Part shown: piece after piece, positions 1 to 64,000 of the stretch
Position numbering within the stretch: position 1 is the first letter of the stretch
How the letters are laid out: the number at the start of each line of letters is the position of its first letter
Origin: an uncultured Spirochaetales bacterium
GTDB lineage: Bacteria > Myxococcota_A > UBA9160 > SMWR01
Assembly: GCA_964437835.1 (NCBI GenBank)
Contig: CAYTJA010000466.1
Coordinates: forward strand, 6,019-70,018
DNA length: 64,000 nt
Direction: 5' to 3'
The notes under the pieces: model-generated
Databases searched by the model: none
What the model saw: the letters and a program-made list of their open reading frames with translations, nothing else
Told to the model about the DNA's origin: nothing
Translations under genes and position numbers: made by a program

Positions 1-2456
1 ATGAATTCCATGACCCGTTGCGGCGGCACCCCTTCGCAGGAGGGCACGTACTTGCCGGCATCGAGCGACAGAATGTGCAGCTCCTCGATGAATTTGGGCG
101 AAGGCGCGGTGAGGGTCAGCTCGAGGAGCTGCATCAGCTCGGCAGGGCTCAGCTGCGTGGCGAGGAAACTCGGGAAGAGTTCGGAAAGGAAGCGACCTCC
201 TGCGGTCGCGAGCGCTGTCGCAAAGGCACCGCCGAGCTCGCGTGCCGGAGTGGCGCGGCCGCGGAAGTAGAGCGTGCCGGACATCCAGGCGATGTCGACG
301 GCGGATTGCACTCGCCGCTCGAGTTCTTCCGCGCGAGCCTCCTCTTCGAGGAGCAAACGCTGGCGATCGCGGGTGAGCGACTCGCGCCGGGGCTTGTAGC
401 GCCGCAGTATCGCGAGAGAGCGCCCGTACTCCCGTGCTTGCGCTTCGATCTCGCTCGGATCGCCGGCAATCCAGAGCACGCGGTTTCGCAGTTGCTCCTC
501 GGCGCTGCGATTCACCCAGACCTTCGAATCGCGCTCTGCGGTCGCGAGCATGCGTAGGTCGACGGTGACATTTGCAGGGTCGCGCGCGTCGAGCAGCACG
601 ACGTCGCTTGCGCGTTGGCCGTCTGAGAAATACGCCATCCACGGGAAGCTACGTGCCTGCAGTGTGGGACGAGTAGGCTGACTCAGAAGGTACTTGAGCG
701 ACTCCTGCACCAGCGCGACGAGGTCGTCGCGAGCGACAGAGATGTCGCGCCGCTCGCGCTCCCACTCTTCCCCGCTCGAAGACTGGATCTTGTAACCCTG
801 CTTCTCCGAATAGCCGAGCAGGTTGCTGCGGCGCAGCTCTTCGAGTGCCTCGGTGACCTCGTCTGCGTGCTTCCCGCGGTCCAGGCGATCGAAAAGGCAG
901 CGTGCCACCAAGCTGGCGTGGGTCGGCTCCGTGTCCTGGATGAGCTCGAGCAGCGCCACGGCCTTCGCAACGCGCGCTCCCACCGGAAGATCCTTCTGCG
1001 CACAGTGCGACAGCACACGCGCCATCGTCGTCTGCACGTCGGAATCGAGAGCGGAGTGCTGTACCTCGTAGATCTGGTCCAGCGTAACGAGGCTTCCTAC
1101 CGGCATCTCCCCCAGGTGCTGGGTCCGGAAGAGCTCACCGAGAAGTTGGAGAAGTCCGCGGATCGCCTGATCATCGCCTTGGCTGCGCGACGAGCGGGTA
1201 CGCAGGGCGGTGGTGATCTTCAGCAACAGATCGATATGCCCAGGGAGCATCGGGTAGACCTCGACGAAATCCTCCTCTGTGATTTCGTCGCAGCTGTAAG
1301 CAAACAGCTTGAGGTCGTTACGGTGATTGCGGAAAAGCTCGCGCAGTTGCCTGTCGGCGTCGGGTGTCTTCTGAAGCAGACGCTTGTGAACGACGTCACG
1401 GATGTTCGTGGTAGCAAGGTGCACCCGAAGCTTCGGCTTGAACCGTCCCTTGAGCTTCCCCAAGACCTCCGTCTCGTCGGCCTCCTCGAGCTTCTGTTGC
1501 CCGGTGACGAGCAGCCACGCCCTCCCCTTCAAGCGCTGCCCCAGCTCGGAAACGAAGGACTGCAGCTTGAGCATGCGCTGCTGATCTTGATGGATGTACT
1601 GCGAAACCTCGTCGACGACGATGAAGAGTGTCTTGCCCTTGGCGCGCCGGTCGAGCATGTCGGCGATCGCGCGAGTGGCTTCCTCAACTGAAGAGTTCTG
1701 GGCGGAAGTCCCGGCGCGTGCCGTGATCCACGCCATTGGATCGGTGTAACGGTCGGGATCGAGTGCGTGCATCACCTCAGAGAAGTCTTCCTCGGCCAGT
1801 GCCTGGCCCTTCATCTCGGACCAGGGCTGACCTAGAACCTCAGCGGCCTTGGCCTCGAACTCGCTCCACTGGCCGTCGCGCTCAAGGTTGAGCTCGAACT
1901 CGGCCACGAGTGGCTGCGTGCTGCAGTAACCCAGGCGCCTCTGGATCTGGCGGACTACCGCCGAGTGAATGTGTTCATTGTCGCGAGCGAGACCGCCGAT
2001 ATCGAAGACGACCGCAATCGGGTCGATCTTCTGGCGCAGATCACGCCAGGCATCTTTGAATTCCTGAGCAAGCGGAGAGGTGTCGCGGGCGAGCAATGCC
2101 TCAGCGAGCGACCTGCCATCCAGGAGCGCTACTCCATCGAGCGCGAGGCCAAGAAGCTTGGCGAAGATCGACTTGCCCGAGCCGTAGAAGCCTGAAATCC
2201 AAGAGGCTGGGAGGTCTGGACCCCCTTCTCGCTCGAGCTCCTTTAGGATCGCGCGAAGCAGCTGCACGTACTGCTCATGAATGCCATCGGGGACTCGCCG
2301 GTGGTGGGGGTGATTCTCCGGGAAGCCACCCGTCACGATGTACTCACCGACCTCGTCAGCGAGCTTTTGCGGGCTCTGCTCGTGGAAGTAGACGACCGGC
2401 GCGATATCGCGCGTAACGTCCGAGGTGAATAGCTCTCGAAGCTGCGTCTTCGACAC
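1..2456 (-). CDS. brxC: BREX ATPase BrxC/PglY, N-terminal ~818 codons (3' end runs off the window start)
   Basis: Own translation of the minus strand from GTG at 2456: VSKTQLRELFTSDVTRDIAPVVYFHEQSPQKLADEVGEYIVTGG...DLPASWISGFYGSGKSIFAKLLG (Walker A). The frame stays open to position 1. It is absent from the ORF track because no stop lies in the window. It starts 11 nt downstream of brxB. Confidence 0.85.
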   Translation of the reverse strand, partial: MSKTQLRELFTSDVTRDIAPVVYFHEQSPQKLADEVGEYIVTGGFPENHPHHRRVPDGIHEQYVQLLRAILKELEREGGPDLPASWISGFYGSGKSIFAKLLGLALDGVALLDGRSLAEALLARDTSPLAQEFKDAWRDLRQKIDPIAVVFDIGGLARDNEHIHSAVVRQIQRRLGYCSTQPLVAEFELNLERDGQWSEFEAKAAEVLGQPWSEMKGQALAEEDFSEVMHALDPDRYTDPMAWITARAGTSAQNSSVEEATRAIADMLDRRAKGKTLFIVVDEVSQYIHQDQQRMLKLQSFVSELGQRLKGRAWLLVTGQQKLEEADETEVLGKLKGRFKPKLRVHLATTNIRDVVHKRLLQKTPDADRQLRELFRNHRNDLKLFAYSCDEITEEDFVEVYPMLPGHIDLLLKITTALRTRSSRSQGDDQAIRGLLQLLGELFRTQHLGEMPVGSLVTLDQIYEVQHSALDSDVQTTMARVLSHCAQKDLPVGARVAKAVALLELIQDTEPTHASLVARCLFDRLDRGKHADEVTEALEELRRSNLLGYSEKQGYKIQSSSGEEWERERRDISVARDDLVALVQESLKYLLSQPTRPTLQARSFPWMAYFSDGQRASDVVLLDARDPANVTVDLRMLATAERDSKVWVNRSAEEQLRNRVLWIAGDPSEIEAQAREYGRSLAILRRYKPRRESLTRDRQRLLLEEEARAEELERRVQSAVDIAWMSGTLYFRGRATPARELGGAFATALATAGGRFLSELFPSFLATQLSPAELMQLLELTLTAPSPKFIEELHILSLDAGKYVPSCEGVPPQRVMEF

Positions 2457-2467
2457 TTACGGGACCT

Positions 2468-3097
2468 CTACGGATAGATGCGCGGCCGGTAATCGCTGTC
2501 GGGGTTGATGACGCCCATGAAGGACAATCCCGTGTCGCCGCGTCGCTCACCGGGATAAAGAAGCACAACAGGAATATTTTGCGTGCGACCGTCGAGATGC
2601 TTGAGAAGCGCGGACGTTCGAAAGAACGGATACAGAGCTCCGGCACGCCCGATGATTGCGAGGGTGCGGTCCGCCTTCGCAGGGTTCGCATCAACGAACG
2701 CGCAGATGGCACGGCTTACATCGGATGCGATGCCGTCGGGGCCTTCGATCTCGGCGGACAGCTTCTCGCGCAGGTAGTTCAAGCCTCGGTCGGGCGAGAT
2801 GTGGGCAGTGAGCCGCTCCCTCTCGATCATTCGCTTTACGATGTCATCTCCGAGGTTGCGAATGCGCTGAAGTAGGAGTTTCTGGAGCGAGAGCGTCAGT
2901 ACCACCCAGCCGCTCGAGGTCAGATCTCCTACCAGAGTTTGTACGTGTGCACGCAGCTTGTACTCATCCTGAGGGAGATAGGGGACGATCGCGAAGCGGT
3001 AGTTCCGCATGGTGCTGATCTGCGGGCCGTTCTCGGAAATCAGATCCTTCCGGAGCGCGGCAAATGCCTCGTCGAGTGTCGTGCGCGCAACACTCAT
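2468..3097 (-). CDS. brxB: BREX protein BrxB (DUF1788 family)
   Basis: 209-aa ORF. Blocks parallel known BrxB proteins: FAIVPYLP, IIGRAGALYPFFRTSALLKHL, PVVLLYPG, C-terminal YRPRIY. ATGA start/stop overlap with brxA at 3094-3097. Confidence 0.85.
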   Translation of the reverse strand: MSVARTTLDEAFAALRKDLISENGPQISTMRNYRFAIVPYLPQDEYKLRAHVQTLVGDLTSSGWVVLTLSLQKLLLQRIRNLGDDIVKRMIERERLTAHISPDRGLNYLREKLSAEIEGPDGIASDVSRAICAFVDANPAKADRTLAIIGRAGALYPFFRTSALLKHLDGRTQNIPVVLLYPGERRGDTGLSFMGVINPDSDYRPRIYP

Positions 3098-3885
3098 GAG
3101 GCGGCCTCTTCCACGGAGAGCTCAGCAGCTGCCCATGCGCCGAGAGTCGGATAGCTCCAGCCGAACTCGATGACGTCGCCAGTGCGGCGGTATCGAAGCA
3201 TCGGCAGAGACCGCAGTTTGCTCTCGAGAGTGGCCCCCTCGAGCCAAACGGAACGAAGGTACGGATTCCTCAGAAGCGTCCCCTCGAATGTCACCCCTCG
3301 AAGGAGGTGCAGAATGTACGAGAGGGCTTCGTCGGTGATGCGCGGGAATGCGAGTTGTCTCGGGTCCCGCTGGCCGGACACAAGCCCTGCGGCAAGTGCC
3401 GCAGAGAGCAAGCGACTCGCGAGCTTCTTTCTCGAAGGGAGAGTCCAACGACTGGGGCTCTGCTCCGCGATCCATGCGACCACCGCGCCGCGGCGGACTT
3501 CAGGGCGAAGCCCTTCGCGGCGAGCCGGGAGGAACTCTCCTGAGAACGCGCGGTAGAGCGGATCGGTCAGCTGAAGGTGCCAGTGGCAAATCGCAGTGCG
3601 CGTTTCCGGCGCCATCGTGTGCCATCGACGCAATACCTCGAGCGCCTCGGGAAACGCGTCGAAGCGAGACTGCATATTGAAGACCAGGACCTTCACCCAA
3701 GGAAGACTCTTGGCGCCGAACCAGTACTCCTCGAAGGCGACCTGGGCAGTCAGCCGGTGATCGTCTCGCTTGATTCGTTCCCAATAGGCACGGGACTCAT
3801 CCACCGCGATTCCGCACTTGATGAGGCGAGAGTGAATCTCACGAACCTCGCGAGTCGCTTCGAGGATTTCCGAGATCGGGCTCAT
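3094..3885 (-). CDS. brxA: BREX protein BrxA (DUF1819-like)
   Basis: Track ORF 3094..4071 trimmed to the internal ATG at 3885 (MSPISEILEATREV...), which overlaps the upstream stop as ATGA. Size (~263 aa) and position directly 5' of brxB-brxC fit BrxA. The call rests on gene order and general resemblance, not a computed alignment. Confidence 0.7.
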   Translation of the reverse strand: MSPISEILEATREVREIHSRLIKCGIAVDESRAYWERIKRDDHRLTAQVAFEEYWFGAKSLPWVKVLVFNMQSRFDAFPEALEVLRRWHTMAPETRTAICHWHLQLTDPLYRAFSGEFLPARREGLRPEVRRGAVVAWIAEQSPSRWTLPSRKKLASRLLSAALAAGLVSGQRDPRQLAFPRITDEALSYILHLLRGVTFEGTLLRNPYLRSVWLEGATLESKLRSLPMLRYRRTGDVIEFGWSYPTLGAWAAAELSVEEAAS

Positions 3886-4472
3886 CGCTTCAGTCGGAAG
3901 TGCGGCAGCGCATAACGATCCGCGAGGGGCAGCAGAGCCGATGCGAGCTGGCTCCCCGCCACGGCGAGATCTGCGGGCATTGCGCCCTTGAGGCGCCGCC
4001 CGGTTGCCGTCGCTGTGAATTCCGCTCTCCCGCACCCATTGAGCCAGACTTCCAACCTTTCTCTGGACCACTCCGACAGGAGCGCAGCCAGCTCCGGAAA
4101 CGCCTCGGTCGGCGGCACGCCACTCTGCTTCAGCTCGAGCAGGCGCTCGTCGAGGCGTTCGTCGACCTCGAAGCCAAGGCGGTAGAGAGATACGAGACGG
4201 TCGGCATCATCCGCGCTGGAGCGGGCCGCATCGTCCACCTTCCTCGCCGCCGCGCGGCAAGTTTCTAGGGCGGCCCACTTCCATGTTCTAGGAGCAAGCC
4301 TGCGAAGGAGGTCATCGCCGCCGTACTCGTCGCACATGGCCGTGTGCCACCACCCCAGCCTGGGCGGATCGGTGTTGGCCTCACCTGCCCAAGCGATCAC
4401 GAGCTGGAGCTTCAGAATCTGGTCGAGTTGGTGTGTCGTCATGGTTTTCGCGACTGCGAGATGCTCAGCCAC
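3882..4472 (-). CDS. small BREX-associated protein upstream of brxA (BrxE-like; no P-loop)
   Basis: 196-aa ORF (GTG 4472; alternative ATG 4442) translationally coupled to brxA (ATGA at 3882-3885). No Walker A motif, so it is unlike the BrxF ATPase. Its position matches brxE of type 6 BREX. Confidence 0.5.
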   Translation of the reverse strand: MAEHLAVAKTMTTHQLDQILKLQLVIAWAGEANTDPPRLGWWHTAMCDEYGGDDLLRRLAPRTWKWAALETCRAAARKVDDAARSSADDADRLVSLYRLGFEVDERLDERLLELKQSGVPPTEAFPELAALLSEWSRERLEVWLNGCGRAEFTATATGRRLKGAMPADLAVAGSQLASALLPLADRYALPHFRLKR

Positions 4473-4580
4473 TCATGTCCTGCCAGCCTCTGTCTGGGGT
4501 CCAACCAAGTTGAATTGCAGTGATCGCCGTCTCGGTCATTGGACGGTGCATCTTCCCGCTGTCCACCCCGTGAGGTCAAC

Positions 4581-5009
4581 ATGCCCACCGACCCGGCCAA
4601 TCGGTATTGGAATCCCGTCCTTCAAGTCGGCTTGACCCGTGAGGACGTGCGGCTCCTGGAGCGCCTGGTTCGGCAAGAGCGCGAGCGCCTGCGGGATCTC
4701 AGGGACCCGAATCCGCACTACGAGCACCTTCTCACGCACGCCTGGCTCGGGTTGGCCGAGCACACCCGCGAGATCCGTGAACATGTGGCCCGGAACGACT
4801 TCGAACTCGAGGTCGAGACCGCCAAGGCCATGGTCCATGGACCAAGCCGGGGGCGTCACTCGGGTCCAACGACGGGCAAGCCAATCAAGACGGACCCAGG
4901 CAGGGCTGGATCTACCCCGTGTCCCCGATGCGGGGCGATGCTGCGGCCGGGCGCGGAGTTCGCAGCGCACCGGAAGTCCTGTCGGCCCCAGCCGGGGCGA
5001 CTCGCGTGA
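4581..5009 (+). CDS. hypothetical protein with C-terminal CPRC...H..SC zinc-ribbon-like motif
   Basis: Track ORF 4539..5009 trimmed to ATG 4581 (MPTDPANRYWNPVLQ...). Third codon positions are G/C-rich. Divergent from the BREX operon. No family recognised. Confidence 0.4.
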   Translation: MPTDPANRYWNPVLQVGLTREDVRLLERLVRQERERLRDLRDPNPHYEHLLTHAWLGLAEHTREIREHVARNDFELEVETAKAMVHGPSRGRHSGPTTGKPIKTDPGRAGSTPCPRCGAMLRPGAEFAAHRKSCRPQPGRLA

Positions 5010-5095
5010 AACCGTCCTTCCGCCGGCGTGCCACTGCGCCTCGTGTGCTTGCACCCCCCAACGGAATGGCCCGTAAGTATTTGATTTTGCCGGTA

Positions 5096-5136
5096 CTTTG
5101 AATCTGCGAATCGAGGTTCGAATCCTCGCCGGGGAA
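5096..5136 (+). other. tRNA-Gln(UUG) 3'-half fragment (anticodon loop to discriminator); putative island attR scar
   Basis: Reads CTTTGAA (anticodon-loop-like, UUG) TCTGC GAAT CGAGG-TTCGAAT-CCTCG (perfect T arm, canonical T loop) CCGGGGA A. The matching 5' acceptor strand TCCCCGG, the D arm and the 5' anticodon-stem strand are absent upstream, so this is not a functional gene. Confidence 0.55.
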
Positions 5137-5160
5137 CGCCGCCTGCACGCGGCCGCGGCG

Positions 5161-6060
5161 TCAGCGCGCGGTTTCGCTCCCGGGGTCCGAAAGCTCGTCG
5201 CAGACGCGCAGGAAATCGCTCCAGAAGTCGGTGGCGCTCTCCTCGGCGTCGATGCGCGCCGCGAGCGCGGGGTTGAGGCGAACCTGCGCCATCCCGCGCA
5301 GCATGAGGTCGAGCGAGAGCACGCGTCCCGGCGGCGGACCGCTGAGCAGATGGTCGAAGCCCCGGCGCCGCGGCCGGGCCGCGGGAGCCGCAGGCCGCAG
5401 CGTCGGCGTGGCCGCCGCGTCGAGCGCGCTGCGACAGTCGGGACAGATGCCGTGGCTGATGCTCGCTTCCGAGTGCGCTTCGAGGTACTCCTCGATCTCG
5501 GTCCAGTAGCCCGCGTCGCTGCGAACGCGTTTGCAGCCCGCACAGATCGGCAGCAGCCCGCGGAGCACGCGCAGCTGCTCGAGCGTGCGCTCGCGCTCGA
5601 GCAGCGCTTCCCCGCGTTGGCGCTCGGCCTGCTCGCGCGCGAGATAGGCCAGCCGCTGCTCTTCGACGTCGCAGTTGGTCCCGACCATGCGCAGCGGCTT
5701 TGCCTCGGAATCCCACTCGATCACGCGCCCGCGATCGAGGGTGTGCCGATAGGCGCCGGAGGCCTGCCGCAGGCGGTATTCGCAGTGGAACACGCTCGTC
5801 TCGCCCGCGAGGTGGCGCGCGAGCAGGGCGGCGACGCGCGCGGCGTCGTCAGGGTGGATCAGGCCCTCCCAGAACGCGACCGCGGGGCGCACCTCACCGC
5901 GCGCGTAGCCGAGCGATGCGATCCAGCGATCGCTGTAGAAGACCTCGCCGCTGCGGATGTTCCAGTCCCAGGCGCCGTCGCCGACCGAATCGAGGGCCGC
6001 GCGCAGCCTGGCCTCGCTGCGCTTTCGGAGCTGCCCGGCATCGCGCTCGAGGTCGTCCAT
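5161..6060 (-). CDS. PAS-domain sensor protein with C-terminal Cys-rich LPICxxCK...HGICPxC module
   Basis: Track ORF 5161..6375 trimmed to ATG 6060 (MDDLERDAGQLRK...). PAS core DGAWDWNIRSGEVFYSDRW...GLIHPDD...EYRLR, then a coiled coil, then LLPICAGCKRVRSDAGYWTEIEEYLEAHSEASISHGICPDC. Confidence 0.8.
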   Translation of the reverse strand: MDDLERDAGQLRKRSEARLRAALDSVGDGAWDWNIRSGEVFYSDRWIASLGYARGEVRPAVAFWEGLIHPDDAARVAALLARHLAGETSVFHCEYRLRQASGAYRHTLDRGRVIEWDSEAKPLRMVGTNCDVEEQRLAYLAREQAERQRGEALLERERTLEQLRVLRGLLPICAGCKRVRSDAGYWTEIEEYLEAHSEASISHGICPDCRSALDAAATPTLRPAAPAARPRRRGFDHLLSGPPPGRVLSLDLMLRGMAQVRLNPALAARIDAEESATDFWSDFLRVCDELSDPGSETAR

Positions 6061-6226
6061 TCGCGGGCTCCTGCGCGCTCGAAGCGGCAGTCGCTGTGAG
6101 CGTATCACGTCACCCGCTCGGCTTCCGGTGGCGGACCCAGGCCGGGGAGCGGACTCGGCGTCGAGACAGCGGCGCACGCTCGCGAGCAGCCCCGCGCCCG
6201 CGAATGGCTTGCTTCGGGCAATCCGA

Positions 6227-7324
6227 TCACGCAGCGGGCAGCGGGAGCGGAACCGTGACGGCGCGCGTCGGGCCGAAGCTGTGCAGCGCGAGCGCGTGGA
6301 GGTTGCCGAGGCCGCCGCAGCAGAGCACGAAGATGCGCTCCGGGCTCTCGACGAGATGCACGTCGCCCCGGGCATCCGCCCTGCCCTGCAGCACTTCGCG
6401 GTGGCTCTGCGGCCACCACGCGAGCGGAAGCCGCGCGTGCTGCCAGAGCTGCTGCTGCACCTCTTCGATGCTCGGGTGCGCGGCGTGGATGACGTCTGCC
6501 CAGGGCGGTGCGATCGCGAGCATCAGCTCGGAGTCCGCAGCGGGCGCGATGAACGCGTTGGTGCCGGGGAACGCCAGCGACTTGCCGATGATCTCGAGCA
6601 GCTCGCGCCCGCCCTGCGCGCGCGTGTCGGCGACGTCGATCGTGCCGGTCACGTCCTTGACCGTGAGTGCGTTGCCGGGCACGCCGCGCCGCTCCGCGAA
6701 GGGCGCCCACGGCGAGCGCTCCTCCCACTCGGCGACGACGATGCCTGTCACGCGCGCAGGCTGGCCAAAGACGCTCTTGCTGGTGCGCCCGACCACCTGC
6801 CCGCCGACGTTGCGCATCACCAGGCGCAGCGCGCGGCCGATCGCAGGCGCGGGCCCGGCCTCGCCGCCGAAGCAACCCGCGCCGTAGGGAATGCCGAGCG
6901 CGTGGCGCGCGGGGCCGTTCACGAACACGCCCGGCACCACGCAGCAGGTCGTCGTGTTCAGCGCGAAGAGATTGAACTCCGGCTGCGCCATCGCCTCGAT
7001 CGCCGCGCAGAGCAGCGGCATCGAATTTGCCGGCGCACCGGCCATCACCGCGTTGATCGCGACCTTCTCGACGCTGCAGCGCCCGAGGCGCGGCGGCAGC
7101 GCGGCGAGCTGCTCGTCCGGGAAGCGGCCCGAGGCGGCGACGTGCTCGCGCACGCGCGCCTCCGTGGGCGGGACGAGCGGCAGCCCGTCGCCCCAGCCCG
7201 CATCCGTCGCGAACTTCGCGAAGGCGACCGGGTCGGACTCGACCTCGACGCGCGGACTCGCGAGCCAGTCGAGCTGGCAGCCCTCCGGACCACAGGAGCG
7301 ATCGATGACCGGCGCGCTGCTCAC
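6227..7324 (-). CDS. conserved hypothetical protein, translationally coupled to the UGSC selenoprotein gene
   Basis: 365-aa ORF with normal composition (GWGDGLPLVPPTEARV..., NTTTCCVVPGVFVNGP..., FVLCCGGLGNLH). Its GTG start at 7324 overlaps the TGA stop of the upstream gene (GTGA). Family not recognised. Confidence 0.65.
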   Translation of the reverse strand: MSSAPVIDRSCGPEGCQLDWLASPRVEVESDPVAFAKFATDAGWGDGLPLVPPTEARVREHVAASGRFPDEQLAALPPRLGRCSVEKVAINAVMAGAPANSMPLLCAAIEAMAQPEFNLFALNTTTCCVVPGVFVNGPARHALGIPYGAGCFGGEAGPAPAIGRALRLVMRNVGGQVVGRTSKSVFGQPARVTGIVVAEWEERSPWAPFAERRGVPGNALTVKDVTGTIDVADTRAQGGRELLEIIGKSLAFPGTNAFIAPAADSELMLAIAPPWADVIHAAHPSIEEVQQQLWQHARLPLAWWPQSHREVLQGRADARGDVHLVESPERIFVLCCGGLGNLHALALHSFGPTRAVTVPLPLPAA

Positions 7325-7875
7325 GCTGTGCCTCCGCTAGTTTCGGCGCCGAGCAGCTCGAGCAAGATCGAGAAGTGACGGCGCGCGATCTCGGCGACCT
7401 CGGCCTCTGACTTCGACTCGAGCGGATAGGGCAGCACGCAGAGCCGCAATCCGGAGCGACCACAGTTGCTCGCCATGTTCCTGGCGAGGACCTCGAACTC
7501 CTGCGTCACGACGGCGACCGCCGTCTTGCCCCCCTCGACCGCAGCCACGGCGTCGTGGACGGTCCAGGAGGTGCAGGAGCCTCAATTCCCGAGGCCGACG
7601 ATCGCGACGTCGACCTCGCGCACGAACTCCGCCAGCTCGCGGCGCGTGCGCTCGCCCTGCTCGCCGACGCGGCTGCCCGCGTCCCACCAGCGAAGCTTCG
7701 CTCCGGCGGCCTCGAGTCGCGGCGCCCACTCGCGCGTCACGACGAGAAAGGAGCGCCAGGTCTGATCGAAGCGGATGCCGAGCGTCTTGCCGCGCAGCGA
7801 GCCGGCGGGAGGCCCGGGATCGGCTGCGACCTCCGGCGGCGGCGCGGTGGGATCGAGAACGCGAATCTTTTCCAT
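7321..7875 (-). CDS. UGSC-family selenoprotein (in-frame TGA = Sec at codon 98)
   Basis: ATG 7875 is preceded by AGGAGGAGCC. The frame reads MEKIRVLDPTAPP...REVDVAIVGLGN-TGA(7584..7582)-GSCTSWTVHDAVAAVEGGKTAVAVVTQEFEVLARN...LELLGAETSGGTA-stop. The track splits this into 7582..8976 (C-terminal 97 codons real) and 7321..7548, which share one frame. U-G-S-C is the family-defining motif. Confidence 0.75.
7530..7571 (-). promoter_or_regulatory. candidate bacterial SECIS hairpin
   Basis: RNA sequence CCUCC UG GACCG U CCACG ACGC CGUGG CUG CGGUC GA GGGGG. Three stacked 5-bp helices (one U-G wobble) with a 4-nt G-containing apical loop. The hairpin starts 11 nt after the UGA and the loop starts 29 nt after it. 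Confidence 0.5.
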
Positions 7876-7925
7876 GGCTCCTCCTGCGGTGGGATCAGAT
7901 CGGGTCGAAGAGCGCGCGGGCCGCG

Positions 7926-8741
7926 TCAATCGGAGGGCTCGCCGTGCCCGGCGTGCTCCGCGTGATTCGCATGCTCCGCGTGATCGTGCTCGAGCGCCTC
8001 GACCTCCTCCGCTTGCAGCAGCTGCTTCAGCAGCGGGTGTGGCAGCGTCATGTTCGTCGCGAAGGCACCCTGCGGGTGGTCGATCAGCCACACGTGCAGC
8101 ATCTCGGGGCTCTTGTGGCTGAAGTCGCCGGCAGCACAACGGCCCTCCGGCTCGGGACGCCCGACCGGGATCATGCCGCGCAGCAGACACGCGCCCTTCG
8201 GCCATACGTGGTAGTGCCAGAGGGTCCGCGGCCCGCCGATCTGCAGGCCATGCTCCTCCGGCTTGCGCACGTAGTACATCACGCCCGCGAGCTTGCGGCC
8301 GCGATTCGTCTTCGCGTACATCAGCACTTCGGGCCGCGCGGGGTCGAGCAGCGCGTCGTCGAAGAGGTATTGCTGGTTCGCGAAGTGCGTCCGATCGCCG
8401 AAAATCGGCAGGAAGCCGTCCGCGGTCGCGCGCTCGAAGTCGTACCAGCCGCGGCGCTGCGCGGCCTCGCGCGTGTGCTGCACGAGCTCGTCCGCGGCGC
8501 GCTGCTGCTCGGGCGTCGGCGGTCGGTCCACGGGCCACTGCGTCAGCTCGTACATCACCATGCCCGGCAGCTGCTCCGGAGCCAGCGTGCCCGCGGAGAG
8601 CGGCTTCCAGCTGCGGGGGCTCACGTTGACTGCCGACACCTGGATCTCCGACAGCCGACCGGATTCCGACTCCCGCGCTCCACATCCCGACCCCGCGGCC
8701 GCAAGCAGGAACGCGAGCCCGAGTGCGCGCGCGCGGCTCAT
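7926..8741 (-). CDS. putative lipoprotein with His-rich C-terminal tail
   Basis: 271-aa ORF with a signal peptide and lipobox-like LLAAAGSGC. C-terminal HDHAEHANHAEHAGHG. Its start overlaps the stop of the upstream gene (8738-8741). Confidence 0.7.
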   Translation of the reverse strand: MSRARALGLAFLLAAAGSGCGARESESGRLSEIQVSAVNVSPRSWKPLSAGTLAPEQLPGMVMYELTQWPVDRPPTPEQQRAADELVQHTREAAQRRGWYDFERATADGFLPIFGDRTHFANQQYLFDDALLDPARPEVLMYAKTNRGRKLAGVMYYVRKPEEHGLQIGGPRTLWHYHVWPKGACLLRGMIPVGRPEPEGRCAAGDFSHKSPEMLHVWLIDHPQGAFATNMTLPHPLLKQLLQAEEVEALEHDHAEHANHAEHAGHGEPSD

Positions 8742-9244
8742 CGCGGCGCCCAGAAGCGCTGCCAGCTCTCGAAACTTTCCGGCACCGAACCTTTGCCGGT
8801 GCCGAGCTCGGGCCAGCCCGAGGGCGGCAGATCGATCGGATTGCGCCCGAACTCGGCCCCGTAGAACAGCAGGTGCTTGCGGCGCGCGAACAGCCAGTGG
8901 CCGTCGCTGCGCTCGTAGCGATCCTGATATTGGATCGCCTGCACGATCCAGCGGCCCTGCTGCACGACCTGCGCATGGCAGTAGACGAAGCCGTGCGCGT
9001 GGTCGTCGTCCTCGAGCTCGATCACGTGCGTGCCGACGTTCAGGATCGTGAGGCCGACCGCGCGCAGGCTGCGGTCGAAATCTTCCCGCAGCGCCTGGCG
9101 TCCCGAGAGCTCGCGCGAAACCCGCACCTCCGGCACGTAGAGCTGGACCAGGCGATCCAGATCGCGCGTGTCCATGTAGAGCGCGTAGCGACTGGCCAGC
9201 TGCCGGATCTCCTCGTAGGCCAGCAGCCGCTCGACGTCGTTCAT
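8738..9244 (-). CDS. SnoaL-like / NTF2-fold family protein
   Basis: 168-aa ORF. N-terminus MNDVERLLAYEEIRQLASRYALYMDTRDLDRLVQLY is typical of SnoaL_4-type proteins. Confidence 0.65.
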   Translation of the reverse strand: MNDVERLLAYEEIRQLASRYALYMDTRDLDRLVQLYVPEVRVSRELSGRQALREDFDRSLRAVGLTILNVGTHVIELEDDDHAHGFVYCHAQVVQQGRWIVQAIQYQDRYERSDGHWLFARRKHLLFYGAEFGRNPIDLPPSGWPELGTGKGSVPESFESWQRFWAPR

Positions 9245-9246
9245 GC

Positions 9247-9582
9247 TCAGTTCGTCGCGCTGGTGGGGTCGGACGCGCGGCCGCGGGCGAGCAGAAGCGT
9301 CTGCACGCAGCAGAGCGCGGTGCTGCAGCTGAAGATCGCCATCAGGAAGCCGAAGGCCGTCATGCGCAGTGCGCTTCCGTCACGGACCGCATTGTCCACG
9401 AGGTTTGCGAAGAGCGCGAGCAATGCGACGAAGAGAAGCGTCGCCGAAAGCGATTCGAGGATCTCGCGCGGCTTGCCGGCAGCTGCGAACGCGACTGCGA
9501 GCCAGCCCGCCACCACGAGCCCGACGGCTCCCCAGCCGATCGGGGTCAGGATCTCTGCGAGCTGCGCCAAGAAGTCGGCCAT
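9247..9582 (-). CDS. small integral membrane protein
   Basis: Track ORF 9247..9741 trimmed to ATG 9582 (MADFLAQLAEILTPIGWGAVGLVVAGWLAVAF...) with GGAGAG upstream. About three hydrophobic helices. Confidence 0.55.
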   Translation of the reverse strand: MADFLAQLAEILTPIGWGAVGLVVAGWLAVAFAAAGKPREILESLSATLLFVALLALFANLVDNAVRDGSALRMTAFGFLMAIFSCSTALCCVQTLLLARGRASDPTSATN

Positions 9583-9649
9583 CGGAGCTCTCCTCGCCTG
9601 TGCTGCGGACGCGCCGGCGCCGGACTCGACGCGCGGAGAGTCCCGCCCC

Positions 9650-11680
9650 TCAGCCGGCCAGGTGCGCGCGCACGCGCGCGGCCAGCTGTGGCGGCGTGAA
9701 ACCGAAGTGCTGCGCGAGGTCTGCGATCGGGGCCGAGGCACCGAAGCGATCGATGCCGTAGATCAGGCCGCGCGGCCCGATCAGCCGGCGCAGGCTCTCG
9801 CCGCAGCCGGCCTCGACCGCGACGATCGGCGTGCCGTCCTGCGGCAGCAGGCTCGCGCGGTAGCTCTCGGGTTGCTCGAGCAGCAGCTCGACACAGGGCA
9901 CCGACACCACGCGCACCGCGAGGCCATCGGCCTCGAGCGCGTCGGCCGCGGAACAGGCGAGGCTGACTTCGGAGCCGGTCGCCGCGAGCACCACGGCCGG
10001 CGCGCGCGCGGGCTCGCGCACGCAGTACGCGCCCTTCCACACGTCCCGCAGCTCGAAGCCACTCGGACGCACCAGGCCCGGGAGCGTCTGGCGCGTCAGC
10101 GCGAGCAGCGCCGGTCCGCTCGCCCGCTCTGCGATCCAGGCCCAGGCCGCAGCGGTCTCGATCCCGTCCGCGGGCCGGAACACAGGTAGGTTCGGAATCG
10201 CGCGCAGCGCGTCGAGCTGCTCGATCGGCTGGTGCGTCGGTCCGTCCTCGCCGAGGAAGATCGAATCGTGCGTGAATACGAAGACGGTCTTCGCGCCCAT
10301 CAGCGCGGCGATTCGGATCGAGGGCCGCATGTAGTCGCTGAAGATCAGGAAGCTGCCGCAGTAGGGGCGGAAGCTGCCGTCGAGCGCGATCCCGTTCGAG
10401 ATCGCTCCCATGGCGTGCTCGCGGATGCCGAAGTGGAGATTCGCGCCCGCGAAGGGATCCGCGTCCTTGCCAGCGCCCGGGCCGACGCTGCCGCGGCCCT
10501 TCAGGTTCGGCGGCGCCGCGGAGCCCGCGAGGTCGGCCGAGCCTCCGACGAAGTGCGGCGCGAGCGTCGCGAGGCGCTCGAGCACCGTTGCGCCGTGCTT
10601 GCGCGTGGCCTCGGCGACGCCTTGCAGGCCCTCGGCCAGCAGCTCCGCGAGCTTCGCCGGGAGCTGGCCCGCGCGGCCGGCCTGCCACGCGCGCGCGAGC
10701 TCGGGCTGCGCCTCGCGCCAGCGCGTGAGATCCTCGTCGCAGCGCTTGCGCTCGTCGCGCTTGGCTTGGATGCGTTCGGAGAGATAGGCGCGCACGTCGT
10801 CGGGCACCAGGAAGGTCGGCGACTCGGGCCAGCCGAGCGCCTGCTTCGTGAGTCTCACCTCCTCCGCGCCGAGCTTCTCGCCGTGCACCTTCGAGGTGTT
10901 CGCCTTGTTCGGGCTGCCGAAACCGATCGTCGTGCGCAGCATCACTAGCGAGGGGCGCTCTGCGTCGCTGCGCGCGGCTTCGAGCGCCGCGCGCAGCGCG
11001 CGCCAATCCTGCCCATCGACGCGCTGCACGCCCCAGCCGTAGGCCTCGAAGCGCCGGCCGACGTCCTCGCTGAAGCTGAGCGAAGTCGGGCCATCGATGG
11101 TGATGCGATTGTCGTCGTAGAGGTAGATCAGGTTGCCGAGGCCGAGGTGGCCCGCCAACGAGGCGGCCTCCGAGGCCACGCCCTCCATCAGGTCTCCGTC
11201 CGAGACGATCCCGTAGACGCGGTGCAGGCCCGGCCCGCGCCCGTCGCGCGCGAAGCGCGAGCGCGCGAGGCGCGCGGCGACGGCCATGCCGACGCCGTGT
11301 CCGAAGCCCTGCCCGAGCGGACCCGTCGTGACCTCGACGCCCGGCGTGTGTCCGTACTCGGGGTGCCCGGGCGTGCGCGAGCCGAGCTGACGGAACGCGC
11401 GCAGGTCGTCGAGCCCGAGCCCGAAGCCGAACAGGTGCAGCAGCGAGTAGAGCAGCATCGACGCGTGGCCATTCGAGAGTACGAAGCGGTCTCGCAGCGG
11501 CCAGCTCGGATCGGAGGGATCGAAGCGCAGGTGTTGGTCCCAGAGCTCGAAGGCCGCGCGCGCGAGTCCCATCGGCGCGCCCGGGTGACCCGAGTTGGCC
11601 CTCTCGACGGCGTCGATGGCGAGGAAACGGATGCTGTTTTCGATCCGCTCGCGCAGCGCTTCGGAGAGGGATTGCGTCAT
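9650..11680 (-). CDS. tkt: transketolase
   Basis: 676-aa ORF with [32 protein letters not shown]...[12 protein letters not shown] and DGDLMEGV motifs. Confidence 0.95.
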
Positions 11681-11780
11681 AGGCTGCGAACTCTACCGCC
11701 GAGGCTCCGACGGGGGAAGCGCGAATGCGCGTAGCAGCGGGGCGCGCGCGGCTGCCGCCGCATGAGCAAATCCAGAGCGC

Positions 11781-11804
11781 ACTCCAAAGTTGGAGTTGAC
11801 TCCA
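11781..11804. promoter_or_regulatory. candidate TetR operator: three ACTCCA/TGGAGT half-sites
   Basis: ACTCCA aagt TGGAGT tg ACTCCA forms two overlapping inverted repeats. It lies 27 nt upstream of the TetR start, in the tkt/tetR divergent intergenic region. Confidence 0.4.
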
Positions 11805-11830
11805 GCTATTGAGCGTGCTTTGATGCTGCG

Positions 11831-12514
11831 GTGCCGCCGACCACCGCCAGCGCCGACCCGCTCCCGCGCCCCGAGAGACGCCGCGAGCGGCGCAAGGCCG
11901 AGGTCCGGCAGCGCATCTATGGCTGCGCGGCACAGCTCTTTTTCGACCAGGGCTTCGCCGCCACCACCGTCGACCAGATCGCGCTCGCAGCCGATGTCGC
12001 GCCCGCGACCGTCTTCAACCACTTCGCGAGCAAGGACGCGCTGCTCCACGAGATGAGCGGCGAGGTCCTGAACCTCGTGCAGGCGCTGATCGAAGGCCAG
12101 CGCAAGCGCCCGATCTCGACCCGCAGGCGGCTCGCGGCGATGGCCGACCAGGCCGCCGCGCTGCTCGCGCACACGCGGCGCATCTCGCGTGAGGTCCTGC
12201 TCGACCTTACGCGCAGCACCGCGCCGCCGGGCTCGGCCGGCCCGCTGCTCGCGCGCATCCACGGCAGCTTCGGCGAGCTGCTCCGCGACGGGCAGGCAAG
12301 GGGCGACGTGCGCCGCGACGAAGACCTGCTCTTCTTGTCGGAGATGTTGGTCGGCGTGTTCTACGCCGCGATCACGAACTGGCTCAACGACCCGAGCTAC
12401 CCGCTGGAGCAGCGGCTGCGCCGTGCAGCCGACTTCATCGGCGAGGCGATTGCGGCGCCCGGGGCCGCGCCACGCCGCAGCCCCGCGCGCGGCGGCCGGA
12501 GGCGCGGCGAATGA
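11831..12514 (+). CDS. TetR/AcrR family transcriptional regulator
   Basis: 227-aa ORF. HTH region RQRIYGCAAQLFFDQGFAATTVDQIALAADVAPATVFNHFASKDALL. Confidence 0.85.
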   Translation: MPPTTASADPLPRPERRRERRKAEVRQRIYGCAAQLFFDQGFAATTVDQIALAADVAPATVFNHFASKDALLHEMSGEVLNLVQALIEGQRKRPISTRRRLAAMADQAAALLAHTRRISREVLLDLTRSTAPPGSAGPLLARIHGSFGELLRDGQARGDVRRDEDLLFLSEMLVGVFYAAITNWLNDPSYPLEQRLRRAADFIGEAIAAPGAAPRRSPARGGRRRGE

Positions 12515-13194
12515 AATTCCTGTGGGCGCCGTGCCGAATGCTCTCGTGTGCGCTGATCGCCGCGGCCGCCGCGGCGTTGTCTGCGGACGCGGACGAGCCT
12601 GCCTGGAAGCTCGTCGAACGCGACGACCGCGCGCAGGGCGGCTACGCGCTCTACCGCCGCCAGGCGCCCGGCGATGCCTTTTCGACCTGGCGGATCGAGA
12701 CGCAGCTCGGCGCCGCGCCCGAGCTCGTCGAGCGCGCGACGCTCGCGAACTTCGTCGAGGGGCGCCACGCGCCCGCGGACCGGCGCCAGACGCTGCTGCG
12801 CCGCGAGGGCGACGTGTTCTGGATCCACACGGAGATCGACGTCTCGCTCGCGGCGGATCGCGACGTCGTGCTGCGCGTCGAGCGCGTGCGCGATCCGGCG
12901 CGCGGCGCGCGGCGCATCGAGTGGCGCGCGGAGCCGGACGCCGGCCCCGCGCCGGCGCAGGGCGTCGTGCGCATGCAGGTCTCGCGCGGCTTCTGGGAAT
13001 TCACGCCTGCCGGCGCAGAGCGCACGCTCGCACACTACGAGAGCTATGCGGAGCCCGGCGGCCCCTTCCCGGCCTGGCTCGTCGACTCGATGAGCGCGGA
13101 CCAGGTGCTGGCAGGCCTCGAGCAGCTGCGCGGCACGGTGGCCGACGTCTTGCGGGAGCTGCCGCCGGTCGCCGCAAAGGCCGTCGGCGGCTGA
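12511..13194 (+). CDS. secreted START/SRPBCC-like lipid-binding domain protein
   Basis: 227-aa ORF with a signal peptide (LIAAAAAALSADA). START-like features: GFWEFTP...HYESYAEPGGPFPAWLVDSMS. Its start overlaps the TetR stop. Confidence 0.55.
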   Translation: MKFLWAPCRMLSCALIAAAAAALSADADEPAWKLVERDDRAQGGYALYRRQAPGDAFSTWRIETQLGAAPELVERATLANFVEGRHAPADRRQTLLRREGDVFWIHTEIDVSLAADRDVVLRVERVRDPARGARRIEWRAEPDAGPAPAQGVVRMQVSRGFWEFTPAGAERTLAHYESYAEPGGPFPAWLVDSMSADQVLAGLEQLRGTVADVLRELPPVAAKAVGG

Positions 13195-13301
13195 GGCCAG
13201 AGCTCGAGCCGCCGATCGCGCCGCTCGATCGCGAGCCGCATCGGGTGCAGCGCGAGCGCTGCTTGCATCGGGCGCGCGGCCGCGCGCGCTGCAGCTCGGG
13301 T

Positions 13302-14471
13302 ATGCTGCCGCCCCCGCAGCCAGGAGTCGCGGTGCAGCCCGAAGCTCTCGAAGCGCGCGCCCGCGCGGCCACTGGCCTCTCCGAGTTCGGCGATCCGAGC
13401 TTCCGCATCGGCCTGGCCGCGCTGTGCGAGAGCGCCGAGCGCGAGGCGCGCCTCAACCCGATCGGCCGGATGCTCTTCGAGGGCTACGTCGGCGGCGCGC
13501 TGGCCAATCGGCTCGCAGTCGAGGAGTACCTGCGCACGCACCCGGAGTGCCTCGCGGGGGAGATCGCGGCGCCGGTCTTCGTGTTCGGCCACGGGCGCAC
13601 CGGCACCACGCTGCTCTCGTATCTGCTCGACTGCGATCCGGCGAACCGCTCGCTGCTGCACTTCGAGGCGGGCAGCTCGATTCCGCCGATCCCGCGCGCA
13701 GCCGTCGCCGCCGACCCGCGCGTGGCCGGCGCGCACGCCGCGCGCGCGGCGAGCGACCAGATCATCCCGGAGATGAAGACGATCCACCGCGAGGAGCCGG
13801 AGGGACCGACCGAGTGCGTGTCCGTGCTGGCGCAGCACTTCCATTCGATGCTCTACGAGACGCTCTACAACCTCCCGAGCTACAGCCGCTGGCTGCTCGA
13901 ATCCGACGCGCGCGCAAGCTATCGCTACCACCGGCGCGTACTCCAGATCCTGCAGACGGGCTGGTCCGGGCGCTGGGTGCTGAAGTCTCCGCAGCACACG
14001 CTCGCGCTGCCGGCGCTGCTCGCGGTCTACCCCGACGCAAAGCTCGTGATGCTGCACCGCGATCCGCGCCTATCGCTCGCGTCGGTGCTGAACCTGATCT
14101 CCACCTTCACGTTTGCTACGAGCGAGGGGGATTTCCGCGCCTACATCGTCTCGCACTGGAAGCAGATCTGGCGCGAGATGGCCACGCGCGCGATCCGAGA
14201 CCGCGCGCGGCTGCCGGCCGCGAGTTGCTTCGACCTGCAGTACGCGGACCTGATGGCACGGCCGCTCGAGACGCTCGCAGGGCTCTACGCGTTCCTCGGC
14301 TGGGACTTCCCGGGAGAGACCGAGGCCCGCATGCGCCGCTATCTGGAGCAGAACCCGCAGGGCCGGCACGGCCGCCACAGCTATTCGCTCGAGCGCTTCG
14401 GCGTCTCCGAGAGCGAGCTGCGCGAGCTGCTCGGCTTCTACGAGGATCACTTCGAGATTCCGCGCGAATAG
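13302..14471 (+). CDS. sulfotransferase family protein
   Basis: Track ORF 12189..14471 trimmed to ATG 13302. PAPS-binding-like FVFGHGRTGTTLLSYLL and later WVLKSPQH...MLHRDP. Confidence 0.75.
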   Translation: MLPPPQPGVAVQPEALEARARAATGLSEFGDPSFRIGLAALCESAEREARLNPIGRMLFEGYVGGALANRLAVEEYLRTHPECLAGEIAAPVFVFGHGRTGTTLLSYLLDCDPANRSLLHFEAGSSIPPIPRAAVAADPRVAGAHAARAASDQIIPEMKTIHREEPEGPTECVSVLAQHFHSMLYETLYNLPSYSRWLLESDARASYRYHRRVLQILQTGWSGRWVLKSPQHTLALPALLAVYPDAKLVMLHRDPRLSLASVLNLISTFTFATSEGDFRAYIVSHWKQIWREMATRAIRDRARLPAASCFDLQYADLMARPLETLAGLYAFLGWDFPGETEARMRRYLEQNPQGRHGRHSYSLERFGVSESELRELLGFYEDHFEIPRE

Positions 14472-14644
14472 CCCGGATCGCGGCGGCGGCCCCGAGCTCC
14501 CCGGGTGGCAGGCGCGCGCGCGCCGCATATGCTGCGCCTGCGGACGCGGGCGGAGGGGAGCGGCATGCGGGGGATACCGGAAGCGGCGGGCCAGGCGCTC
14601 GAATCGGGCAGCGCTGCCCTGCCCTTCGGCGCGGGCGAGCGCCG

Positions 14645-15652
14645 ATGAGCGCCGCAGGCGACGCTTTCTTCCGCGGCCGGCGCGTGCTCGTGACCGGCGC
14701 CGCGGGCTTCATCGGCAGCCACCTGACCGAGCGCTTGATCGCGGCGGAGGCCCAGGTGCGCGCCTTCGTGCGCTACCAGTCGCGCGGGGAGATCGGCTGG
14801 CTCGAGGAGCTGCCCGAAGAGCAGCTGGCCGGCCTCGACCTCGTGCGCGGCGACCTGCGCGATCCGGACGCCCTGCAGCGCGCGGTGTCGGGCCAGGAGA
14901 TCGTATTCCACCTCGGAGCACTGATCGCGATTCCCTACTCCTATCAGCACCCGCACGACTTCGTGCAGACGAACATCGTCGGCACCGGCCACCTGCTCGA
15001 CGCCTGCCGCCGCACGGGCATCGCCCGCTTCGTACACACATCGACCTCCGAGGTCTTCGGCAGCGCCAAGCGCGTGCCGATCGACGAGTCGCATCCGCGC
15101 GTCGGGCAATCTCCCTACGCCGCGTCGAAGATCGCGGCCGACGCTCTGGTCGAGTCCTACCAGCGCAGCTTCGGCTTGCCGGCCGTGATCCTGCGTCCCT
15201 TCAACACCTACGGTCCACGGCAGTCGGCGCGCGCGGTGATTCCGACGATCGCGAGCCAGTGCCTCGCGGGCCGCGAGGTCCGGCTCGGCTCGCTGCACCC
15301 GACGCGCGATCTCACCTTCGTGGACGACACCGTCGACGCATTCCTGCGCGCCGCGAGCACGCCGGGCATCGAGGGCCTCGACTTCAATCTCGGAACCGGG
15401 CGCGAGATCTCGGTCGGCGAGCTCGCGCAGCTGCTGATCGAAATGACCGGCGGCAAGTCCCAGCTGGTCGCGGACGGCGAGCGCGTGCGGCCCGAGAAGA
15501 GCGAGGTCGAGCGACTCTGCTCCGACAACCGCCGCGCGCGCGAGCAGCTCGGCTGGGCGCCCCGGCTGCGCCTCGAAGAGGGGCTCGCGCAGACGCTGCG
15601 CTGGATCGAGGCGAATCTCAAGCACTTCCGGATCGGGGTCTACCAGATCTAG
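14645..15652 (+). CDS. NAD-dependent sugar epimerase/dehydratase (extended SDR)
   Basis: Track ORF 13424..15652 trimmed to ATG 14645. VLVTGAAGFIGSHL Rossmann motif and YAASK catalytic motif. Confidence 0.85.
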   Translation: MSAAGDAFFRGRRVLVTGAAGFIGSHLTERLIAAEAQVRAFVRYQSRGEIGWLEELPEEQLAGLDLVRGDLRDPDALQRAVSGQEIVFHLGALIAIPYSYQHPHDFVQTNIVGTGHLLDACRRTGIARFVHTSTSEVFGSAKRVPIDESHPRVGQSPYAASKIAADALVESYQRSFGLPAVILRPFNTYGPRQSARAVIPTIASQCLAGREVRLGSLHPTRDLTFVDDTVDAFLRAASTPGIEGLDFNLGTGREISVGELAQLLIEMTGGKSQLVADGERVRPEKSEVERLCSDNRRAREQLGWAPRLRLEEGLAQTLRWIEANLKHFRIGVYQI

Positions 15653-15726
15653 CAGCTCGCGCGGTTTTCGCTTCGCAGCCCCGCGTTTTCGCACCCCCCC
15701 TCGCCAACTGGAAGTAGAATCCCGGC

Positions 15727-16809
15727 GTGCGGATGGGTTGCGCGATCGTCGGAACAGCGCTCTTCGCGGGCGCCTTCGGGGCGCTGGTGTTCGGCAGCGG
15801 CGGCCCCGACGACGCCCGGGGAGCGGGCAATGCGTCTCGCAGCGCTGCCGCGCTCCGCGCTGCCGAAGCATCCGCGCCGCAATCGCGCCGAGCCCCGCTC
15901 GCTGCGCCGGGCTCCCGAGCCACGACCCGGCTGCCACGGATCCGCCCGGCAGCGGCAGCGCCGACCGCAGCCGCGCTGGCCTCGCGCGAGCAGCTCGAAG
16001 TCTGGAAGCGCCAGCTGCGCGACGGCGCGCGGCGCGAGGTCGTCGGGAACGCGGAACTCGCGCGAACGCAGGCCCGCCTGCGCTCGCTCGATGCGCGCGA
16101 GCTCGGCGCGCTGCGGGAGCTGATCGAGGCCAATGAACTCTCGGAAGCGTCCTCGGGACACGACCTCGACGACGGCGACGGCCGTTTCGAGCCGTGGGAG
16201 CTCGGCTTCCAGATCTGGGAGCACGGGCACCTGGTGCTGCTCGCGCTAGGTCCGGATCCCTACGCGAGCTACGGCTATGCGCTGCGCGCGCTGCCCGAGG
16301 CCGTCGCGGCCTTCGAGCGGCTCGAGCTGCTCGATCTCAGCGGCGGCGAGCTCGGGCAGCTGCCCGACGCGCTCGGCCGGCTAGCGCAGCTGCGCGAGCT
16401 GCGCCTCGCGCACAATCAGCTCGACGCCCTGCCCGAGAGCCTCGGAGAGCTGATCCAGCTCGAGCGCCTGGTGCTGAGCGCCAACCGGATCGAAGCGCTG
16501 CCCCGCTCGCTGCGCGGCCTCGAACAGCTCGAGGAGCTCTGGCTCGCGGACAATCCCCTCGCAGAGCTGCCGGCCGAGCTGCTGGAGCTGCCCGCGCTGC
16601 GCCAGCTCGACGTCTCGCAGTCGCTCGGCGCGGCGCAGCTGCCGCCCGAGCGCGGGCTGCGCGAGCTTCCGGAGGTCGCGCGCGCGGCGAGGCTCGAAGC
16701 GCTCTACGTCGCCGGAAACCGGCTGTGTGGCGCGGCCGTCTCCGCTGCCCGCTTCGACGGCTCGGCTCGCCCACTTCGCGGTCTCGGGCTGCAGCGCTGC
16801 GAAAGCTGA
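15727..16809 (+). CDS. leucine-rich repeat (LRR) protein with N-terminal hydrophobic segment
   Basis: 360-aa ORF. N-terminal CAIVGTALFAGAFGALVF. The C-terminal half is a run of LxxLxLxxNxLxxLP units (LELLDLSGGELGQLPDALGRLAQLRELRLAHNQLDALPESLGELIQLERLVLSANRIEALPRSLRGLEQLEELWLADNPLAELP...). Confidence 0.75.
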   Translation: MRMGCAIVGTALFAGAFGALVFGSGGPDDARGAGNASRSAAALRAAEASAPQSRRAPLAAPGSRATTRLPRIRPAAAAPTAAALASREQLEVWKRQLRDGARREVVGNAELARTQARLRSLDARELGALRELIEANELSEASSGHDLDDGDGRFEPWELGFQIWEHGHLVLLALGPDPYASYGYALRALPEAVAAFERLELLDLSGGELGQLPDALGRLAQLRELRLAHNQLDALPESLGELIQLERLVLSANRIEALPRSLRGLEQLEELWLADNPLAELPAELLELPALRQLDVSQSLGAAQLPPERGLRELPEVARAARLEALYVAGNRLCGAAVSAARFDGSARPLRGLGLQRCES

Positions 16810-16836
16810 ACGCATGCGCACCACACGAGTTGGCTG

Positions 16837-19800
16837 ATGGCGCGGCGCGGAAGACTCGTGCTCGAGCGCGGCCCCGAAGACGCGGTCGGCCTGCCCGCCT
16901 CGCTCGAGGCCGAGCGCCTGATCCTGGGCCGCGGCAGCGATTCCGACATTCGGCTCCCGGTCGCCGCGGTCTCGCGCGTGCACGCCGAGATCGTCTGGCA
17001 GGGCGAGCGCCTGATGCTGATCGCGCGCAGCACGACCAGCCCGACCGCGGTGAACGGCAGCAGCCTCGAGGGCTCGCGCGAGCTCGCGGACGGCGATCAG
17101 ATCGAGCTCGCGAACCAGGTGCTGCTGCGCGTCGAGCTGCCGCCGGCCGAGCCTGCGCGGGTGGCTGCGGATTCCGCCACGCTGGTGTTTGCCGCGCCGA
17201 CTCCGACTCCGGTGGCTCCAGCGCGCGCCCCGGTGGCGCCCGCAGCTCCGGCGGCGCCGGCGGCTCCTGCGGCGCCAGCAGCCCCTGCGACGCCCGCGCC
17301 CGTTGCGGCGCCAGCAGCGCCTGCGACACCCGTACCCGCTGCGCCGCCGGCAGCCCCTGCTAGGCCCGTACCCGCTGCGCCGCCGGCAGCTGCGGTCGCG
17401 GCTCCGGCAGCGGTCGCTCCGTCCCCCCCCGCCGCTGCGCCCGCGCCAGCCGCGGCGCCTGACGCGTTCAAGGGCCCCGCGCGCATCGCGATCGTCGGCG
17501 CGGGACCCGCCGGCATCGCCGCGGGGGTGCAGGCCGCCAAACGCGGCGTGCCTCACGTGCTGCTCGAGCGCGGCCGCCTGGCCGAGACGATCGAGCGCTA
17601 CCAGAAGGGCAAGTTCGTGATGGACGAGCCCACCCGGCTCACGCTGCATCCCGAGCTCGAGGTCGGCTTCAAGGCCGGCGCGCGCGAGGAGATCCTCGCG
17701 ACCTGGCAGAAGGCCGTGTCGCAGGCCGGAGTCGAGCTGCGCTGCGGGCGCGAGTTCGGGGTCCAGGAGATCCGCGGGCAGCGGGGGGCCTTCGAGCTCG
17801 TGTTGCGCGGTGGCGAGCGAATCCAGGCCACCCACGTGGTGCTCGCGATCGGGGTGCAGGGCAATCTCAAGAGCTTCGGCGTCGCAGGCGACGATCTGCC
17901 CCACGTCACCTATCAGCTCGACGACCCAGCCGCCTACGAGGGCAAGCGCGTCGCGATCGTCGGCGTCGGCGACGCCGGGATCGAGAACGCGCTCGCGCTC
18001 GCGCAGCACGACAACGACGTCTTCATCGTGAACCGGCGCGACGAGTTCGCGCGCGCGAAAGCGCGCAACCGCGCGCTCGTCGATGCCGCGATCAAGAGCG
18101 GCCAGATCGCGCACTACACCCACAGTACGGTCGACCACTTCGAGCCCGGCGCGGTCGTGCTGCGCCGCAAGGAAGGTCAGGAGCGCCTCGAGCTCGACCT
18201 CGTGATCGGCCGCCTCGGCGGAAACCCGCCGCGCGACTTCCTGCAGGGCCTCGGCGTGCAGTTCGCGTCGGAAGATCCCGAGGCCGTGCCCGAGCTCTCG
18301 CCGAGCTACGAGACGAACGTTCCGGGCATCTTCGTGATCGGCGCGCTCGCGGGCTACCCGCTGATCAAGAACTGCATGAACCAGGGCTTCGAGGTCGTCG
18401 AGCACATCCTCGGCCAGCCCGTCACCCCGGCCGACGAGCCGCTGTTGCGCGAGAAGTTCAAGGGCATTCCGGGCAGCGTCAGCGAGATTCTCGAGCGCAT
18501 CCGCCGCCGCGTGCCGGTGTTCCGCGATCTCACGCCGGTCCAGCTGCGTGAGTTCTTGTTCGAAGCGGAGGTGAAGCAACTGAAAGCTGGCGAGGTCGTC
18601 TACCGCCGCAACGACTACACCAACGAGTTCTACGCGGTGCTCGCGGGCAAGGTCGCGCTCGAGGAGCCCTCCCTGGAACGCGACGTCGACGTCGGGCGCA
18701 CGATCGCGTTCACGCGCACGCTGCTCGCACAGGACATCCAGGGCTACCGGCGCGAGGTGCCGATCGGCGGCTTCTTCGGCGAGACCGAGCTCTTCTCGGG
18801 TCGGCGTCGCAGTGCGACGGCCACCGCGCTCGAGCCGACCCTCGTCATCGAGGCGCCGCGCCTCTCGATGGCGCGGCTGCTGCAGTCGACTCCGGCCGTG
18901 CAGCGAGCCGTGGATGCGGTGTTTGTCGAGCGCACGCTCGAAAAGCGCCTGCCCGAGCTCTCCGCGGCCGAGCGCGCGGCGCTCGCGGCTGCGGCCGAGA
19001 TCCGCCACTACCCCCCCGATCAGGTGATCTTCAAGGAAGGCGACGCGCCGGACGGTCTGCACCTGATCCGGCGTGGGTCGGTCGCGATCCAGCGCGTGGT
19101 CGACGGCCGCGAGCGCGTGATGCAGTACCTGCAGACCGGCGCGTGGCTCGGCGTGATGGGCGTGCTGTCGCCGGAGCTCGGCCGCCGAGCATCGGTGCGC
19201 GCGAAGGTGCTGACCGAGACGCTGCTGCTGCCGCAAGCCGCGCTGCTGCCGCTGCTCAAATCGAACCGCGCGCTGCGCGAGGGGCTCCAGCGCTGCGCGA
19301 ACGAGGACGCCGTCTGGGACGCCATGCAGGCCGAGGGCGGCGGCGGAACGATGCTCTTCATTCTCGACAAGACCGGGGCCTTCGAGGCCACCGACCTGCT
19401 GCTGATCGACGAGTCGCTCTGCATCCGCTGCGACAACTGCGAGAAGGCCTGCGCGGACACGCACCTCGGCCTCTCGCGCCTCGATCGCGAAGCCGGGCCG
19501 ACCTATCAGACCTCCGGCGGCGCGCAGCTGCACGTGCCGACGGCCTGCCAGCACTGCGAGAACCCGAAGTGCATGGAGGACTGCCCACCCGACGCGATCC
19601 GCCGCCACGCGAACGGCGAGGTCTACATCAAGGACAACTGCATCGGCTGCGGCAACTGCAAGAACAACTGTCCCTACGGCGTGATCCAAATGGCGACGGT
19701 CGAGCCGTATCGGAAGGCGAACCTGCTGGCTCAGCTGCTGCTCGGCAGCAGCCCGAAGCGCGGCGGCGGCGCGCACGCCGAAGGCGAGGCGCACTCCGAA

Positions 19801-19947
19801 GCCGCGGTGAAGTGCGACCTCTGCCAGGGGCTGCCCGCGCCGAAGCGCGGCGGCACGCGCGCGGCCTGCGTCGCGGCCTGCCCGACCGGAGCGATCGTGC
19901 GCGTCGAGCCGCGCAACTTCATCGCCGAGCTGGTCAAAGGGCGTTGA
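16837..19947 (+). CDS. multidomain redox/signalling protein: FHA, Pro/Ala linker, FAD/NAD(P) pyridine-nucleotide-disulfide-oxidoreductase-like domain, 2x cyclic-nucleotide-binding domain, 4Fe-4S ferredoxin clusters
   Basis: 1036-aa ORF. FHA (LILGRGSDSDIRLPVAAVSRVHAEIVWQG...INGSS-type). IAIVGAGPAGIAAG and VAIVGVGDAGIENA dinucleotide folds. cNMP motifs GGFFGETELFSGRRRSATATA and FKEGDAPDGLHLIRRGSV. Cys clusters CIRCDNCEKAC, CQHCENPKCMEDCP, CIGCGNCKNNCP, CDLCQG...CVAACP. Confidence 0.85.
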   Translation: MARRGRLVLERGPEDAVGLPASLEAERLILGRGSDSDIRLPVAAVSRVHAEIVWQGERLMLIARSTTSPTAVNGSSLEGSRELADGDQIELANQVLLRVELPPAEPARVAADSATLVFAAPTPTPVAPARAPVAPAAPAAPAAPAAPAAPATPAPVAAPAAPATPVPAAPPAAPARPVPAAPPAAAVAAPAAVAPSPPAAAPAPAAAPDAFKGPARIAIVGAGPAGIAAGVQAAKRGVPHVLLERGRLAETIERYQKGKFVMDEPTRLTLHPELEVGFKAGAREEILATWQKAVSQAGVELRCGREFGVQEIRGQRGAFELVLRGGERIQATHVVLAIGVQGNLKSFGVAGDDLPHVTYQLDDPAAYEGKRVAIVGVGDAGIENALALAQHDNDVFIVNRRDEFARAKARNRALVDAAIKSGQIAHYTHSTVDHFEPGAVVLRRKEGQERLELDLVIGRLGGNPPRDFLQGLGVQFASEDPEAVPELSPSYETNVPGIFVIGALAGYPLIKNCMNQGFEVVEHILGQPVTPADEPLLREKFKGIPGSVSEILERIRRRVPVFRDLTPVQLREFLFEAEVKQLKAGEVVYRRNDYTNEFYAVLAGKVALEEPSLERDVDVGRTIAFTRTLLAQDIQGYRREVPIGGFFGETELFSGRRRSATATALEPTLVIEAPRLSMARLLQSTPAVQRAVDAVFVERTLEKRLPELSAAERAALAAAAEIRHYPPDQVIFKEGDAPDGLHLIRRGSVAIQRVVDGRERVMQYLQTGAWLGVMGVLSPELGRRASVRAKVLTETLLLPQAALLPLLKSNRALREGLQRCANEDAVWDAMQAEGGGGTMLFILDKTGAFEATDLLLIDESLCIRCDNCEKACADTHLGLSRLDREAGPTYQTSGGAQLHVPTACQHCENPKCMEDCPPDAIRRHANGEVYIKDNCIGCGNCKNNCPYGVIQMATVEPYRKANLLAQLLLGSSPKRGGGAHAEGEAHSEAAVKCDLCQGLPAPKRGGTRAACVAACPTGAIVRVEPRNFIAELVKGR
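17269..17390 (+). repeat. degenerate 36-nt (12-codon) tandem repeats encoding the Pro/Ala linker
   Basis: Exact 26-nt direct repeat CCCGTACCCGCTGCGCCGCCGGCAGC at 17329-17354 and 17365-17390. Related units GCGGCGCCAGCAGC(C/G)CCTGCGAC start at 17269 and 17305. Period is 36 nt. Confidence 0.7.
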
Positions 19948-19949
19948 GC

Positions 19950-20999
19950 GTGGCCGTGGCCTTCGACCCGCTGATGCGACTTCGCGCGCGCGACCGCCGC
20001 CGGCTCGCAAGCGGCCTCGGGCTGGGCCTCGCGCTGGGCCTGGCACTCTGCGTGGCCGGCTGGCCCGGCACCGGCGTCAGCCTCGCGGGCTTCTGCGCCG
20101 CGAGCGGCCTCGGGCTCGGCTGGGCCAACTGGCCGCAGTGGCGCAAGGCCGCCTGGTGGCGCGGCCGCGGCGGCCTGCCGAAGAGTTACGCCCCCCGCAG
20201 CTTCCTGCGCTACGGGAACTTCCTGCACCTGAAGCTCGCGCTGACTGCCGTGGCCGCCGCCTCGCTCGCCTATCTCCTCGACGACCCGCCCGGAGGTCCC
20301 AGCGGGGGCAGCGCCCTCGGCTATGCGCTCGGGGTCTTCTCGACCGCGTTGGTCGTCTGGCTGCTCTGGTTCGGCGTGCGCAAGCGGCGCTACGACGGCG
20401 GCGGCGCGCCGCTGCAGGCCTGGCTCTCCGGCCACGTCTACCTCGGCCTGACGCTGCTCGTGCTGGTGCCGCTGCACTGCGGCTTCCAGTTCGGCTGGAA
20501 CGTGCACTCGCTGGCCGGAGCCCTGCTGTTCCTGACGCTCGTCTCCGGGATCTTCGGGCTCGTGGCCTACACGCAGATTCCCGCGCGCATGACGCGCAAC
20601 CGTCCCGGTCAGCAGCTCGAGGGCCTGCTGCAGCAGGTCGCCGATATCGACGAGCAGCTGCGCGCCGAGGCGCGCGAGCTGCGCAATGCCGAGCCCGTGC
20701 GGCGCGCGATCGAAGAGACCCGGATCGGTGGCGGCCTCGCGGCGCTGCTCTTCTTCTCGGAGGCGAATTGCGCGACCACGCAGGCGCAGGCCGCGCTGAA
20801 GCGCGCGCGCGACGACGACCCCGGTCTGCTGCGCCCGCTCGAGCTGCTGACGACCAAACAGGCGATCCTGCGCCGCGTGCGGCGCGACCTGCGCTACAAG
20901 GCGCTGCTCGACCTATGGCTCGTGCTGCACGTGCCGCTCTCGCTCGCGTGCGTGGCTGCGGTTGCAGTGCACGTGCTCGCGGTCTTCTACTACCGGTGA
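19950..20999 (+). CDS. polytopic membrane protein with two H-x13-H transmembrane helices (di-haem cytochrome-b-like)
   Basis: Track ORF 19143..20999 trimmed to GTG 19950 (alternative ATG 19974), 3 nt after the upstream stop. About 7 hydrophobic helices. GHVYLGLTLLVLVPLH and LHVPLSLACVAAVAVH each place two His exactly 13 residues apart. Confidence 0.65.
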   Translation: MAVAFDPLMRLRARDRRRLASGLGLGLALGLALCVAGWPGTGVSLAGFCAASGLGLGWANWPQWRKAAWWRGRGGLPKSYAPRSFLRYGNFLHLKLALTAVAAASLAYLLDDPPGGPSGGSALGYALGVFSTALVVWLLWFGVRKRRYDGGGAPLQAWLSGHVYLGLTLLVLVPLHCGFQFGWNVHSLAGALLFLTLVSGIFGLVAYTQIPARMTRNRPGQQLEGLLQQVADIDEQLRAEARELRNAEPVRRAIEETRIGGGLAALLFFSEANCATTQAQAALKRARDDDPGLLRPLELLTTKQAILRRVRRDLRYKALLDLWLVLHVPLSLACVAAVAVHVLAVFYYR

Positions 21000-21002
21000 C
21001 AC

Positions 21003-22841
21003 ATGCGACTGCGCCTGATCCAGGTCACGAGGCGGAAGTCCGGGCGCGAGTCGCGGCGCGAGTCGCAGCTCGAGGGCGAGCTGCTCGCACTCGGGCGCGG
21101 CTCCGACTGCGACCTCGAGCTCGTCGACCTGTCCGTCGCGCTCCGGCACGCGGAGCTGTTGCGCAAGGGCGATGGCGTGTACCTGCGGCCGGTCGGCCGC
21201 AGCGAGCTCAGCGTCTCGGGCCAGCGCTGCGTCGGCGAGCGGCGACTCGCGGTCGGCGATGTGGTGCGCATCGGTCCCTTCGAGCTGCGCGCGATCGCGG
21301 CCGAGGCCGGATTCGATCTCGCGCTCGAAGTCGAACAGATGGCGCGCCGCGAGGACGCGCGCGGCGAGCTCGCCAAGCGCAGCCGCCTGACGGTCGAGGG
21401 GGGATGGTTCTCGCGCCGCACGCTCTCCTTTGCCGGCGTCGCGGTGGTGCTGCTCGGCTTCCTCGTGCTGCCGCTCGCGCTCGGGCGCGCGGGCTCCTGG
21501 AGCAGCGGGCCCCTCTCCCACAAACACTCGTTCGCGGCCGATGACTGCGGCGAGTGCCACACGCGCGCGTTCGCCACCGTCGAGAACGGCGCCTGCCTCG
21601 ACTGCCACGCGGAGATCGGCAACCACAGCGACTCCCCGGCGCTCGCAGCCGCCGGCATGACCGGGGCCGCCTGCACCGACTGCCACAGCGAGCACGCGGG
21701 CGAGCCCGGTCTGCTCGCGCGCGCGCAGGACAGCTGCGCGGGCTGCCACACGGATCTCTCGCAGCGGCTCGAGCAGCCGCGCGTCGCGAATGCGAGCGAC
21801 TTCGCTGCGGACCACCCCGAGTTCCAGCTCGCGATGCTCGACCCCGCCACGCGCAAGGCGACCCCCGTCGGCTGGCAGCGGGATCTCGAGGAGCGCTCCG
21901 GCGTGGCCTTCTCACACGCGCGGCACGTCGGTGAAGCATTGCCCGAGGTGCCGGAGCGCCTGCGCAGCGACCCCGCGCGCAAGAGCGAGCCGCTGCGCTG
22001 CTCGAGCTGCCACCAGCTCGAAGCGGGAGGCCAGCGCATGCAGCCGATCGAGTTCGAGAAACACTGTCAGGCCTGCCACCAGCTCGGCTTCGACGCCGCG
22101 CTGCCGGACGACCAGGCGCCGCACGCGAAGCCGGTCGAGCTGCGCGAGGGGCTGCGCAGGCTCTACGCCGCGCAGGTGGTCGCGGGCAATGCGGCCGCGG
22201 TCGCGCTGCCGGAGGCGCTGCGCTTCCGGATCCCCGGCTCGACGCTCTCGGACCAGGAACAGTCGCAGGCGCAGGGCTTCGTCGACGCCCGCGTCCGGCG
22301 CGCCGAGCACGCGCTCTACGTCGAGCCCGGCGAGTGCGCGCGCTGCCACGCGCTCGAGCGCGACGCGCCGGCTGCGAGCGAAGAGAGCGGAGCGGGCGAA
22401 GCGTCCCTGGCCAAGCCGCCGAGCGTTCCGCCGGTCTATATCACCGAGCGCTGGATGCCGCAGTCGATGTTCCGGCACGCGACGCACGCGCCCTTCCCCT
22501 GCGCGGACTGCCACCCGGCCGCGGCGGCCTATCTCGAGGGCGGCGACGCCGAGAACCCGCGCCCCGAGTGGTCGCTGCCGGAGGCCGGGCCCTTTGCCCT
22601 GCGCACAGAAGCCGAGCTCCAAGAGCTCGGGCTGACGCCCAGCAAGCTGGCGTCCGACCTGCTGATTCCCGGCATCGAGCAGTGCCGCGGCTGCCACGGC
22701 GGCGAGAATGCGCGGCCGCCCGAGGTGGCCTCCGAGTGCAGCCTCTGCCACCGCTTCCACCGCGCCGAGCACGGGCCGATGCAGCCGGGCGGCGCGGCGC
22801 GGCCCTCGCCGGTGGCCCGCAACGCGGCGCACTCGGACTGA
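21003..22841 (+). CDS. FHA domain - single TM - decahaem c-type cytochrome
   Basis: 612-aa ORF. N-terminal FHA-like LALGRGSDCDLELVDLSVALRHAELLRKGDGVYL. TM helix LSFAGVAVVLLGFLVLPLAL. Ten CxxCH motifs: CGECH, CLDCH, CTDCH, CAGCH, CSSCH, CQACH, CARCH, CADCH, CRGCH, CSLCH. Confidence 0.85.
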   Translation: MRLRLIQVTRRKSGRESRRESQLEGELLALGRGSDCDLELVDLSVALRHAELLRKGDGVYLRPVGRSELSVSGQRCVGERRLAVGDVVRIGPFELRAIAAEAGFDLALEVEQMARREDARGELAKRSRLTVEGGWFSRRTLSFAGVAVVLLGFLVLPLALGRAGSWSSGPLSHKHSFAADDCGECHTRAFATVENGACLDCHAEIGNHSDSPALAAAGMTGAACTDCHSEHAGEPGLLARAQDSCAGCHTDLSQRLEQPRVANASDFAADHPEFQLAMLDPATRKATPVGWQRDLEERSGVAFSHARHVGEALPEVPERLRSDPARKSEPLRCSSCHQLEAGGQRMQPIEFEKHCQACHQLGFDAALPDDQAPHAKPVELREGLRRLYAAQVVAGNAAAVALPEALRFRIPGSTLSDQEQSQAQGFVDARVRRAEHALYVEPGECARCHALERDAPAASEESGAGEASLAKPPSVPPVYITERWMPQSMFRHATHAPFPCADCHPAAAAYLEGGDAENPRPEWSLPEAGPFALRTEAELQELGLTPSKLASDLLIPGIEQCRGCHGGENARPPEVASECSLCHRFHRAEHGPMQPGGAARPSPVARNAAHSD

Positions 22842-22925
22842 CATTATCGGTCTCGCGACACCACCGCCTCTCCACCCCCGCGAACTGATAGAGTGGCGTT
22901 CGGGGGGAGTAAAGGTGGCGCCGAT

Positions 22926-23570
22926 ATGCAGACTCGAGTCGTGGCGCTATTCGCTGCTCTCATGCTCGCCCCGCTCCAGAGCTCGGCCGGTTCCGGTGGA
23001 GTCGTCACCTTCGGAGGTAGCTCAACACCGGAAGGCTGCACAGGCGGCAACTGCCATCCGGAAGGCAGCCCGGGCTTGACGACTCAGCTCAGCGGTCCCG
23101 GCTCCGTATCGATCGGCACCTTGAATCAATACACGATGAGCGTGGCAGGGGTGACAGCGCTTCAGTTCTGCGGAATCAATATCGCAGCGGACAGCGGCAG
23201 CCTGATGGCGGCCCCACCTTGGACCCAGAAGTACATCTTCTCCGACCAGTTGACGCACACGCAACCGACTCAACCCTGCAGCTTCACATTCGGCTGGGTG
23301 GCACCTGGAACGCCCGACACCTATTACCTCCGCGCGACGGCCGTGGCGGGGAATTCGAATGGCAACCGACGCGACGACACCGCAGTTCCGCTCAACGCAT
23401 TTCCCATCACCGTGCTGCCGGAGCCGAGCCCAAACATGCTGCTGGCAATCGCGGTCGCCACGCTGACCCTTGCCTCGGGCGGTCGTGCCCCCGAGCAGCG
23501 TCCGCTCAGAAGGACACGTCGGCGCCGATGGTCCACAGCACATCGGGGCGCAAGCCATTCTGGCGATTGA
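22926..23570 (+). CDS. secreted protein with CX4CH motif and PEP-CTERM-like C-terminal anchor
   Basis: Track ORF 22893..23570 trimmed to ATG 22926 (signal peptide MQTRVVALFAALMLAPLQSSAG). CTGGNCH motif. C-terminal LPEPSPNMLLAIAVATLTLA followed by an Arg cluster. Lies in a lower-G+C patch. The last 65 nt overlap the convergent OMP gene. Confidence 0.5.
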   Translation: MQTRVVALFAALMLAPLQSSAGSGGVVTFGGSSTPEGCTGGNCHPEGSPGLTTQLSGPGSVSIGTLNQYTMSVAGVTALQFCGINIAADSGSLMAAPPWTQKYIFSDQLTHTQPTQPCSFTFGWVAPGTPDTYYLRATAVAGNSNGNRRDDTAVPLNAFPITVLPEPSPNMLLAIAVATLTLASGGRAPEQRPLRRTRRRRWSTAHRGASHSGD

Positions 23571-24858
23571 GCGGAAAGGACGTATTCCAGAACAGCACCA
23601 CGGTGCCGAAGGGGTTCACCTTGCCACCGACGCCGATGTCCACGGTCGGATCGCCGGAGCGCGGAACGCGCCCGAAGACGTCGGCGGCGAGGGTCAAGCG
23701 CTGAAAGACGCGGACATCCGTCCCCAGGACGTAGCGGAAGGAGTCGCTCGCGGCGGGTCCCGTCGACGCTTCCAATCCGAGGTTCGTGTGGGGAGTGAAG
23801 AGGCTCACTTCCTTCGAGGCGATCATCCAGCCGCCGAAGTCGACCTCCCCGGTCCCCTGGAAGTCGTCTTCGTTGCCGGTATTGAGCTTGATCTGCCCTA
23901 GCACGGCGAGGTCGGGGATGTACTGCTGATCGTCTGCGAAGTGGTACTTCGTGCGCAGCAGCACGTCCCCGATGCCGCCCGACTCCTCGCTGCCCTGGTC
24001 CGTGGAGGGATCTTCGCTCGGAAGGCAGGGGGGCAGCCCGGGTTCGTCGCAGAAATGATGCTTATTGGTGTCAGCGGGCGCAGTGGAAGGATTCGCCGAG
24101 CTGTCCACCCTGGCGACGCTGCGCACCGAGAGCTTCGTGTGTGCAATCGGGAGCATGAAGCCGACGTCCCAACGCTCGGTGATTCCGTAGTTGACGAAGA
24201 ATCGGAACACGTCCTGCGAGAGCTTCAGATCCAGATCGACGATGATGTTCTCGAACTCGAAGGCGGGAAAACCCGGATTGGGCGGCTGGCCGGGGCAGCC
24301 TTCGGGGCGATCGGCCCCGCTCGCACAATCGTCATCGTGGAGAAACACTCGTTGGAGGGAATTCAGATCCTCTCCGTTGAATACCTTGAATTCCTGGCTC
24401 GAAAAGCTGAGACCGAAATTGACCTTGTTCCTTCCGACGGTCTGCGCGCGCTCCGCGAGCAGGGGGCCGAGGCTCTGCGTGGATCGAACGAAGACCGCCT
24501 CGTCCAGATCGAAGGTGAAGGCATTGACTCCGGAGGTGGGCGGGGACAGGTTCGAGGCAGCGCTGATCGCGCTACTCAACTCGGCGAGTTCGGTGATGCC
24601 AGAACCGCTGAAGTGTGCGGTGTGGCCGGCGGAGAAAGTCCTGTCGAGCGTGATCCCGTCGCCTCCGTAGAGGCCGAGGAGCGCATCCGAGACGTCGGCG
24701 TGGGCGGGCGGCGAAGCTCCAGCGATCCAAACGCCGGAAGCGAGAGCAGCTGCGAACCCTGTGCAGCGAGAGCTGGAACCAGCCAACGATCCCTCCAGCC
24801 ACCCCCCACTCGCCTTCCGGCCGCATTCTCTCAAGCGCCCTGCAGGTGGGTCAAGCAC
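23506..24858 (-). CDS. outer-membrane beta-barrel protein
   Basis: 450-aa ORF (start uncertain). Signal-peptide-like AAALASGVWIAGASPPAHA. Alternating amphipathic strands. C-terminus ends ...WTIGADVSF (aromatic terminal residue typical of OMPs). Confidence 0.7.
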   Translation of the reverse strand: MLDPPAGRLRECGRKASGGWLEGSLAGSSSRCTGFAAALASGVWIAGASPPAHADVSDALLGLYGGDGITLDRTFSAGHTAHFSGSGITELAELSSAISAASNLSPPTSGVNAFTFDLDEAVFVRSTQSLGPLLAERAQTVGRNKVNFGLSFSSQEFKVFNGEDLNSLQRVFLHDDDCASGADRPEGCPGQPPNPGFPAFEFENIIVDLDLKLSQDVFRFFVNYGITERWDVGFMLPIAHTKLSVRSVARVDSSANPSTAPADTNKHHFCDEPGLPPCLPSEDPSTDQGSEESGGIGDVLLRTKYHFADDQQYIPDLAVLGQIKLNTGNEDDFQGTGEVDFGGWMIASKEVSLFTPHTNLGLEASTGPAASDSFRYVLGTDVRVFQRLTLAADVFGRVPRSGDPTVDIGVGGKVNPFGTVVLFWNTSFPLNRQNGLRPDVLWTIGADVSF

Positions 24859-24907
24859 TTCCCCGAACCGCGGCTCCGATGAGGCCTGGCTTCGGCATTC
24901 GAGCGAT

Positions 24908-27301
24908 CTAGCCGCCCTTCATGGTCGCGATCCGCCAGACGCCGTCCTTGCGGGAGATTTCCGCGCGCATCTGGCGCGTCTCTCCATTGATCGTCTGGCG
25001 GAAGGTCGCGATCACGATCCCGTCCTGATGCTTCGCGTCGATCAGCTGGGTCTGGACGGCGGAGGCCGGATGCTCCGCGAAGTACGCCCCCATGCTGTCC
25101 CGCTGGATCTCGCTGAGGACCCGAACTCCCTGCATTTCCGCGAGGCTGCCCCTCTGATAGGCGTTCCGGTAGCGCTCCAGGACTTCCTCGGCGACGCGTC
25201 CTGCGTCGAGCTCGTCTTCCACGGAGACGCTGACGATCCGGCTGGTGGACTCGCTGCGGGCGTCGACGGCCTGGAACTCCAGGGTGTGAGGGCCGGAAGC
25301 GGCGGGCGCATAGCGGAACTCGAAATCGGGAGAGGAGGAGGTCGCAACCTCCTGCTGGTCGACGACGACCCGCAGCGATACCGGGCCCTGGGTGTTTCTC
25401 GCCAGCGCCCGGAAGCTCTGCGTGCTTCCCAGCTTCATTTTCTGTGTCGACGAGGCAGGCGTGAGCTCGAGCTCGAGCGCCTTCGCGACCAGGACAGCCG
25501 GTACCGGCGCGGAGACCGGCAGCACCGATGCACTCGTCACCACGGCCCCGGCAGGGGGCCGTGCAGACACGTCCGGGAGGCGCACCGATGTCGTCCCCAT
25601 CTCCAGGGCCGCGATGAAATACTCGCGCGCGCGGCGGAGCTGGGTTTCGGCCTGCTCGAAGGATTCCTCCTCTTGCAGGGTGCGAGACTCGGCGAGGGCG
25701 AGGCTCCCGGCTTCGACCTCCGCTCGGACCCGCGGATCTCTGGACACGAGCGAGCGACTCGAGCGCTCCGCGCTCTCTGCACTCAGCCATTGGGAGCTGA
25801 GGCGCGCGATCCACGCGGCGCGGACCTGCTCGAGCTGCTCCCGAGCCTGGCTGCCCGATGCTTCGATGCGATCGAGCCTGGCGACATCCGTCGCCGCCGC
25901 GGCGCACGCTGCATCGCCCGCAGCAGCCGCTCCGCTCGCCGGCGGCTGCAGCGTCTCTGCGACCGAGCGCTTCAGCTCCGCGAGACGTTCGGGGTAGAGC
26001 GCGCCCACGCCAGCGTGCTCCAGCTTGCGCAGTCCCGTATCCAGCCGTCCACGCGCGTCTTCGACGATCGGGTGCACCGAGCGCCTGGCCTCCTGGCACA
26101 CTTCAGCCAGGCCCTTTCGAATGCCAGCGAGCGCGGAGCCGAGCTCCGCGACCTGCCCTTCGGCGACCTGGGAGCGAGACGCTTCGAGTTCCGACTGGAG
26201 GTCGATCAGGCGCTGGCTCAGCTTTTCCACCAGCGTGGGGTCGGGGAGTAGCGGGGCGAGTCGCTGCACTTCGCCCACGACTCCGGAGGCCTGCTCCCAG
26301 TGGGCCCCTGCGGCGACCAGGCGTTGCTGATTCACGCGAGTCTGGTTCCAACGCCATGCCGTGGTCCCGCCGAAGGCAAGACTCAGAAACAGCCCGCCGG
26401 CGAGCAGGCTGAGATGGATCCGACGCCACAGGCTCCGGGCGGCGATCTCGGGAACGTGGCCCGAGCTCGATGGAAACGCTCGAGCCAGCGCCTCCTGCAT
26501 CTCCTTCGCGTCCTGATAGCGGTCACCCGGCTTCATGCGGGTGGCTTTCGCGATCAGCTTGCTGATTCGCGGGTCGAAGCCGTCTGGAAAGCTGAACTCG
26601 ACTTCGGCACCGGCTCTGTCCAGCCCGCCGAGATAGAACAGCACGGCGTGGTCCTTCTTGAGATCGATGCCTTCGACGGTCGCGTAGGCAGAATGTTCCG
26701 CCAGCGACCAGTAGAGCGAGAGTCCCATCGAGAAGACATCTGCCGACGCGAGCGCGCGTCTGCCACTCGCTTGCTCGGGCGAGATGTACAGAGCGGTTCC
26801 CATCACTTGGGTGCGGTCGTTGCTCGTGAGCTCGTCGCGCGATATGCCGAGATCGCTGACCAGCACCCGTCCGTCGTCACACAGCAGGATGTTCGCCGGC
26901 TTGATGTCGCGGTGGACGAGGTGCTTCCGATGCAGCTCGGCCAGGCCTTCGAGGGCCTCGCGGTAGATCCGAACCGCATCCTCGAGGGACAGCTGGCCTT
27001 CCGCATGGAGGTTCGAGCCCCGCACGAGCTCCATGGCATACCAATACAAGCCGGCCGCTTCGTCCTTCCCGCGGTCGTAGATCTGGACCAGGTTCTGATG
27101 CTTGAATTGCGATAGGCGCTTGGATTCAGCTTCGAATTCTCTCCACAGCTCCCCTGAGGCGAACTGAGGCTTCAGCACTTTTACAGCGCAGGGGCGATCC
27201 CATTTTTCGTCCCAGGCCTCGTAGACCCAAGCCATCCCGCCCTCTCCGAGGAGATCCTTGACCGGGAAGTTGGGAATCTTGGGAAACGAACCCGAATCCA
27301 T
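24908..27301 (-). CDS. receptor-type Ser/Thr protein kinase (Hanks-type) with TM and large extracytoplasmic region
   Basis: 797-aa ORF. GEGGMAWVY...AVKVLK, HRDIKPANILL, DLGISR, GTALYISPEQ motifs. TM helix LSLLAGGLFLSLAFGG. Long C-terminal region ending in an NTF2-like module. Confidence 0.9.
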   Translation of the reverse strand: MDSGSFPKIPNFPVKDLLGEGGMAWVYEAWDEKWDRPCAVKVLKPQFASGELWREFEAESKRLSQFKHQNLVQIYDRGKDEAAGLYWYAMELVRGSNLHAEGQLSLEDAVRIYREALEGLAELHRKHLVHRDIKPANILLCDDGRVLVSDLGISRDELTSNDRTQVMGTALYISPEQASGRRALASADVFSMGLSLYWSLAEHSAYATVEGIDLKKDHAVLFYLGGLDRAGAEVEFSFPDGFDPRISKLIAKATRMKPGDRYQDAKEMQEALARAFPSSSGHVPEIAARSLWRRIHLSLLAGGLFLSLAFGGTTAWRWNQTRVNQQRLVAAGAHWEQASGVVGEVQRLAPLLPDPTLVEKLSQRLIDLQSELEASRSQVAEGQVAELGSALAGIRKGLAEVCQEARRSVHPIVEDARGRLDTGLRKLEHAGVGALYPERLAELKRSVAETLQPPASGAAAAGDAACAAAATDVARLDRIEASGSQAREQLEQVRAAWIARLSSQWLSAESAERSSRSLVSRDPRVRAEVEAGSLALAESRTLQEEESFEQAETQLRRAREYFIAALEMGTTSVRLPDVSARPPAGAVVTSASVLPVSAPVPAVLVAKALELELTPASSTQKMKLGSTQSFRALARNTQGPVSLRVVVDQQEVATSSSPDFEFRYAPAASGPHTLEFQAVDARSESTSRIVSVSVEDELDAGRVAEEVLERYRNAYQRGSLAEMQGVRVLSEIQRDSMGAYFAEHPASAVQTQLIDAKHQDGIVIATFRQTINGETRQMRAEISRKDGVWRIATMKGG

Positions 27302-27574
27302 CGAAGTACCCGGAAGCGCCTGCTGCAGCGCCCTGCGCCACCGCCATCAGCGGCGACGCTAGCCAGGAATAGGGGCCTCCTCGCCACGATCAAAGTAACC
27401 CACGGCGAGGCCCGGCGGCGAGAAGAGTTCGAGGAACCCACCTCGATGCGTCCGCCGACATTCCGCTTCCATTCGCAGCGAGCGGGTGTCTAGAATCGCC
27501 GCGGCTGCGGGGACCGGTTAGGAGCATCGACCATCGGCCAGCGCGAAGCATCGCCCGGCGAAGCAAGGACTCGA

Positions 27575-29635
27575 TTGCGCCTCAGCACCACGGGGATCTA
27601 CTGCGTCGCCGCCGCATCGGCGCTGTTGCTGGCGAGCTGCAAAGGGAAAAGCAGCCCGCGCGGGGGCCCGGACTCCCTCTGCGATGGCGCGTGCCTGCAA
27701 CAGGCGCTTACGCAGAACGATGTCGAGCACGTGGTCGCGCAGGCCAGCATCGAGGCGCAGGCCCAGGGCCTGCCGGTCACGATCGCGGTAGTCGACCGCG
27801 TCGGAAATGTGCTCGCGGTGTTCCGCATGACGGGCGCGTCGACCACCGTGGAGATCTCGGCCGGCCGTTCGAGCGCAAACGGTTCGGGGCTCGCCGGCTT
27901 CGAAATCGAGACGACGCTGGCCGCGATCAGCAAGGCCGGCACTGCGGCCTATCTCTCCTCGCAGGGCAACGCCTTTTCCACCCGGACCGCGAGCCAGATC
28001 GTGCAGGAGAACTTCAACCCGGGGGAGCGCGTGCGCGCGGGTGGCCCACTCTTCGGCGTGCAGTTCTCGCAGCTTCCCTGCGGAGATTTCGTGCGGCGTT
28101 TCGAGAGGAATGGCCTGACCGAGGACGTCTCGCTCGGACCCAAGCGCATGCCGCTCGGCTTCTCGGCCGATCCGGGCGGACTTCCGCTCTACAAGAGCGG
28201 CGTGCCCGTCGGCGGCGTCGGGATCGAGCTCGGCACGAACGCGAGCGCGCCGGCCGAGCAGAGCTACCGAACCGATCCCGACGTGCTCGACCAGGACGTC
28301 CAGCGCGAGGAACGCATCGCGACTGCCGCGGCTGTGAGCTTTGCGGCGCCCGCGAACCGGCGCGCGAACGCGATCTCCGTCGACGGCCGCTTCCTGCGCT
28401 TTGCGGACGATGAGCGCGTCTCGACGCAGCCGATCCCACTCGCGACGCCCGTGACTCTCCCGCCCTCGCTCGGGGTACTCGTGGATGTCGACGGCTTCTT
28501 CGCCGGGGGCGGCGTCCTCGCGGGCACGGAATTGCTGACCCCGGCCTCCGGCATCGTCGCGAGCAGTGTGGACGGGATCGCGGCCGAGCTCGTGGTCAAA
28601 ACGGACGGCACGAATCGCTACCCCGCGATCGACTCGCTCGTGCCCACGCCGGCGGCGGGCGGCATGAGCACCGCCGAAGTCACCGCCGTGCTGCGCGAGG
28701 CATTGCGCGTCGCCGGCCGCTCGCGCGCGCAGATCCGCCGGCCCGCGGGCTCGTCGGTGCGCGTGAACATCTCCATCGTCGACACCGAAGGAACGGTGCT
28801 CGGCTTCGCGCGCACGCCCGACGCGCCGATCTTCGGCGCGGACGTCTCGCTGCAGAAAGCGCGCACGGCGGCGTTCCTGTCGCGGCTCGTGCCTACCTCC
28901 GCAGCCGACGATCTGATCGCGGCGCTCCCGCCACTGCCGGAAGTCACCGCGAAATTCGACACGCGCCCGGTTTCCGAATACCTGATCGCGGCCCAGACTT
29001 TCCTCGCGAAGCCCGATGTCCTCGACGACGGCACCGCGATCAGCGACCGCACGCTCGGCAACCTCGCGCGGCCTTTCTTCCCGGACGGCGTGAACGGCAA
29101 CCCGCCCGGCCCCTTTTCGCGCGTCTTCGAGCGCTGGAGCCCCTTCTCGACCGGGCTGCAGCTCGACGCCGGCCTGCAGGGCATCGCGGTTGCGCTGTGC
29201 CGGAGCTCGCGCGAGCTCCGCAGCCTCCTGTCGATGACCGCCGTCGGCATGTCTCTGATCCCCCCGATCGACCCCGACTTTCCGAACACCTGTCCGGCCG
29301 AGCCGATCGCCTGCACCGATGCGCTCGGCCTCGACCCCGCGCTGCGCGAGCTCGCGAACGGCCTGCAGATCTTTCCCGGCAGCGTGCCGATCTACCGCGG
29401 CTCGCAGCTCGTCGGCGCGATCGGGGTCTCGGGGGACGGCGTCGATCAGGACGACATGGTCGCGTTCCTCGGCCTGCACAACGCGGGCCAGCTGCTCGGC
29501 ACCGGGATCGGAAACGCCCCGATTGCGCAGCGCGCCGACCAGATCCAGGTCGGCGGCGTCAACCTGCGTTATGTGAGCTGTCCGCCGAGCCCCTTCCTCG
29601 ACAGCTCGGAGCAGAGCCCGTGCAAGGGACTGTGA
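27575..29635 (+). CDS. lipoprotein with two GlcG/HbpS-like (DUF336) putative haem-binding domains
   Basis: 686-aa ORF (TTG start). Lipobox LLLASC. Domain 1: VTIAVVDRVGNVLAVFRM...AISKAGTAAYLSS...GGLPLYKSGVPVGGVGI. Domain 2: VNISIVDTEGTVLGFARTPDAPIFGADVSLQKARTAAF...IYRGSQLVGAIGVSGDGVDQDDMVA. Confidence 0.7.
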   Translation: MRLSTTGIYCVAAASALLLASCKGKSSPRGGPDSLCDGACLQQALTQNDVEHVVAQASIEAQAQGLPVTIAVVDRVGNVLAVFRMTGASTTVEISAGRSSANGSGLAGFEIETTLAAISKAGTAAYLSSQGNAFSTRTASQIVQENFNPGERVRAGGPLFGVQFSQLPCGDFVRRFERNGLTEDVSLGPKRMPLGFSADPGGLPLYKSGVPVGGVGIELGTNASAPAEQSYRTDPDVLDQDVQREERIATAAAVSFAAPANRRANAISVDGRFLRFADDERVSTQPIPLATPVTLPPSLGVLVDVDGFFAGGGVLAGTELLTPASGIVASSVDGIAAELVVKTDGTNRYPAIDSLVPTPAAGGMSTAEVTAVLREALRVAGRSRAQIRRPAGSSVRVNISIVDTEGTVLGFARTPDAPIFGADVSLQKARTAAFLSRLVPTSAADDLIAALPPLPEVTAKFDTRPVSEYLIAAQTFLAKPDVLDDGTAISDRTLGNLARPFFPDGVNGNPPGPFSRVFERWSPFSTGLQLDAGLQGIAVALCRSSRELRSLLSMTAVGMSLIPPIDPDFPNTCPAEPIACTDALGLDPALRELANGLQIFPGSVPIYRGSQLVGAIGVSGDGVDQDDMVAFLGLHNAGQLLGTGIGNAPIAQRADQIQVGGVNLRYVSCPPSPFLDSSEQSPCKGL

Positions 29636-31824
29636 GCGGCCGCAGGCGCGCGCGCGTTTTCGCGCGGGTCGTGTGTGCTGCGCTGCCGCTGCTCGCGCCC
29701 GCGGCGCACGCCGCCGACGCTGCGCTGCTCGCGCTGCGTGTCGGCGAGCACCCGGGCTACACGCGCGTCGTGCTCGAGCTCGACGTCGCGGCGCCGCTGA
29801 GCCTCGAGGAGCAGACCCGCATCGGTGACGCCAGCGAGCTGACGCTGCTGCTCAGCGCGGTCGCCGCCGCCGCGCAGCGAGTTCCCGGGAGCGGCCTCGT
29901 CGAGAGCATCCGCGTCGAGCCGCTCGCAGACGCGACGCGCGTGCGCATCCAACTGCGCGAGGCCGGAGTCGAATGGAAGCGCTCCGAGCTTTCGGGACCG
30001 CCGCGCTGGGTGCTCGACTTCTCGACCGGCAGCGGTCTCAGCGATGCGGAGCCCGGCGCCGGCCCCGCGCCGACTGTTGCAGAGCCCCCGCTGCTGGCTC
30101 GAGCGGAGGAAGTGGACGCGACGCCCGTGCCGCCGCGTTCCCGCCTGCGCCGGCCCGGCGACCGCGCGACGCCGCAGCCCGCGGTCGCAGGGCGCTCCAG
30201 CGATCCGGAGATCGCGGCCCGCAGCGCCGCGCGCGAGCGGCTGCCGCTGCCGGACTACGACTTCGTCGCGGTCCCCGACCGCTGGCGCATCGTCGAGAAC
30301 ATCGGCGTGAACGAAAGATTCTGGGATCCCTATCACCAGAACACCCTCAAGGGCGACCGCCCGATCCTCGGTACGCATGACTGGTTCGTGAACCTGGCCG
30401 CGATCTCCGACACCGTCGTCGAGCCGCGCCGGCTGCCGACGCCGGTCGGCCTGCAGGCGGAGCGCAAAGCCGGGCGCAACGGAATCTTCGGTGCCGGCGA
30501 GCAGCTGCTCGTAGTGCAGAACCTGATCCTGTCGGCGTCGCTGATCCAGGGCAACACCGTGTTCCGCCCGCCGGACTGGGAGTTCCGCTTCACGGGCGTC
30601 GGCAACGTCAACTACGCCGAGGTCGAGACGCTCGGCGTGTTGAAGGCCGACCCGGCCAAGGGCAGGAGCCGCACGGACGGGCACTTCGGCCTGCAGGAGG
30701 CCTTCGTCGACCGCCACCTGCGCAACAAGTCCGAGCGCTACGACTTCGACAGCCTGCGGCTCGGCGTGCAGCCCTTCATCTCCGACTTCCGCGGCTTCCT
30801 GTTCCAGGACAGCCAGCTCGGCGCGCGCGTCTTCGGCACCGCAGCGAACAACCGCATCCAGTACAACCTCGCCTACTTCCAGCGCCTCGAGAAGGACACG
30901 AACTCGGGGCTGAACCGATTCGACGCGCTGCGTGAGGACGGCGTGCTGTTCGCGAACGCCTACTACCAGGATTTCCCGGTGCTCGGCTTCACGAGCCAGG
31001 CGATCGTCGCCTACAACTGGAATCGCGAGGCCGACGACCGCCATTACAACGACAACGACTTCCTCGAGCGGCCCGCCCCGATCGGCGACGCGCGCGGCCA
31101 CGACTACGACGTCGTGTATCTCGGGCTGAACGGCGATGGCCACATCGACCGACTCAATCTCACCTTCGCCGGCTACTACGCGGCCGGGCACGACTCGCAC
31201 CAGCCGCTCGCGGCGCACAGCGCTGCGATCTCGGCCTGGTTCACCGCGCTGGAGGGCTCGCTCGACTTCGACTGGGTTCGGCTCAAGGCCTTCGGCCTGT
31301 TCGCGAGCGGCGATGCGGACCCGGAAGACGACCTCGCGACCGGCTTCGACGCGATCTTCGAGAATCCGCAGTTCGCGGGCGCCGACACCAGCTTCTTCCA
31401 GCGGCAGGGCATCCCGCTGATCTTCGGCGGCGGCGTCGTGCTGGTGTCGCGCAACGCGCTGCTGCCTTCGCTGCGAACCTCGAAGGAGGAAGGCCAGTCG
31501 AACTTCGTGAATCCGGGGCTCGGGCTGCTGGGCGTCGGCGCAGACCTCGACATCCTGCCCGAGCTGCGCCTGGTGGCGAACGCGAGCTGGCTCACGTTCC
31601 ACGAGGTCGACTCGCTGCAGCTGCTGCGCAACCAGGCCGAGGTCGACCATGAAATCGGCTGGGACCTCTCGGCCGGCCTGATCTACCGCCCGCTCTTGAT
31701 CCAGAACGTCGCGTTCCGCGTGTCCGGAGCGGTGCTGCTGCCGGGCGCCGGGATGCGCGATCTCTTCGAGACGCACCCGTCGCCCTTCTACTCGGTGCTG
31801 CTGAATCTCACGCTCACGTACTGA
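29632..31824 (+). CDS. AMIN-domain protein fused to a large outer-membrane beta-barrel
   Basis: Track ORF 29197..31824 trimmed to GTG 29632 (GTGA overlap with the upstream stop). Signal peptide ...LLAPAAHA. AMIN-like ALRVGEHPGYTRVVLELD...RVRIQL...RWVLDF. About 550 aa of beta-strand-rich sequence ending ...LLNLTLTY. Confidence 0.7.
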   Translation: MSGRRRARVFARVVCAALPLLAPAAHAADAALLALRVGEHPGYTRVVLELDVAAPLSLEEQTRIGDASELTLLLSAVAAAAQRVPGSGLVESIRVEPLADATRVRIQLREAGVEWKRSELSGPPRWVLDFSTGSGLSDAEPGAGPAPTVAEPPLLARAEEVDATPVPPRSRLRRPGDRATPQPAVAGRSSDPEIAARSAARERLPLPDYDFVAVPDRWRIVENIGVNERFWDPYHQNTLKGDRPILGTHDWFVNLAAISDTVVEPRRLPTPVGLQAERKAGRNGIFGAGEQLLVVQNLILSASLIQGNTVFRPPDWEFRFTGVGNVNYAEVETLGVLKADPAKGRSRTDGHFGLQEAFVDRHLRNKSERYDFDSLRLGVQPFISDFRGFLFQDSQLGARVFGTAANNRIQYNLAYFQRLEKDTNSGLNRFDALREDGVLFANAYYQDFPVLGFTSQAIVAYNWNREADDRHYNDNDFLERPAPIGDARGHDYDVVYLGLNGDGHIDRLNLTFAGYYAAGHDSHQPLAAHSAAISAWFTALEGSLDFDWVRLKAFGLFASGDADPEDDLATGFDAIFENPQFAGADTSFFQRQGIPLIFGGGVVLVSRNALLPSLRTSKEEGQSNFVNPGLGLLGVGADLDILPELRLVANASWLTFHEVDSLQLLRNQAEVDHEIGWDLSAGLIYRPLLIQNVAFRVSGAVLLPGAGMRDLFETHPSPFYSVLLNLTLTY

Positions 31825-31837
31825 GGCCGATCCACAC

Positions 31838-34800
31838 ATGAAGCTCGCGTTTCCGCTCACGACCGCCCTCGCCGCCGCACTGCTCGCGGCGGTCGCGGCA
31901 GGCGCAGCCGAAGGAGAGGCGCCGCGCGAGATCGCCTATCCGAGCACCCCACCCGCGCCCGAGCACCAGGACAGCGCGCAAGCGGAGGCCAAGAGCGCGG
32001 GCTGCCGCAGCTGCCATACCCCGATGGACGAGGCGAGCATGCACGCGACGCCGGGCGTCGAGCTCGGCTGCAGCGACTGCCACGGCGGAAATGCCGAGAC
32101 CGCGCGCCCCGCGCAGAGTTTTCCGGGCGGCCGCGCCTACGAAGAGGCCAAGGCGCGCGCGCACGTGCAGCCGCGCTATCCGCACGCGTGGGGCCTCGAC
32201 GAGGAGGGGCGGCGTGTCGGCCCGCAGCCGGTGCGCGCCTACACGCTCTACAACCGCGAAGCACCGGAATTCATCCGCTTCGTGAACCCGGGCGACCTGC
32301 GCGTGGCCGAGGAAGCCTGCGGCGCGTGCCACGCGGAGATCGTGCAGGCGAACCGGCGCAGCCTGATGGCGACCGGCGCGATGCTCTGGGGAGGAGCCTC
32401 GTACAACAACGGGATTCTTCCCTTCAAGCGCTACGTGCTCGGCGAGGCCTACACGCGCGACGGTCAGCCGGCCGCGATCGAGAGCCGCTTCGAAATCAGC
32501 CCCGAGCTCGCGAAGCGCGGCGTGCTGCCGCGCTTCCTGCCGCTGCCCGCCTGGGAGACGATCCCTCCTATGGACAACTTCCGCGTCTTCGAGCGCGGCG
32601 GCAAGTTCAACGTTTCGCAGTTCCCGGAGATCGGTCTGCCCAAGTCGCAGGACGATCCCGGCAAGCCCGACATCCGCCAGAGCAACCGCGGCGAGGGCAC
32701 CGGCGCGCGCATCGCGGTGCCCGCGCTGAACATCCACAAGACGCGCCTCAACGATCCCTTGCTGTGGTTCCCCGGCACGAACGACAACCCCGGCGACTTC
32801 CGCGCCTCGGGCTGCAGCGGCTGCCACGTCGTCTACGCGAACGACCGCGAGCCGCTGCACTCGGGCCTCTACGCGGCCGCCGGGCACCAGGGCCAGTCCC
32901 AGAGCGCCGACCCGACGATCGCGGAGCGGCTGAACGCCAGCGGCCACAAGGAGTCCGGCCACCCGCTGAAGCACGCCTTCACGCGCGCAATTCCGACCGC
33001 GCAGTGCATGACCTGCCACATGCATCAGCCGAACATGTTCGTGAACTCCTACCTCGGCTACACGATGTGGGACTACGAGGCCGATGCGCCGCTGATGTGG
33101 CCGAAGCAGCAGGCCTACCCCTCCATCCCGGAGATGCACGAGCGCCTCGAGCGCAACCCCGAGGAGGCGAACATCCGTGGCCTCTGGGGAGACCCCGAAT
33201 TCCTCTCCCGCGTCTGGGACGACGTAAACCCGCAGGCGCGCGACACGCAGTTTGCCGACTATCACGGCCACGGCTGGAACTTCCGCGGCGTGTTCAAGCG
33301 CAACCGCAAGGGCGCGCTGCTCGACGCGAAGGGCGAGACGATCCCCGACGACCTGCCGCCCAAGCAGAAATGGCAGCGAGCGGTCCACCTGCGCGACATC
33401 CACGTCGAGTACGGGATGCAGTGCTCGGACTGCCACTTCGCACAGGACTCGCACGGCGACGGCTTCCTGAAAGGGGAGGTCGCGGCCGCGGTCGAGATCG
33501 GCTGCGCGGACTGCCACGGCACCAGCCGCGCGCGGCCGACGCTGCGCACATCGGGCCCCGCGGCACCGCCGGGCGGCAACGACCTCAGCTTCTTGCGCAA
33601 CGCGGATGGCGGCGCGCGCTTCGTCTGGCGCGGCGAGCGCTTGTACCAGCGCCTGGTCCTGCCGCCGCACACAGAGATCGAAGTCACGCAGGTGATCGAC
33701 ACCGTGACCAGGGGCCATCCGGCCTACAACGCCAAGGCCGCGCGCGCGAAGACCCTCGAGCGCGGGCCCGGCCAGCGCTGGGGCGAGGCGGCTTCGGGTT
33801 GCGAACGCGCGCACGACGACGAGAAGCTGGCCTGCTTCAGCTGCCACTCGTCGTGGGTCACGAGCTGCGGCGGCTGCCACCTGCCGATCCAGGCCAACTG
33901 GAAGACCGAGCGCCACCACTACGAGGGCGGCGAGACGCGCAACTTCGCGACCTACAACCCGCAGGTCGCGCGCGACGAGATGTTCCAGCTGGGCGTCCAC
34001 GGCGAGGCGAAAAACGGCATCATCGCGCCGGTGCGCTCGTCCTCGGCGCTGGTGCTCTCGTCGACCGACATCAACCGCAACCGCATCTACCAGCAGCAGC
34101 CGCCGGTCTCGGCCGGCGGTTTCAGCGCGCAGGCCTTTGCGCCGCACTTCCCGCACACGGTGCGCAAGACCGAGACCAAGACCTGCACGGACTGCCACGT
34201 CTCGCAGCGCAACGACAACAATGCGCTGATGGCGCAGCTGCTGCTGCTCGGCACGAACTTCGTGAACTTCACCGGCTACAACGCGTGGGTCGGAGGCGAG
34301 CGCCATCTCTCCGCGATCCAGGTCACCGAGTGGGACGAGCCGCAGGCCGTACTCGGGAGCTACCTGCACCGGTACGCCTATCCCGACTGGTTCGCGGAGC
34401 ACGAGGCGCGCGGCCGCGAACTCACGCGGCCGAGCCCGGGCGCACTCGACGCGGACCCCGGCTGGGTCGCCTCGCTGCGGCGCTTCTTCCAGGGGAGCTT
34501 CGGAGGCCACGCGATCTACGACGGAACCTACGGCCACGGCTCGGGCCCGGTCGGCTGCCTGCAGCTGCGCGGCGAGTACCTCTACGCGGCCGAGGGCCCG
34601 CGCGGCATGCAGGCCTACGACGTCGCGTCGGTCGCGAACAAGGGCTTCTCGGAGCGCGTGGTCACGGCGCCCTTCTCGCCGCTGGGCCAGAACCTGCGCG
34701 TGAAGTCACGCAACGCGACTTGCGTTGCGCTGCCGACGACCCAGCCGATCCGCCCCGAGCGCAACCGCCAGGTTCGCGAGGCGTTTCCCGAGAACCTCGA

Positions 34801-35731
34801 GCAGGCGATGCACCCGATCTACAGCTATGCCGCGGTGACCGACTCCGAAGAGGGCCTGATCCTCGTGAACGTCGAGACCCTCGGCGACTTCGAGCCGCGC
34901 AACAACTTCTTCGAGCGCGCACTGACCTGGAATCCCGGCGGCCTGCTGGATGGCGCGCGGCATGCGCACTTCGCGGGGCACCTGCTCTACGTCTCGGCCG
35001 ACACCGGCATCATCGTCGTCGACCTGAACGACCCGCTGCAGCCGAAGGCGCTCGCGCGGATCCCGCTGATCAAGCCGCGCGCGTCGATGCAGCAATTCCG
35101 CTACCTCTTCGCGGTCGACCTCGAGGGTTTCAAGGTCGTCGATGTGACGAACCCCGCCGCACCGCGCCTCCTGCCCGGCTCGAGCGTGCGCCTCGCCGAC
35201 GCGCGGCGCGTCTTCGTCTCGCGCACCTACGCCTACGTTGCCGCGGGCCGCGAGGGTCTCGTGATCATCGACGTCGAGCGCCCCGAAGAGCCGCGCATCG
35301 CGCAGCGCTTCGACGCGGGCGGCCAGCTCTCCGACGCGCGCGACGTGATCGTCTCGACGACCAACGCCTCGCTCTTCGCCTACGTCGCCGACGGCGTGAA
35401 CGGCCTCAAGGTGCTGCAGCTGACTTCGCCCGAGAGTCAGCCGCGCCTCTACGGCTTCAGCCCCGAGCCGAAACCCGAGCTGATCGCGTGGCGCAAGACT
35501 GCCTCCCCGGCGCTCTCGCTCTCGCGCCCCCTCGAACGCGACCGCGCGGTCGACGAGACCGGCCACCAGATCGCGGTCTTCGGCCGCGTCGGCTCGCGGC
35601 CCTTCGACCTCGAGGAGATGCAGCAGCTGTATCTCGGCGACGACGAGCGCGTCTGGACCGTCGAGGACGAGGAATCCATCCCGAGCGCTGCGCGGGCGAG
35701 CGGCGGACCCCGCGATCGCTGCCCGCCCTGA
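31838..35731 (+). CDS. secreted decahaem c-type cytochrome fused to a C-terminal LVIVD-repeat (beta-propeller-like) region
   Basis: 1297-aa ORF with a signal peptide. Ten CxxCH motifs: CRSCH, CSDCH, CGACH, CSGCH, CMTCH, CSDCH, CADCH, CFSCH, CGGCH, CTDCH. C-terminal repeats: GLILVNVETL, GIIVVDLNDPLQP, GFKVVDVTNPAAP, GLVIIDVERPEEP, GLKVLQLTSPESQP. Confidence 0.85.
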   Translation: MKLAFPLTTALAAALLAAVAAGAAEGEAPREIAYPSTPPAPEHQDSAQAEAKSAGCRSCHTPMDEASMHATPGVELGCSDCHGGNAETARPAQSFPGGRAYEEAKARAHVQPRYPHAWGLDEEGRRVGPQPVRAYTLYNREAPEFIRFVNPGDLRVAEEACGACHAEIVQANRRSLMATGAMLWGGASYNNGILPFKRYVLGEAYTRDGQPAAIESRFEISPELAKRGVLPRFLPLPAWETIPPMDNFRVFERGGKFNVSQFPEIGLPKSQDDPGKPDIRQSNRGEGTGARIAVPALNIHKTRLNDPLLWFPGTNDNPGDFRASGCSGCHVVYANDREPLHSGLYAAAGHQGQSQSADPTIAERLNASGHKESGHPLKHAFTRAIPTAQCMTCHMHQPNMFVNSYLGYTMWDYEADAPLMWPKQQAYPSIPEMHERLERNPEEANIRGLWGDPEFLSRVWDDVNPQARDTQFADYHGHGWNFRGVFKRNRKGALLDAKGETIPDDLPPKQKWQRAVHLRDIHVEYGMQCSDCHFAQDSHGDGFLKGEVAAAVEIGCADCHGTSRARPTLRTSGPAAPPGGNDLSFLRNADGGARFVWRGERLYQRLVLPPHTEIEVTQVIDTVTRGHPAYNAKAARAKTLERGPGQRWGEAASGCERAHDDEKLACFSCHSSWVTSCGGCHLPIQANWKTERHHYEGGETRNFATYNPQVARDEMFQLGVHGEAKNGIIAPVRSSSALVLSSTDINRNRIYQQQPPVSAGGFSAQAFAPHFPHTVRKTETKTCTDCHVSQRNDNNALMAQLLLLGTNFVNFTGYNAWVGGERHLSAIQVTEWDEPQAVLGSYLHRYAYPDWFAEHEARGRELTRPSPGALDADPGWVASLRRFFQGSFGGHAIYDGTYGHGSGPVGCLQLRGEYLYAAEGPRGMQAYDVASVANKGFSERVVTAPFSPLGQNLRVKSRNATCVALPTTQPIRPERNRQVREAFPENLEQAMHPIYSYAAVTDSEEGLILVNVETLGDFEPRNNFFERALTWNPGGLLDGARHAHFAGHLLYVSADTGIIVVDLNDPLQPKALARIPLIKPRASMQQFRYLFAVDLEGFKVVDVTNPAAPRLLPGSSVRLADARRVFVSRTYAYVAAGREGLVIIDVERPEEPRIAQRFDAGGQLSDARDVIVSTTNASLFAYVADGVNGLKVLQLTSPESQPRLYGFSPEPKPELIAWRKTASPALSLSRPLERDRAVDETGHQIAVFGRVGSRPFDLEEMQQLYLGDDERVWTVEDEESIPSAARASGGPRDRCPP

Positions 35732-35755
35732 TCGCGCGCCCGCGGGCGCGCGGGA

Positions 35756-37093
35756 TCACAGCAATTTGCGCAGCTTCTCGAACGCCGCCGAGGCGCGCGC
35801 GCGGTCGTAGTTTTCGGGATTGTCGAGCTGCTCTGCGAATTTCAGCGCCGCGTCGATCAGGGAGCCGGCCCGCTGCGCCGAAAGCGCGCCCTGCTGCCGC
35901 AGGTTGTCGGCCAGCGCCTGAACCGCGAGCGCGGCCTGCTCGGCCGCGGCGTAGTCGAGATATTCGCCCGAGGCGCCCTCGGCGAGCAGGCTGTCGAGCA
36001 CGCGCCGGATCGCGGCGGCGTCTGGCTTCCACGCGTCGAGGGTCGCGATCGCGGTCTGCAGGCGAGCCAGCATCCGCTGCGCGGCCTGTTGCGCCTCGGC
36101 CGGCCCTTTCGCGGTGGCCTGGTGCAGCGCGCGGAGCTCGCCGCGCAGCGCTTCGGCCTGCTCCGGCGCGGCTGCAACCAGCCCGTGCCGCAGCATCAGG
36201 AAGCTCGCGTCGGAGAGCCGCGGGACGCCGGGCCCGAGGCCGGTGCTCGCGCGCGCGCGCCAGCGGGCCTCGCTCATCGGGTGGTGACAGGCGTGGCAGT
36301 CGAATAGCACCAGCTCGGGCCAGACGCCGTCGTGCCCGCGCCCCGCGTCCAGGAACAGCTCGAGCAGCCGCCGGGCCGCGACCGCCTGCCCGATCGCCCA
36401 GAACTGCGCGCCCTCGGCCGCGCGCTTCCCGCGCGGCGGGTAGCGCTTCGCCGTCGTCTCGGAGTCGAAGTGCGCGGGCTGGGTCAGCGAGAAGACCTGC
36501 AGCTCGAAGCTGATGCGCGGATGGCCCGCGCCCATCAGGCGATGGCCGACGAGCTTGTCGCGCGTGCCGATGTGGCAGGAGCTGCAGAGCTCGGCACGCA
36601 GCAAGGGATCGTCGGTCGGGTACATCCCGTCGCGCAGATTGTCTGCGCGGGAGCGGCCCGAATCGTGCGGCTTCAGCCAGCCCTCGCTGCCGCCGTGACA
36701 GGCCTCGCAGCCGACGCCGCCCGCGAGATCGAACTTCGCGCCGCGGCGCTGCGCGGGCACATGATCCGCATGGCAGTCGAGGCAGAGCGCCGACTCGTGC
36801 GCCGCCCCGATCCCGAGGCTCGCGGCGATCTGCTTGGATTTCTGGTCGAAGAGGTGCTGATAGGCCTTCGCGTGCTGATCTTCCTGCTTCCAGAGCGTGT
36901 ACTCGCTCTGCCAGACCGCTCCCTTGCCGGGCCCGAGCTTGCCGTGACAGGGCGCACCCGCGCAGGACGCGACGCCTTCGTGGCGCTGCCCGTCGGCCTG
37001 CGGAAGCACCGGCTGCGCCGCGACCGCAGCCGCGCAGAGCGCGCCGCACGCGGCCCTGCCACAGAGCGCCCCGAGCTCGCGAATCCCGATCAC
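35756..37093 (-). CDS. multihaem c-type cytochrome (cytochrome c554-like family)
   Basis: 445-aa ORF with a signal peptide. CAGAPCH (CX4CH) plus CLDCH, CEACH, CSSCH, CHACH. Helical C-terminal half. Confidence 0.8.
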   Translation of the reverse strand: MIGIRELGALCGRAACGALCAAAVAAQPVLPQADGQRHEGVASCAGAPCHGKLGPGKGAVWQSEYTLWKQEDQHAKAYQHLFDQKSKQIAASLGIGAAHESALCLDCHADHVPAQRRGAKFDLAGGVGCEACHGGSEGWLKPHDSGRSRADNLRDGMYPTDDPLLRAELCSSCHIGTRDKLVGHRLMGAGHPRISFELQVFSLTQPAHFDSETTAKRYPPRGKRAAEGAQFWAIGQAVAARRLLELFLDAGRGHDGVWPELVLFDCHACHHPMSEARWRARASTGLGPGVPRLSDASFLMLRHGLVAAAPEQAEALRGELRALHQATAKGPAEAQQAAQRMLARLQTAIATLDAWKPDAAAIRRVLDSLLAEGASGEYLDYAAAEQAALAVQALADNLRQQGALSAQRAGSLIDAALKFAEQLDNPENYDRARASAAFEKLRKLL

Positions 37094-37240
37094 GCGCGGA
37101 ATCCTACACCCCCGATCCGAGACCCGGGCGCCCCTCTCGAGGACAGGGAAGCACGCTTTCAGTGCCCGTGAATCCCCTCAAGCCCGGGGGACGATCCCCG
37201 ATACAGAGGGACCTTTCCAGCACGCAGGAGCTTCGCCCCG

Positions 37241-38761
37241 ATGCAGACTCCGGAGGCCCTCCTCGCCAAGCTGCTCGAGCGCGCCGACACGCTGCCCTCG
37301 GTGCCCGCGGTCGCGGCCGAGGTGATGCGCGTCTCGCAGCGCGAGGACTGCAGCATAGACGCGCTGGTGCGCGTGATCTCACTCGACCCCGTGCTCTCGG
37401 GCCGACTGCTCAAGCTCGCGAATTCCTCGGCGGCGGGAAACCGCACGCCGGTCACCCAGCTCTCGCGAGCCGCGATGCTGCTCGGCATGCGCTCGGTCAA
37501 GCTGATGGCGCTCAGCTGCTCGATCGTGTCCGCATTCCCGCAGGACGGTCGCGGCGCCGTCGACCTGCGCGCGCTCTGGCGGCGCAGCGTCGTCCGAGCG
37601 GTTGCCGCGCGCGCGTTTGCGCTGCACCGGAAATCGCCGCTCGCGGACGAGGCCTTTCTGTGCGGCCTGCTCTCGCAGCTGGGCCGCCTCGTGCTCTCGC
37701 AGACCCTTCCGAAGCGCTACGCCGAGGTCGTCCAGCGCGCCGCCGGCGCGTGGCCGAGCGCCGACGACGAGCGCGCTGTCTTCGGCTTCGATGGCGCGGC
37801 GGTAGGTGCGGCGCTGCTGCGTCACTGGTCGCTGCCGGAGCTGCTCTGCGATGCGATCCAGTGCGCTAGCCAGTTCCCGGCCACGCCTGCGAAAGCAGAG
37901 CCGCAGGTCATCGAGCTCGCGCAGCTGGTGCAGCTCGCCGCACACTGTGAAGAGCTCGTCTGCGGACGCGACGCGGCCGCGGCGATGGAAGCTCTCCAGG
38001 AGTTCGCGGAGAGCGAGCACGGGATCGACGCACAGACGCTCGAGAGCCTGCTGCTCGACCTCGAGAGTGGAATCGCGGAGACCGCCGACGCGCTCGAGCT
38101 GCGCGTGCAGAGCGTCCGCATGCAGGAGGTCCTGGAAGCGGCGCAGCAGCAGATCGCTCGCGAGAGCCTGCACCTGGCCTCTGAGCTCGCAGGGCTGCAT
38201 CAGTACAGCGAGACGCTCGAGCGCAAGACCCACGAGCTCGGGGAGCGCGCCACCACCGACGCGCTCACCGGCATCCCGAACCGGGCCTGCTTCGACGCAT
38301 TCCTGCAGCGCTGCATGGACGAAGCCGCACTTGCGAGCCGGCCGCTGCCCTTCGGCATCCTGATGCTCGACGTCGACCACTTCAAGCGCGTCAACGACAG
38401 CTACGGCCATCCCATCGGCGACGAAGTCTTGAAGCTCGTCGCACAGACGCTGCGCAAGGCGATCCGCGGCAGCGAGATCAGCGCGCGTTACGGCGGAGAG
38501 GAATTCGCCGTCGCGTTGCAGTGCAGTCGCCCGGGTCTGGAGATTGCCGCTGAGCGCCTGCGCGGCGCAATCGAGAACGCGAAGCTGCAGGCCGAGGCAG
38601 CGACGATCTCGGTCACCGTGAGTATCGGCGGAGCCTGTGTCGAAGACTTGCGCAGCGCCGACGCGGCACTGCTGATGCAGCGCGCCGACCGCTGCCTCTA
38701 CGCGGCCAAGCACTCCGGGCGCAACCGCGCGGTGGTCCAGCTCGCTTCGGCGGACGAGTAG
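37241..38761 (+). CDS. HDOD domain - GGDEF diguanylate cyclase
   Basis: 506-aa ORF. HDOD-like LPSVPAVAAEVMRVSQRED...LVRVISLDPVLSGRLLKLANS. GGDEF domain with DALTGIPNR, DVDHFKRVNDSYGHPIGD, RYGGEEFAV. Confidence 0.85.
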   Translation: MQTPEALLAKLLERADTLPSVPAVAAEVMRVSQREDCSIDALVRVISLDPVLSGRLLKLANSSAAGNRTPVTQLSRAAMLLGMRSVKLMALSCSIVSAFPQDGRGAVDLRALWRRSVVRAVAARAFALHRKSPLADEAFLCGLLSQLGRLVLSQTLPKRYAEVVQRAAGAWPSADDERAVFGFDGAAVGAALLRHWSLPELLCDAIQCASQFPATPAKAEPQVIELAQLVQLAAHCEELVCGRDAAAAMEALQEFAESEHGIDAQTLESLLLDLESGIAETADALELRVQSVRMQEVLEAAQQQIARESLHLASELAGLHQYSETLERKTHELGERATTDALTGIPNRACFDAFLQRCMDEAALASRPLPFGILMLDVDHFKRVNDSYGHPIGDEVLKLVAQTLRKAIRGSEISARYGGEEFAVALQCSRPGLEIAAERLRGAIENAKLQAEAATISVTVSIGGACVEDLRSADAALLMQRADRCLYAAKHSGRNRAVVQLASADE

Positions 38762-39267
38762 TCGGCCGCGGATTCCGCGTTTCGGGCGGCCCGCGCATCC
38801 AAGGTACGGCGGCCGCGGCGCTCGCGACGCCGGTCGATCCGCAGCAGCCGGCTGCGCCCCGCAGCGTCTCGCGCGCGCAGCCCCGGCTCCGCTGGGCTGC
38901 GCAGCAGCCGCGCGATGCTGATCGCGCAATGGAGCGTGCACGCGCTCCCAAACAGGTAGATCCAGAATTCCGCCATTCGCCTCCCCCAACCCGGGAAGTG
39001 AGTGCCCCGGACGGCGGAAAAAGTGACACTCAGAACCAGGCCTGCGCGCCGAGCCCGCCCCCGGGGTGCGCAACTCCCAGAGGTCGAGGAAGCCGAATTC
39101 CAGCCCTTCGGGTCGACGTCGCGCTGCAAGGAGGTCGCGGCCGGACGGCTCTGATCGCTCAGCGGCTCGTCTGGTCCACGCCGCGGCGAGCGGGCTCGCA
39201 GACGCAGGCGGTTGATGAATCTCCGAAGTTGTTTGAATTCCTGCTCGGTCATGGGATTCTGGGCCAT
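38698..39267 (-). CDS. hypothetical protein (doubtful)
   Basis: 189-aa ORF. ATG 39267 is preceded by ACAGGAGATGCC. An internal ATG at 38976 is preceded by GGGGGAGG and followed by one hydrophobic helix (FWIYLFGSACTLHCAISIARLL). The 3' end overlaps the convergent GGDEF gene by 64 nt. No family recognised. Lies in a lower-G+C gap. Confidence 0.3.
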   Translation of the reverse strand: MAQNPMTEQEFKQLRRFINRLRLRARSPRRGPDEPLSDQSRPAATSLQRDVDPKGWNSASSTSGSCAPRGRARRAGLVLSVTFSAVRGTHFPGWGRRMAEFWIYLFGSACTLHCAISIARLLRSPAEPGLRARDAAGRSRLLRIDRRRERRGRRTLDARAARNAESAADYSSAEASWTTARLRPECLAA

Positions 39268-39307
39268 GGCATCTCCTGTCCGGTGGAAAGCGGGGTCAGT
39301 CTAAGAG

Positions 39308-40243
39308 ATGCAACAGACGCAGGGATCACTTCCGACGGCGATTCTCGGGCGCACGGGCTACGCGACCACGCGCCTCGGCTTCGGTGCGATGGAGCTTGCG
39401 GGCTTCGACCCGAGTGGATCGAGCCTCGACGCCGAGCGGCTCTTGAACTCGGTGCTCGATCTCGGGATCAACCTGATCGATACCGCGCCCGACTACGGCC
39501 AATCCGAAGCGCTGATCGGCGCGCACCTCTCCCGTCGCCGCAGCGAGTTCTTCCTCGCGAGCAAGTGCGGCTGTATCGTCGGCCGCGAACCGAAGCTCGC
39601 GAACGGGCGACTCGAGCACGACTTCAGCCCTGCGAACATCCGCGCGGGCGTCGAACAGAGCCTCTCGCGCATGCGCACCGATCGCCTCGATCTCGTGCAG
39701 CTACATTCGAGCCCATCGCGCGCGCTGCTCGAGAAGCATGGCAGCGTCGAGGCGATGCAGCGGCTGCGCGAAGAGGGCAAGGTTCGCTTCCTCGGCATGT
39801 CGAGCACGCTGCCCGACCTCGCGGATCACATTGCGATGGGCGTCTTCGACGTCTTCCAGATCCCGTACTCCGCGCTGCAGCGCGAGCACGAGGCCGTGAT
39901 CCAGCGCGCAGCAGCAGCGGGAGCGGGCACGATCATCCGCGGTGGCGTCGCGCGCGGCGCGCCCGCGCCCGATCACGACGCCCTGCAGAAGCCGTCCTTC
40001 TGGCGCCCCTTCTCGGAGCAACGCCGCGACATGTGGCAGAGCGCGCGCCTCGACGAGATCCTCGGCGGCCTCTCGCGCATGGAGTTCCTGCTGCGCTTCG
40101 CGCTCGGCCACGCCGGTCTGCACACGACGATCGTCGGCACTGCCAAGCTCGCACACCTCGAGGCGAACGTCGCGGCTGCCGCGAGAGGACCGCTGCCCGC
40201 GGAGCTCCACGCCGAGGCGCTGCGTCGCCTTGGCGCGCCGTGA
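39308..40243 (+). CDS. aldo/keto reductase
   Basis: 311-aa ORF. LGFGAMEL..., INLIDTAPDYGQSEALIG, FLASKCG, and typical AKR C-terminal blocks. Confidence 0.85.
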   Translation: MQQTQGSLPTAILGRTGYATTRLGFGAMELAGFDPSGSSLDAERLLNSVLDLGINLIDTAPDYGQSEALIGAHLSRRRSEFFLASKCGCIVGREPKLANGRLEHDFSPANIRAGVEQSLSRMRTDRLDLVQLHSSPSRALLEKHGSVEAMQRLREEGKVRFLGMSSTLPDLADHIAMGVFDVFQIPYSALQREHEAVIQRAAAAGAGTIIRGGVARGAPAPDHDALQKPSFWRPFSEQRRDMWQSARLDEILGGLSRMEFLLRFALGHAGLHTTIVGTAKLAHLEANVAAAARGPLPAELHAEALRRLGAP

Positions 40244-40251
40244 GGCAAGCG

Positions 40252-42423
40252 ATGCAGACGCACAAGACCTACTGCCGCTTCTGCCATGCGCTCTGCGGCA
40301 TCGAAGTCGACGTCGAGAACGGGCGCGCCGTGGCGCTGCGCGGAGATCGCGACCACCCGATCTCCCGCGGCTTCACCTGCGAGAAGGGGCGGCAGTTGCT
40401 CGAGCAGCACGACCACCCCGAGCGCATCCGCAGCTCGCTGCGGCGGAGAGCCGACGGGAGCTTCGAGACCATCGCGAGCGAGCGCGCGCTGGACGAGATC
40501 GCCGAGAAACTGTCGCGAATCCTGCGCGAGCACGGGCCGCGCGCGATTGCGCTCTACAACGGCACCAAATCGTGGACCAACGTCGGCTACGGGATCTCGC
40601 GCAGCTGGCTCGACGGCATCGGATCGCCCTCGCTCTACACGACCGTCACGATCGACCAGCCCGCGAAGTCGATGGCACGTGCGCTGCACGGCGGCTGGAT
40701 GGCGGGCCACCAGGACATCGCGACGTCGGACGTCGCGCTCTTCATCGGCGGCAATCCGCTGCAATCCTTCAGCAGCGAGCACCTGAAGCTCCCCTGCGCG
40801 AATACCTGGGATTATCTTCGCGACTATCTCCGGCGCGGGCTACAGCTGATCGTGATCGATCCGCGCCGCACGGAGCTCGCGCAGCTCGCGGCGGTGCACC
40901 TGGCGGTGCGGCCCGGGGAGGATCCGACGCTGCTCGCCGGGATGATGCGCGTGATCCTCTCCGAAGCGCGCTTCGATCGGGACTTCGTGGCCGCCTACGC
41001 GAGTGGACTCGATGCGCTGCGCGAGGCGGTCGAGCCCTACACGCTCGCTTACGTCGAGCGGCGCAGCGGCGTTCCGCAGGCCGAGGTCGTCCGGGCCGCA
41101 CGGCTCTATGCGCGCGGGCCGCGCGGCTCGGCGGTCGCGGGCACCGGCGCGAACATGGCGCCGCATCCGCTCGCGACCGAGCTGCTGGTCTGCGCGCTCA
41201 ACACGAGCTGTGGCCGTCACGCGCGAGCCGGAGATCCGCTCGGCCACGCCGGCGTGCTCACGCGCTCGGTTCCGCGGCGCGCGCAGCCGCTTCCGCCGCG
41301 GCCCTTCTGGGGCAAGATCCCCGGTCCGCGCGTGCGCGGGCTTCGCTCGTTCTTCTACGAGCAGCCGACGGCCGCGCTCGCCGACGAGATCCTGACGCCC
41401 GGTGAGGGCCAGATCCGCGCATTCATCTGCAATGGCGGCAACCCCGCGGTAGCGTTTCCCGACCAGCAGAAGGTCGTGCGCGCGCTCGAAGCCCTCGACT
41501 TGCTCGTCGTGCTCGACGTGCAGATGACTCCGACCGCCGAGCTCGCGGATTTCGTAATCGGCTGCAAGCTCTCGCTCGAGAAGCCCGACTACACGCGCCA
41601 CCTCGAGTGGTATTTCCGCGAGCCCTTTGCGCAATTCACGCCGGCGCTGGTCCAGGCCGAAAGCGACGTGCTCGATGAATGGGAGTTCTTCTACGGGCTT
41701 GCGCAGCGCATGGGCGTGCCGCTCTCGCTCGGGCGCGGAGTCTTCGAAGGGCCAGGCGGCGGCCGCCCCGTCGACCTCGCGAACAAGCCCACGACCGAGG
41801 CGCTGATGGAGCTCGAATGCGCGGACGCCTGCGTGTCGCTTGCGGAGCTTCGCAAGCATCCTGGCGGCGCGATCTTCGAATCGGCTCGACGCGATGCGCT
41901 TCCCGCCGATCCCGCGAATACCGCGCGCCTCGAACTGGCGCCCGCGCAGCTCGTGGAGGAATTGCGCGCGATCCGCACAGAGCCGATCGTCCCCGGAGCC
42001 GGCTACCGCGAAGGCGCGCACTTCAGCCACCGCCTGATCAGCCGCCGCATGCGGCAGGTCTTCAATTCGACCGGCGTCCACCTCGACGCCTTGCGCACGC
42101 GCGGCCCCGGAAATCCGGCCTTCATGAACCTCGGCGATATGCGCGATGCGGGCCTCGCAACGGGCGATCTCGTCGAGATCGAATCCGATCACGGCCGCAT
42201 CTGCGCGCTCGCGCGCGAGGACGAGACTCTTCCGCACGGCGTGATCGCGATGGCGCATTCCTGGGGCACGCTGCCGGGCCGCGACGACCTCGCCGGCGAT
42301 CCCGCGCAGGGCGCCTGCACCAACCGTCTGATCGCCTGCGACCGCGACTTCGAGCCCTACTCCGGGCACTGCCGCCAGAGCGCGATCCCGGTGAACATCC
42401 GCCGCGCGGCACGCCGCAACTGA
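40252..42423 (+). CDS. molybdopterin-dependent oxidoreductase (DMSO-reductase superfamily)
   Basis: Track ORF 38929..42423 trimmed to ATG 40252. N-terminal FeS motif CRFCHALCG...C. GGNPxxS-type block (FIGGNPLQSF). C-terminal barrel domain (GDLVEIESDHGRI...). Confidence 0.85.
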   Translation: MQTHKTYCRFCHALCGIEVDVENGRAVALRGDRDHPISRGFTCEKGRQLLEQHDHPERIRSSLRRRADGSFETIASERALDEIAEKLSRILREHGPRAIALYNGTKSWTNVGYGISRSWLDGIGSPSLYTTVTIDQPAKSMARALHGGWMAGHQDIATSDVALFIGGNPLQSFSSEHLKLPCANTWDYLRDYLRRGLQLIVIDPRRTELAQLAAVHLAVRPGEDPTLLAGMMRVILSEARFDRDFVAAYASGLDALREAVEPYTLAYVERRSGVPQAEVVRAARLYARGPRGSAVAGTGANMAPHPLATELLVCALNTSCGRHARAGDPLGHAGVLTRSVPRRAQPLPPRPFWGKIPGPRVRGLRSFFYEQPTAALADEILTPGEGQIRAFICNGGNPAVAFPDQQKVVRALEALDLLVVLDVQMTPTAELADFVIGCKLSLEKPDYTRHLEWYFREPFAQFTPALVQAESDVLDEWEFFYGLAQRMGVPLSLGRGVFEGPGGGRPVDLANKPTTEALMELECADACVSLAELRKHPGGAIFESARRDALPADPANTARLELAPAQLVEELRAIRTEPIVPGAGYREGAHFSHRLISRRMRQVFNSTGVHLDALRTRGPGNPAFMNLGDMRDAGLATGDLVEIESDHGRICALAREDETLPHGVIAMAHSWGTLPGRDDLAGDPAQGACTNRLIACDRDFEPYSGHCRQSAIPVNIRRAARRN

Positions 42424-42431
42424 GAACGAGG

Positions 42432-43460
42432 CTAGGCGAGATGCTCCCAGTGCAGCGAAGCGCCGCCGCAGACGGGCACGCGCAACCTGCGCCCTACCAC
42501 GCGATCGAGCTCGCTGGCGTCGATGCCGGTCGCGGGGCGGCGCTCGCAGAGGTCGGCCGGCCCGAGGCGGGCGCCCGCGGGCAGGTCGCGCGCGGCCTGC
42601 AGGCCGCGCCGCGCGAGCTGCAGCGCCTCCCGCTCGGCGGCCCTCGGCCGCTTCTCGGGCTGGCCCAGCGCGGCTTCGACGACGCGTACGGCGCACACCA
42701 GCGCCGCGAGCTCCGCGGGCTCGAGCGAGGCCTGGTGGTCCGGCCCCGGAAGCGTGCGGTCGAGGGTGAAGTGCTTCTCGATCGCAACCGCGCCGAGTGC
42801 TACGGCCGCACACGCAACTTCCCAGCCGAGCGTGTGATCCGAATAGCCGACCGGCAGCCCGAAGTGATCCCGCAGCGTCTGCATCGCGCGCAGGTGGCAA
42901 TCCTCGGGCCGCGTCGGATAGCTCGAGGTGCAGTGCAGGAGCGTCACCGCGCCCGCGCCTGCATCGCGCAGCCAGCCGAGCGCGCGCTCGATCTCGGCGA
43001 GGCTCGCCATCCCGGTCGAGAGGATCACCGGTCGACCGCAGCGCCCGATCCGGCGCAGCAGGCGCGGATTCGTGATTTCGCCCGACGCGACCTTGAAGCG
43101 CGCGACCGGAATCGCCGCGAGCAGCTCGACGGACTCCTCGTCGTAGGGCGTCGACAGGAACTCGATGCCGAGCTGCGCGCAGAGCGCGGCGAGCTCCCGG
43201 AAGCCCGCGAGATCGAGCTCGAGCGCGCGCAAGAGCTCGCGCTGATCCCGCGCGCCCGTGCGGAGCTGATAGGCGGCCGTCGGCGCCGCGGCTCCGGCCA
43301 CACAGTCAGCGCGGAAGGTCTGGAACTTGACCGCGTCTGCGCCGGCCGCGGCCGCGACCTCGACCAGCTGGCGCGCGCGCGAGAGATCGCCGTCGTGGTT
43401 CACGCCGGCTTCGGCGATCACGGTGCAGCGGGGCGGAACACGCAGCTCGGATGCAGCCAT
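42432..43460 (-). CDS. neuB: nonulosonic acid synthase (NeuB/LegI/PseI family)
   Basis: Track ORF 42432..44420 trimmed to ATG 43460. VIAEAGVNHDGDLSRARQLVEVAAAAGADAVKFQTF, LSTPYDEESVELL, KVASGEITN, SDHTLG, and a C-terminal SAF-like domain. Confidence 0.9.
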   Translation of the reverse strand: MAASELRVPPRCTVIAEAGVNHDGDLSRARQLVEVAAAAGADAVKFQTFRADCVAGAAAPTAAYQLRTGARDQRELLRALELDLAGFRELAALCAQLGIEFLSTPYDEESVELLAAIPVARFKVASGEITNPRLLRRIGRCGRPVILSTGMASLAEIERALGWLRDAGAGAVTLLHCTSSYPTRPEDCHLRAMQTLRDHFGLPVGYSDHTLGWEVACAAVALGAVAIEKHFTLDRTLPGPDHQASLEPAELAALVCAVRVVEAALGQPEKRPRAAEREALQLARRGLQAARDLPAGARLGPADLCERRPATGIDASELDRVVGRRLRVPVCGGASLHWEHLA

Positions 43461-43564
43461 GCTGCAAGGGTCGGCCGCCTGCGCGCGCGCTTGAGCGCGG
43501 AGGCGCTGCACGAGAGCGGGCAGCTTCACGACTCCGGGAGATCCCCGATCGCCCGATCGAGTGT

Positions 43565-44248
43565 CTACCCGAGCAGGTCCGGGCTGCGCGCCTGCAGCAG
43601 CTGGAAGGCCTCCGCCGCGCGGAATCCCGACTGCGCCCCGCGCAGCCGGGCCTGGGCCAGCACGGCCTCGCGGCTGCGCGGGAACGGGAACTCCCCGAGC
43701 TCGCCGGCGTAGACCTCGAGGATTTCGAGCTTCCGCTCGAGGAAACGCGCGATTTCGACGAAGAGCTGCGGGTGGAAGGGAGCCAGCGCGTGCAGCCCAC
43801 CGGCCTCGGTCTCGGAGAGCGTCTCGTAGGCGAGGACCTGCTCGAGCTCCGGGCGCCGGAAGGGCTTGGCCGCCGAGGCGAAGGCCTCCGCGACGCCGCG
43901 ATGGTCGCTGTGCGCGTCGCCGGCGAAGGGCAGATACAGCCGCTGCGGCCGCAGCTCGGCCAGGATGCGCGCCGCGGCGCAGACGCGCTCGGCCACGGGA
44001 ATCGCGTCGACCGCGGTCGTCGGCCAGCCGAACGCGTGCACCCCCTTCATGCCGTAGGCGCGCGCGACATTCGCGATCTCGTCGCTGCGCGCCGCGATGC
44101 GCTCGGGAGCAAAGCCGGCCGCGGCGTGCATCGACGTCGCGATCACCCAGTGCAGCTCGTCGCCCGCGGCCGCGTGGCGCAGCAGCGTACCGCCGCAGCC
44201 GAGGGTCTCGTCGTCGGGATGCGGCGCAACGACCAGGACGACGCCCAC
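43565..44248 (-). CDS. PIG-L / LmbE family deacetylase
   Basis: Track ORF 43565..44437 trimmed to GTG 44248, preceded by GGGAGGAAAC. VLVVAPHPDDETLGCGGTL and HSDH motifs. Confidence 0.8.
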   Translation of the reverse strand: MGVVLVVAPHPDDETLGCGGTLLRHAAAGDELHWVIATSMHAAAGFAPERIAARSDEIANVARAYGMKGVHAFGWPTTAVDAIPVAERVCAAARILAELRPQRLYLPFAGDAHSDHRGVAEAFASAAKPFRRPELEQVLAYETLSETEAGGLHALAPFHPQLFVEIARFLERKLEILEVYAGELGEFPFPRSREAVLAQARLRGAQSGFRAAEAFQLLQARSPDLLG

Positions 44249-44307
44249 GTTTCCTCCCGCGGCCCGCAGGGCCGCCGTACCCCGTTTCGGCCGGAGGCGC
44301 GCTCGAG

Positions 44308-45360
44308 ATGACAGGCCCGACGCTGTGGGTCGAAGCCGTCGGCAGCCCCGCGTGGCCGACCTTGCTGCCCGCGCTGCGCGAGGTCGCGGGCCGCATCGTC
44401 GCCTTCGAGGTCGATCCCACGGCCGTCGGCGCAGCACTCGTGGACCGCTGCCTGCTGGTTCCCCCCTACCGCGAGCTGCGCGGCCCCGAGCTCTTCCTCG
44501 AGCTGTGCCTGCGCGAGCGTGTGGAGATCGTGCTGCCGAGCATCCACGAGGGCCTGGCCTTCTGGTCGCAACACCGCGCGCGCTTCGAAGCGCACGGAAT
44601 CGCGGTGCCGATCTCGCCGCCCGAGACGCTGGCGATCTTCGCCGACAAGTGGGAGACCTACCGATTCTTCCGGCGCCACGGAATTCCGACGCCCGCGACC
44701 TCGCTGCAGCACGAGTACGAGCTGCTCAAGCCTCGCGTCGGGCGCGGCGGCGCCGGGATCCGGCGCGCGCCGCCGGATGGCCGTCCGCTGCCGGAGGGTC
44801 TGCTCTCGCAGCAGCTGCTCGTGGGCCGCGAGATCTCGGTCGATGCGCTCTGCGCTGCGAGCGGCGAACCGATCTATCTCGTGCAGCGCGAGCGCCTCGC
44901 GGTGGAGTCGGGCCTCGCGATCAAGGCCCGCGTGCTGCAGGAGCCCGCGGTCGAGCGCGAGGCGCGCCGGCTGCTCGCGGCCGCACGCTGCTTCGGGATC
45001 GTGAACCTGCAGTGCTTCCTCGCGCCGGACGCCTCGGTCGCCTTCACGGAGGTGAATCCCCGCATTCCGGGCGGCCTCTCGCTGTCGATGCGCGCGACCG
45101 AGAATTGGTTCGCGGTGCTGCTCAAGCTGCTGCGCGGCGAGCCGATCGAGCCCGTACCGGTGCGGCGCGATCTCTGGATGCTGCGGCACTGGAGCGACGT
45201 GTTCAGCGAAGGCCCCCCGCAACTCGAATCTGCCAGCGCAGTCGCTGCCGCGCCCGAGGCCCCGAGACTCGCCGCGCGAATGACGGAATGGAGCTCGTGC
45301 GCCGCCGCGTCCTCGTCGTCAGCGGAATCCGCTCCGAGTACGACATCCTGTATCCGGTGA
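44308..45360 (+). CDS. ATP-grasp domain protein
   Basis: Track ORF 43561..45360 trimmed to ATG 44308. DKWETYRFFRRHGIPTP, LLKPRVGRGGAGI, EISVDAL, VNLQCF...EVNPRIPGG. The 3' 73 nt overlap neuC. Confidence 0.7.
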   Translation: MTGPTLWVEAVGSPAWPTLLPALREVAGRIVAFEVDPTAVGAALVDRCLLVPPYRELRGPELFLELCLRERVEIVLPSIHEGLAFWSQHRARFEAHGIAVPISPPETLAIFADKWETYRFFRRHGIPTPATSLQHEYELLKPRVGRGGAGIRRAPPDGRPLPEGLLSQQLLVGREISVDALCAASGEPIYLVQRERLAVESGLAIKARVLQEPAVEREARRLLAAARCFGIVNLQCFLAPDASVAFTEVNPRIPGGLSLSMRATENWFAVLLKLLRGEPIEPVPVRRDLWMLRHWSDVFSEGPPQLESASAVAAAPEAPRLAARMTEWSSCAAASSSSAESAPSTTSCIR

Positions 45361-46454
45361 TGCGCGCGGTCGAGGCGCATCCCGAGCTCGAGCTCGAGCT
45401 CTGCCTGACCGGCGCCCACCTCTCTTCGCGCTTCGGCGCGAGCGCCGATTGGGCGCTGCGCGACGGCTTCCGCGTGGTCGAGCGGATCGAGAGCCTGTTC
45501 GACTCCGACAGCGGCTCGGGTCGCCTGCGCGGCGCCGCGGTGCAGCTGCTCGGCCTCTCCCAGTGCGTCGCGCGCCAGGCGCCCGACTTCCTGTTCGTGT
45601 GTGGCGATCGCGAAGAGGCCATCACGACGGCGCTGGTCGGCGCCTATCAGAACGTGCCGGTCGCCCACCTGGCCGGAGGCGACCTCGCCGTCGGAAACGT
45701 CGACGACTCGGTGCGCCACGCGGTCACGAAGCTCGCCCATCTGCACTTCACGCTCTCGGAGCAGAGTGCGGAGCGCGTGCGCCGCCTCGGCGAGGAGCCG
45801 TGGCGCGTACACGCGGTCGGAAATCCCGCGCTCGACCGCATCCGCGAGGCACCCAGGATCTCGCGCAGCGAGCTCTCGAAGCAGCTCGGGATCGAGCTCG
45901 GCAGCGGCCCGCTCGTACTGGTGATCCAGCACGTGATCAGCAGCGAGAGCGCCTGCGGCGCCGATCAGCTGCGCACGACGCTCGAAGCGGTGAGCGCGCA
46001 GGGCTGCAGCGCGCTCGTGGGCCAGCCGAACTCGGACGCCGGCAGCCGCGCGATGCTCGAAGTGATCCGCGAGTTCGCGGAGCGCCATCCGCAGCTGAAG
46101 CCGATCCCGACGCTGCCCCGGGACCTCTTCGTGAACCTGCTGCGCGAGACCTCCGTGCTGGTCGGCAACAGCAGCCTGGGCCTGCTCGAGGCGCCCTTCC
46201 TCGGGCTGCCAGTCGTGAACGTCGGCCGGCGCCAGGGCGGCCGCGAGCACGCCGCGAACGTGAGCTTCGTGCCGCACGAACGCGCGGCGATCGCGGAGGC
46301 CCTGCGGCGCTGTCTCTGCGACCGCGCGCTGCGCGAGCAGATCTCGCACATCGCACAGCCCTTCGGCGACGGGCACTCTGGCCCGCACATCGCAGAGCTG
46401 CTCGCGCGCGCACCCGAGCGCGAGCGCCTGCTGGTGAAACGATGGACCTACTGA
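45288..46454 (+). CDS. neuC: UDP/GDP-N-acetylhexosamine 2-epimerase, hydrolysing (NeuC/LegG family)
   Basis: Track ORF 44097..46454 trimmed to ATG 45288. VVSGIRSEYDILYPVM, GDREEAI, VAHLAGGD, HAVTKLAHLHF, GNSSLGLLEAPFLGLPVVNVGRRQ. Confidence 0.85.
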   Translation: MELVRRRVLVVSGIRSEYDILYPVMRAVEAHPELELELCLTGAHLSSRFGASADWALRDGFRVVERIESLFDSDSGSGRLRGAAVQLLGLSQCVARQAPDFLFVCGDREEAITTALVGAYQNVPVAHLAGGDLAVGNVDDSVRHAVTKLAHLHFTLSEQSAERVRRLGEEPWRVHAVGNPALDRIREAPRISRSELSKQLGIELGSGPLVLVIQHVISSESACGADQLRTTLEAVSAQGCSALVGQPNSDAGSRAMLEVIREFAERHPQLKPIPTLPRDLFVNLLRETSVLVGNSSLGLLEAPFLGLPVVNVGRRQGGREHAANVSFVPHERAAIAEALRRCLCDRALREQISHIAQPFGDGHSGPHIAELLARAPERERLLVKRWTY

Positions 46455-46981
46455 GCGCCGAGACACCGCCCCTGCGCGTGCTCTTCGTCTGCACCGGAAA
46501 CATCTGCCGCTCGCCGATGGCCGAAGCGGTGCTGCGCACGCTCGGAAGCAGGCCCGGCGCGCGGCTGCCGGCCTGCGTCGCCTCCGCCGGCCTGCGCGAC
46601 GTCCACTCCGGAAGCGGAGCCGACGAACGCGCGGTAGCAGTGGCGGCCGCGCGCGGCTACGACCTGCGCGCCCACATCGCGCGCGGGCTGCGCCGCGAGG
46701 ACTTCTCGCACTTCGACGTGATCGTCGGCATGGGCCCCTGGCACCAGGCGCAGATCCTCGCGCAGCGCCCGGCCGGCAGCCCGGCCGCGGTCTGCTCGCT
46801 GCCGGACTTCGTCGACGCGCCGCACCCCGCCGAGATCCCGGATCCCTTCGCGGGCACCCCGCTCGACTTCGAGCGCGCGCTCGACCTGATCGAAGCCGGC
46901 TGCCTCGGGCTCGCGCGCGCGCTGCGCCCGGTGGCCGCGCGCCGCGTCGCAGTGCCGGTAGAGGCCGCGTGCTCGCGCTGA
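46442..46981 (+). CDS. low-molecular-weight protein-tyrosine phosphatase
   Basis: Track ORF 45449..46981 trimmed to ATG 46442. CX5R(S) loop VLFVCTGNICRSPMAEA and a DP motif near the C-terminus. Confidence 0.8.
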   Translation: MDLLSAETPPLRVLFVCTGNICRSPMAEAVLRTLGSRPGARLPACVASAGLRDVHSGSGADERAVAVAAARGYDLRAHIARGLRREDFSHFDVIVGMGPWHQAQILAQRPAGSPAAVCSLPDFVDAPHPAEIPDPFAGTPLDFERALDLIEAGCLGLARALRPVAARRVAVPVEAACSR

Positions 46982-47682
46982 TCCCCGCGCGAGCGGGATC
47001 GAAGGGCATTCCGCGCAAGAATCTCGCGCTGCTCTGCGGTCGCCCGTTGATCGCCTGGAGCATCGACTGCGCGCGCAACGCGCGCGGCGTCGAGCGCGTA
47101 GTCGTCAGCACCGATTGCCCCGAGATCGCAGCCGCCGCGCGCAGCGCCGGCGCCGAAGTGCCCTTCCTGCGCCCGGCCGCGCTCGCGGGCGATCGCGTTC
47201 CGGGCATCGACCCGCTGCTGCACGCGCTCGCATGGCTCGCCGCGCACGAGAACTATCGCCCCGAGTGGCTCGTCACCCTGCAACCGACCTCTCCGCTGCG
47301 CGCGCCCGCGGACGTCGAGGCAGCCTTCGAGCTCGCAGAGAAGCCCGGCGTCGATTCTGTGGTGTCGGTCACGCCCGCAGCTGCGCATCCATTCTGGTCG
47401 AAGCGGATCGAGCCGGACGGCCGCTTGATCGACTTCCTCGCGGACCGTCCGGAAGTTCCGACGCGACAGGAGCTGCCGGAGGCCTTTGCGCTGAACGGGG
47501 CCGTGTATCTCGCGCGCCGGGAGATCCTGCAGGGCGCGCGCAGCTTCTACAACGAACGGACCTACGCGCTGGTGATGCCGCGCGAGCGCTCGGTCGACAT
47601 CGACACGCCCTTCGACCTCGAGCTCGCGGGCTGGCTGCTCGCCCGCGAGCAGGCGCGCAGGGCCGCGATCACCTCGCCCTGA
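46969..47682 (+). CDS. neuA: acylneuraminate (nonulosonate) cytidylyltransferase (NeuA/LegF family)
   Basis: 237-aa ORF. LALIPARAGSKGIPRKN, LQPTSPLR, NGAVYL. Confidence 0.85.
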   Translation: MLALIPARAGSKGIPRKNLALLCGRPLIAWSIDCARNARGVERVVVSTDCPEIAAAARSAGAEVPFLRPAALAGDRVPGIDPLLHALAWLAAHENYRPEWLVTLQPTSPLRAPADVEAAFELAEKPGVDSVVSVTPAAAHPFWSKRIEPDGRLIDFLADRPEVPTRQELPEAFALNGAVYLARREILQGARSFYNERTYALVMPRERSVDIDTPFDLELAGWLLAREQARRAAITSP

Positions 47683-48836
47683 GCCTCGGCGCCGAGCCCG
47701 CTGCTGCACGGCAGGCAGAGCACCTCGGCCTGCACCGCGTCGGCAACCGGACAGCCGCGCGGCGTCGCCGTCTGCGCCCCTGCGTGAGCCGGACTCCGGT
47801 GCAGCGGCTGCCAAAGCGGCCGCGTCTCGATGCCCTGCGCGCGCAGCGCGCGCGCGATCTCGTGCCGATCGCAGCCGAAGCGCGCCGCATCCACGCGCAG
47901 CGCCGAGAGCCAGCAGGAGCTCTCCGCCCACGGCGCCTCGGCCGGCGACGAGACCCCAGGCAGATCCGCGAGCTCCTCGGCATAGCGGCGCGCGATCGCG
48001 CGCTTGCGCGCGACGAACGCATCGAGCTGCTCGAGCTGAGCGAGGCCGAGTGCGGCCTGCAGGCTCGAGAGCGCGTAGTTGAAGCCGATCTCGCGGTGCA
48101 CGTACTCGACCGGATCGTCTTTGGCCTGCGCTGCGAGGTAACGCACGCGCGCGGCCAGCGCGGCGTCTCCCGTCACGAGCATTCCGCCGCCGCCCGCGGT
48201 CACGGTCTTGTTGCCGTTGAACGAGAAGCACGCGACGTCGCCCACGCTGCCGACCGGAGCCCCCGCGCAGGACGCTCCGAGCGCTTCTGCGGCGTCCTCG
48301 ATCAACCAGAGTCCGTTCTCGTCCGCGAGCGCCCGCAGCTCCGGGAGCGCTGCCGGATGCCCGAGCACGTGCACTGCGATCAGCGCGCGCAAGCGCGCGC
48401 CGCTCTCGCGCTCGACCCAGTCCGCGCCGCTGCGCCGGCAGCGGATGCTCAGGAACTCCTCGAGCTGGCTCGGATCGAGCTGCCAGGTGATCGGATCGAC
48501 GTCTGCAAAGACCGGCGCCGCACCCGAGTAGCGCACCGCGTTCGCAGGCGCGACGAAAGTGATCGCGGGCAGGAGCACCAGATCGCCCGCTCCGATCCGC
48601 AGCGCGCGCAGCGCGAGGTGCAGCGCCGCGGTGCCGCTCGCGGTCGCGACCGCGTGCGGGCGCCGTACCCGCGCCGCCAGCGCCGACTCGAAGCGCTGCA
48701 GCCAGGGCCCTGCCCCGGCGACCCAGCCGCTCGCGAGGCAGGCCGCGACGCTTTCCTGCTCGCGTCGGCCCAGCTGCGGCACCGCGAGCGGAATCCGGAT
48801 CTCGGGCAACTCCGGAGCCAGGGCAGCTGCGCTCAT
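47562..48836 (-). CDS. DegT/DnrJ/EryC1/StrS family aminotransferase (LegC/PseC-like)
   Basis: 424-aa ORF. ATASGTAALHLAL, DVACFSFNGNKTVTAGGGGMLVT (PLP-Lys region), EIGFNY. The 3' tail overlaps convergent neuA by 121 nt. Confidence 0.85.
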   Translation of the reverse strand: MSAAALAPELPEIRIPLAVPQLGRREQESVAACLASGWVAGAGPWLQRFESALAARVRRPHAVATASGTAALHLALRALRIGAGDLVLLPAITFVAPANAVRYSGAAPVFADVDPITWQLDPSQLEEFLSIRCRRSGADWVERESGARLRALIAVHVLGHPAALPELRALADENGLWLIEDAAEALGASCAGAPVGSVGDVACFSFNGNKTVTAGGGGMLVTGDAALAARVRYLAAQAKDDPVEYVHREIGFNYALSSLQAALGLAQLEQLDAFVARKRAIARRYAEELADLPGVSSPAEAPWAESSCWLSALRVDAARFGCDRHEIARALRAQGIETRPLWQPLHRSPAHAGAQTATPRGCPVADAVQAEVLCLPCSSGLGAEAQGEVIAALRACSRASSQPASSRSKGVSMSTERSRGITSA

Positions 48837-48843
48837 CGCAGCT

Positions 48844-49929
48844 TCATTCGAGGCGCCCGTCCTGGAAATCGACCTGCGCCTGCTGATAATCGGGCGGGCG
48901 CCCGATGTCGAGCCAGTACTCGAGGATCGGAAAGCTCGCGACGCGCCGGCCGCGCGCGAGCAGCGCGTCGATCAGGTCGGTCATCTGATAGGCGTCCTCC
49001 GCCGGAAGCAGATCCAGCGCCGACGGTTCGACCAGGTAGATCCCCGCATTCACGAAGAACGACAAGCGCGGCTTTTCGCGCAGGCTCTCGACGCGCGAGC
49101 CACGGCATTCGACCACCCCGTAGGGGATGTCGATGTCGTGCCGCCGCGTCGCGAGCGTGAGCTCGGCGCCCTGCTCGCGGTGGTAGACGAGCAGCGCACG
49201 GAAATCGACGCTCGTGAGGATGTCGCCGTTGATCACGAGGAAGGGCGCCGTCGCGCGCGCGAGTTGGCGCAGCGAACCCGCGGTGCCGAGCGGGCGCTCC
49301 TCGTTCAGGTAGCGCAGCTCGAGGCCCAGACCGCGCCCGTCCCCGAAGTGGCGGGTGATCTTCTCGGCCGCGTGGTGTGTCGTGATGTGCACCGTCTGCA
49401 CGCCGGCGTCGCGCAGGCGCGTGAGCGTGTGCTCGAGCAGCGGCCTGCCGCCGACAGGCAGCATCGGCTTCGGGGTGTGATCGGTGAGCGGGCGCAGGCG
49501 CTGGCCGCGCCCGCCGGCCATCACGACCGCCTCGAAGCTCGGGTCGATCTCGGGCACCAGCTGCTCCAGCGTCACGAGATCGACGACGCGGTTCTCGGCA
49601 TCGAGCAACGGCAGGTGACGGATGCCGTGGCGGCGCAGCAGCCGGCGCTGCGTCGCCGCGCGGCTGCCGACGCGCGCGACGACCGGCGCCCGGTAGGGGC
49701 CGCCCTCGCGGCGCCCGAAGAGATCCCGCACGGGCCGCTCGAGGTCGGTGCCCGCGAGCACCGCGCGGCGCAGGTCGCCGTCGGTCAGCAGGTCGAGCAG
49801 GCGCCCCTCCATGTCGACCACGACCACCGCGCCGCGCCGATTGCGGTCGATGCGCTGCATCGCCTCGCGCAGCTTTGCCTCGGGCGAGATCCAGAGCGGG
49901 TTGTCGTCGCGCTCCGCCGCGGCGCTCAC
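48844..49929 (-). CDS. CBS-domain sugar-phosphate nucleotidyltransferase (PtmE-like)
   Basis: Track ORF 48844..50754 trimmed to GTG 49929 (GTGA overlap with the upstream stop). CBS pair, then VVMAGGRGQRLRPLTDHTPKPMLPVGGRPLLEH, GTAGSL, NGDILT. Confidence 0.8.
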   Translation of the reverse strand: MSAAAERDDNPLWISPEAKLREAMQRIDRNRRGAVVVVDMEGRLLDLLTDGDLRRAVLAGTDLERPVRDLFGRREGGPYRAPVVARVGSRAATQRRLLRRHGIRHLPLLDAENRVVDLVTLEQLVPEIDPSFEAVVMAGGRGQRLRPLTDHTPKPMLPVGGRPLLEHTLTRLRDAGVQTVHITTHHAAEKITRHFGDGRGLGLELRYLNEERPLGTAGSLRQLARATAPFLVINGDILTSVDFRALLVYHREQGAELTLATRRHDIDIPYGVVECRGSRVESLREKPRLSFFVNAGIYLVEPSALDLLPAEDAYQMTDLIDALLARGRRVASFPILEYWLDIGRPPDYQQAQVDFQDGRLE

Positions 49930-50591
49930 GCTGCGCTCCTGCGCGCGACGCGCGCGGGGTTCCCGACCGCGACCGCGCCCGCTGCGACGTCCTCGAGCAC
50001 CACGGCACCGGCGCCGACGATCGCGCCCTCGCCGACCACGAGGCCCTGGAGCACCACCGCTCCCGCGCCGATGTGCGCGAGCGCTCCGACGCGCACCGCC
50101 CCCGCGAGGCGCGCACCGGTCGCGACGTGGGCATGGGCGCCGATCCGGCAGTCGTGCTCGACCAGGGCCCCGGTATTGATCAGCACGCCGGCCGCGAGCT
50201 CCGCACCCGCGTTCACGACCCCCCCCGCGAGCAGCGTGACCCCGGGCTCGAGCCGCGCATGCCGGGACACGATCGCCTTTGGATGCAGCACCCGCAGCGG
50301 CGCGAGGCCGGCCGCCACGGCGCGCAAGAAGAGATCGCGGCGCGGGCGGTTGTCGTGCGTGCCCCCGAGACCCATCGCGAAGTGCGTGGCGCCGCGCGCG
50401 CGCAGCTCCGGAAGCACTTCGTCGCCGCCGAGATGCCGCAGGCCGAAGGCCAGCAGCGTCTGCTCCGGGAGCTCCGGATCGACGACTCCGAAGAGCTCGA
50501 TCCCGCCCCCCTCGCAGAGCGCATCGAGCACCACGCGCGCGTGGCCCCCGCCTCCGATCAGCACGGCCCGGATGCGCTTCTGCTCGCTCAC
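49926..50591 (-). CDS. NeuD/PglB/VioB-family hexapeptide sugar N-acetyltransferase
   Basis: Track ORF 49926..50831 trimmed to GTG 50591 (VSEQKRIRAVLIGGGGHARVVLDAL...). C-terminal left-handed beta-helix repeats (IGAHAHVATGARLAGAVRVGALAHIGAGAVV...). Confidence 0.8.
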   Translation of the reverse strand: MSEQKRIRAVLIGGGGHARVVLDALCEGGGIELFGVVDPELPEQTLLAFGLRHLGGDEVLPELRARGATHFAMGLGGTHDNRPRRDLFLRAVAAGLAPLRVLHPKAIVSRHARLEPGVTLLAGGVVNAGAELAAGVLINTGALVEHDCRIGAHAHVATGARLAGAVRVGALAHIGAGAVVLQGLVVGEGAIVGAGAVVLEDVAAGAVAVGNPARVARRSAA

Positions 50592-50812
50592 GCCCCGGCG
50601 CCTTAGCAAGAGCCGTTCCAACGCAGCGCGAAGCCGGGCTGTCCGGGGAAGCCCCGAGCCGGGCAGCGGGGGGAAGACCCGGTGCGATCGCTGGCGCGGC
50701 AGGCCGATACCGCTCCGGGTGCCGCTCTGCGGCTGCGGGCCGCAGGGCCCACACTCAGGTATGTCGCCCGCAGTGCGTCGAGACGCCCGCAGCCCGAGAG
50801 ATCCGGAGCCGA

Positions 50813-51577
50813 ATGGACATCGCCACCACACTCGGACTCGCAGCCGCGATCGCGATCCTGCTGCGGGCCATCTCGATGGGCGGATCGCTGGCGCTCTTCT
50901 TCGACCTGCCCTCGGCGCTGATCGTGCTCGGAGGCACGCTCGCGGTCACGCTGATCCACCAGCGCCTCGGCAACGTCGTCGGCGCCTTCGCTCTGGTGCT
51001 GCACGCGTTTGCGGACCGCCGCCGCCCGAGCGCGGAGCTGGTGCCGGCGATCGTCGAGCTGGCGCAGAAGACGCGCAAGCAGGGCCTGGTCGCGCTGGAC
51101 GGAATTCCGATCCGCGATCCCTTCCTCGCGCGCGGCGTGCGCCTCGGGGTGGACGGACTCCCGCCCGAGACCGTGACTGCGATCCTCGCGAGCGACATCG
51201 CATTCACGCGCGAGCGGCACGAGATGGGGCAGAAGATCTTCCGATTCATGGGGAGCAGCGCGCCCGCGATGGGCATGATCGGCACGCTGATCGGTCTGGT
51301 GCAGATGCTCCAATCTCTCTCGGATCCCGAAAAGATCGGCCCTGGCATGGCCGTTGCGCTGCTCACGACCTTCTACGGCGCGCTGCTCGCCTTCGTCGTC
51401 TGCGGCCCGATTGCCGAGAAGCTCGAGACCCGCACGAACGAAGAAGTCGCGCGCAAGAAGCTGATCGCCGTCGGCGTGACTGCGATCCTGCGCGGCGAGA
51501 ACAGCGCGCTGGTGCGCAGCAAGCTCGAGGCCTTCCTCGCCCCGAGCGCGCGCAGCGGCGCTGCGCGAGACCGCTAG
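50813..51577 (+). CDS. motA: flagellar stator protein MotA/PomA
   Basis: Track ORF 50279..51577 trimmed to ATG 50813. GMIGTLIGLVQML and MAVALLTTFYGALLA motifs. Four TM helices. Confidence 0.9.
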   Translation: MDIATTLGLAAAIAILLRAISMGGSLALFFDLPSALIVLGGTLAVTLIHQRLGNVVGAFALVLHAFADRRRPSAELVPAIVELAQKTRKQGLVALDGIPIRDPFLARGVRLGVDGLPPETVTAILASDIAFTRERHEMGQKIFRFMGSSAPAMGMIGTLIGLVQMLQSLSDPEKIGPGMAVALLTTFYGALLAFVVCGPIAEKLETRTNEEVARKKLIAVGVTAILRGENSALVRSKLEAFLAPSARSGAARDR

Positions 51578-51580
51578 TCG

Positions 51581-52270
51581 GTGGAGGACGAGGGCTGCAG
51601 CGCATCCCAGACCCCGCGCGGAGCCCCCGCGTGGACGCTCACGCTCGCGGACCTGATGACGCTACTGCTCGCGTTCTTCGTGCTGCTCTACGCGACCGCG
51701 CGCACGGACGCGCAGAAGTTCCGGCAGATCACGAGCTCGCTCCAGGGCGCCTTCGGCCCGCGCGCCGCGCAGGGCGCCGCGAGCGACGCGCTAGCGCAGC
51801 AGCCCGAAACCGCTGCGGACTCCGAAGCCCGCCTGCTCGAGGGGCTCGGCGCCGCGCTCGAAGAGCGCGGCCTTTCGCGCGCGGTCGCGATCGAGCGCGA
51901 GCCGCGTGGCTTCCGCCTGCGCGCAGCGGTCGAGCTCTTCTTCCTGCCGGGCAGCGCCGAGCTCGCGCCCGGGGCGCTCGTCGTGCTCGACGACATCGGC
52001 GAGCTCGCGCGCGCGTTGCCGCACGAGGTCGCGGTGATCGGGCACCCGGACGCCGCTCCGGCGCAGCGGGAGGACGCAGAGGCCGGCTGGCCCCTCGCCG
52101 CGGCGCGCGCGATCGCGGCGGTGCGCTATCTGGTCGAGATCGGCGCGGTCGATCCCGCGCGCGTCTCGGCGATCGCGCGCAGCGGCGCGCGCGGAGCCGA
52201 AGCCGGCGGTCTGGTGCCGGCGGAAGCCGCTCCGCACCCGGTCGAGTTCCTGTTCCAGCGCGCGAAGTAG
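51581..52270 (+). CDS. motB: flagellar stator protein MotB (OmpA-like C-terminal domain)
   Basis: 229-aa ORF, GTG start 3 nt after the motA stop. APAWTLTLADLMTLLLAFFVLLYA plug/TM region. OmpA-like FLPGSAELAP...WPLAAARAIAAVRYLV. Confidence 0.85.
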   Translation: MEDEGCSASQTPRGAPAWTLTLADLMTLLLAFFVLLYATARTDAQKFRQITSSLQGAFGPRAAQGAASDALAQQPETAADSEARLLEGLGAALEERGLSRAVAIEREPRGFRLRAAVELFFLPGSAELAPGALVVLDDIGELARALPHEVAVIGHPDAAPAQREDAEAGWPLAAARAIAAVRYLVEIGAVDPARVSAIARSGARGAEAGGLVPAEAAPHPVEFLFQRAK

Positions 52271-52516
52271 CGGGCAGCTTTCAGCCTGAGCGATCGGCTC
52301 CGCGGCGGGCTTTCGATTCGAAGCTCCCCGTTCAACGCGAATGCCCGATTGCAGCGCGAAAGCCCCCGCATGGCGCACCCGGAAGCATCGGCTCAGTAGA
52401 AGTACTGATGCATGTGACTCCAGATTCCTGCGGAGCGCAGTCCGTACAAACCCCGAGCCGGCCTCGGTCAGACTGCGCATTCTTCCGTCGGCAACGAAAA
52501 AATCCTGCTCGGACGC

Positions 52517-52543
52517 TCAAGCAGCCGGCCTCCCCGCCGATCC
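52517..52543 (+). promoter_or_regulatory. weak sigma-28 (FliA)-like promoter candidate
   Basis: TCAA-N15-GCCGATCC versus the enterobacterial consensus TAAA-N15-GCCGATAA. About 50 nt upstream of the histidine-kinase start. Followed at 52549-52561 by the perfect palindrome GTGCAAcTTGCAC. Confidence 0.25.
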
Positions 52544-52592
52544 CAAACGTGCAACTTGCACATCCCGTGCGAGTTGAAAGGCGGGGTGAAAA

Positions 52593-53393
52593 GTGGTCAC
52601 GACGGCACAGATCCCCGGATCCGAGCCGGGCGCGCTTTCGGATTGGAAGCGGCTGGCGGCAGGATCTGCCGCGCAGACCGAGACCGGCGCCAGCTCCGCC
52701 GATCTGCCGCAGCAGCGGCCGGCCGCGCTCTCCGCTCTCGATGCGGCCACGCTCGCCCACCGCCTGCGCAATCCGCTGACCGCGATCCACCAGTCGGTCG
52801 AGACCCTGGCTCGCAGCCTGCCCGCTGGCAGCCGCGAATCCGAGCTCTGCGAGATCGCGCTCGACGAGACGCGGCGCCTCGAGCGCACGGTCTCGCGCGC
52901 GCTGCGCGGCGCGCGCAACCTCGAACGCAGCCGCGTCGAGATCGGCGGGCTGGTGCGGCGCATTGCGGGGCGGATCGCACTCGACCCGAGGCTCGAGCGG
53001 GGAATCGATCTCCAGCTGCGCGTCGACGACGCAGAGCTCTTCGCGAACGTCGACCCCGATCGCGTGAGCGAGGCGCTCGCGAGCCTGCTCGAGAACGCGC
53101 TCGACGCGGTTTCGCAGGGCGGGCAGATCGCGATCGCGGTCGCCGCTCAGCACTCCCTCGGCGTTTGCGGCCTGCGCATCGACGTGCGCGACAGCGGCGC
53201 GGGCTTCGACGAGCGGGCCCTGCGCGCCGGGCCGCAGCGCTTCCACTCGACCAAGCCGCTCGGGCTCGGCATCGGGCTCTTGATCGCGCGTGAGGCCGCA
53301 GAGGCCCACGGCGGCTTCCTGCGCTTGCGCAACGCCGACGAAGGCGGTGCGCGCGTTTCTCTGTGGCTGCCGCTCGAGCCGGTCGGACGTTAG
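52593..53393 (+). CDS. soluble sensor histidine kinase in flagellar cluster (FlrB/FleS-like position)
   Basis: 266-aa ORF (GTG start). H-box LAHRLRNPLTAI. HATPase_c N/G boxes LLENALDAV, DSGAGF, GLGIGLLIAR. The 896-aa ORF on the opposite strand is antisense noise. Confidence 0.8.
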   Translation: MVTTAQIPGSEPGALSDWKRLAAGSAAQTETGASSADLPQQRPAALSALDAATLAHRLRNPLTAIHQSVETLARSLPAGSRESELCEIALDETRRLERTVSRALRGARNLERSRVEIGGLVRRIAGRIALDPRLERGIDLQLRVDDAELFANVDPDRVSEALASLLENALDAVSQGGQIAIAVAAQHSLGVCGLRIDVRDSGAGFDERALRAGPQRFHSTKPLGLGIGLLIAREAAEAHGGFLRLRNADEGGARVSLWLPLEPVGR

Positions 53394-53402
53394 GGGGTTT
53401 TC

Positions 53403-54770
<1,368 letters not shown>

Positions 54771-54792
54771 TCGGAGCTGAGGGAGATCGCGT

Positions 54793-55536
54793 ATGTCTGA
54801 CGCAGCGAAACCGAAAGTCCCCCCCGCCCCGGAAGCAGCCGCGGGCGCAGGCAAGCAGAAGCGCCTCGCCGCGCTGCTGATCCCGGCCGTGGCCGGGCTC
54901 GCGATCGGCGTCGGCGGCGCGACCGGCTGGTTCGTGTTCGCCTCGCAGGGCGCGCCGGCCGCCGAGGAGTCAGCGGAGCACGGCTCCGACGAGCCCGCCG
55001 AGGGCGATGCGGAGGGCGACACCGGGCACGGCGCTGCAGCGGCTGCGGACCACGCGGAAGACCCGCACAGCGAGGACGCGCCCGCGGCGTCCGCGCACGG
55101 CGACGCCGAACCCGCAGCCGCAGATCAGGACAAGAGCGAGCACGCCGACTCCGGCCACGGCGGCAGCGGCAAAACGGGCGGCCGCAGCCACGGCGGTGGC
55201 GGCGGTCACGGCGAAACTCCGGACGCGAATGGCAAGGGCCCGCTGTGGAGCCTCGATCCGATCGTCACGAATCTCGTCAACGACGGCACCCCGATGCTGC
55301 TGAAGCTAAAGCTCGAGCTCGGCTTCGCTTCGGAGGAGGCCCGCGAGCAGGCGATGGGAAGCGACTCCGCCGTGCGCGACGCCGTGCTCACGCTGGTGTC
55401 GTCGCGCCGCGTCGCAGATCTGACCAGCTTCGAGGGCAAGGTGCTGCTCAAGGAAGACATCCGGATGCGCCTCGACCACGTGCTGGACGGTCCGCAGCTG
55501 AAGAGCGTTCTCGTGACGGAGTTCGTGATCCAGTGA
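54793..55536 (+). CDS. fliL: flagellar basal-body-associated protein FliL with long acidic/His-rich insert
   Basis: 247-aa ORF. TM helix LLIPAVAGLAIGVGGATGWFVF. About 95 aa of low-complexity D/E/H/A/G sequence. Conserved FliL domain LDPIVTNLVNDG...LKLKLELGF...VLVTEFVIQ. Confidence 0.8.
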   Translation: MSDAAKPKVPPAPEAAAGAGKQKRLAALLIPAVAGLAIGVGGATGWFVFASQGAPAAEESAEHGSDEPAEGDAEGDTGHGAAAAADHAEDPHSEDAPAASAHGDAEPAAADQDKSEHADSGHGGSGKTGGRSHGGGGGHGETPDANGKGPLWSLDPIVTNLVNDGTPMLLKLKLELGFASEEAREQAMGSDSAVRDAVLTLVSSRRVADLTSFEGKVLLKEDIRMRLDHVLDGPQLKSVLVTEFVIQ

Positions 55537-56492
55537 GCACCGAAGCCGAGCTGCTGACGCGCGAGGAGCTGGACGCAATCCTCTCCTCGGCCGACGCCTT
55601 CGCGGCGGAGGAGCCGAGCCGCCTCGCCGCGCCCTTCCGCTCGGCGCGGGAGCGCAGCCGCAGCGGTCCGCGCCATCCAGAGCTGCACCGCGCGCTCGAG
55701 TGGATGGCCTCGCGCTACGGCCGCGAGCTCGCGAGCCGGCACCAGCGCCGCATCCACTGCGAGCTCTCCGGCTGGGACGAGATGGGCGCCGAGGAAGCGA
55801 CCCAGTTCCTGATCGAGAGCGATCGCGTCGTGCTCTTCGAAACGCGCCCGAATCCCGCGACGGGCTTCCTGCTGTTCTCGCGGCCGGTGCTCTTCGCGCT
55901 GATGGCGCTCTCCTTCGGCGGCCGCCGCATCGATCGCGAGACGGTTCCCTCGCGCCCCTACACGCGCATCGAGCAGCGTTTCCTGCGCTGGCTCGCGGAG
56001 GCCATCGTCCCGATGCTCGAGTCCGAGCTGCGCCCGCTGCGCGGCACCGGGATCGAGCTCGGAGCCGTCGGCGCGCACGCCGAGATCCTGGATCGCTGCA
56101 CGGGATCCCTGCTCGTCGCGACGCTGGCGCTCGAGGGCCTGGTGCCGGTCGGGCGCGTGCGCATCGCGCTGCCGCTCTCCGGGCTCGAGGCCCCTCCCGC
56201 GGCGCTGCGCACGTCGGGCGCGAAGGCTGCGCAGGCGCTCCCGGTCGGCATCGACACGCTGCTCCAGGAAGTCGGGCTCGACCTGCGCGTCGAGCTCGGC
56301 ACGGCCGAGATCACGCTGCGGCGCCTCAGCGAGCTTCAGCCCGGCGACCTGATCCATCTGCAGCCCTCGGATCCCGACGGCTACCTGGTGCGGATCGAGG
56401 GCCAGCCCAAGTTCACGGCCACACCCGGAAGTGTCGGAAGCCGGACGGCCATCCAGATCCAGGAACGCTGCCGACGACGCGGAGGAAAGTGA
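55533..56492 (+). CDS. fliM: flagellar motor switch protein FliM
   Basis: Track ORF 55245..56492 trimmed to GTG 55533 (GTGA overlap with the fliL stop). N-terminal LTREELDAIL (CheY-P-binding-like LSQxEIDALL). C-terminal SpoA-like LSELQPGDLIHL. Confidence 0.85.
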   Translation: MSTEAELLTREELDAILSSADAFAAEEPSRLAAPFRSARERSRSGPRHPELHRALEWMASRYGRELASRHQRRIHCELSGWDEMGAEEATQFLIESDRVVLFETRPNPATGFLLFSRPVLFALMALSFGGRRIDRETVPSRPYTRIEQRFLRWLAEAIVPMLESELRPLRGTGIELGAVGAHAEILDRCTGSLLVATLALEGLVPVGRVRIALPLSGLEAPPAALRTSGAKAAQALPVGIDTLLQEVGLDLRVELGTAEITLRRLSELQPGDLIHLQPSDPDGYLVRIEGQPKFTATPGSVGSRTAIQIQERCRRRGGK

Positions 56493-56851
56493 TGAGCGAG
56501 ACGCCCAAACAAACCCCGGGCCGCGAGCCCGCTGCAGGCGCAGCCGATGCCTCGGCAGTGCCGCGAGTCGCAGCCGGAGCGAGCCGCGGCCGCAGCGGCC
56601 TCGACTTCGTGCTCGACGTGCCGCTGCGCGTGACGGTCGAGATCGGCTCGACGCGCATGCTGGTGGCCGAGGTGCTGCAGCTCGACAAGGGCTCCGTCGT
56701 CGAGCTCGACCGCCTCGCGGGCGAGCCCGCCGACGTGCTCGTGAACGGGCGCCTCGTCGGCCGCGGCGAGGTCACGATGGTCGAAGACCGCCTCGCGGTG
56801 CGCCTGCTCGAGATCGACGGCGGTGGCGCGCCCGCGCGGGGCGAGAAATGA
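56492..56851 (+). CDS. fliN: flagellar motor switch protein FliN
   Basis: ATG 56492 is preceded by GGAGGAAAGTG. LDFVLDVPLRVTVEIGSTRMLVAEVLQLDKGSVVELDRLAGEPADVLVNGRLVGRGEVTMVEDRLAVRL. Confidence 0.9.
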   Translation: MSETPKQTPGREPAAGAADASAVPRVAAGASRGRSGLDFVLDVPLRVTVEIGSTRMLVAEVLQLDKGSVVELDRLAGEPADVLVNGRLVGRGEVTMVEDRLAVRLLEIDGGGAPARGEK

Positions 56852-56888
56852 GTCCCGCCGGGCCGGATCGCGCGCAGAGGAGATCGCC

Positions 56889-57953
56889 GTGAGGACGGTC
56901 GTCGCGCTATGTATCGTGCTTTCCCTGATCCTGCTGCTGCGCGGCGTGCTCGAGCTCTGGCTGCGCGCGCGCGGCGGGTCCAGGCGCCCCTCGCTGCGCG
57001 TGCTCGAGACGACGCGCCTCGCCGGCGGCCAGCATCTGCACGTCGTCGAGCTCGGCGGCCGCCGCTGGCTGGTCGGCGCGGCCTCGGGCTCGGTGCGCCT
57101 GCTCGAGGCACTGCCCGCGAACGCGGGCGAAGCGCGGCCCGGCGCGAGCCCCGAGGCGACTGCGCACCCCGGCACACCGGGTTGGCTGCGCGGACTGCGC
57201 ATCCTGCACCGCGCGAGCCACGTTGCACTCCTGCTCTGCGCGCTGCTCACACCCGGAGCCGCGCTGGCAGCCGCGGATCCGCTCGCGCAGGGCCTGGCGA
57301 GCGCGCTCGAGGGCGCCGGCGAGCCCGCGCGCCTGCACAGCACGCTCCAGGTGCTCGGCGTCGTGACGCTGGTCTCGATCGCGCCTTCGCTGCTGCTGAT
57401 GGCAACCTGCTTCACGCGCGTGCTGATCGTGCTGGCCTTCCTGCGCCAGGCCATGGGCATCCAGCAGCTGCCGCCGAATCAGGTGCTGGTGGGCCTCTCG
57501 CTCTTCGTGACGCTCTTCGTGATGGCGCCCGTCGGCGAGCGCATCCACGGCGAGGCGCTCGCGCCCTACATGGAACAGAAGATCGATTCGACGACGGCCG
57601 CCGACCGCGCCGTGGCGCCCGTCCGCGAATACATGGCGCAATTCACGCGCAGCGAAGACCTGGCGCTCTTCGAGGACCTCTCGGCAAGCAAAGCCCCCGA
57701 CGGCGACGCGCTGCGGCTCAGCACGTTGCTCCCGGCCTACCTGCTCTCCGAGCTGCGCACGGCCTTCCAGATCGGCTTCGTGATCTTCCTGCCCTTCCTC
57801 GTCGTCGATCTCGTGATCGCCTCGATGCTGATCTCGATGGGCATGATCGTGCTGCCGCCGATCGTGGTGTCGCTGCCCTTCAAGCTGATGCTCTTCGTGC
57901 TGCTCGACGGCTGGAACCTCGTGATCCGATCCCTCGTGAACGGGCTGGCCTAG
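56889..57953 (+). CDS. fliP: FliO-like segment and FliP export-gate protein in one continuous reading frame
   Basis: GTG 56889 is preceded by AGGAGatcgcc. The N-terminal ~95 aa is FliO-like (single TM VVALCIVLSLILLL, then RVLETTRLAGGQHLHVVELGGRRWLVGAASGSVRLLE). Then comes a FliP signal-like helix and the FliP core (VTLVSIAPSLLLMATCFTRVLIVLAFLRQAMG...FLPFLVVDLVIASMLISMGM). No stop and no in-frame ATG/GTG/TTG lies between the two parts. Confidence 0.8.
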   Translation: MRTVVALCIVLSLILLLRGVLELWLRARGGSRRPSLRVLETTRLAGGQHLHVVELGGRRWLVGAASGSVRLLEALPANAGEARPGASPEATAHPGTPGWLRGLRILHRASHVALLLCALLTPGAALAAADPLAQGLASALEGAGEPARLHSTLQVLGVVTLVSIAPSLLLMATCFTRVLIVLAFLRQAMGIQQLPPNQVLVGLSLFVTLFVMAPVGERIHGEALAPYMEQKIDSTTAADRAVAPVREYMAQFTRSEDLALFEDLSASKAPDGDALRLSTLLPAYLLSELRTAFQIGFVIFLPFLVVDLVIASMLISMGMIVLPPIVVSLPFKLMLFVLLDGWNLVIRSLVNGLA

Positions 57954-57973
57954 CTCGTGAGGAGTGCCACGGC

Positions 57974-58246
57974 ATGAGCATCGAACAAGTCAGCGACCTG
58001 CTGCGCCAGACGATCCAGGTGACGCTGCTCGTCTCGGCGCCGATGCTGCTCGCAGCGCTCGGAGTGGGGTTGCTGGTCTCGCTGGTGCAGGCGGCGACGC
58101 AGCTCAACGAGCAGACCCTCACCTTCGTACCGAAGATCGTAGTCGTGCTCGGGGTGCTGGGCCTGTTGTTCCCGTGGATCATGGGGACCCTGGTCGACTT
58201 CTCGACCGATCTGATGCTGCTGGTGGCGCGCGAGGGCCGCCCGTGA
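57974..58246 (+). CDS. fliQ: flagellar export-gate protein FliQ
   Basis: 90-aa ORF from ATG 57974. LLVSAPMLLAALGVGLLVSLVQAATQLNEQTLTFVPKI. Confidence 0.9.
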   Translation: MSIEQVSDLLRQTIQVTLLVSAPMLLAALGVGLLVSLVQAATQLNEQTLTFVPKIVVVLGVLGLLFPWIMGTLVDFSTDLMLLVAREGRP

Positions 58247-59016
58247 CGGCAGCCGACGCCGCGCTCGAAGGCGTCGGCCTGTGGCTGGTGTCGAGCCTGC
58301 GGCTCACGGCACTCTTCGCGGTGGCGCCGCTCTTCGGCGACCGCTCGCTGCCGCCGCGCCTGCGCGTCGCTCTCGGCCTCGCCATCGCGGCCGCGCTCGC
58401 GCCGAGCCAGGGCGGCCTGGATCTCAGCGGGGGCAGCGCGCTCGACCTCGCGGGCGCGATCGCATGCGAGGTCGGCATCGGGCTCACGCTCGGCTTCGCG
58501 GCGAGCCTGGTCTTCACCGCCTTCGAGCTGGTGGGCGAATTCATCTCGGTCCAGTGCGGGCTCGGAGCCGCGACTGCGATCGACCCTTCGAGCGGATCCA
58601 TCTCGCCGGTCTTGTCGGGCACGCTGCGCGTATTCGCGCTGCTGGTCTTCCTCGCGACGCTCGGGCACCACGAGCTGTTGCGCGCCGCGGCGCACTCTTT
58701 CGAACAGATCCCGCTCGGCACGCTGCCGGATCCCGAGAGCTTCCGGGCCGTCGCGGGCCTCGGCGCGGGCCTGTTCTCGATCGCGCTGCGGCTCGCGGCG
58801 CCCTTCGCGGTCGCGATGCTGATCTCGAACCTCGCGGTCGGCATTCTCGGCCGCCTGGTGCCGCAGCTCAATCTGATGCTGCTGCAATTGCCGGCGACGA
58901 TCGCGCTCGCGCTCGGGCTCTTCGTGCTCGCCGCGAGCTCGCTGGTCGCCGCGATGGACCACGAGATCGAGCAATTCGGCCGCGCCGCGATCGCGAGCGC
59001 GCTCGGAGACAGCTAG
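58243..59016 (+). CDS. fliR: flagellar export-gate protein FliR
   Basis: GTG 58243 overlaps the fliQ stop (GTGA). Polytopic, with FliR-like blocks (RLTALFAVAPLFG, GFAASLVFTAFELVGEFIS). Confidence 0.85.
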   Translation: MTAADAALEGVGLWLVSSLRLTALFAVAPLFGDRSLPPRLRVALGLAIAAALAPSQGGLDLSGGSALDLAGAIACEVGIGLTLGFAASLVFTAFELVGEFISVQCGLGAATAIDPSSGSISPVLSGTLRVFALLVFLATLGHHELLRAAAHSFEQIPLGTLPDPESFRAVAGLGAGLFSIALRLAAPFAVAMLISNLAVGILGRLVPQLNLMLLQLPATIALALGLFVLAASSLVAAMDHEIEQFGRAAIASALGDS

Positions 59017-60105
59017 ATGGCCGAGCAAGCCGGCGAGCGCAGCGAAGCTCCGACCCAGAAGCGCATCGAAGACGCGCGCAAGCGCGGCGAAGTCGCGCAC
59101 TCGCGCGATCTCGCTGCCGTGCTGACACTCGGCGCGGGCGTGCTCGCGCTGTTCTCGTTCCCGGTCGCGGGCATCGCGACGAGCCTCTTCGAGCAGGCCG
59201 GCAGCAGCTGGGCGGGCAGCGGTGGCCTGCCCGAGAGCGCCGAGGACTTCCGCAACCTGCTCGCGCGCCACGCCATGGCTACGGCCGCGGCCTGCTGGCC
59301 CTTCCTGCTGGTGCTCTTCGGCGTCGGAACCCTCGTCTCGCTCGCGCAGACCGGCGGCGTCTTCAGCCCGGAGGCCTTCGCATTCAAGGCCAATCGCGTG
59401 AGTCCCGCGCAGGGGCTGAAGCGGATGTTCTCGAAAGACCGCCTGATCGACCTCGCCAAGGCGCCGCTCAAGGTCGCGGTGGTGCTCTTCGCACTCGGGA
59501 CGGCGCTGACTGCGGCGCTGCCCCACCTGCTCGCACTCTTCGCGACGCCGATCGAATCCTCCTTCGAGGTCCTGCGCGTGCTCTCGGGCGACTTCGCGCA
59601 AACGGCCTTCTCCGGGCTGCTGCTGCTCGGCCTGCTCGACTTCGCCTGGGTGCGCTTCCGCTACCAGGAGCGGCTCAAGATGACCCCGCGCGAGGTGCGC
59701 GATGAGCTGCGCGAACGCGAGGGCAGCCCGCAGATCCGCGGCCGGCGGCGCTCCCTGCAGCGCGAGCTCTCGCGCCAGCGCATGCTGGCCGAAGTCGGGC
59801 GCGCGGACGCCGTGGTGACGAACCCCACCCATTATGCGATCGCGCTGCGCTACGACCGCGCGATCATGGCCGCTCCGAAGGTCGTCGCGCGCGGCCGCGG
59901 CGAGCTCGCGCTGCGGATCCGGCGCGAGGCGCGCACGCACGGCGTGCCGATCGTCGAGAACCCGCCGCTCGCGCGCGTGCTCTACGCCGCCGGCCGCGTC
60001 GGCCGCGAAGTCCCCGCGCAGCTGTTCCAGGCGGTCGCGGAAGTGTTGGCCTTCGTCTACCGCATCGACCACCGGCGCGGGGAGAAGTGGAGCGTCAGCC
60101 GATGA
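59017..60105 (+). CDS. flhB: flagellar export switch protein FlhB
   Basis: 362-aa ORF. SEAPTQKRIEDARKRGEVAHSRDL N-terminus. NPTH autocleavage site (VVTNPTHYAIALRY). Confidence 0.95.
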   Translation: MAEQAGERSEAPTQKRIEDARKRGEVAHSRDLAAVLTLGAGVLALFSFPVAGIATSLFEQAGSSWAGSGGLPESAEDFRNLLARHAMATAAACWPFLLVLFGVGTLVSLAQTGGVFSPEAFAFKANRVSPAQGLKRMFSKDRLIDLAKAPLKVAVVLFALGTALTAALPHLLALFATPIESSFEVLRVLSGDFAQTAFSGLLLLGLLDFAWVRFRYQERLKMTPREVRDELREREGSPQIRGRRRSLQRELSRQRMLAEVGRADAVVTNPTHYAIALRYDRAIMAAPKVVARGRGELALRIRREARTHGVPIVENPPLARVLYAAGRVGREVPAQLFQAVAEVLAFVYRIDHRRGEKWSVSR

Positions 60106-62144
60106 AGCTCTCGAGCGAAACGCTGCTCGCGCTGGCCTTCTGCTCGATCCTCGCGATCCTCGTGATCCCGCTGCCGCCGGTGCTGCTGGACCTGCTGATC
60201 TCGGTCTCGCTCACGGTCAGCATCCTGGTCCTGCTGCTCGCGATCCACACCGAGCGGCCGCTCGACTTCTCGGTGTTTCCCTCGCTGCTGCTGATGGTCA
60301 CGCTGCTGCGCCTCGGACTCAACGTCGCGACGACGCGCCTGATCCTGCTGCACGGCGCGGACGGCGCCGGAGCGGCCGGCAACGTGATCAAGGCCTTCGG
60401 CGACTTCACCGTCGGCGGCGATCCGACCGTCGGCATCATCCTGTTCGCGATCTTTGCGGTGATCAACTTCGTCGTGATCACCAAGGGTGCCGGCCGCATC
60501 GCCGAAGTCGCCGCGCGCTTCACCCTCGACGCGATGCCCGGCAAGCAGATGGCGATCGACGCCGACCTTTCGCAGGGCATGGTCGACGACTCCGAGGCGC
60601 GCCGCCGCCGCAAGGAGGTGCAGCGCGAGGCCGACTTCTACGGCGCGATGGACGGCGCCAGCAAGTTCGTGCGCGGCGACGCGATTGCCGGCGTGCTGAT
60701 CATGTTCGTGAACATCCTGGGCGGCCTCTTGCTCGGCGTCGTGAGCCACGGCCTTCCGCTCGCGGAGGCGTTCCATACCTACACGATCCTGACGGTCGGC
60801 GACGGCCTGGTGACGCAGGTGCCGGCGCTGATCGTCTCGACCGCGGCCGGTGTGGTCGTGTCGCGTGCTGCAGCCGGTGCGCCGCTGGCCGACGAGCTGC
60901 GCACGCAGCTCTTCGGCCAACCGCGCGCGCTCGCGATGGCCGGCGGCATGCTTGGGGCCATGTCGCTGGTTCCGGGCCTGCCCTTCCTGCCCTTCGCCGC
61001 GCTCGCTGGCGGCGCCTTCGCGCTCGCTCGCGGAGCCAACGCGCGCAAGCTCGGGACAGCCGACGCGGCCGCGCCCAGCGCGGCGCCGGCGATCTCCGAA
61101 GAGACCGAGATCCGCCAGGCGCTCAACCTCGACGAGCTCGAGCTCGAGATCGGCTACGGATTGATCCCGCTCGTCGACCCGGCGCGCGGCGGCGAGCTCG
61201 CGGGACGCATCCGCGCGACGCGCCGGCAGCTCGCCTCCGAGCTCGGCTTCGTCGTGCCCCTGGTGCACATCCGCGACAACCTGACGCTCCCGCCGGGCGG
61301 CTACCGGATCCTGCTGCGCGGCAACACGATTGCGCAGCGCGAGATCCCGACCGGGCGGCTGCTCGCGATCGCCCCCGGAGGCGGAGCCGAGAAGCTGCCC
61401 GGCATCCCGGGCCAGGACCCGGCCTTCGGGCTGCCCGCGCTCTGGATCCAGGAGCGCGACCGCGAGCGCGCGAGCACTGCGGGTTATGCGGTGGTCGACG
61501 CCGCGACCGCGATCACGACGCACCTGGCCGAAGTCGTGCGCGGCCACGCATCGGATCTGCTCTCGCGCCAGCACGTGCGCGATCTGCTCGACCAGCTCGC
61601 CGAGCGCATGCCGCGCCTCGTCGACGACATCGTGCCCGCGATCGTCTCGCTCTCGGTGCTGCACCGCACGCTGCGGCAGCTGCTCTCGGAGCGCGTTTCG
61701 ATCCGCGACCTCGCGACGATCCTCGAGACGCTGGCCGAGTACGCCGCTCGGATCCAGGATCCGGATCTGCTGACCGACCTGGTGCGCGAGCGCCTCTCGC
61801 GCACGATCGTGCGCGATCTGCTCGGAGACGACGGCTCGCTGCACGTGCTGACCCTGGATCCCGAGATCGAGGAGAAGCTGCGCGGCAGCGTCCAGCGCAG
61901 CGAGTCCGGCTCCTTCCTCGCGCTCGACGCCGCGTCGCTCTCGCGCATCGTCGGCGGCATCGAAAAGCTGACCCTCGGCGGCGCGCTCGGTGCGCGCGGC
62001 AGCGCGCCCGCGCTGATCTGCTCGCCGGTCATCCGCTCGGGGCTGCGCCAGGTGCTCTCGCGCACGCTGCCGCGTCTTCCAGTGCTCTCCCACAGCGAGA
62101 TCCCCGCGGAGATCCGCCTCGTGGGAGATGGAGTAGTGAGGTAG
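60102..62144 (+). CDS. flhA: flagellar export-gate protein FlhA
   Basis: ATG 60102 overlaps the flhB stop (ATGA); the track start GTG 60087 is an alternative. FSVFPSLLLMVTLLRLGLNVATTRLIL, FTLDAMPGKQMAIDADL, MDGASKFVRGDAIAG. Confidence 0.95.
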   Translation: MKLSSETLLALAFCSILAILVIPLPPVLLDLLISVSLTVSILVLLLAIHTERPLDFSVFPSLLLMVTLLRLGLNVATTRLILLHGADGAGAAGNVIKAFGDFTVGGDPTVGIILFAIFAVINFVVITKGAGRIAEVAARFTLDAMPGKQMAIDADLSQGMVDDSEARRRRKEVQREADFYGAMDGASKFVRGDAIAGVLIMFVNILGGLLLGVVSHGLPLAEAFHTYTILTVGDGLVTQVPALIVSTAAGVVVSRAAAGAPLADELRTQLFGQPRALAMAGGMLGAMSLVPGLPFLPFAALAGGAFALARGANARKLGTADAAAPSAAPAISEETEIRQALNLDELELEIGYGLIPLVDPARGGELAGRIRATRRQLASELGFVVPLVHIRDNLTLPPGGYRILLRGNTIAQREIPTGRLLAIAPGGGAEKLPGIPGQDPAFGLPALWIQERDRERASTAGYAVVDAATAITTHLAEVVRGHASDLLSRQHVRDLLDQLAERMPRLVDDIVPAIVSLSVLHRTLRQLLSERVSIRDLATILETLAEYAARIQDPDLLTDLVRERLSRTIVRDLLGDDGSLHVLTLDPEIEEKLRGSVQRSESGSFLALDAASLSRIVGGIEKLTLGGALGARGSAPALICSPVIRSGLRQVLSRTLPRLPVLSHSEIPAEIRLVGDGVVR

Positions 62145-62148
62145 TCAA

Positions 62149-63333
62149 GTGCATATCAAGCGCTTCGAAGCAGCGACCCTGCAGGAGGCGGTGCAACAGG
62201 TCAAGGCCGAGTTCGGGCCCGACGCACTGGTGCTCTCGCAGCGGACGCTGAAACGCGATCGCGGCTGGTTCGGCACGGCCGGCAGCGAGGTCGTCGAGCT
62301 CGTCGCCGCGGTCGACCGCGAGGTCCGGCGCGCGGGACAGCCGCCCGCGAATCTCGCCGGACCCGACCCCTCGTGGCGCGAATTCCAGGCCACCAAGGCA
62401 CTCGTCGACCCGCTCGAGCAGGAGTTCCGCGCGCTGCGCGACGAGCTGCGCGCGGTGGGCTCCTCGCTGCGCGATCGCCGCGAGCTCGAGCACGATATTC
62501 AGGAGCTGCGCCTCGCCGCCTCCGAGCTGCGGCGCGAGGCCGCACTGCAGCACTGCGAATCCTATGAGGGCGACTTCGTCGGCCGACTGATGGCCGGGGG
62601 CCTCAGCAGTCGCTTCGCCTTCGGGCTCGCTCGCTCCGCTGCCGAGCGCGTGCGCGAAGCGGGCGAGAAGCCACTGCAGGCGCTGAAGCAGGTGCTCGTC
62701 GACGCGCTCGACCGCAAGCTCGTGCCCGCACGCCCCGAAGCGCCCACGCAGGCCGAGCTCCTGATCGGCGCGCCCGGCGTCGGCAAGACGACCTCGATCG
62801 CAAAGCTCGCGGCTGGGCCCTTCAAGGGGCTGGGACCGCTCTCGCTGATCACGACCGACACGCTGCGGATCGGCGCCGAAGCGCAGCTGCGCGGCTATGC
62901 GCAGAGCCTCTCGCTGCCCTTCCTCGCGGCCGTCTCGGCGAACGATCTGCAGGGCGAGCGCGTGATGCACCCGGATCGCCGCCTGCTCGTCGACACCGCG
63001 GGCCGCAGCGCGAACGACCCGATCGCAGTCGCGGACCTGATCAACTGCCGCGCCGCACTGGGCCCCCGCACACGCGTGCACCTCGTGCTCTCGGCAACCA
63101 CCAAATCGGAGGACCTCGTGCGACAGATCCAGCGCTACCAGCCCCTGCGCCCCGACGGCCTGATCGTGACCAAGCTCGACGAGAGCCGCGACGTCGGCAA
63201 CGTCGTCGACGTGCTGCTGCGGCCGGAGACCCCGCCGCTGTTCTGGATCTGCGACGGGCAGCGCGTGCCAGACGATCTGCACCTGCCGCAGCCCGAGCTG
63301 CTCGCGCAGCGCGTGCTCGGGATCGCAGCATGA
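62149..63333 (+). CDS. flhF: flagellar biosynthesis SRP-type GTPase FlhF
   Basis: 394-aa ORF (GTG start). MHIKRFEAATLQEAVQQVKAEFGPDALVLS. GAPGVGKTTSIAKLA, DTAGRS, TKLDES. Confidence 0.9.
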   Translation: MHIKRFEAATLQEAVQQVKAEFGPDALVLSQRTLKRDRGWFGTAGSEVVELVAAVDREVRRAGQPPANLAGPDPSWREFQATKALVDPLEQEFRALRDELRAVGSSLRDRRELEHDIQELRLAASELRREAALQHCESYEGDFVGRLMAGGLSSRFAFGLARSAAERVREAGEKPLQALKQVLVDALDRKLVPARPEAPTQAELLIGAPGVGKTTSIAKLAAGPFKGLGPLSLITTDTLRIGAEAQLRGYAQSLSLPFLAAVSANDLQGERVMHPDRRLLVDTAGRSANDPIAVADLINCRAALGPRTRVHLVLSATTKSEDLVRQIQRYQPLRPDGLIVTKLDESRDVGNVVDVLLRPETPPLFWICDGQRVPDDLHLPQPELLAQRVLGIAA

Positions 63334-64000
63334 GCCAGACCACCCCGAATCGCTTCGACGCTCCGTTTCGCCCGCGCGCGCGCACTGCGACCTCCGCGCC
63401 GGGTCTCGACCGCAACCGCGCGCAGGTCGTCGCCGCGGCCAGCGGCAAGGGCGGCGTCGGCAAGACGAATCTGGTCGCGAATCTCGCGATCGCGGCGGCC
63501 TCGCTCGAAGCGCGCGTGCTGCTCGTCGACGGCGACCTCGGTCTCGCGAACATCGACGTGCTGCTCGGGCTCTCGCCCGAGCGCACGGTGGCCGACGTGC
63601 TCACGGGCGCCTGCACGCTCGAGCAGGCGCTGATCGAGGGGCCGCGGGGGATCCGGATCCTCGCCGCGGCGGCGGGTCGCGCAGACCTCGCCTCGCTCGG
63701 CGAGCGCAGCCTGCGGCGCCTCGCGCGGCTGCTGCGCCTCGCGGCGCGCCGCTACGACCTCGTGCTCGTCGACGCAGGCGCCGGCGTGGGACCTACCGTC
63801 ACGGGCCTGGCGGCCGCGTGCGACCGCGTGCTGGTGGTCACGAACGCAGAGCCGACCAGCCTGGCCGACGCCTACGCGACGCTGAAGGTCCTGCACCGTG
63901 CGCTGCCCGAGCTGCCGACCGAGCTGATCGTGAACGCCGCGCGCAGCGAGGCCGAGGCGCACCGCACGCACCAGAGCCTCGAGCGCGTTGCGCAGCGCTT
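63330..64000 (+). CDS. flhG: MinD/ParA-type ATPase FlhG (FleN/YlxH), 5' part (runs off the window end)
   Basis: Own translation from ATG 63330 (ATGA overlap with the flhF stop): MSQTTPNRF...VVAAASGKGGVGKTNLVANLAIAAAS...LLVDGDLGLANIDVLLGL...LVLVDAGAG. Not in the track because no stop lies in the window. Confidence 0.85.
   Translation, partial: MSQTTPNRFDAPFRPRARTATSAPGLDRNRAQVVAAASGKGGVGKTNLVANLAIAAASLEARVLLVDGDLGLANIDVLLGLSPERTVADVLTGACTLEQALIEGPRGIRILAAAAGRADLASLGERSLRRLARLLRLAARRYDLVLVDAGAGVGPTVTGLAAACDRVLVVTNAEPTSLADAYATLKVLHRALPELPTELIVNAARSEAEAHRTHQSLERVAQR

Follow-up and report, generated by a model that had tools for sequence, protein, structure and literature searches.

A putative di-haem b membrane protein encoded between an NAD(P)H flavoprotein and a decahaem cytochrome c in an uncultured bacterium

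Here we report a gene for a putative di-haem b membrane protein of 349 aa (positions 19950..20999, + strand) in a 64,000-nucleotide stretch of DNA from an uncultured bacterium (contig CAYTJA010000466.1), referred to below as the window. The gene was recognized by translation, and homologues were found. Its product is most likely a small membrane protein that carries two stacked haems, conducts electrons through the inner membrane and belongs to a widespread uncharacterised family. It is probably the membrane subunit of a three-part module, in which a conserved five-helix core with two b haems takes part in a chain of NAD(P)H, FAD, FeS clusters, haem b and a decahaem cytochrome c. The transmembrane two-haem wire proposed in an earlier, sequence-only reading of this DNA is supported in silico by invariant His, matched membrane depths, a 14-residue spacing of small residues, weak matches to haem-b families, and redox neighbours on both sides of the membrane.

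The open reading frame starts with GTG at 19950, or alternatively with ATG at 19974, and ends with TGA at 20997-20999 (codon check). The stop of the upstream gene precedes GTG 19950 by 2 nt, and the ATG of the next gene follows the TGA after 3 nt. In the translation of positions 19920-20999, in which the codons were verified, GHVYLGLTLLVLVPLH holds H162 (20433-20435) and H176 (20475-20477), and LHVPLSLACVAAVAVH holds H327 (20928-20930) and H341 (20970-20972), with 13 residues between the two His of each pair. The protein contains six His in total, and at least two H-x13-H pairs arose by chance with P = 0.0023 in 200,000 sequence shuffles. Both motifs lie inside hydrophobic segments (residues 157-181 and 317-349) that AlphaFold2 models as helices, which confirms the earlier observation of two exact H-x13-H motifs in predicted transmembrane (TM) helices. 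The models are all-helical and confident, with a pLDDT of 82 for the whole protein and 90.7 for the core, which is the N-terminally trimmed protein remodelled with a 63-sequence alignment.

The sequence-only reading had proposed to check the four His in homologues, where they proved to be essentially invariant and conserved far above chance. H162, H176, H327 and H341 are present in 201/201, 200/201, 201/201 and 201/201 sequences of a 201-sequence alignment, and in 137, 137, 132 and 131 of 137 representatives of 50%-identity clusters, which share 27-48% identity with the query. They are also invariant in sets of 44 and 63 homologues. In addition, peptide patterns containing H162 and H176 were used to collect 80 genome loci; as this presupposes both residues, the unbiased evidence for the conservation of this pair is provided by the protein-search sets.

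The window protein begins with a lineage-specific N-terminal extension (residues 1-84; 19950..20201, +) that contains two extra TM helices and is modelled at a pLDDT of 44-68. These roughly 80 residues with their two helices were found only in the closest relatives (P0002, P0034, P0044 and P0048). The family core consists of five TM helices in an N-in/C-out arrangement and a cytoplasmic helical insert of roughly 100 aa. The initial description of about seven helices plus a soluble helical insert of ~110 aa is therefore apt for the window protein but not for the family core, which has kept five helices and the insert (~residues 216-316).

Core TM1 (~residues 91-110) and TM2 (~121-144), located by hydrophobicity, alignments and charge topology, are encoded at 20220..20381 (+). 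TM2 carries the near-invariant residues G128 and G142, 14 residues apart, followed by an invariant K145-R146 at its cytoplasmic end. TM3 (20418..20492, +; translation and alignments) holds the first His pair, with H162 on the cytoplasmic and H176 on the periplasmic side, and the further invariant residues W158, S160 and G166. A short periplasmic loop and TM4 (20493..20594, +; alignments) contain two invariant residues, N184 and a fifth His, H186 (20505-20507), and also A189, G200, G203, Y207 and P211; the pairs H186/G200 and A189/G203 are again spaced by 14 residues and are near-invariant in the sets of 201 and 137 sequences. The cytoplasmic insert (~residues 216-316; 20595..20897, +; models and charge topology) has Arg/Lys-rich flanks and is modelled as a helical bundle that runs on from TM4 and into TM5. 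TM5 (20898..20999, +; translation and alignments) holds the second His pair, with H327 on the cytoplasmic and H341 on the periplasmic side, and W323 and P329 as additional conserved residues. The periplasmic loops comprise 9-11 residues each.

The Lys + Arg counts of the loops (3 / 0 / 4 / 0 / 3 / 7) indicate, by the positive-inside rule, an N-in/C-out topology with TM3 parallel to TM5. Since both helices run from the inside to the outside, H162 and H327 are located near the cytoplasmic face and H176 and H341 near the periplasmic face, and the paired His thus lie at matched membrane depths. Incompatible depths, which the sequence-only reading had named as evidence against itself, are not borne out. 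Two TM helices that bear four invariant His between them, at matched depths, are the generic hallmark of a di-haem b four-helix bundle. The inner haem b would be ligated by H162 (TM3) and H327 (TM5), the outer haem b by H176 (TM3) and H341 (TM5), and both haems would be stacked across the membrane within the five-helix core. TM2 and TM4 would complete the bundle, presenting small residues at the levels of haem contact.

The upstream partner (16837..19947, +; 1036 aa), characterized by domain searches, is adjacent in 64/75 loci, where an upstream gene combines FAD, cNMP-binding and Fer4 domains. In the window, its domains comprise, in this order, an FHA domain, a Pro/Ala-rich linker, a YpdA/TrxR-like FAD-NAD(P)H domain, three cNMP-binding domains and a C-terminal domain with 16 Cys. 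The flavin domain has GxGxxG motifs for FAD and NAD(P)H and lacks CxxC, and neither a TM helix nor a signal peptide was predicted for the protein. The 16 Cys fall into four groups of the ferredoxin type, and HycB, PsrB/NrfC and FdnH were matched in the PDB; by sequence, the domain is expected to bind four [4Fe-4S] clusters of the HycB/FdnH/NrfC type. The downstream partner (21003..22841, +; 612 aa; domain and motif searches) has a cytoplasmic FHA-like domain and a single TM helix (residues 138-166), followed on the periplasmic side by a domain that contains 10 CxxCH motifs; the first of them begins 16 residues past the TM helix. A decahaem cytochrome c gene is located downstream in 77/77 loci, with exactly 10 CxxCH in 66 of these.

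Three further genes of the window are conserved cluster members, with HbpS, barrel-like and LVIVD genes found in 41/47 loci. They encode a lipoprotein-like HbpS-like (GlcG) repeat protein (27575..29635, +; domain search and synteny), a barrel-like protein without Pfam match that starts with a signal peptide and ends in a beta-barrel-like C-terminus, ...LTLTY (29632..31824, +; synteny), and a secreted protein of 1297 aa with 10 CxxCH and an LVIVD beta-propeller repeat (31838..35731, +; domain search and synteny). The barrel-like protein may reside in the outer membrane; the start of its gene overlaps the preceding stop (GTGA). In the lineage of the window, a Ser/Thr kinase is inserted in the cluster. 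At least 569 species-level genomes carry the gene cluster, and at 50% identity the protein family falls into several hundred to a few thousand clusters.

By sequence, the family lies at the fringe of PF01292, its nearest curated family. The window protein scored 12.3 bits (E = 0.15) against this family, below the gathering cut-off of 30.1 bits; among 10 homologues, four scored 30.4-34.5 bits, just over the cut-off, and six 19-29 bits. Weak matches to PF01292 were obtained for 44/44 members at E < 1 (best E = 2.3e-8), and subsets of the 44 homologues weakly matched DUF4405, Ferric_reduct and PepSY_TM; all four are haem-b membrane families. In Pfam, no curated family was matched above threshold by the window protein, and searches of NCBIfam and of PDB sequences (phmmer and profile hmmsearch) returned only chance matches, in the case of NCBIfam to ComEC. 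The comparison with Foldseek that had been suggested earlier was run against the PDB with the whole and the core model, and neither gave a significant match to a known di-haem b fold. Over both searches, the best matches were sensor helical bundles at E 0.3-1, and cytochrome b561 (4o7g) appeared at rank 42 with E = 2.7; for the whole model, the list was headed by the McpS and TorS sensor bundles and ABC exporters. In hhalign, the family profile did not match the single sequences of E. coli MsrQ and CybB, and a comparison with a 12-sequence MsrQ alignment gave a probability of 0.4%, a weak negative in view of the shallow alignment (relatives with at least 82% identity only). The earlier statement that the protein is unlike cytochrome b, NarI, FdnI and b561 thus holds for curated families, PDB sequences and Foldseek. 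The suggestion of a new family is correct in that no curated family was matched above threshold, but the protein lies at the fringe of PF01292 and the module has already appeared in the literature.

The lack of a Pfam or InterPro assignment at threshold (bioRxiv 10.64898/2026.01.22.701106, section 6.3.2) and of a structural match to haem proteins in the PDB would also suit a protein without haem, whose His bind a metal ion or are structural and which serves as scaffold or anchor for the FHA-decahaem cytochrome and the FeS protein. This is very improbable. A membrane protein free of redox cofactors would leave a gap of ~40 A between the FeS clusters and the c haems, so that electrons could not travel through the products of the conserved gene triplet; four His at matched depths, a matching Gly spacing and weak matches confined to haem-b membrane families would also be hard to explain.

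Among known di-haem b proteins, the ferric reductase superfamily has four canonical His on TM3 and TM5 with an inner and an outer haem, and the His spacing of x13/x13 in the window protein compares with x13/x12 in NOX2 (PMC3591440). The placement of H162/H176 and H327/H341 on TM3 and TM5, both directed from the inside to the outside, is the same as in NOX, FRE, YedZ and STEAP (PF01794). As in NOX, FRE and MsrQ, electrons would be fed in by a cytoplasmic NAD(P)H flavoprotein and would leave at the outer side. By analogy, the window module is best read as working like a split NADPH oxidase or a Tmc complex; MsrQ-Fre is a split "two-component NOX". In contrast to ferric reductases, the family has five instead of six conserved helices (no TM6) and an insert of ~100 aa in the TM4-TM5 loop, and the module has a four-cluster ferredoxin between flavin and haem and a decahaem cytochrome as acceptor rather than O2, Fe(III) or MsrP. 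Against PF01794, the window protein scored 11.2 bits and the homologues no more than 16.7 bits, far short of the cut-off of 28 bits.

In the classical beta-gamma module, a four-cluster ferredoxin of the FdnH/HycB type is paired with a di-haem b subunit. This pairing is matched here, although the FeS partner in the window is cytoplasmic and fused to the flavoprotein and not periplasmic as in FdnH. PF01292 proteins have four helices with both termini inside; TM1 and TM2 contribute one ligand His each and TM4 contributes two (FdnI 1KQF, CybB 5OC0). The core in the window protein has five helices with the N-terminus inside and the C-terminus outside, Y/W/F/H at the TM1 position, no conserved His in TM2, and the His pairs on TM3 and TM5, and the PF01292-type ligand pattern was rejected on topology and His placement.

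The TmcABCD and HmcABCDEF complexes of sulfate reducers combine a cytoplasmic FeS protein, a cytochrome b in the membrane and a multihaem cytochrome c in the periplasm into one route for electrons across the membrane. The window module shares this overall logic, but no sequence relationship between Tmc/Hmc and the window protein was detected. The cytochrome b of Tmc/Hmc is NarI-like: its His are spaced differently and its ligand helices are antiparallel. The HdrD-like cytoplasmic subunit has no site for flavin or NAD(P)H, and the complexes have neither cNMP nor FHA domains. NarI itself has antiparallel ligand helices and unequal His spacings of about 9 and 17 residues. A NarI/DsrM/HdrE-type protein was rejected on the basis of two x13 pairs on parallel helices and the lack of a Pfam match.

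Cytochrome b of the bc1 and b6f complexes likewise has two H-x13-H helices with one helix between them, and its Gly pairs, which are 14 residues apart on the non-ligand helices, pack against the haems. The window protein shares this flanking 14-residue spacing of small residues. The ligand helices are B and D in cytochrome b, but the third and the fifth in the window protein, where they point the other way with respect to the N-terminus. A cytochrome bc1-type protein was rejected on helix placement and direction, the lack of Qo/Qi motifs and of a cytochrome b Pfam match at E <= 1, and the different partners. The Uet cluster of Tenderiales, the genes of which differ, was also rejected; it has only the LVIVD/multihaem vocabulary in common with the window.

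In the proposed mechanism, the Arg/Lys-rich loops and the ~100-aa insert of the membrane protein would form a cytoplasmic docking site for the four-cluster ferredoxin domain at the C-terminus of the upstream flavoprotein. On the periplasmic side, the outer haem would adjoin the decahaem cytochrome c, which is anchored in the membrane, at its first haem. Electrons would pass from NAD(P)H over FAD, four [4Fe-4S] clusters, the inner haem b and the outer haem b to ten c haems, and from there possibly to the HbpS-like lipoprotein, the barrel-like protein and the second decahaem protein with LVIVD repeat. Such a route would not need quinone. Outward electron flow would be the more likely direction, because the membrane potential helps electrons to exit and opposes their entry. 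The cNMP-binding domains may act as gates of electron flow, and the FHA domains together with the Ser/Thr kinase of the cluster may be a further gate in the lineage of the window.

The four-cluster ferredoxin domain ends 2-10 nt ahead of the b gene in 85% of loci, and one protein (P0186, 1110 aa) is a natural FAD-cNMP-Fer4-b fusion. FeS and flavoprotein genes are absent within 10 kb in 11/75 loci, so that a b-decahaem pair can exist without an adjacent cytoplasmic partner, which leaves room for quinone or another donor. Together with the invariable pairing of b and decahaem genes (77/77), these loci would agree with a di-haem b quinol dehydrogenase or quinone reductase that links the quinone pool to the decahaem cytochrome, in the manner of CymA, CbcL and ImcH or of the redox-loop subunits FdnI and NarI, with the flavoprotein-FeS protein as accessory or alternative entry. 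The nearest Pfam family, PF01292, largely consists of quinone-reactive cytochromes b, and invariant polar residues close to both predicted haem levels (N184/H186 outside; K145, R146, S160 and Y207 inside) might form a quinone site. We nevertheless consider a quinone-linked role unlikely, given the close coupling of ferredoxin domain and b gene and the fusion protein; moreover, known quinol dehydrogenases have no counterpart of the conserved ~100-aa cytoplasmic insert, and a known quinone-site motif was not identified in the window protein.

The strict coupling to a decahaem cytochrome c gene and the location of ccm genes directly upstream in some Betaproteobacteria (L021) would also be in line with a haem-handling or maturation factor for the adjacent cytochrome. 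The His pairs would then be transient sites that pass haem outward, loosely like TM-His/P-His of CcsBA and CcmF, and the two His-lined sites at two depths and the invariant His at the periplasmic edge (H186) would fit such a task. This role is given a low weight because the WWD domain is absent: in CcmC, CcmF and CcsBA, a periplasmic WWD domain is flanked by His, but the periplasmic loops of the window protein, at 9-11 residues, include no Trp-rich loop of this type. There is also no Pfam match to the CcmC, CcmF and ResC families, such a role would not account for the close coupling to a cytoplasmic flavoprotein that has four FeS clusters and uses NAD(P)H, and the 14-residue spacing of His and Gly characterizes two stacked haems that are fixed in place. 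Haem handling is therefore highly improbable, and a role of the protein in electron transfer through two fixed b haems is preferred.

The module has been sighted before. In the ptdABCDEFG cluster of marine Alphaproteobacteria, the function of which was given as completely unknown, PtdF was described as a "ferric reductase-like" protein and its His ligands were not analysed; the PtdEFG-type triplet occurs in abundant Alphaproteobacteria of ocean oxygen-minimum zones (Elbon et al., bioRxiv 10.1101/2023.11.21.568154). In Ferrigenium straubiae, a 5-TM protein is located beside an FHA-nonahaem cytochrome ("NHC") and a [4Fe-4S] protein, a triplet reported in nitrate-reducing Fe(II) oxidisers; the 5-TM protein had no InterPro match, no redox motif was seen, and a scaffold role was proposed (bioRxiv 10.64898/2026.01.22.701106, section 6.3.2).

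The gene order of PtdEFG and NHC, from a cNMP/FeS protein over a membrane protein to a multihaem cytochrome c with a single TM helix, is that of the window (16837-19947, 19950-20999 and 21003-22841). By its architecture, the window protein would be the counterpart of PtdF. The loci of marine family members (L024 and L026), which carry penta-, tetra- and decahaem genes, likewise resemble ptd in their penta- and tetrahaem genes. Different from ptd, the flavoprotein in the window is fused to the cNMP/FeS protein and has an extra FHA domain, and the remaining genes encode HbpS-like, barrel-like and LVIVD-decahaem proteins, whereas ptd has a pentahaem protein, a porin and a tetrahaem protein. The likeness to the Ferrigenium triplet is also one of architecture, with a cytochrome that consists of an FHA domain, one TM helix and a multihaem domain; the cytochrome has nine haems in Ferrigenium and ten in the window, and the membrane protein would, by the present analysis, have two haem sites.

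As a tentative extension, the module might be a bacterial chain of the NADPH-oxidase type that exports electrons over the whole envelope to an external acceptor independently of quinone and is switched by cyclic nucleotides and, in Myxococcota, also by Ser/Thr phosphorylation that is read by FHA domains. The carriers include many aerobic heterotrophs (among them Sphingomonas, Novosphingobium, Zavarzinia, SAR116 and Lysobacterales), and cultured carriers are Zavarzinia sp. CC-PAN008, Oceanibacterium hippocampi CECT 7691 and Sphingomonas sp. 1P06PA. Since the family occurs in many such heterotrophs, the module could be an unrecognised route for the extracellular reduction of Fe(III), Mn or humic substances, or for the enzymatic production of extracellular superoxide.

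This study concerns a gene triplet that was met in two earlier studies without an explanation of its membrane subunit. Four invariant His, a matching Gly spacing and matched depths would make this subunit the missing link between a cytoplasmic NAD(P)H/FeS enzyme and a periplasmic decahaem cytochrome, and turn an "unknown cluster" into a testable hypothesis of a quinone-independent electron path through the membrane. If this is true, the family would represent a new architecture among the few known transmembrane haem wires, a new coupling of cytoplasmic NAD(P)H to extracellular electron transfer, and the first example of such a chain with cNMP and FHA regulatory domains.

The open reading frame at 19950-20999 on the forward strand is translated into a membrane protein of 349 aa with only six histidines. 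The segment GHVYLGLTLLVLVPLH holds H162 and H176 and the segment LHVPLSLACVAAVAVH holds H327 and H341, each pair separated by exactly 13 residues (codons checked). Both motifs lie within hydrophobic segments that AlphaFold2 models as helices, which bears out the two exact H-x13-H helices noticed in the sequence-only reading. The pattern is genuine and very unlikely to be accidental; two or more such pairs occurred in 0.23% of 200,000 shuffles of the protein. The gene starts with GTG at 19950 (alternative start, ATG at 19974), 2 nt after the stop codon of the upstream gene, and 3 nt separate its end from the ATG of the gene that follows; these gaps define a tightly packed operon of three genes in a genome with a G+C content of 70%.

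A protein search recovered 173 relatives that align to the last 77% of the window protein; almost all of them are unnamed and labelled "hypothetical", with a length of about 280 aa. Among 1.84 billion representatives of 50%-identity clusters, the family profile matched 340 clusters at E <= 1e-30, 1923 at E <= 1e-10 and 3865 at E <= 1e-3. A scan of species-representative genomes identified at least 569 carriers. Alpha-, Beta- and Gammaproteobacteria are represented, as are myxobacteria-like MAGs and an acidobacterium, and Oceanibacterium hippocampi, Zavarzinia sp. CC-PAN008 and Sphingomonas sp. 1P06PA are among the cultured carriers. The four motif histidines are retained in alignments of homologues: H162, H327 and H341 in 201/201 sequences and H176 in 200/201, and, among 137 representatives at 27-48% identity, H162 and H176 in all 137, H327 in 132 and H341 in 131. 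All four are also invariant in alignments of 44 and 63 sequences. The genome loci were fetched with patterns that include H162 and H176, so that unbiased evidence on these two residues comes from the protein-search sets only. Almost as conserved are N184 and a fifth histidine, H186 (window 20499-20507), at the periplasmic start of TM4, as well as K145-R146, W158, S160, G166, Y207, P211, W323 and P329. H186 is located at the periplasmic edge, 10 residues beyond the predicted outer haem ligand H176; for this residue and N184, possible roles are binding of a haem propionate, formation of a quinone site and contact with the first c haem.

The successive loops of the core contain 3, 0, 4, 0, 3 and 7 Lys and Arg residues, which indicates five helices (TM1-TM5) in an N-in, C-out topology. 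The helices that carry the histidine pairs, TM3 and TM5, are both oriented from inside to outside, placing H162 and H327 close to the cytoplasmic side of the membrane and H176 and H341 close to its periplasmic side. Judged from the loop charges, the pairs thus lie at matched membrane depths, as two bis-His haems, one inner and one outer, would require. In cytochrome b, the two haems pack where non-ligand helices carry Gly pairs 14 residues apart; here, near-invariant small residues occur at the same spacing in TM2 (G128/G142), and TM4 carries the near-invariant pairs H186/G200 and A189/G203, also 14 residues apart. Set beside this arrangement, a role of the b subunit in haem trafficking is less likely. 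The soluble helical insert described earlier was recovered in the models as a cytoplasmic segment of about 100 residues that links TM4 to TM5 and is continuous with lengthy extensions of both helices; of the roughly seven helices counted with it, five form the conserved core, and the other two, in the N-terminal 80 or so residues, are common only to the closest relatives.

Searches of Pfam with the window protein gave nothing above threshold (PF01292, 12.3 bits with a cut-off of 30.1; DUF4405, 11.4 bits; Ferric_reduct, 11.2 bits). PF01292 was weakly matched by 44/44 family members (best E = 2.3e-8), DUF4405 and Ferric_reduct by 14 each and PepSY_TM by 2, and 4 of 10 members tested just passed the PF01292 cut-off (30.4-34.5 bits). 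The PF01292 alignment is piecewise, with TM1-TM3 on profile positions 14-121 and TM5 on the di-His helix at positions 132-165. PF01292 proteins (FdnI, CybB) have four helices, with haem ligands on TM1 and TM2 and two His on TM4; the window protein, with its pairs on TM3 and TM5, departs from this pattern. The ferric-reductase domain has four His on TM3 and TM5, as does the window protein, and binds an inner and an outer haem through them (PMC3591440), but its sixth helix is absent here, and sequence support for a relationship is negligible. PDB sequence searches with the protein or the family profile gave no match, Foldseek searches with the whole and core AlphaFold models found no significant structural neighbour, di-haem b folds included, and hhalign of the family profile did not match MsrQ (shallow alignment) or CybB. 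The proposal of an unrecognised family therefore stands. We assign the proteins to an unnamed family within the broad di-haem cytochrome b class; this family is nearest to PF01292 in sequence and to NOX/FRE in ligand topology and, by the tests run, a member of neither.

The upstream gene (16837-19947, +) encodes a soluble protein of 1036 aa. From its N-terminus onwards, this protein comprises a canonical FHA domain, a linker rich in Pro and Ala, a YpdA/TrxR-like FAD/NAD(P)H domain (two GxGxxG motifs, no redox CxxC), three cNMP-binding domains and a C-terminal ferredoxin domain. The latter (window 19390-19947; residues 850-1036) has 16 Cys in four ferredoxin-type groups, which points to four [4Fe-4S] clusters of the HycB/FdnH/NrfC type, and its PDB relatives (HycB, PsrB/NrfC, FdnH, NarH) are four-cluster electron-wire subunits; the related literature credits the corresponding protein with two clusters only. 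The FHA domain and linker (window 16837-17450) are confined to the window and three myxobacteria-like relatives (L005-L007); in every other locus, the FAD domain comes first in the protein. A leucine-rich-repeat protein is encoded directly upstream in the window (15727-16809) and in the related locus L001 (4274-5470), where a nearby CHASE2-guanylate-cyclase gene is a possible source of cyclic nucleotide for the cNMP domains. One cluster representative (P0186, 1110 aa) combines Pyr_redox, cNMP, Fer4 and b-type membrane domains in one polypeptide and is either a natural fusion that supports direct subunit contact or an assembly or read-through artefact.

The downstream gene (21003-22841) encodes a protein of 612 aa in which a divergent FHA-like domain and a single TM helix are combined with 10 CxxCH motifs; the first of these begins 16 residues past the helix. 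Judged from its sequence, the FHA-like domain is missing the Asn typical of the pThr-binding motif; it matches a YscD-type FHA profile and may therefore be structural. In 84 related loci (denominators are testable cases), a decahaem gene follows the b gene in 77/77 cases, with exactly ten CxxCH in 66 of these, and a FAD-cNMP-Fer4 gene precedes it in 64/75. Eleven loci, mostly of Beta- and Gammaproteobacteria (L021, L022, L023, L026, L038, L042, L055-L058, L074), have the b and decahaem genes and no flavoprotein or FeS gene within 10 kb. Such loci would be accounted for by the main rival explanation, in which quinone is the chief redox partner of the b subunit. L021 has cytochrome c maturation (ccm) genes immediately upstream, on the opposite strand.

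Genes for an HbpS-like lipoprotein, a protein with a barrel-like C-terminus and a decahaem LVIVD protein of about 1300 aa co-occur in 41/47 cases. In the window (27575-35731) they encode a GlcG-repeat protein with a lipobox-like LLLASC, a protein of 730 aa with no Pfam match and a C-terminus like an outer-membrane barrel, whose start overlaps the preceding stop (GTGA, 29632-29635), and a secreted LVIVD-repeat protein of 1297 aa with 10 CxxCH motifs; none has sequence relatives in the PDB. They are split from the core triplet by an insertion (22893-27301) seen in none of the 84 loci, which encodes a secreted 225-aa protein with a PEP-CTERM-like tail (22893-23570, +), a MetA/phenol-degradation-type outer-membrane protein of 450 aa (23506-24858, -) and a Ser/Thr protein kinase of 797 aa with one TM helix (24908-27301, -). 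A kinase beside two FHA-bearing redox subunits suggests control by phosphorylation. A cytochrome c554-like multihaem protein (445 aa; 35756-37093, -) and an HDOD-GGDEF diguanylate cyclase (37241-38761, +) follow; similar genes for proteins with 4-5 haems flank the cluster in L017, L036 and L048.

A two-haem transmembrane wire in an unrecognised family, as first proposed, is the best-supported explanation and in our judgement a likely one. A conduit of three subunits, from NAD(P)H to the decahaem cytochrome, would be a natural extension of it. Translational coupling joins a flavo-FeS protein of the cytoplasm, a membrane protein with two His-lined sites and a decahaem cytochrome of the periplasm; the simplest account would be a single electron path from NAD(P)H via FAD, four [4Fe-4S] clusters, the inner and the outer haem b to ten haems c. 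Outward flow would be favoured, since the membrane potential helps electrons outward across the membrane and hinders the reverse. Regulation of this flow probably falls to the cNMP domains and, in the window lineage, also to the canonical FHA domain and the inserted kinase. The proposed mechanism resembles an NADPH oxidase divided among several subunits, with a ferredoxin wire added in between, and has parallels in the sulfate-reducer complexes Tmc and Hmc and in the FdnH-FdnI pair; the proposed wire is not a categorically new mechanism.

The triplet has already been described twice, without a mechanism, if equivalence is judged by architecture rather than sequence. PtdE (a cNMP-binding protein with 4Fe-4S clusters), PtdF ("ferric reductase-like", transmembrane) and PtdG (decahaem) belong to a "completely unknown" porin-cytochrome cluster of Alphaproteobacteria from ocean oxygen-deficient zones (10.1101/2023.11.21.568154). 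This published "ptd" variant appears to be represented by two loci of marine Alphaproteobacteria (L024 and L026), where the HbpS, barrel-like and LVIVD genes are replaced by tetrahaem and pentahaem genes beside the b and decahaem genes. In a cluster of Ferrigenium straubiae, a [4Fe-4S] protein is accompanied by a membrane protein with five helices and by an FHA-nonahaem cytochrome; the authors saw no redox motif in the five-helix protein and suggested a scaffold (10.64898/2026.01.22.701106), a non-haem role that we consider less likely for the b subunit than electron transfer. The family merits attention because it is found widely, lacks annotation and stands at the centre of clusters that two groups have singled out as unexplained.

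Follow-up and report, generated by a model that had tools for sequence, protein, structure and literature searches.

An FHA-decahaem cytochrome c in a conserved three-gene cluster, a candidate periplasmic arm of a transmembrane electron module

The window, the whole 64,000-nucleotide stretch of DNA analysed here, carries a gene (gene 3) whose product joins an FHA domain through one transmembrane (TM) helix to a ten-haem cytochrome c, and this gene is the last of three that keep a conserved order. We lean toward the view that the protein supplies the haem wire on the periplasmic side of a transmembrane electron module with three subunits, in which the FHA domain serves for docking or regulation on the cytoplasmic side and probably does not read phosphothreonine (pThr) in the canonical way. 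The decisive context is the pair of upstream partner genes, which an earlier sequence-only reading of this DNA had missed.

Architecture, topology and conservation of gene 3

The gene and its parts are as follows.

21003..22841, + strand: gene 3, FHA-TM-decahaem cytochrome c of 612 aa (ORF, Pfam, CxxCH count, AlphaFold2)
21003..21338, + strand: cytoplasmic FHA-fold domain, residues 1-112 (Pfam, pLDDT 93-98, Foldseek, residue mapping)
21339..21413, + strand: low-confidence basic juxtamembrane linker, residues 113-137 (pLDDT 52-69; 17% pairwise identity)
21414..21482, + strand: single TM helix, residues 138-160, N-in/C-out (hydropathy, model helix, positive-inside statistics)
21483..22838, + strand: periplasmic decahaem domain (CxxCH motifs, conservation)

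Gene 3 starts with ATG and is judged to be coding because its GC3 reaches 0.93, while the window as a whole has a G+C of about 0.70; it is a real gene. A gene-fusion or misannotation artefact is ruled out by this value together with full-length conservation across 161 proteins. The in-frame alternative starts all lie inside the FHA domain, and residue 1 aligns with a Met in 143 of the 161 members. Pairwise identity is 28.7% in the FHA region, against 27.4% in the haem-domain columns when Cys and His are excluded, which argues that the two domains are under comparable constraint. Because the Met is so widely aligned and the FHA domain is as conserved as the haem scaffold, a true start downstream of the FHA region, an objection that the sequence-only reading had itself raised, is ruled out. 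Promoter and terminator scans gave nothing above chance.

Exactly ten CxxCH motifs are present, at residues 182, 198, 224, 245, 333, 355, 445, 500, 561 and 579 (starting at nucleotides 21546, 21594, 21672, 21735, 21999, 22065, 22335, 22500, 22683 and 22737), and all of them lie downstream of the TM helix. They are invariant across 13 homologues; across 143 homologues they are invariant except at H249, C333 and C579, which are near-invariant (at least 90%). In these 143 sequences further histidines are invariant (175, 231, 271, 305, 308, 374, 492 and 586), and H208 and H495 are kept in at least 90%. This pattern of conservation suggests that the extra histidines are likely to be distal haem ligands. 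Cytochrome_C7, Cytochrom_c3_2 and Cytochrom_CIII match above their Pfam cut-offs, and the MtrA/DmsE-type model TIGR03508 scores 24.1 bits, below its cut-off of 192.2. Among proteins of solved structure the decahaem domain has no close sequence relative, the best being ActA (6btm) at an E value of 0.032.

By hydropathy, gene 3 has one hydrophobic segment, peaking at residues 141-161, and the AlphaFold2 model of the protein (pLDDT 89.9) has a helix at residues 138-160. The mean net charge beside this helix in the 161 members is +2.8 on the N-terminal side and -0.06 on the C-terminal side. The sequence-only reading had proposed that a single polypeptide holds its FHA domain in the cytoplasm and its decahaem domain in the periplasm, and the charge statistics agree with this, as does a homologue from Bryobacterales (L008). 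The latter is a single ORF of the order FHA-TM-haems-TM-Fer4-Pyr_redox (flavoprotein), in which the chain re-enters the cytoplasm through a second TM helix that leads to the Fer4 and flavoprotein domains. The FHA domain, single TM helix and ten CxxCH motifs on which that proposal was built are likewise borne out by Pfam, AlphaFold2, Foldseek and the motif count.

A profile search returned 2079 representatives (50%-identity clusters) at E<=1e-30, and the best 150 of these are all full length, at E<=1e-134. Ten haem motifs are found in 154 of the 161 members examined and one TM helix in 160. Clustered at 50% identity, the family amounts to at least 150 groups, and probably to about a thousand. 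Carriers are MAGs labelled Caulobacter, Rhodospirillaceae, Burkholderiales, Granulosicoccaceae and Bryobacterales. The closest relative (L001) is 63% identical to gene 3, and a Burkholderiales MAG homologue with 10 haems (L006) is 30% identical. A single-protein genome scan with gene 3 yielded three true relatives only (L006 to L008). A word-indexed homologue search with a profile of 143 sequences gave the same 13 homologues as above. Some 36 matches from Acidobacteriaceae and other sources were rejected as family members, their similarity being limited to residues 155-266; this rejection is based on seven inspected loci (L009-L011, L013, L019, L039 and L043), whose cytochromes are ordinary ones that have a signal peptide and 9-13 haems but lack an FHA domain. 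The sequence-only reading knew of no characterised FHA-decahaem fusion, and none exists: the literature holds no experimental study of any family member and mentions the family just in one row of a table and in two paragraphs at the preprint stage.

The FHA fold and its phosphothreonine pocket

Residues 13-96 match Pfam FHA (PF00498) at 37.3 bits (cut-off, 20.7) and Yop-YscD_cpl at 39.3 bits (cut-off, 33.2), the latter being the best Pfam score. When the FHA model was compared with the PDB by Foldseek, the 50 listed matches (67 at E<=0.001) were all FHA domains, the YscD structures 4a0e and 4d9v among them. The TM-score, normalised to the target, is 0.76 with FhaA (3poa) and reaches 0.79 among the listed matches. 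By both sequence and fold, the closest solved FHA domains are those of the actinobacterial proteins GarA, OdhI and FhaA. These proteins are soluble and have the full Arg/Ser/Asn set, whereas in the FHA domain of gene 3 Ala replaces the Ser and Glu replaces the Asn. The FHA surface of GarA and OdhI binds unphosphorylated metabolic enzymes as well.

Aligned without gaps to the FHA domain of FhaA, which binds pThr, gene 3 retains Gly31, Arg32 and His49, the phosphate-binding Ser position is occupied by Ala46, and the S-x-N loop reads R66-S67-E68, with Glu68 at the Asn position. The phosphopeptide contacts that the sequence-only reading had counted on are thus half in place: Arg32 and His49 are there, but the Ser is replaced and the loop Asn is missing. 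Among the 161 family members, the Arg is found in 134 (83%), the Ser in 23 and the His in 137, with no conserved Asn; Ala stands at the phosphate-binding Ser position in 78, as it does in gene 3. Arg, Ser and His occur together in only 19 (12%), and the peptide-binding loops are the least conserved region of the FHA domain across the family. Since Ser and Asn are lost and so few members keep the remaining set, canonical pThr reading by gene 3, as the sequence-only reading had assumed it, is doubtful. Judged from these residues, the domain, here and in most members, probably reads pThr non-canonically or not at all. Some phospho-dependent binding by FHA domains of the family is conceivable, given the share of members that keep Arg32 or the Arg, Ser and His combination.

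The three-gene module and its neighbours

Two genes stand immediately upstream of gene 3.

16837..19947, + strand: gene 1, cytoplasmic protein of 1036 aa (Pfam, PDB relatives)
19950..20999, + strand: gene 2, 5-TM protein, putative dihaem cytochrome b (His pattern, PF01292 matches of homologues)

The order gene 1-gene 2-gene 3 is the same in 10 of the 10 loci with upstream sequence. In the window the three genes are separated by spacers of 2-3 nt, gene 2 starting with GTG 2 nt past the stop of gene 1. The trio occurs without further cluster genes in a Rhodospirillaceae contig, and the fused ORF of L008 adjoins a cNMP-Fer4 gene and a TM gene.

Gene 1 consists of an FHA domain that retains Arg, Ser and His, an Ala/Pro linker, a TrxR/YpdA-like flavoprotein without CxxC, three cNMP-binding domains and a four-[4Fe-4S] ferredoxin. 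The nearest PDB relatives of its flavin part are YpdA, TrxR and the TrxR-type FNR, and those of its FeS part are ArrB/HycB/FdnH/NarH. FdnH and NarH each hold four clusters and dock on cytochromes b in the membrane.

Gene 2 has four histidines that form two H-x13-H pairs (H163/H177 and H328/H342) and are conserved in 113 to 114 of 114 homologues. According to K+R counts of the loops, one His of each pair lies at each membrane face, and a helical insert of about 100 aa between TM4 and TM5, which contains the conserved Thr216 and Thr258, is cytoplasmic. PF01292 (cytochrome b561) is matched by 107 of the 114 homologues at E<=1 (best, 2.3e-8), and for several of them PF01292 is also a precomputed annotation; Ferric_reduct has matches in 38 of the homologues and DUF4405 in 24. 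The window protein itself scores 12.6 bits against PF01292, below the cut-off of 30.1. Neither a Foldseek comparison of its structural model (pLDDT 86) with the PDB nor a profile search of PDB sequences gave anything significant. On the histidine pattern, gene 2 most likely carries a pair of b haems, one close to either side of the membrane, and the family matches point to a putative distant relative of cytochrome b561.

Downstream of gene 3 the window contains the following genes.

22893..23570, + strand: secreted choice-of-anchor V protein with a PEP-CTERM-like (MXYO-CTERM-like) tail, an insert gene outside the conserved cluster (NCBIfam, 82.4 bits)
23506..24858, - strand: outer-membrane barrel-like protein, an insert gene (weak Phenol_MetA_deg match)
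24908..27301, - strand: Hanks-type Ser/Thr kinase of 797 aa, an insert gene and candidate regulator (Pkinase, 122.9 bits; PknB-like)
27575..29635, + strand: gene 4, lipoprotein-like, with three HbpS-like (haem-binding/degrading) stretches (Pfam, 89.7 bits)
29620..31824, + strand: gene 5, secreted (start at 29620 or 29632), no family match
31838..35731, + strand: gene 6, secreted, 1297 aa, ten CxxCH motifs plus an LVIVD beta-propeller
35756..37093, - strand: cytochrome c554-like multihaem protein, a recurring neighbour

Gene 4 is syntenic in L001, L004, L045, L046 and L047, gene 6 in six further loci, and the cytochrome c554-like gene recurs in L004, L007, L047 and the P0010 contig. The choice-of-anchor V protein and the G+C of about 70% are a faint hint of Myxococcota. 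Genes for PP2C and a tandem-FHA protein lie downstream of the cluster in L004, L007 and the P0010 contig. This recurrence of Ser/Thr-signalling genes beside the cluster makes the link to phospho-signalling, which the sequence-only reading had sought in gene 3, plausible at the level of the system.

A proposed electron path, its alternatives and related systems

In all ten loci with upstream sequence, gene 3 stands beside a flavin/FeS protein and a putative two-haem membrane protein, and for this reason a regulated electron conduit across the inner membrane probably has gene 3 as one of its arms. It would be a bitopic inner-membrane protein with the FHA domain inside, one TM helix and a ten-haem c-type wire in the periplasm, and it would complete, as third subunit, a conserved module with translational coupling, whose input is gene 1, a cytoplasmic TrxR/FNR-like flavoprotein with cNMP-binding domains and a four-cluster ferredoxin. 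What follows on the cofactors of gene 2, on which subunits touch, on which way the electrons run and on what the FHA domain does is inferred. Electrons would pass from NAD(P)H to FAD, through the four [4Fe-4S] clusters to a haem b on the cytoplasmic side and then to a haem b on the periplasmic side, and from there over the ten c haems to periplasmic partners, which in the window may be the HbpS-like protein (gene 4) and the LVIVD decahaem protein (gene 6). The membrane potential would favour outward flow. The FHA domain would position the flavo-FeS subunit of gene 1, or the cytoplasmic insert of gene 2, at the membrane. Regulation by cNMP through gene 1 and by the neighbouring Ser/Thr-signalling proteins is likely to be added on top.

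If the FHA domain were instead a working pThr reader, a kinase such as that at 24908-27301 would phosphorylate a partner, and docking through pThr would switch the electron carrier on or off. The sound fold and Pfam score, the retained Arg32 and His49, the 19 members with Arg, Ser and His and the kinase inserted in the window cluster are all consistent with this. So are gene 1 of the window clade, with its near-canonical FHA domain and Thr-Pro-containing linker, and the PP2C and tandem-FHA genes, which are conserved downstream even though the P0010 and P0011 cytochromes are only 48% identical. However, the Ser position is Ala in gene 3 and so many other members, the loop Asn is conserved nowhere in the family, the peptide-binding loops are the part that varies most, the cytochrome FHA of the PP2C/tandem-FHA clade lacks the Arg too, and the kinase is missing from L001, the closest relative. 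We therefore consider a working pThr reader unlikely. The same low probability applies to the idea that the FHA domain of gene 3, with that of gene 1 in the window clade, is a phosphorylation- and cNMP-gated clutch, in which kinase and PP2C decide whether the flavo-FeS subunit docks to the conduit.

The bitopic layout of one TM helix and a periplasmic multihaem domain is shared with NapC/NirT/CymA, which raises the possibility that gene 3 is a quinol dehydrogenase or quinone reductase of that kind, its single TM helix and TM-proximal haem exchanging electrons with the quinone pool while the neighbours are accessory; this hypothesis has been stated for the Ferrigenium nonahaem cytochrome (bioRxiv 10.64898/2026.01.22.701106). 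Against it, gene 3 has no NapC/NirT (Cytochrom_NNT) match at E<=0.01 in Pfam and none in NCBIfam, and its first haem motif lies about 20 residues past the TM helix. A transmembrane rather than a quinone route is favoured because the four-His membrane subunit and the NAD(P)H/FeS subunit accompany gene 3 in all ten loci and are fused in L008, and we regard the quinone route as rather improbable. It is more improbable still, indeed very much so, that the FHA domain oligomerises like the YscD/EscD/PrgH rings of type III secretion to build a multi-copy haem array, with no docking of a partner. The best Pfam score and the YscD structures among the fold matches speak for this, and YscD/EscD, FhaB/FipA Rv0019c and GltG have the same succession of N-terminal cytoplasmic FHA, single TM helix and extracytoplasmic domain; YscD-type domains, like gene 3, are without the pThr-binding residues (Pfam, NCBIfam and fold matches). 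The pThr-binding actinobacterial domains of FhaA, GarA and OdhI nevertheless match better than YscD, and no secretion-system genes lie beside the cluster. Gene 3 differs from those bitopic proteins in its decahaem outer domain and in its redox setting, theirs being secretion, motility or cell division.

Cytoplasmic FeS proteins paired with a membrane dihaem b, with or without a periplasmic multihaem c, are found in NarH-NarI, FdnH-FdnI and the Tmc/Hmc/DsrMKJOP complexes of sulfate reducers, and the NOX/ferric-reductase electron exporters provide a further comparison. The module favoured here shares with the NarH-NarI/FdnH-FdnI type the logic of a four-cluster ferredoxin docked on a two-haem TM subunit. 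By comparison, it has no molybdopterin or CCG subunit, its cytochrome c has its own TM anchor and a cytoplasmic FHA domain, and cNMP-binding domains are located on the input subunit; at the sequence level it belongs to none of these families.

The architecture of gene 3 has been noted before, uncharacterised, in the Gallionellaceae, and by its architecture the window gene is another member of this unstudied kind. Ferrigenium straubiae has a 'novel membrane-associated nonahaem cytochrome c (NHC)' (bioRxiv 10.64898/2026.01.22.701106), and Gallionellaceae cytochrome cluster 403 is listed as 'Forkhead-associated protein, 10 CXXCH, 27 genomes' (mSystems 2023, PMC10734462). By their published description, these proteins share with gene 3 the cytosolic FHA domain, the lone TM helix and a periplasmic part, which has 9-10 haems, and a 5-TM protein and a [4Fe-4S] protein adjoin the gene as in the window. 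The window cluster differs in the additional FHA domain on gene 1 and in the kinase insert. The Ferrigenium authors noticed no redox motif in their TM protein and preferred a link to quinones (bioRxiv 10.64898/2026.01.22.701106). New here are the four invariant His and the putative b561 relationship of gene 2, the Bryobacterales fusion and the degenerate pThr pocket. The ptdABCDEFG operon of marine bacteria encodes an FAD/NAD(P) oxidoreductase (PtdC), a cNMP protein with two 4Fe-4S (PtdE), a ferric-reductase-like TM protein (PtdF) and a decahaem protein (PtdG) (bioRxiv 10.1101/2023.11.21.568154). By description, the window trio matches the order PtdE-F-G, that is, cNMP/FeS protein, dihaem-b-like TM protein and decahaem protein. 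In ptd, however, the flavoprotein PtdC is a separate gene, whereas in the window it is fused into gene 1; the operon also includes a porin (PtdB) and penta-/tetrahaem genes (PtdA/PtdD), and PtdG is described as periplasmic with no mention of the FHA domain that gene 3 has.

For iron oxidisers and many other environmental bacteria, the route of electrons across the inner membrane has yet to be worked out. Concrete targets are available in gene 2 (the four His, Thr216 and Thr258), in the FHA domain (Arg32 and Ala46) and in the Bryobacterales fusion protein. If gating by kinase and PP2C were to hold, eukaryote-like phospho-signalling would directly switch trans-envelope electron export, a regulatory principle undescribed for respiratory or extracellular-electron-transfer chains. 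If the three genes do make up a conduit from NAD(P)H to the periplasm with its own cNMP and FHA modules, this would be a new type of site at which electrons for periplasmic and extracellular transfer enter or leave through the inner membrane, and a rare respiratory component wired to Ser/Thr or second-messenger signalling.

The FHA-decaheme cytochrome and its family

The decaheme cytochrome is encoded by the last of three closely packed genes:

16837-19947, gene 1: FHA domain, Ala/Pro linker, Pyr_redox_3/2, three cNMP-binding domains, 4Fe-4S dicluster domains
19950-20999, gene 2: membrane protein, putative diheme cytochrome b
21003-22841 (+), gene 3: FHA-TM-decaheme cytochrome, 612 aa, ATG start

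The ATG of gene 3 lies 3 nt past the stop codon of gene 2. Its third-codon-position G+C is 0.93, against approximately 0.70 for the window, as expected for a genuine coding sequence when the genome is GC-rich. Residues 13 to 96 match Pfam FHA (37.3 bits; cut-off, 20.7) and the related Yop-YscD_cpl (39.3 bits; cut-off, 33.2), the single strongly hydrophobic segment spans approximately residues 141 to 161, and exactly ten CxxCH motifs lie between residues 182 and 579; three cytochrome c Pfam families likewise exceed their thresholds. An AlphaFold2 model built on 143 homologs has a mean pLDDT of 89.9 (93 to 98 in the FHA region), with a weak linker at residues 113 to 137 and a helix at 138 to 160. 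The 50 Foldseek matches listed from the PDB (67 at E ≤ 0.001) are all FHA domains, including those of FhaA, GarA, OdhI, Ki67, YscD, and others. These analyses confirm the architecture proposed in the sequence-only reading, namely FHA, one TM helix, and ten CxxCH motifs.

A word-indexed search recovered 13 full-length homologs (26 to 63% identity), in which the ten CxxCH motifs and nine further His residues are invariant. When 1.84 billion cluster representatives were searched exhaustively with a profile, 2,079 proteins scored at E ≤ 1e-30, and the best 150 all span the profile from about 1 to about 545 (E ≤ 1e-134). Among the 161 sequences used for family statistics, 154 harbor ten CxxCH motifs, six harbor nine, and one harbors thirteen; a single TM segment, located at residue 131-147, is seen in 160. 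Met is aligned to gene 3 residue 1 in 143 of the 161, and mean pairwise identity is 28.7% in the FHA region versus 27.4% in the heme domain without its Cys/His columns. This places the true start upstream of the FHA domain, not downstream, the case that the sequence-only reading had named as refuting it, and the comparable conservation shows that the FHA domain is under selection. Origin by a one-off fusion is ruled out by the full-length conservation. Gene 3 is representative of its family, which is large, widespread, and experimentally untouched.

The proposed topology, with a cytoplasmic FHA domain and periplasmic hemes, also holds. Mean net charge in the 15 residues on each side of the TM helix is +2.8 before and -0.06 after, no signal peptide is present in gene 3, and c-type heme attachment is a periplasmic process. 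In a Bryobacterales MAG (L008; CAVOVR010000006.1, 9563-12547), a single ORF encodes FHA-TM-hemes-TM-Fer4-Pyr_redox with six or seven hemes, an order that makes sense only if the N-terminal FHA and C-terminal Fe-S/flavin domains are cytoplasmic and the hemes outside. When this ORF is extended to the upstream stop, Pfam detects two FHA stretches, so translation may begin further upstream and yield a tandem-FHA protein.

The phosphothreonine pocket

In a phmmer alignment, gene 3 residues 19 to 95 pair without gaps with the phosphothreonine (pThr)-binding domain of FhaA. The canonical Gly-Arg and His are present as Gly31-Arg32 and His49, Ala46 stands in for the "SRxH" Ser, and the FhaA "S-T-N-G" loop is R66-S67-E68-L69. 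Across the 161 members, the canonical Gly is found in all, Arg in 134 (Ser in 17), and His in 137, while the canonical Ser position is occupied by Ala (78), Ser (23), Pro (16), or Gly (12). No conserved Asn is found in the pThr-contact loop across these members; the structural "VNG" turn is retained (Asn in 121, Gly in 126). Only 19 of the 161 keep Arg, Ser, and His together, and the commonest pattern, that of gene 3, is Arg-Ala-His (58 members). Judged from these alignments, the FHA fold and structural residues are conserved family-wide, but conservation is largely missing from the residues predicted to contact phosphate and peptide. The contacts on which the sequence-only reading depended are thus half retained, Arg and His but not Ser and Asn. 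Its proposal that cytoplasmic phospho-signaling is coupled to the electron carrier keeps its two-compartment layout, but direct pThr coupling through this degenerate pocket is doubtful.

Conserved partners and neighborhood

Spacers between genes 1 and 2 and genes 2 and 3 are 2 to 3 nt, and the gene order is the same in 10 of 10 loci with upstream sequence (the window, L001, L002, L004/L005, L045, L046, L047, L048, the contig encoding family member P0010, and a Rhodospirillaceae contig). The Rhodospirillaceae contig carries the trio alone, which marks the trio as the autonomous core.

The flavin part of gene 1 has YpdA, thioredoxin reductases, and TrxR-type ferredoxin-NADP reductases as its nearest relatives; reading its sequence revealed no CxxC. 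The C-terminus, with four Cys clusters, most resembles electron-transfer subunits of the four-cluster type (e.g., ArrB, HycB, FdnH, NarH, and NrfC). In contrast to that of gene 3, the N-terminal FHA domain of gene 1 keeps Arg, Ser, and His. This domain occurs only in one clade (window, L001, and L046) and precedes a linker of approximately 110 aa (51 Ala, 34 Pro, several Thr-Pro motifs) that may serve as a kinase target or FHA ligand; in the window, domain and linker occupy 16837-17470.

The window protein of gene 2 has no family match above threshold. Among 114 homologs, prokaryotic cytochrome b561 is matched by 107 at E ≤ 1 (best, 2.3e-8), Ferric_reduct by 38, and DUF4405 by 24; for some, PF01292 is already the given annotation. 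TM3 and TM5 hold the H-x13-H pairs H163/H177 and H328/H342, and these four His are conserved in 113 to 114 of the 114. Loop K+R counts reach 4.05 between TM2 and TM3, 3.0 past TM4, and 4.5 ahead of TM5 (approximately 0 to 0.6 in other loops). By these counts, H163 and H328 lie toward the cytoplasm, H177 and H342 toward the periplasm, and a helical insert of approximately 100 aa is cytoplasmic. A transmembrane diheme b subunit has this layout. Thr 216 and Thr 258 of the insert, in the motifs M-T-x-N-R-P-G and T-R-I-G-G-G, are conserved in approximately 88% of the 114 homologs and are candidate phosphorylation or docking sites.

In six loci the trio is followed directly by genes for an HbpS-like protein, a secreted protein of unknown kind, and a multiheme protein of approximately 1,300 aa with an LVIVD propeller. 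In the window, a 4.7-kb three-gene insert, not found in the closest relative, L001 (63% identity), sets gene 3 apart from the HbpS-like gene:

22893-27301, insert: choice-of-anchor V protein, outer-membrane barrel-like protein, Ser/Thr kinase
27575-35731, HbpS-like, unknown secreted, and LVIVD-propeller multiheme genes
27575-29635, lipoprotein-like protein, three HbpS-like matched stretches
31838-35731, secreted protein, 1,297 aa, ten CxxCH, LVIVD beta-propeller, weak ExtM-like match

The LVIVD decaheme and HbpS-like proteins, as conserved partners, are possibly a terminal periplasmic redox enzyme. The choice-of-anchor V protein has a PEP-CTERM/MXYO-CTERM-like tail, and the kinase is 797 aa long. 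A cytochrome c554-like protein (35756-37093, -; four CxxCH, one CxxxxCH) is a neighbor of the cluster in L004, L007, L047, and the P0010 contig as well. Regions 37172-38761 and 53394-63333 encode an HDOD-GGDEF protein, a sigma-54 response regulator, and the flagellar export proteins FliO/P, FlhA, and FlhF; a transketolase gene (9650-11692, -) lies upstream of the cluster, as in L047.

Signaling genes recur near the cluster: L004 and L007 carry PP2C together with a tandem-FHA protein, the P0010 contig and L046 have a tandem-FHA protein, and L002 and L048 have nucleotide cyclases.

L004 15145-15979 and L007 9109-11196, tandem-FHA, downstream, both with PP2C phosphatase
P0010 contig 12874-13827, tandem-FHA, downstream
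L002 11848-15033, L048 12095-14362, and L048 3702-4847, adjoining the module: nucleotide cyclases (CHASE2-cyclase, GAF-PAS-cyclase) and a cNMP-binding MIP channel

In the PP2C/tandem-FHA clade of L004, L007, and the P0010 contig, even the canonical Arg is gone from the FHA of the cytochrome, which has Gly-Ser in place of Gly-Arg. The cyclases and channel fit the cNMP-binding domains of gene 1.

A putative transmembrane electron complex

We found no solved structure or curated family joining FHA and multiheme domains, and the earlier remark that no characterized example was known stands, the literature yielding three mentions. In 2023, Hoover et al. (mSystems, PMC10734462) listed a Gallionellaceae cytochrome cluster, "Forkhead-associated protein," with 10 CXXCH in 27 genomes. 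A 2026 preprint on Ferrigenium straubiae (bioRxiv 10.64898/2026.01.22.701106) described a novel nonaheme cytochrome c with a cytosolic FHA and one TM helix, neighbored by a 5-TM protein and a 4Fe-4S protein; its authors considered the combination previously unreported and its function unknown. A 2024 preprint (bioRxiv 10.1101/2023.11.21.568154) named the ptdABCDEFG operon with FHA unmentioned; by description, PtdE (cNMP + 4Fe-4S), PtdF (ferric-reductase-like TM), and PtdG (decaheme) mirror genes 1 to 3. Compared by description only, the Gallionellaceae and Ferrigenium cytochromes match gene 3 in architecture and neighborhood, which places it with this noted, uncharacterized kind. By Pfam and curated-family tests, gene 3 is not a NapC/NirT or MtrA/DmsE member. 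The module would work like, without belonging to, NarHI, FdnHI, and the Tmc/Hmc types, which are Fe-S/diheme-b/multiheme-c transmembrane complexes.

We consider it somewhat probable that the trio encodes a three-protein transmembrane electron complex with FHA as a docking/positioning domain; our results demonstrate its parts, their sidedness, their invariable co-occurrence, and a natural fusion. The three products would form one complex moving electrons across the inner membrane, by a path of FAD, four Fe-S clusters, and two b hemes between cytoplasmic NAD(P)H and the periplasmic ten-heme wire. Outward flow would gain from the membrane potential, and the cNMP domains would supply allosteric input. 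For the gene 3 FHA, the most likely role is to dock or position a partner in the cytoplasm, either gene 1 or the insert of gene 2; an indirect response to phospho-signaling is conceivable.

That this FHA is a canonical pThr reader would suit the retained Arg and His, but the lost Ser and Asn make it unlikely. The CymA-like quinone link suggested by the Ferrigenium authors is consistent with a multiheme domain on one TM helix; with a flavin/Fe-S protein and a putative diheme b alongside in 10 of 10 loci, we regard it as less likely still. Oligomerization of the YscD type, in line with the Yop-YscD_cpl score, appears very improbable, FhaA, GarA, and OdhI giving better matches than YscD. New to the literature from our results are the putative diheme-b assignment of gene 2, the fusion as a Rosetta stone, a pThr pocket degenerate across the family, and the recurrence of kinase, PP2C, FHA, and cyclase genes nearby.

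Follow-up and report, generated by a model that had tools for sequence, protein, structure and literature searches.

The window, by which we mean the whole stretch of 64,000 nucleotides that was analysed, contains three plus-strand open reading frames that encode a lipoprotein, an outer-membrane β-barrel protein and a large decahaem cytochrome (Table 1). Their arrangement is as the earlier note had claimed, as judged from the coordinates and the junction sequences: at the first junction (...ctGTGAgc..., 29632-29635) the TGA of the lipoprotein gene overlaps the GTG start of the barrel gene, and the barrel TGA, which ends at 31824, is followed after 13 nt by the cytochrome ATG at 31838. The GTGA overlap points to the lipoprotein and the barrel being a translationally coupled, stoichiometric pair. 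A second possible barrel start, a GTG at 29620, likewise overlaps the lipoprotein gene. Although the window is GC-rich (~70%) and contains long antisense open reading frames of 653-907 aa, the three genes are real and not chance reading frames, because each has thousands of homologues and their order is conserved.

Table 1. Genes of the conserved set in the window, with the conserved loop of the barrel protein.
Feature	Position	Strand	Length	Architecture and basis
Cytoplasmic reductase	16837-19947	+	1036 aa	FHA aa 29-91; Pro/Ala-rich linker; TrxR-like FAD/NAD(P) aa 216-517; cyclic-nucleotide-binding domains; C-terminal 4Fe-4S ferredoxin region aa 856-1020
Inner-membrane (5-TM) protein	19974-20999	+		~5 TM helices (hydropathy and alignment); putative dihaem cytochrome b
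Inner-membrane decahaem (FHA-decahaem) cytochrome	21003-22841	+	612 aa	FHA/YscD-like domain in the cytoplasm; single TM helix aa ~141-160; 10 CXXCH in the periplasmic part (Pfam, motif count)
Lipoprotein	27575-29635	+	686 aa	Placed in outer membrane; two HbpS/GlcG-like domains, aa ~42-225 and ~378-640
Outer-membrane barrel protein	29632-31824	+	730 aa	Signal peptide; weak AMIN-like aa ~30-115; disordered linker aa 117-190; 18-strand barrel aa 251-729
Barrel loop 7	31306-31518	+	71 aa	aa 559-629, between strands 13 and 14; extracellular by topology
Decahaem cytochrome	31838-35731	+	1297 aa	Sec signal aa 1-24; haem region aa 56-787; LVIVD beta-propeller aa ~897-1219; conserved C-terminal tail aa ~1225-1285
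Periplasmic pentahaem cytochrome	35756-37093	-	445 aa	4 CXXCH + 1 conserved CX4CH

The two-domain GlcG/DUF336 lipoprotein described in the earlier note is borne out by a lipobox (LLLASC, with Cys22 encoded at 27638-27640), by a match in three stretches to the Pfam family HbpS-like (PF03928; 89.7 bits, cut-off 25) and by PDB matches, which place domain starts near aa 42 and aa 380 and a domain end near aa 638. These boundaries therefore define two domains with insertions, and the insertion in each of them is large. A lipobox-like motif is present in 82 of 120 lipoprotein homologues, which carry no annotation beyond ‘GlcG (DUF336)’ or ‘heme-binding protein’; the protein in the window contains two His residues in all.

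The barrel protein has no Pfam or NCBIfam family, no PDB sequence match and no CXXCH motif. Its AlphaFold model has 18 long strands, with pLDDT mostly above 90 in the barrel region, and a Foldseek search with this model returned AlgE first (E 4.5e-16) and OprD/Occ porins next, MtrB being absent from the top 50 structural matches. The alignments contain a near-invariant motif, PVPDRWRIVE...DPY.QNTLKGDRP (aa 213-247), and the most conserved stretch of all is loop 7 (GFDAIFENP...SLRSSKEEGQSNFVNPG, invariant columns), which is modelled at high pLDDT with little secondary structure and lacks His, Cys and Met. The high pLDDT and near-invariance of the loop suggest that it is folded into the lumen. 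With its 18 AlgE/OprD-type strands and this ordered 71-aa loop, the barrel as modelled cannot be an MtrB-like sheath: it is too small to enclose a multihaem protein, and its lumen would be too narrow for a haem domain, an outcome that the earlier note had named as evidence against its own reading. The AMIN domain ascribed to the barrel fared no better, as PF11741 scores below threshold here (E=0.026; 15 bits, cut-off 20.5) and is restricted to the closest relatives, while other lineages have an SH3 domain or a Pro-rich linker in its place, or nothing at all; the domain is lineage-specific rather than a feature of the family.

The third protein is indeed a secreted decahaem cytochrome with a propeller-like tail, having exactly 10 CXXCH motifs (aa 56-783), a Sec-type signal with no lipobox, LVIVD repeats in its C-terminal part and a confident six- or seven-bladed propeller in the AlphaFold model. 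It is the most conserved member of the module. All 116 full-length homologues contain exactly 10 CXXCH, identity is 55-68% across phyla (mean column identity 61%), and 11 invariant His residues lie outside the motifs. No PDB relative was found by sequence or by profile. A relative, P0381, carries 18 extra haems fused at its N-terminus, an arrangement that fits electron entry at this end of the cytochrome.

In a synteny search over 86 loci, no locus of sufficient length departed from the order lipoprotein-barrel-cytochrome, the loci spanning Alpha-, Beta- and Gammaproteobacteria, Myxococcota and Acidobacteriota. However, the term ‘three-gene operon’ is incomplete, since the conserved set comprises seven genes, of which the trio is the outer half, and is present in hundreds of bacterial species. 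Where the flanking sequence was sufficient (42 loci), all seven genes were found in 34, and in Betaproteobacteria, among others, they share a strand. The homologues match the window proteins at a median identity of 59% for the cytochrome, 54% for the barrel, 45% for the lipoprotein, 44% for the reductase and 29% for the FHA-cytochrome. Most hosts are aerobic heterotrophs, among them SAR116, Halieaceae, Brevundimonas, Sphingobium and Lysobacter; one homologous locus, L034, comes from a biocathode MAG.

The reductase, whose domains were assigned from Pfam and from YpdA/TrxR-like and HydN/NrfC-like NCBIfam matches, lacks an export signal and has a homologue in 67 of the 86 loci, the remainder being mostly truncated. 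Homologues of the 5-TM protein begin near codon 73 of the window reading frame, and its true start may lie near 20190. Two His pairs, H154/H168 and H319/H333, each spaced by 14 residues and located on two TM helices, are invariant in all 62 sequences, and the Pfam family cytochrome b561 (PF01292) matches below threshold in 23 of 26 members (best E 1.5e-7); we infer a dihaem cytochrome b. The FHA-decahaem cytochrome has a homologue in 71 of the 86 loci, always directly 5' of the lipoprotein gene with the sole exception of the window. The pentahaem gene is convergent with that of the 1297-aa cytochrome, with 24 nt between them; 58 of the 86 loci have a homologue no more than 10 kb away, in many of them directly downstream on the same strand. 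The N-terminal half of its product is cytochrome c554-like, whereas the C-terminal half is helical and poorly conserved. Given these two conserved cytochrome genes, the idea that the lipoprotein stands in for a second cytochrome is wrong; the module counts 10 + 5 + 10 = 25 c-type haems.

The explanation we favour, to which we give an even chance, is that the seven-gene module conveys electrons outwards, from cytoplasm to outer membrane, with the trio as its invariant outer part and the barrel as a narrow channel or docking site, each step being read from domains and gene order. NAD(P)H would reduce the FAD of the cytoplasmic reductase, and electrons would pass on through its 4Fe-4S clusters and cross the inner membrane via the pair of b haems in the 5-TM protein, an arrangement like that of NOX or ferric reductases but split between proteins. 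The membrane-anchored FHA-decahaem cytochrome would then receive them and transfer them to the soluble pentahaem cytochrome, and the 1297-aa cytochrome, taken as the terminal reductase, would be the end point, acting at the outer membrane along with the lipoprotein and the barrel. It is domain logic that suggests the outward direction, and the presence of FHA and cNMP domains suggests that both docking and activity are regulated. As the barrel is unable to sheath a haem wire, we propose that it serves, with its conserved loop presumably folded inwards, as a narrow and specific channel or as a docking site, via which an electron acceptor or small mediator might reach the cytochrome, or through which a thin protein segment might thread. 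The inner module also occurs alone, as stand-alone trios (L111, L164), and in L137 its sequence homologues accompany an unrelated pentahaem protein and an unrelated 838-aa outer-membrane protein; the outer trio therefore behaves as an exchangeable terminal module. Three considerations count against this explanation. An open catalytic haem is not evident in the presumed terminal reductase, because its 11 invariant non-motif His residues could ligate all 10 haems; a small acceptor would have no obvious need of its own channel, as general porins normally pass small solutes; and the scheme gives the HbpS-like lipoprotein no part to play.

Further objections concern the location of the cytochrome. 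Its LVIVD repeats and weak choice-of-anchor-B match are typical of surface proteins, and the divergent relatives P0384 and P0386 bear lipoboxes, so a location on the cell surface is possible. These features, like the strict barrel-cytochrome linkage, would suit a true trans-outer-membrane conduit as put forward in the earlier note, which we regard as conceivable yet on balance doubtful: the cytochrome would sit on the surface, electrons would pass through the barrel on a cofactor bound to it or on a slender haem-bearing segment, much as in Cyc2, lipoprotein-bound haem might serve as a relay, and insoluble or polymeric acceptors would be reduced. The HbpS-like family does include haem binders (4nkp, 4bmw), and the authors of the ptd preprint interpret a sister cluster as a porin-cytochrome complex (bioRxiv 10.1101/2023.11.21.568154). 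However, the modelled barrel with its loop would leave no room for a multihaem domain, the barrel lacks CXXCH and its loop 7 lacks His, Cys and Met, and the scarcity of His in the window lipoprotein, the ordinary Sec signal of the core-family cytochrome and the absence of MtrA-, MtrB- and MtrC-family matches all weigh against it.

Electrons might instead run inwards. The trio would then draw them from a donor outside the cell or in the periplasm, for instance Fe(II), a reduced sulfur compound or an electrode, and deliver them to the inner membrane or cytoplasm. We consider this quite improbable, even though the inner module is present in the Fe(II) oxidiser Ferrigenium, where it is proposed to link outer-membrane oxidases to the quinone pool (bioRxiv 10.64898/2026.01.22.701106), and the biocathode locus would agree with it. 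To reach the NAD(P)-flavo-FeS enzyme, which lies in the cytoplasm behind a dihaem b protein, electrons would need to be moved against the membrane potential and then uphill to NAD(P)+, the hosts are mostly aerobic heterotrophs, and no quinone-binding subunit was recognised. Hardly credible is a non-redox outer-membrane machine of lipoprotein and barrel (for instance a polymer exporter like AlgE/AlgK, or a system for taking up or degrading haem) merely lying beside cytochrome genes. AlgE, the nearest structural match of the barrel, is an alginate exporter with a partner lipoprotein, AlgK, and the Pfam name of the HbpS family covers haem-degrading proteins. However, Pfam Alginate_exp gives no match even at E <= 10, no conserved glycosyltransferase, polymerase or TonB/haem-uptake genes lie nearby, the conserved neighbours are redox proteins only, and the cytochrome linkage is kept across five phyla or classes.

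The module is a real, widespread and experimentally uncharacterised variant of porin-cytochrome systems. The resemblance noted earlier holds in that the barrel is tied to multihaem cytochromes wherever present and the wider cluster offers a plausible electron path, but not in the barrel itself, which is AlgE/OprD-like; the parts are different, as had been claimed, no member of the module belonging to the Mtr or Pcc families in Pfam or NCBIfam. As in MtrCAB, MtoAB and PioAB, an outer-membrane barrel gene adjoins multihaem cytochrome genes and the overall logic is that of a haem chain spanning the envelope. However, MtrB reportedly has 26 strands rather than 18, there is no MtrA-like compact decahaem protein here (one haem per ~79 aa over 790 aa) and no lipoprotein MtrC/OmcA, PF22113 and DmsE-family scores are faint and far below cut-offs, and electron input is apparently from NAD(P)H via FeS and haem b instead of quinol via CymA.

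The Geobacter Pcc/Ext clusters (OmaB-OmbB-OmcB; ExtHIJKL; ExtM-S) are likewise porin-cytochrome clusters, and they can include a non-cytochrome lipoprotein (ExtH). The 1297-aa cytochrome is locally similar to ExtM (NF040943, E 3.9e-20, 71.7 bits) and ExtN/O, but scores far below the equivalog cut-offs (800 and 200 bits), and we know of no propeller, HbpS-like lipoprotein or NAD(P)H reductase in those clusters. With AlgE and OprD/Occ the barrel shares its 18-strand fold (TM-score 0.67-0.71 on target) and, with AlgE, a gene adjoining that of an outer-membrane lipoprotein; sequence identity is only 10-13% with no Alginate_exp match, polysaccharide genes are lacking nearby, the cytochrome linkage is constant, and loop 7 and the N-terminal motif are near-invariant. 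Cyc2 likewise pairs a c-type cytochrome with a small barrel too narrow for a haem wire, and may be a functional counterpart for the outer-membrane step. Reportedly, its haem domain and barrel form one polypeptide, whereas the barrel here lacks CXXCH and the cytochrome is a separate protein. NOX, ferric reductases and MsrQ resemble the proposed inner steps, in that an NAD(P)H/FAD unit in the cytoplasm passes electrons outwards to a pair of b haems, and NOX has two His pairs on two helices. Here, however, the proteins are separate with 4Fe-4S clusters in between, the b561 and Ferric_reduct similarity of the 5-TM protein is weak, and, in contrast to NOX and ferric reductases, the acceptor would be a multihaem c chain and not O2 or Fe(III) directly.

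Of the systems described so far, the ptd operon and the Ferrigenium FHA-cytochrome trio come closest; both have the inner module in common with the set described here, while the outer trio is in neither; the ‘independent solution’ of the earlier note is accordingly not wholly without precedent. The ptdABCDEFG operon, of uncharacterised function, was described in a 2024 preprint (bioRxiv 10.1101/2023.11.21.568154), and its tetrahaem-FeS/cNMP-TM-decahaem order matches cyt445-reductase-5TM-FHA-cytochrome here, e.g., in L086. L137 is ptd-like as judged from the ptd description, and its pentahaem and 838-aa proteins have no homology to the 1297-aa cytochrome and the barrel (hhalign probability 0.2%, BLASTP not significant). 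PtdA is an NrfA-like pentahaem protein with a beta-sandwich and PtdB another porin, the description includes neither an HbpS-like lipoprotein nor a propeller cytochrome, and the FAD and FeS parts are split in ptd but fused here. The Ferrigenium straubiae trio (FHA-nonahaem cytochrome, 5-TM protein and [4Fe-4S] protein; bioRxiv 10.64898/2026.01.22.701106) has the same inner-gene architecture: its multihaem cytochrome has one TM helix and an FHA domain on the cytoplasmic side, and its partners are a membrane protein of five helices and an FeS protein of the cytosol. It is unlinked to lipoprotein-barrel-cytochrome genes and is proposed to transport electrons inwards. Its 5-TM protein is considered non-redox, but the invariant His pairs of the 5-TM family analysed here speak for a pair of b haems.

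The three-gene observation of the earlier note, in which a lipoprotein gene is followed by genes for a barrel protein and a large decahaem cytochrome, is confirmed. Both junctions match the sequence as read: the TGA stop codon of the lipoprotein gene overlaps the GTG start codon of the barrel gene at 29632-29635, and the cytochrome gene opens with an ATG at 31838, 13 nt beyond the barrel stop codon (TGA, 31822-31824). The lipoprotein and the barrel protein are translationally coupled. With a GC content of about 70%, the window readily yields long ORFs that are not genes, and despite antisense ORFs of 653, 763, and 907 aa that overlap the trio region, the three plus-strand ORFs are genuine genes. 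Each of their products has thousands of homologues and is matched by thousands of metagenome protein clusters built at 90% identity; homologues that carry a name are labelled just ‘hypothetical protein’, ‘GlcG (DUF336)’, ‘heme-binding protein’, or ‘alginate export domain’. The lipoprotein (686 aa, lipobox LLLASC) matches the HbpS-like family PF03928 of Pfam in three stretches, with 89.7 bits against a cut-off of 25, and the same family is present in all 120 lipoprotein homologues among the matches listed. Its relatives in the PDB match it at two distinct domain starts and at a single domain end, which points to two domains with large insertions. The window lipoprotein contains only two histidines.

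However, the conserved unit is larger than the three-gene operon that had been proposed. Clustering of all ORFs from the homologous loci, followed by tblastn, revealed four more conserved genes beyond the trio, giving a set of seven. They encode the three proteins of an inner module (a cytoplasmic reductase, a five-helix membrane protein, and a decahaem cytochrome with an FHA domain) and a pentahaem cytochrome, cyt445. All seven genes occur in 34 of the 42 loci with enough flanking sequence, and six of the 42 lack only the pentahaem gene within range; in several lineages the seven lie on one strand.

Genes of the conserved set and their neighbours in the window
Product	Position	Strand	Features
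Cytoplasmic protein (reductase), 1036 aa	16837-19947		FHA, thioredoxin-reductase-like FAD/NAD(P), cyclic-nucleotide-binding, and 4Fe-4S ferredoxin domains
Membrane protein	19974-20999		About five helices
FHA-decahaem cytochrome, 612 aa	21003-22841		Cytoplasmic FHA domain, one TM helix, ten CXXCH
Secreted choice-of-anchor V / MXYO-CTERM-type protein, 225 aa	22893-23570	+	Choice-of-anchor V, 82 bits
MetA/phenol-degradation-like outer-membrane protein and Ser/Thr kinase, 797 aa	23506-27301	-	MetA-like match in Pfam sub-threshold; kinase at 24908-27301
HbpS/GlcG-like lipoprotein	27575-29635	+	
Barrel protein	29632-31824	+	
Decahaem/propeller cytochrome, 1297 aa	31838-35731	+	
Pentahaem cytochrome	35756-37093	-	Four CXXCH plus one conserved CX4CH; decahaem gene 24 nt away
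HDOD-GGDEF diguanylate cyclase	37241-38761	+	Directly past the pentahaem gene
Molybdopterin-oxidoreductase-like ORF	38929-42423	+	N-terminal motif (MQTHKTYCRFCHALCG...), C-terminal two thirds
Aldo/keto-reductase-like ORF	39308-40243		

In a scan restricted to one genome per species, the barrel gene was found in at least 594 species-level genomes from the Alpha-, Beta-, and Gammaproteobacteria, the Myxococcota, and the Acidobacteriota, cultured strains included. Cultured carriers are Sediminihaliea albiluteola F7430, Thalassotalea sp. ND16A, Undibacterium sp. SXout7W, Hyphococcus sp. ECK-19, Paludibacillus litoralis HZG-20, and Oceanibacterium hippocampi. The order lipoprotein, barrel, cytochrome is kept in every sufficiently long locus of the 86 examined, and look-ups begun at cytochrome homologues (n = 5) gave the same gene picture.

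Three unrelated genes separate the FHA-cytochrome gene from the lipoprotein gene, and they do so in the window only. The 225-aa protein resembles the MXYO-CTERM-anchored MXAN_6652 family, contains the CX4CH motif CTGGNCH, and has a tail of the PEP/MXYO-CTERM kind; it suggests that the window derives from a member of the Myxococcota. Its gene and those of the kinase, the MetA-like protein, and the HDOD-GGDEF protein were considered as members of the system and rejected, as they are not conserved in other loci. The kinase, encoded beside two FHA-domain proteins, might regulate them. The two oxidoreductase-like ORFs farther downstream were recognized from translation only. In two Betaproteobacteria-type loci, the seven-gene cluster is immediately preceded by genes for cytochrome c maturation (ccmABC, ccmH/cycH) on the other strand (L082, 1-3444; L083, 1867-3171), and L082 also has GGDEF-EAL and HD-domain genes nearby. 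Two Myxococcota-type loci share, after the decahaem gene, a DUF2868 protein and a DUF3482/MMR_HSR1 GTPase (L001, 16189-19186; L084, 13819-16907), a pair absent from the window. At L086, a separate 357-aa FHA/YscD-like protein is encoded directly after the decahaem gene (13850-14923); it occurs where the reductase, in forms of about 800 aa, has no N-terminal FHA domain.

The membrane protein of the inner module has two histidine pairs, H154/H168 and H319/H333, each spaced 14 residues apart on one helix and invariant in all 62 sequences. Prokaryotic cytochrome b561 (PF01292) matches 23 of 26 members, always under the cut-off of 30.1 bits. Together these features are what a membrane protein holding two b haems classically shows, and the protein is a candidate dihaem cytochrome b.

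The barrel protein was modelled with AlphaFold2 from an alignment of 88 sequences (mean pLDDT 79; over 90 for most of the barrel region). The model shows 18 long strands at aa 251-729. In a Foldseek search of the PDB, AlgE came first (E 4.5e-16), followed by 18-strand OprD/Occ channels and other smaller porins, with no MtrB-type barrel in the top 50 matches. No Pfam or NCBIfam family, MtrB/PioB models included, matched the protein, and the PDB yielded no match, by sequence or by profile, to it, the 1297-aa cytochrome, or the five-helix protein. The barrel protein has one cysteine and no CXXCH. The long connections sit between odd and even strands, which makes them the external loops. The most conserved part of the whole protein is one of these, a loop of 71 aa between strands 13 and 14, which is modelled with high confidence and little secondary structure; it probably folds into the lumen, in the way known for loops of OprD and AlgE. 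To enclose MtrA, MtrB requires 26 strands. With 18 strands and a probably in-folded loop, the barrel cannot enclose a multihaem domain, and an Mtr-like threading of the cytochrome is not supported.

For the AMIN domain that the earlier note saw in the barrel protein, PF11741 reaches 15 bits (E 0.026) against a gathering score of 20.5; the close relative P0003 has precomputed PF11741/PF24837 matches, and the domain is missing from most of the family. Depending on lineage, the N-terminal extension is AMIN-like (the window and its nearest relatives), an SH3 domain (some Betaproteobacteria-type proteins), a proline-rich linker, or absent, so the AMIN domain does not define the family. In L083 (7888-9999) and L085 (7823-9991), SH3_3/SH3_4 domains take the AMIN-like position. 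The peptidoglycan-binding head thus appears to have been swapped among lineages.

The 1297-aa cytochrome (~140 kDa) is the most conserved part of the seven-gene set. It has a Sec-type signal peptide without a lipobox, exactly ten CXXCH between aa 56 and 783, LVIVD repeats, and, towards its C-terminus, a propeller modelled with confidence. Each of the 116 full-length homologues likewise has exactly ten CXXCH, identity across phyla is 55-68%, and mean column identity is 61%. Such conservation is enzyme-like and sets the protein apart from the outer-surface cytochromes of metal reducers, which evolve fast. The protein may hold a catalytic five-coordinate haem, though 11 invariant histidines outside the motifs would suffice to ligate all ten haems. 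A Foldseek search with the cytochrome model returned generic propellers only. In the absence of cofactors, the haem region is modelled poorly, at pLDDT 30-70. One relative, P0381 (1648 aa, 28 CXXCH), carries about 540 N-terminal residues of c7-type repeats with 18 extra haems, fused ahead of the entire module, whose identity is 41% over aa 51-1278. The divergent relatives P0384, P0386, and P0374 (40-47% identity) have nine or ten CXXCH, those with nine missing the third; in contrast to the core family, they have N-termini that resemble signal peptides of lipoproteins (LIGC, IIGC). P0471, a seemingly natural fusion of a barrel C-terminus with a cytochrome, was discarded as a frame-shifted, low-quality gene call with a garbled linker and only two CXXCH.

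Domain content and gene order outline a possible electron path. NAD(P)H would reduce FAD and then the 4Fe-4S clusters in the cytoplasm; from these, electrons would cross the inner membrane through two b haems to the anchored decahaem cytochrome and continue by way of the pentahaem cytochrome to the 1297-aa protein. The highest conservation in the set, the N-terminal fusion of 18 haems in one relative, and the lipoprotein nature of some divergent relatives suggest that the chain ends in the 1297-aa protein, that function constrains this protein, and that it acts at the outer membrane. Because the barrel is too small to serve as a sheath, we favour for it the role of a specific channel or docking site, in partnership with its translationally coupled lipoprotein. 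A serious rival is a conduit in which a surface-exposed cytochrome is fed through the barrel, either in the manner of Cyc2 or by a cofactor relay. Two points speak for such a conduit, namely that LVIVD propellers typify surface proteins and that some members of the HbpS-like family bind haem; in Cyc2, however, a CXXCH domain is fused to the barrel, whereas the window barrel protein has none. Electron flow along the same chain in the inward direction is unlikely.

If the proposed outward path is right, many common aerobes would be able to send cytoplasmic reducing power to the envelope or beyond in a regulated manner that is independent of the quinone pool. Extracellular electron transfer in bacteria other than the classic metal reducers, the chemistry of iron and reactive oxygen in the sea, and the significance of the highly transcribed genes of the ptdABCDEFG operon (ptd) would then need to be viewed in this light. 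A bolder proposal, which we regard as rather improbable, is that the seven genes form a self-contained NOX-like exporter that draws on NAD(P)H instead of quinol and works across both membranes, with the trio as a new terminal unit. Its hosts would be ordinary aerobic heterotrophs, e.g., SAR116, Halieaceae, Caulobacteraceae, Burkholderiales, Lysobacterales, and Myxococcota. Were this true, the exporter could be the enzyme responsible for the extracellular superoxide that heterotrophic bacteria widely produce, or it could instead acquire iron reductively or reduce dissolved organic matter where waters are oxic. Cyclic nucleotides, together with FHA signalling through Ser/Thr kinases, would switch it. 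As cultured carriers exist, the proposed outward path is directly testable.

The closest descriptions of the seven-gene set are two preprints. The first reports the ptd operon (bioRxiv 10.1101/2023.11.21.568154), which encodes an FAD/NAD(P) enzyme, a protein with cNMP-binding and two 4Fe-4S domains, a ferric-reductase-like membrane protein, a decahaem and a tetrahaem cytochrome, an NrfA-like pentahaem cytochrome with a beta-sandwich (PtdA), and the porin PtdB; its function is stated there to be completely unknown. The published ptd genes (IMG Ga0066848_100031352-54 and neighbours) are highly transcribed in oxygen-deficient zones. Compared by description only, all inner-set domains of ptd recur here in the same relative order, but a PtdA-like pentahaem cytochrome with a beta-sandwich does not. 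The second describes a trio of FHA-cytochrome, five-helix protein, and FeS protein in Ferrigenium as novel (bioRxiv 10.64898/2026.01.22.701106). The lipoprotein-barrel-cytochrome trio itself was described nowhere that our literature searches reached; the Tenderiales uet cluster and an Idiomarina paper proved unrelated to it. When metagenomes were sampled outward from the five-helix gene, 16 of the 19 loci with enough downstream sequence had the trio (one of these, L110, shows only the cytochrome within range), two had the inner trio alone (L111, L164), and one, L137, was ptd-like. L137 carries sequence homologues of the inner set, and its pentahaem cytochrome and 838-aa outer-membrane protein have no homology to the window cytochrome or barrel. 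On this metagenome contig of 38% GC (5310-11112, minus strand), the inner module adjoins a cyt445-like tetrahaem cytochrome and the 627-aa pentahaem protein; the 838-aa protein has two Cds6_C/NTF2-like domains, and its C-terminal part ends in Phe like an outer-membrane barrel. With a common inner module and non-homologous outer proteins, the system has two or more terminal modules that can be exchanged, of which the trio is one.

Among characterized systems, the 18-strand fold of the barrel is that of AlgE. Unlike the alginate export family, however, the protein has no match to Alginate_exp of Pfam even at E ≤ 10, and its conserved neighbours are redox genes only, not genes of polysaccharide synthesis. 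The gene context thus does not fit an alginate-type exporter, and a non-redox export function in general is unlikely. Membership in the Mtr/Pcc family can also be set aside, as neither family models nor strand number fit. MtrB/PioB-type barrels have about 26-28 strands and enclose a cytochrome, whereas that of the window has 18. The cluster has no compact decahaem cytochrome of the MtrA/DmsE family, which the 1297-aa cytochrome does not match and to which the FHA-cytochrome comes closest (24.1 bits against 192.2). In contrast to surface lipoprotein cytochromes of the MtrC/OmcA type, the window cytochrome has no lipobox, and it scores 12.3 bits against 30 with PF22113. No protein here reaches the family models of MtrA, MtrB, MtrC, or the Geobacter Ext proteins; similarity is local and far below the thresholds, for example 71.7 bits to ExtM against a cut-off of 800. 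The porin-cytochrome-like interpretation of the earlier note is partly supported: synteny and domain content speak strongly for a trans-envelope redox system built from parts other than those of Mtr, though not for an Mtr-like threading of the cytochrome through the barrel. As in the Mtr, Pio, and Mto complexes, the barrel gene and a multihaem cytochrome gene adjoin wherever the loci are long enough, and the trio system is a very widespread, uncharacterised variant of the porin-cytochrome theme.
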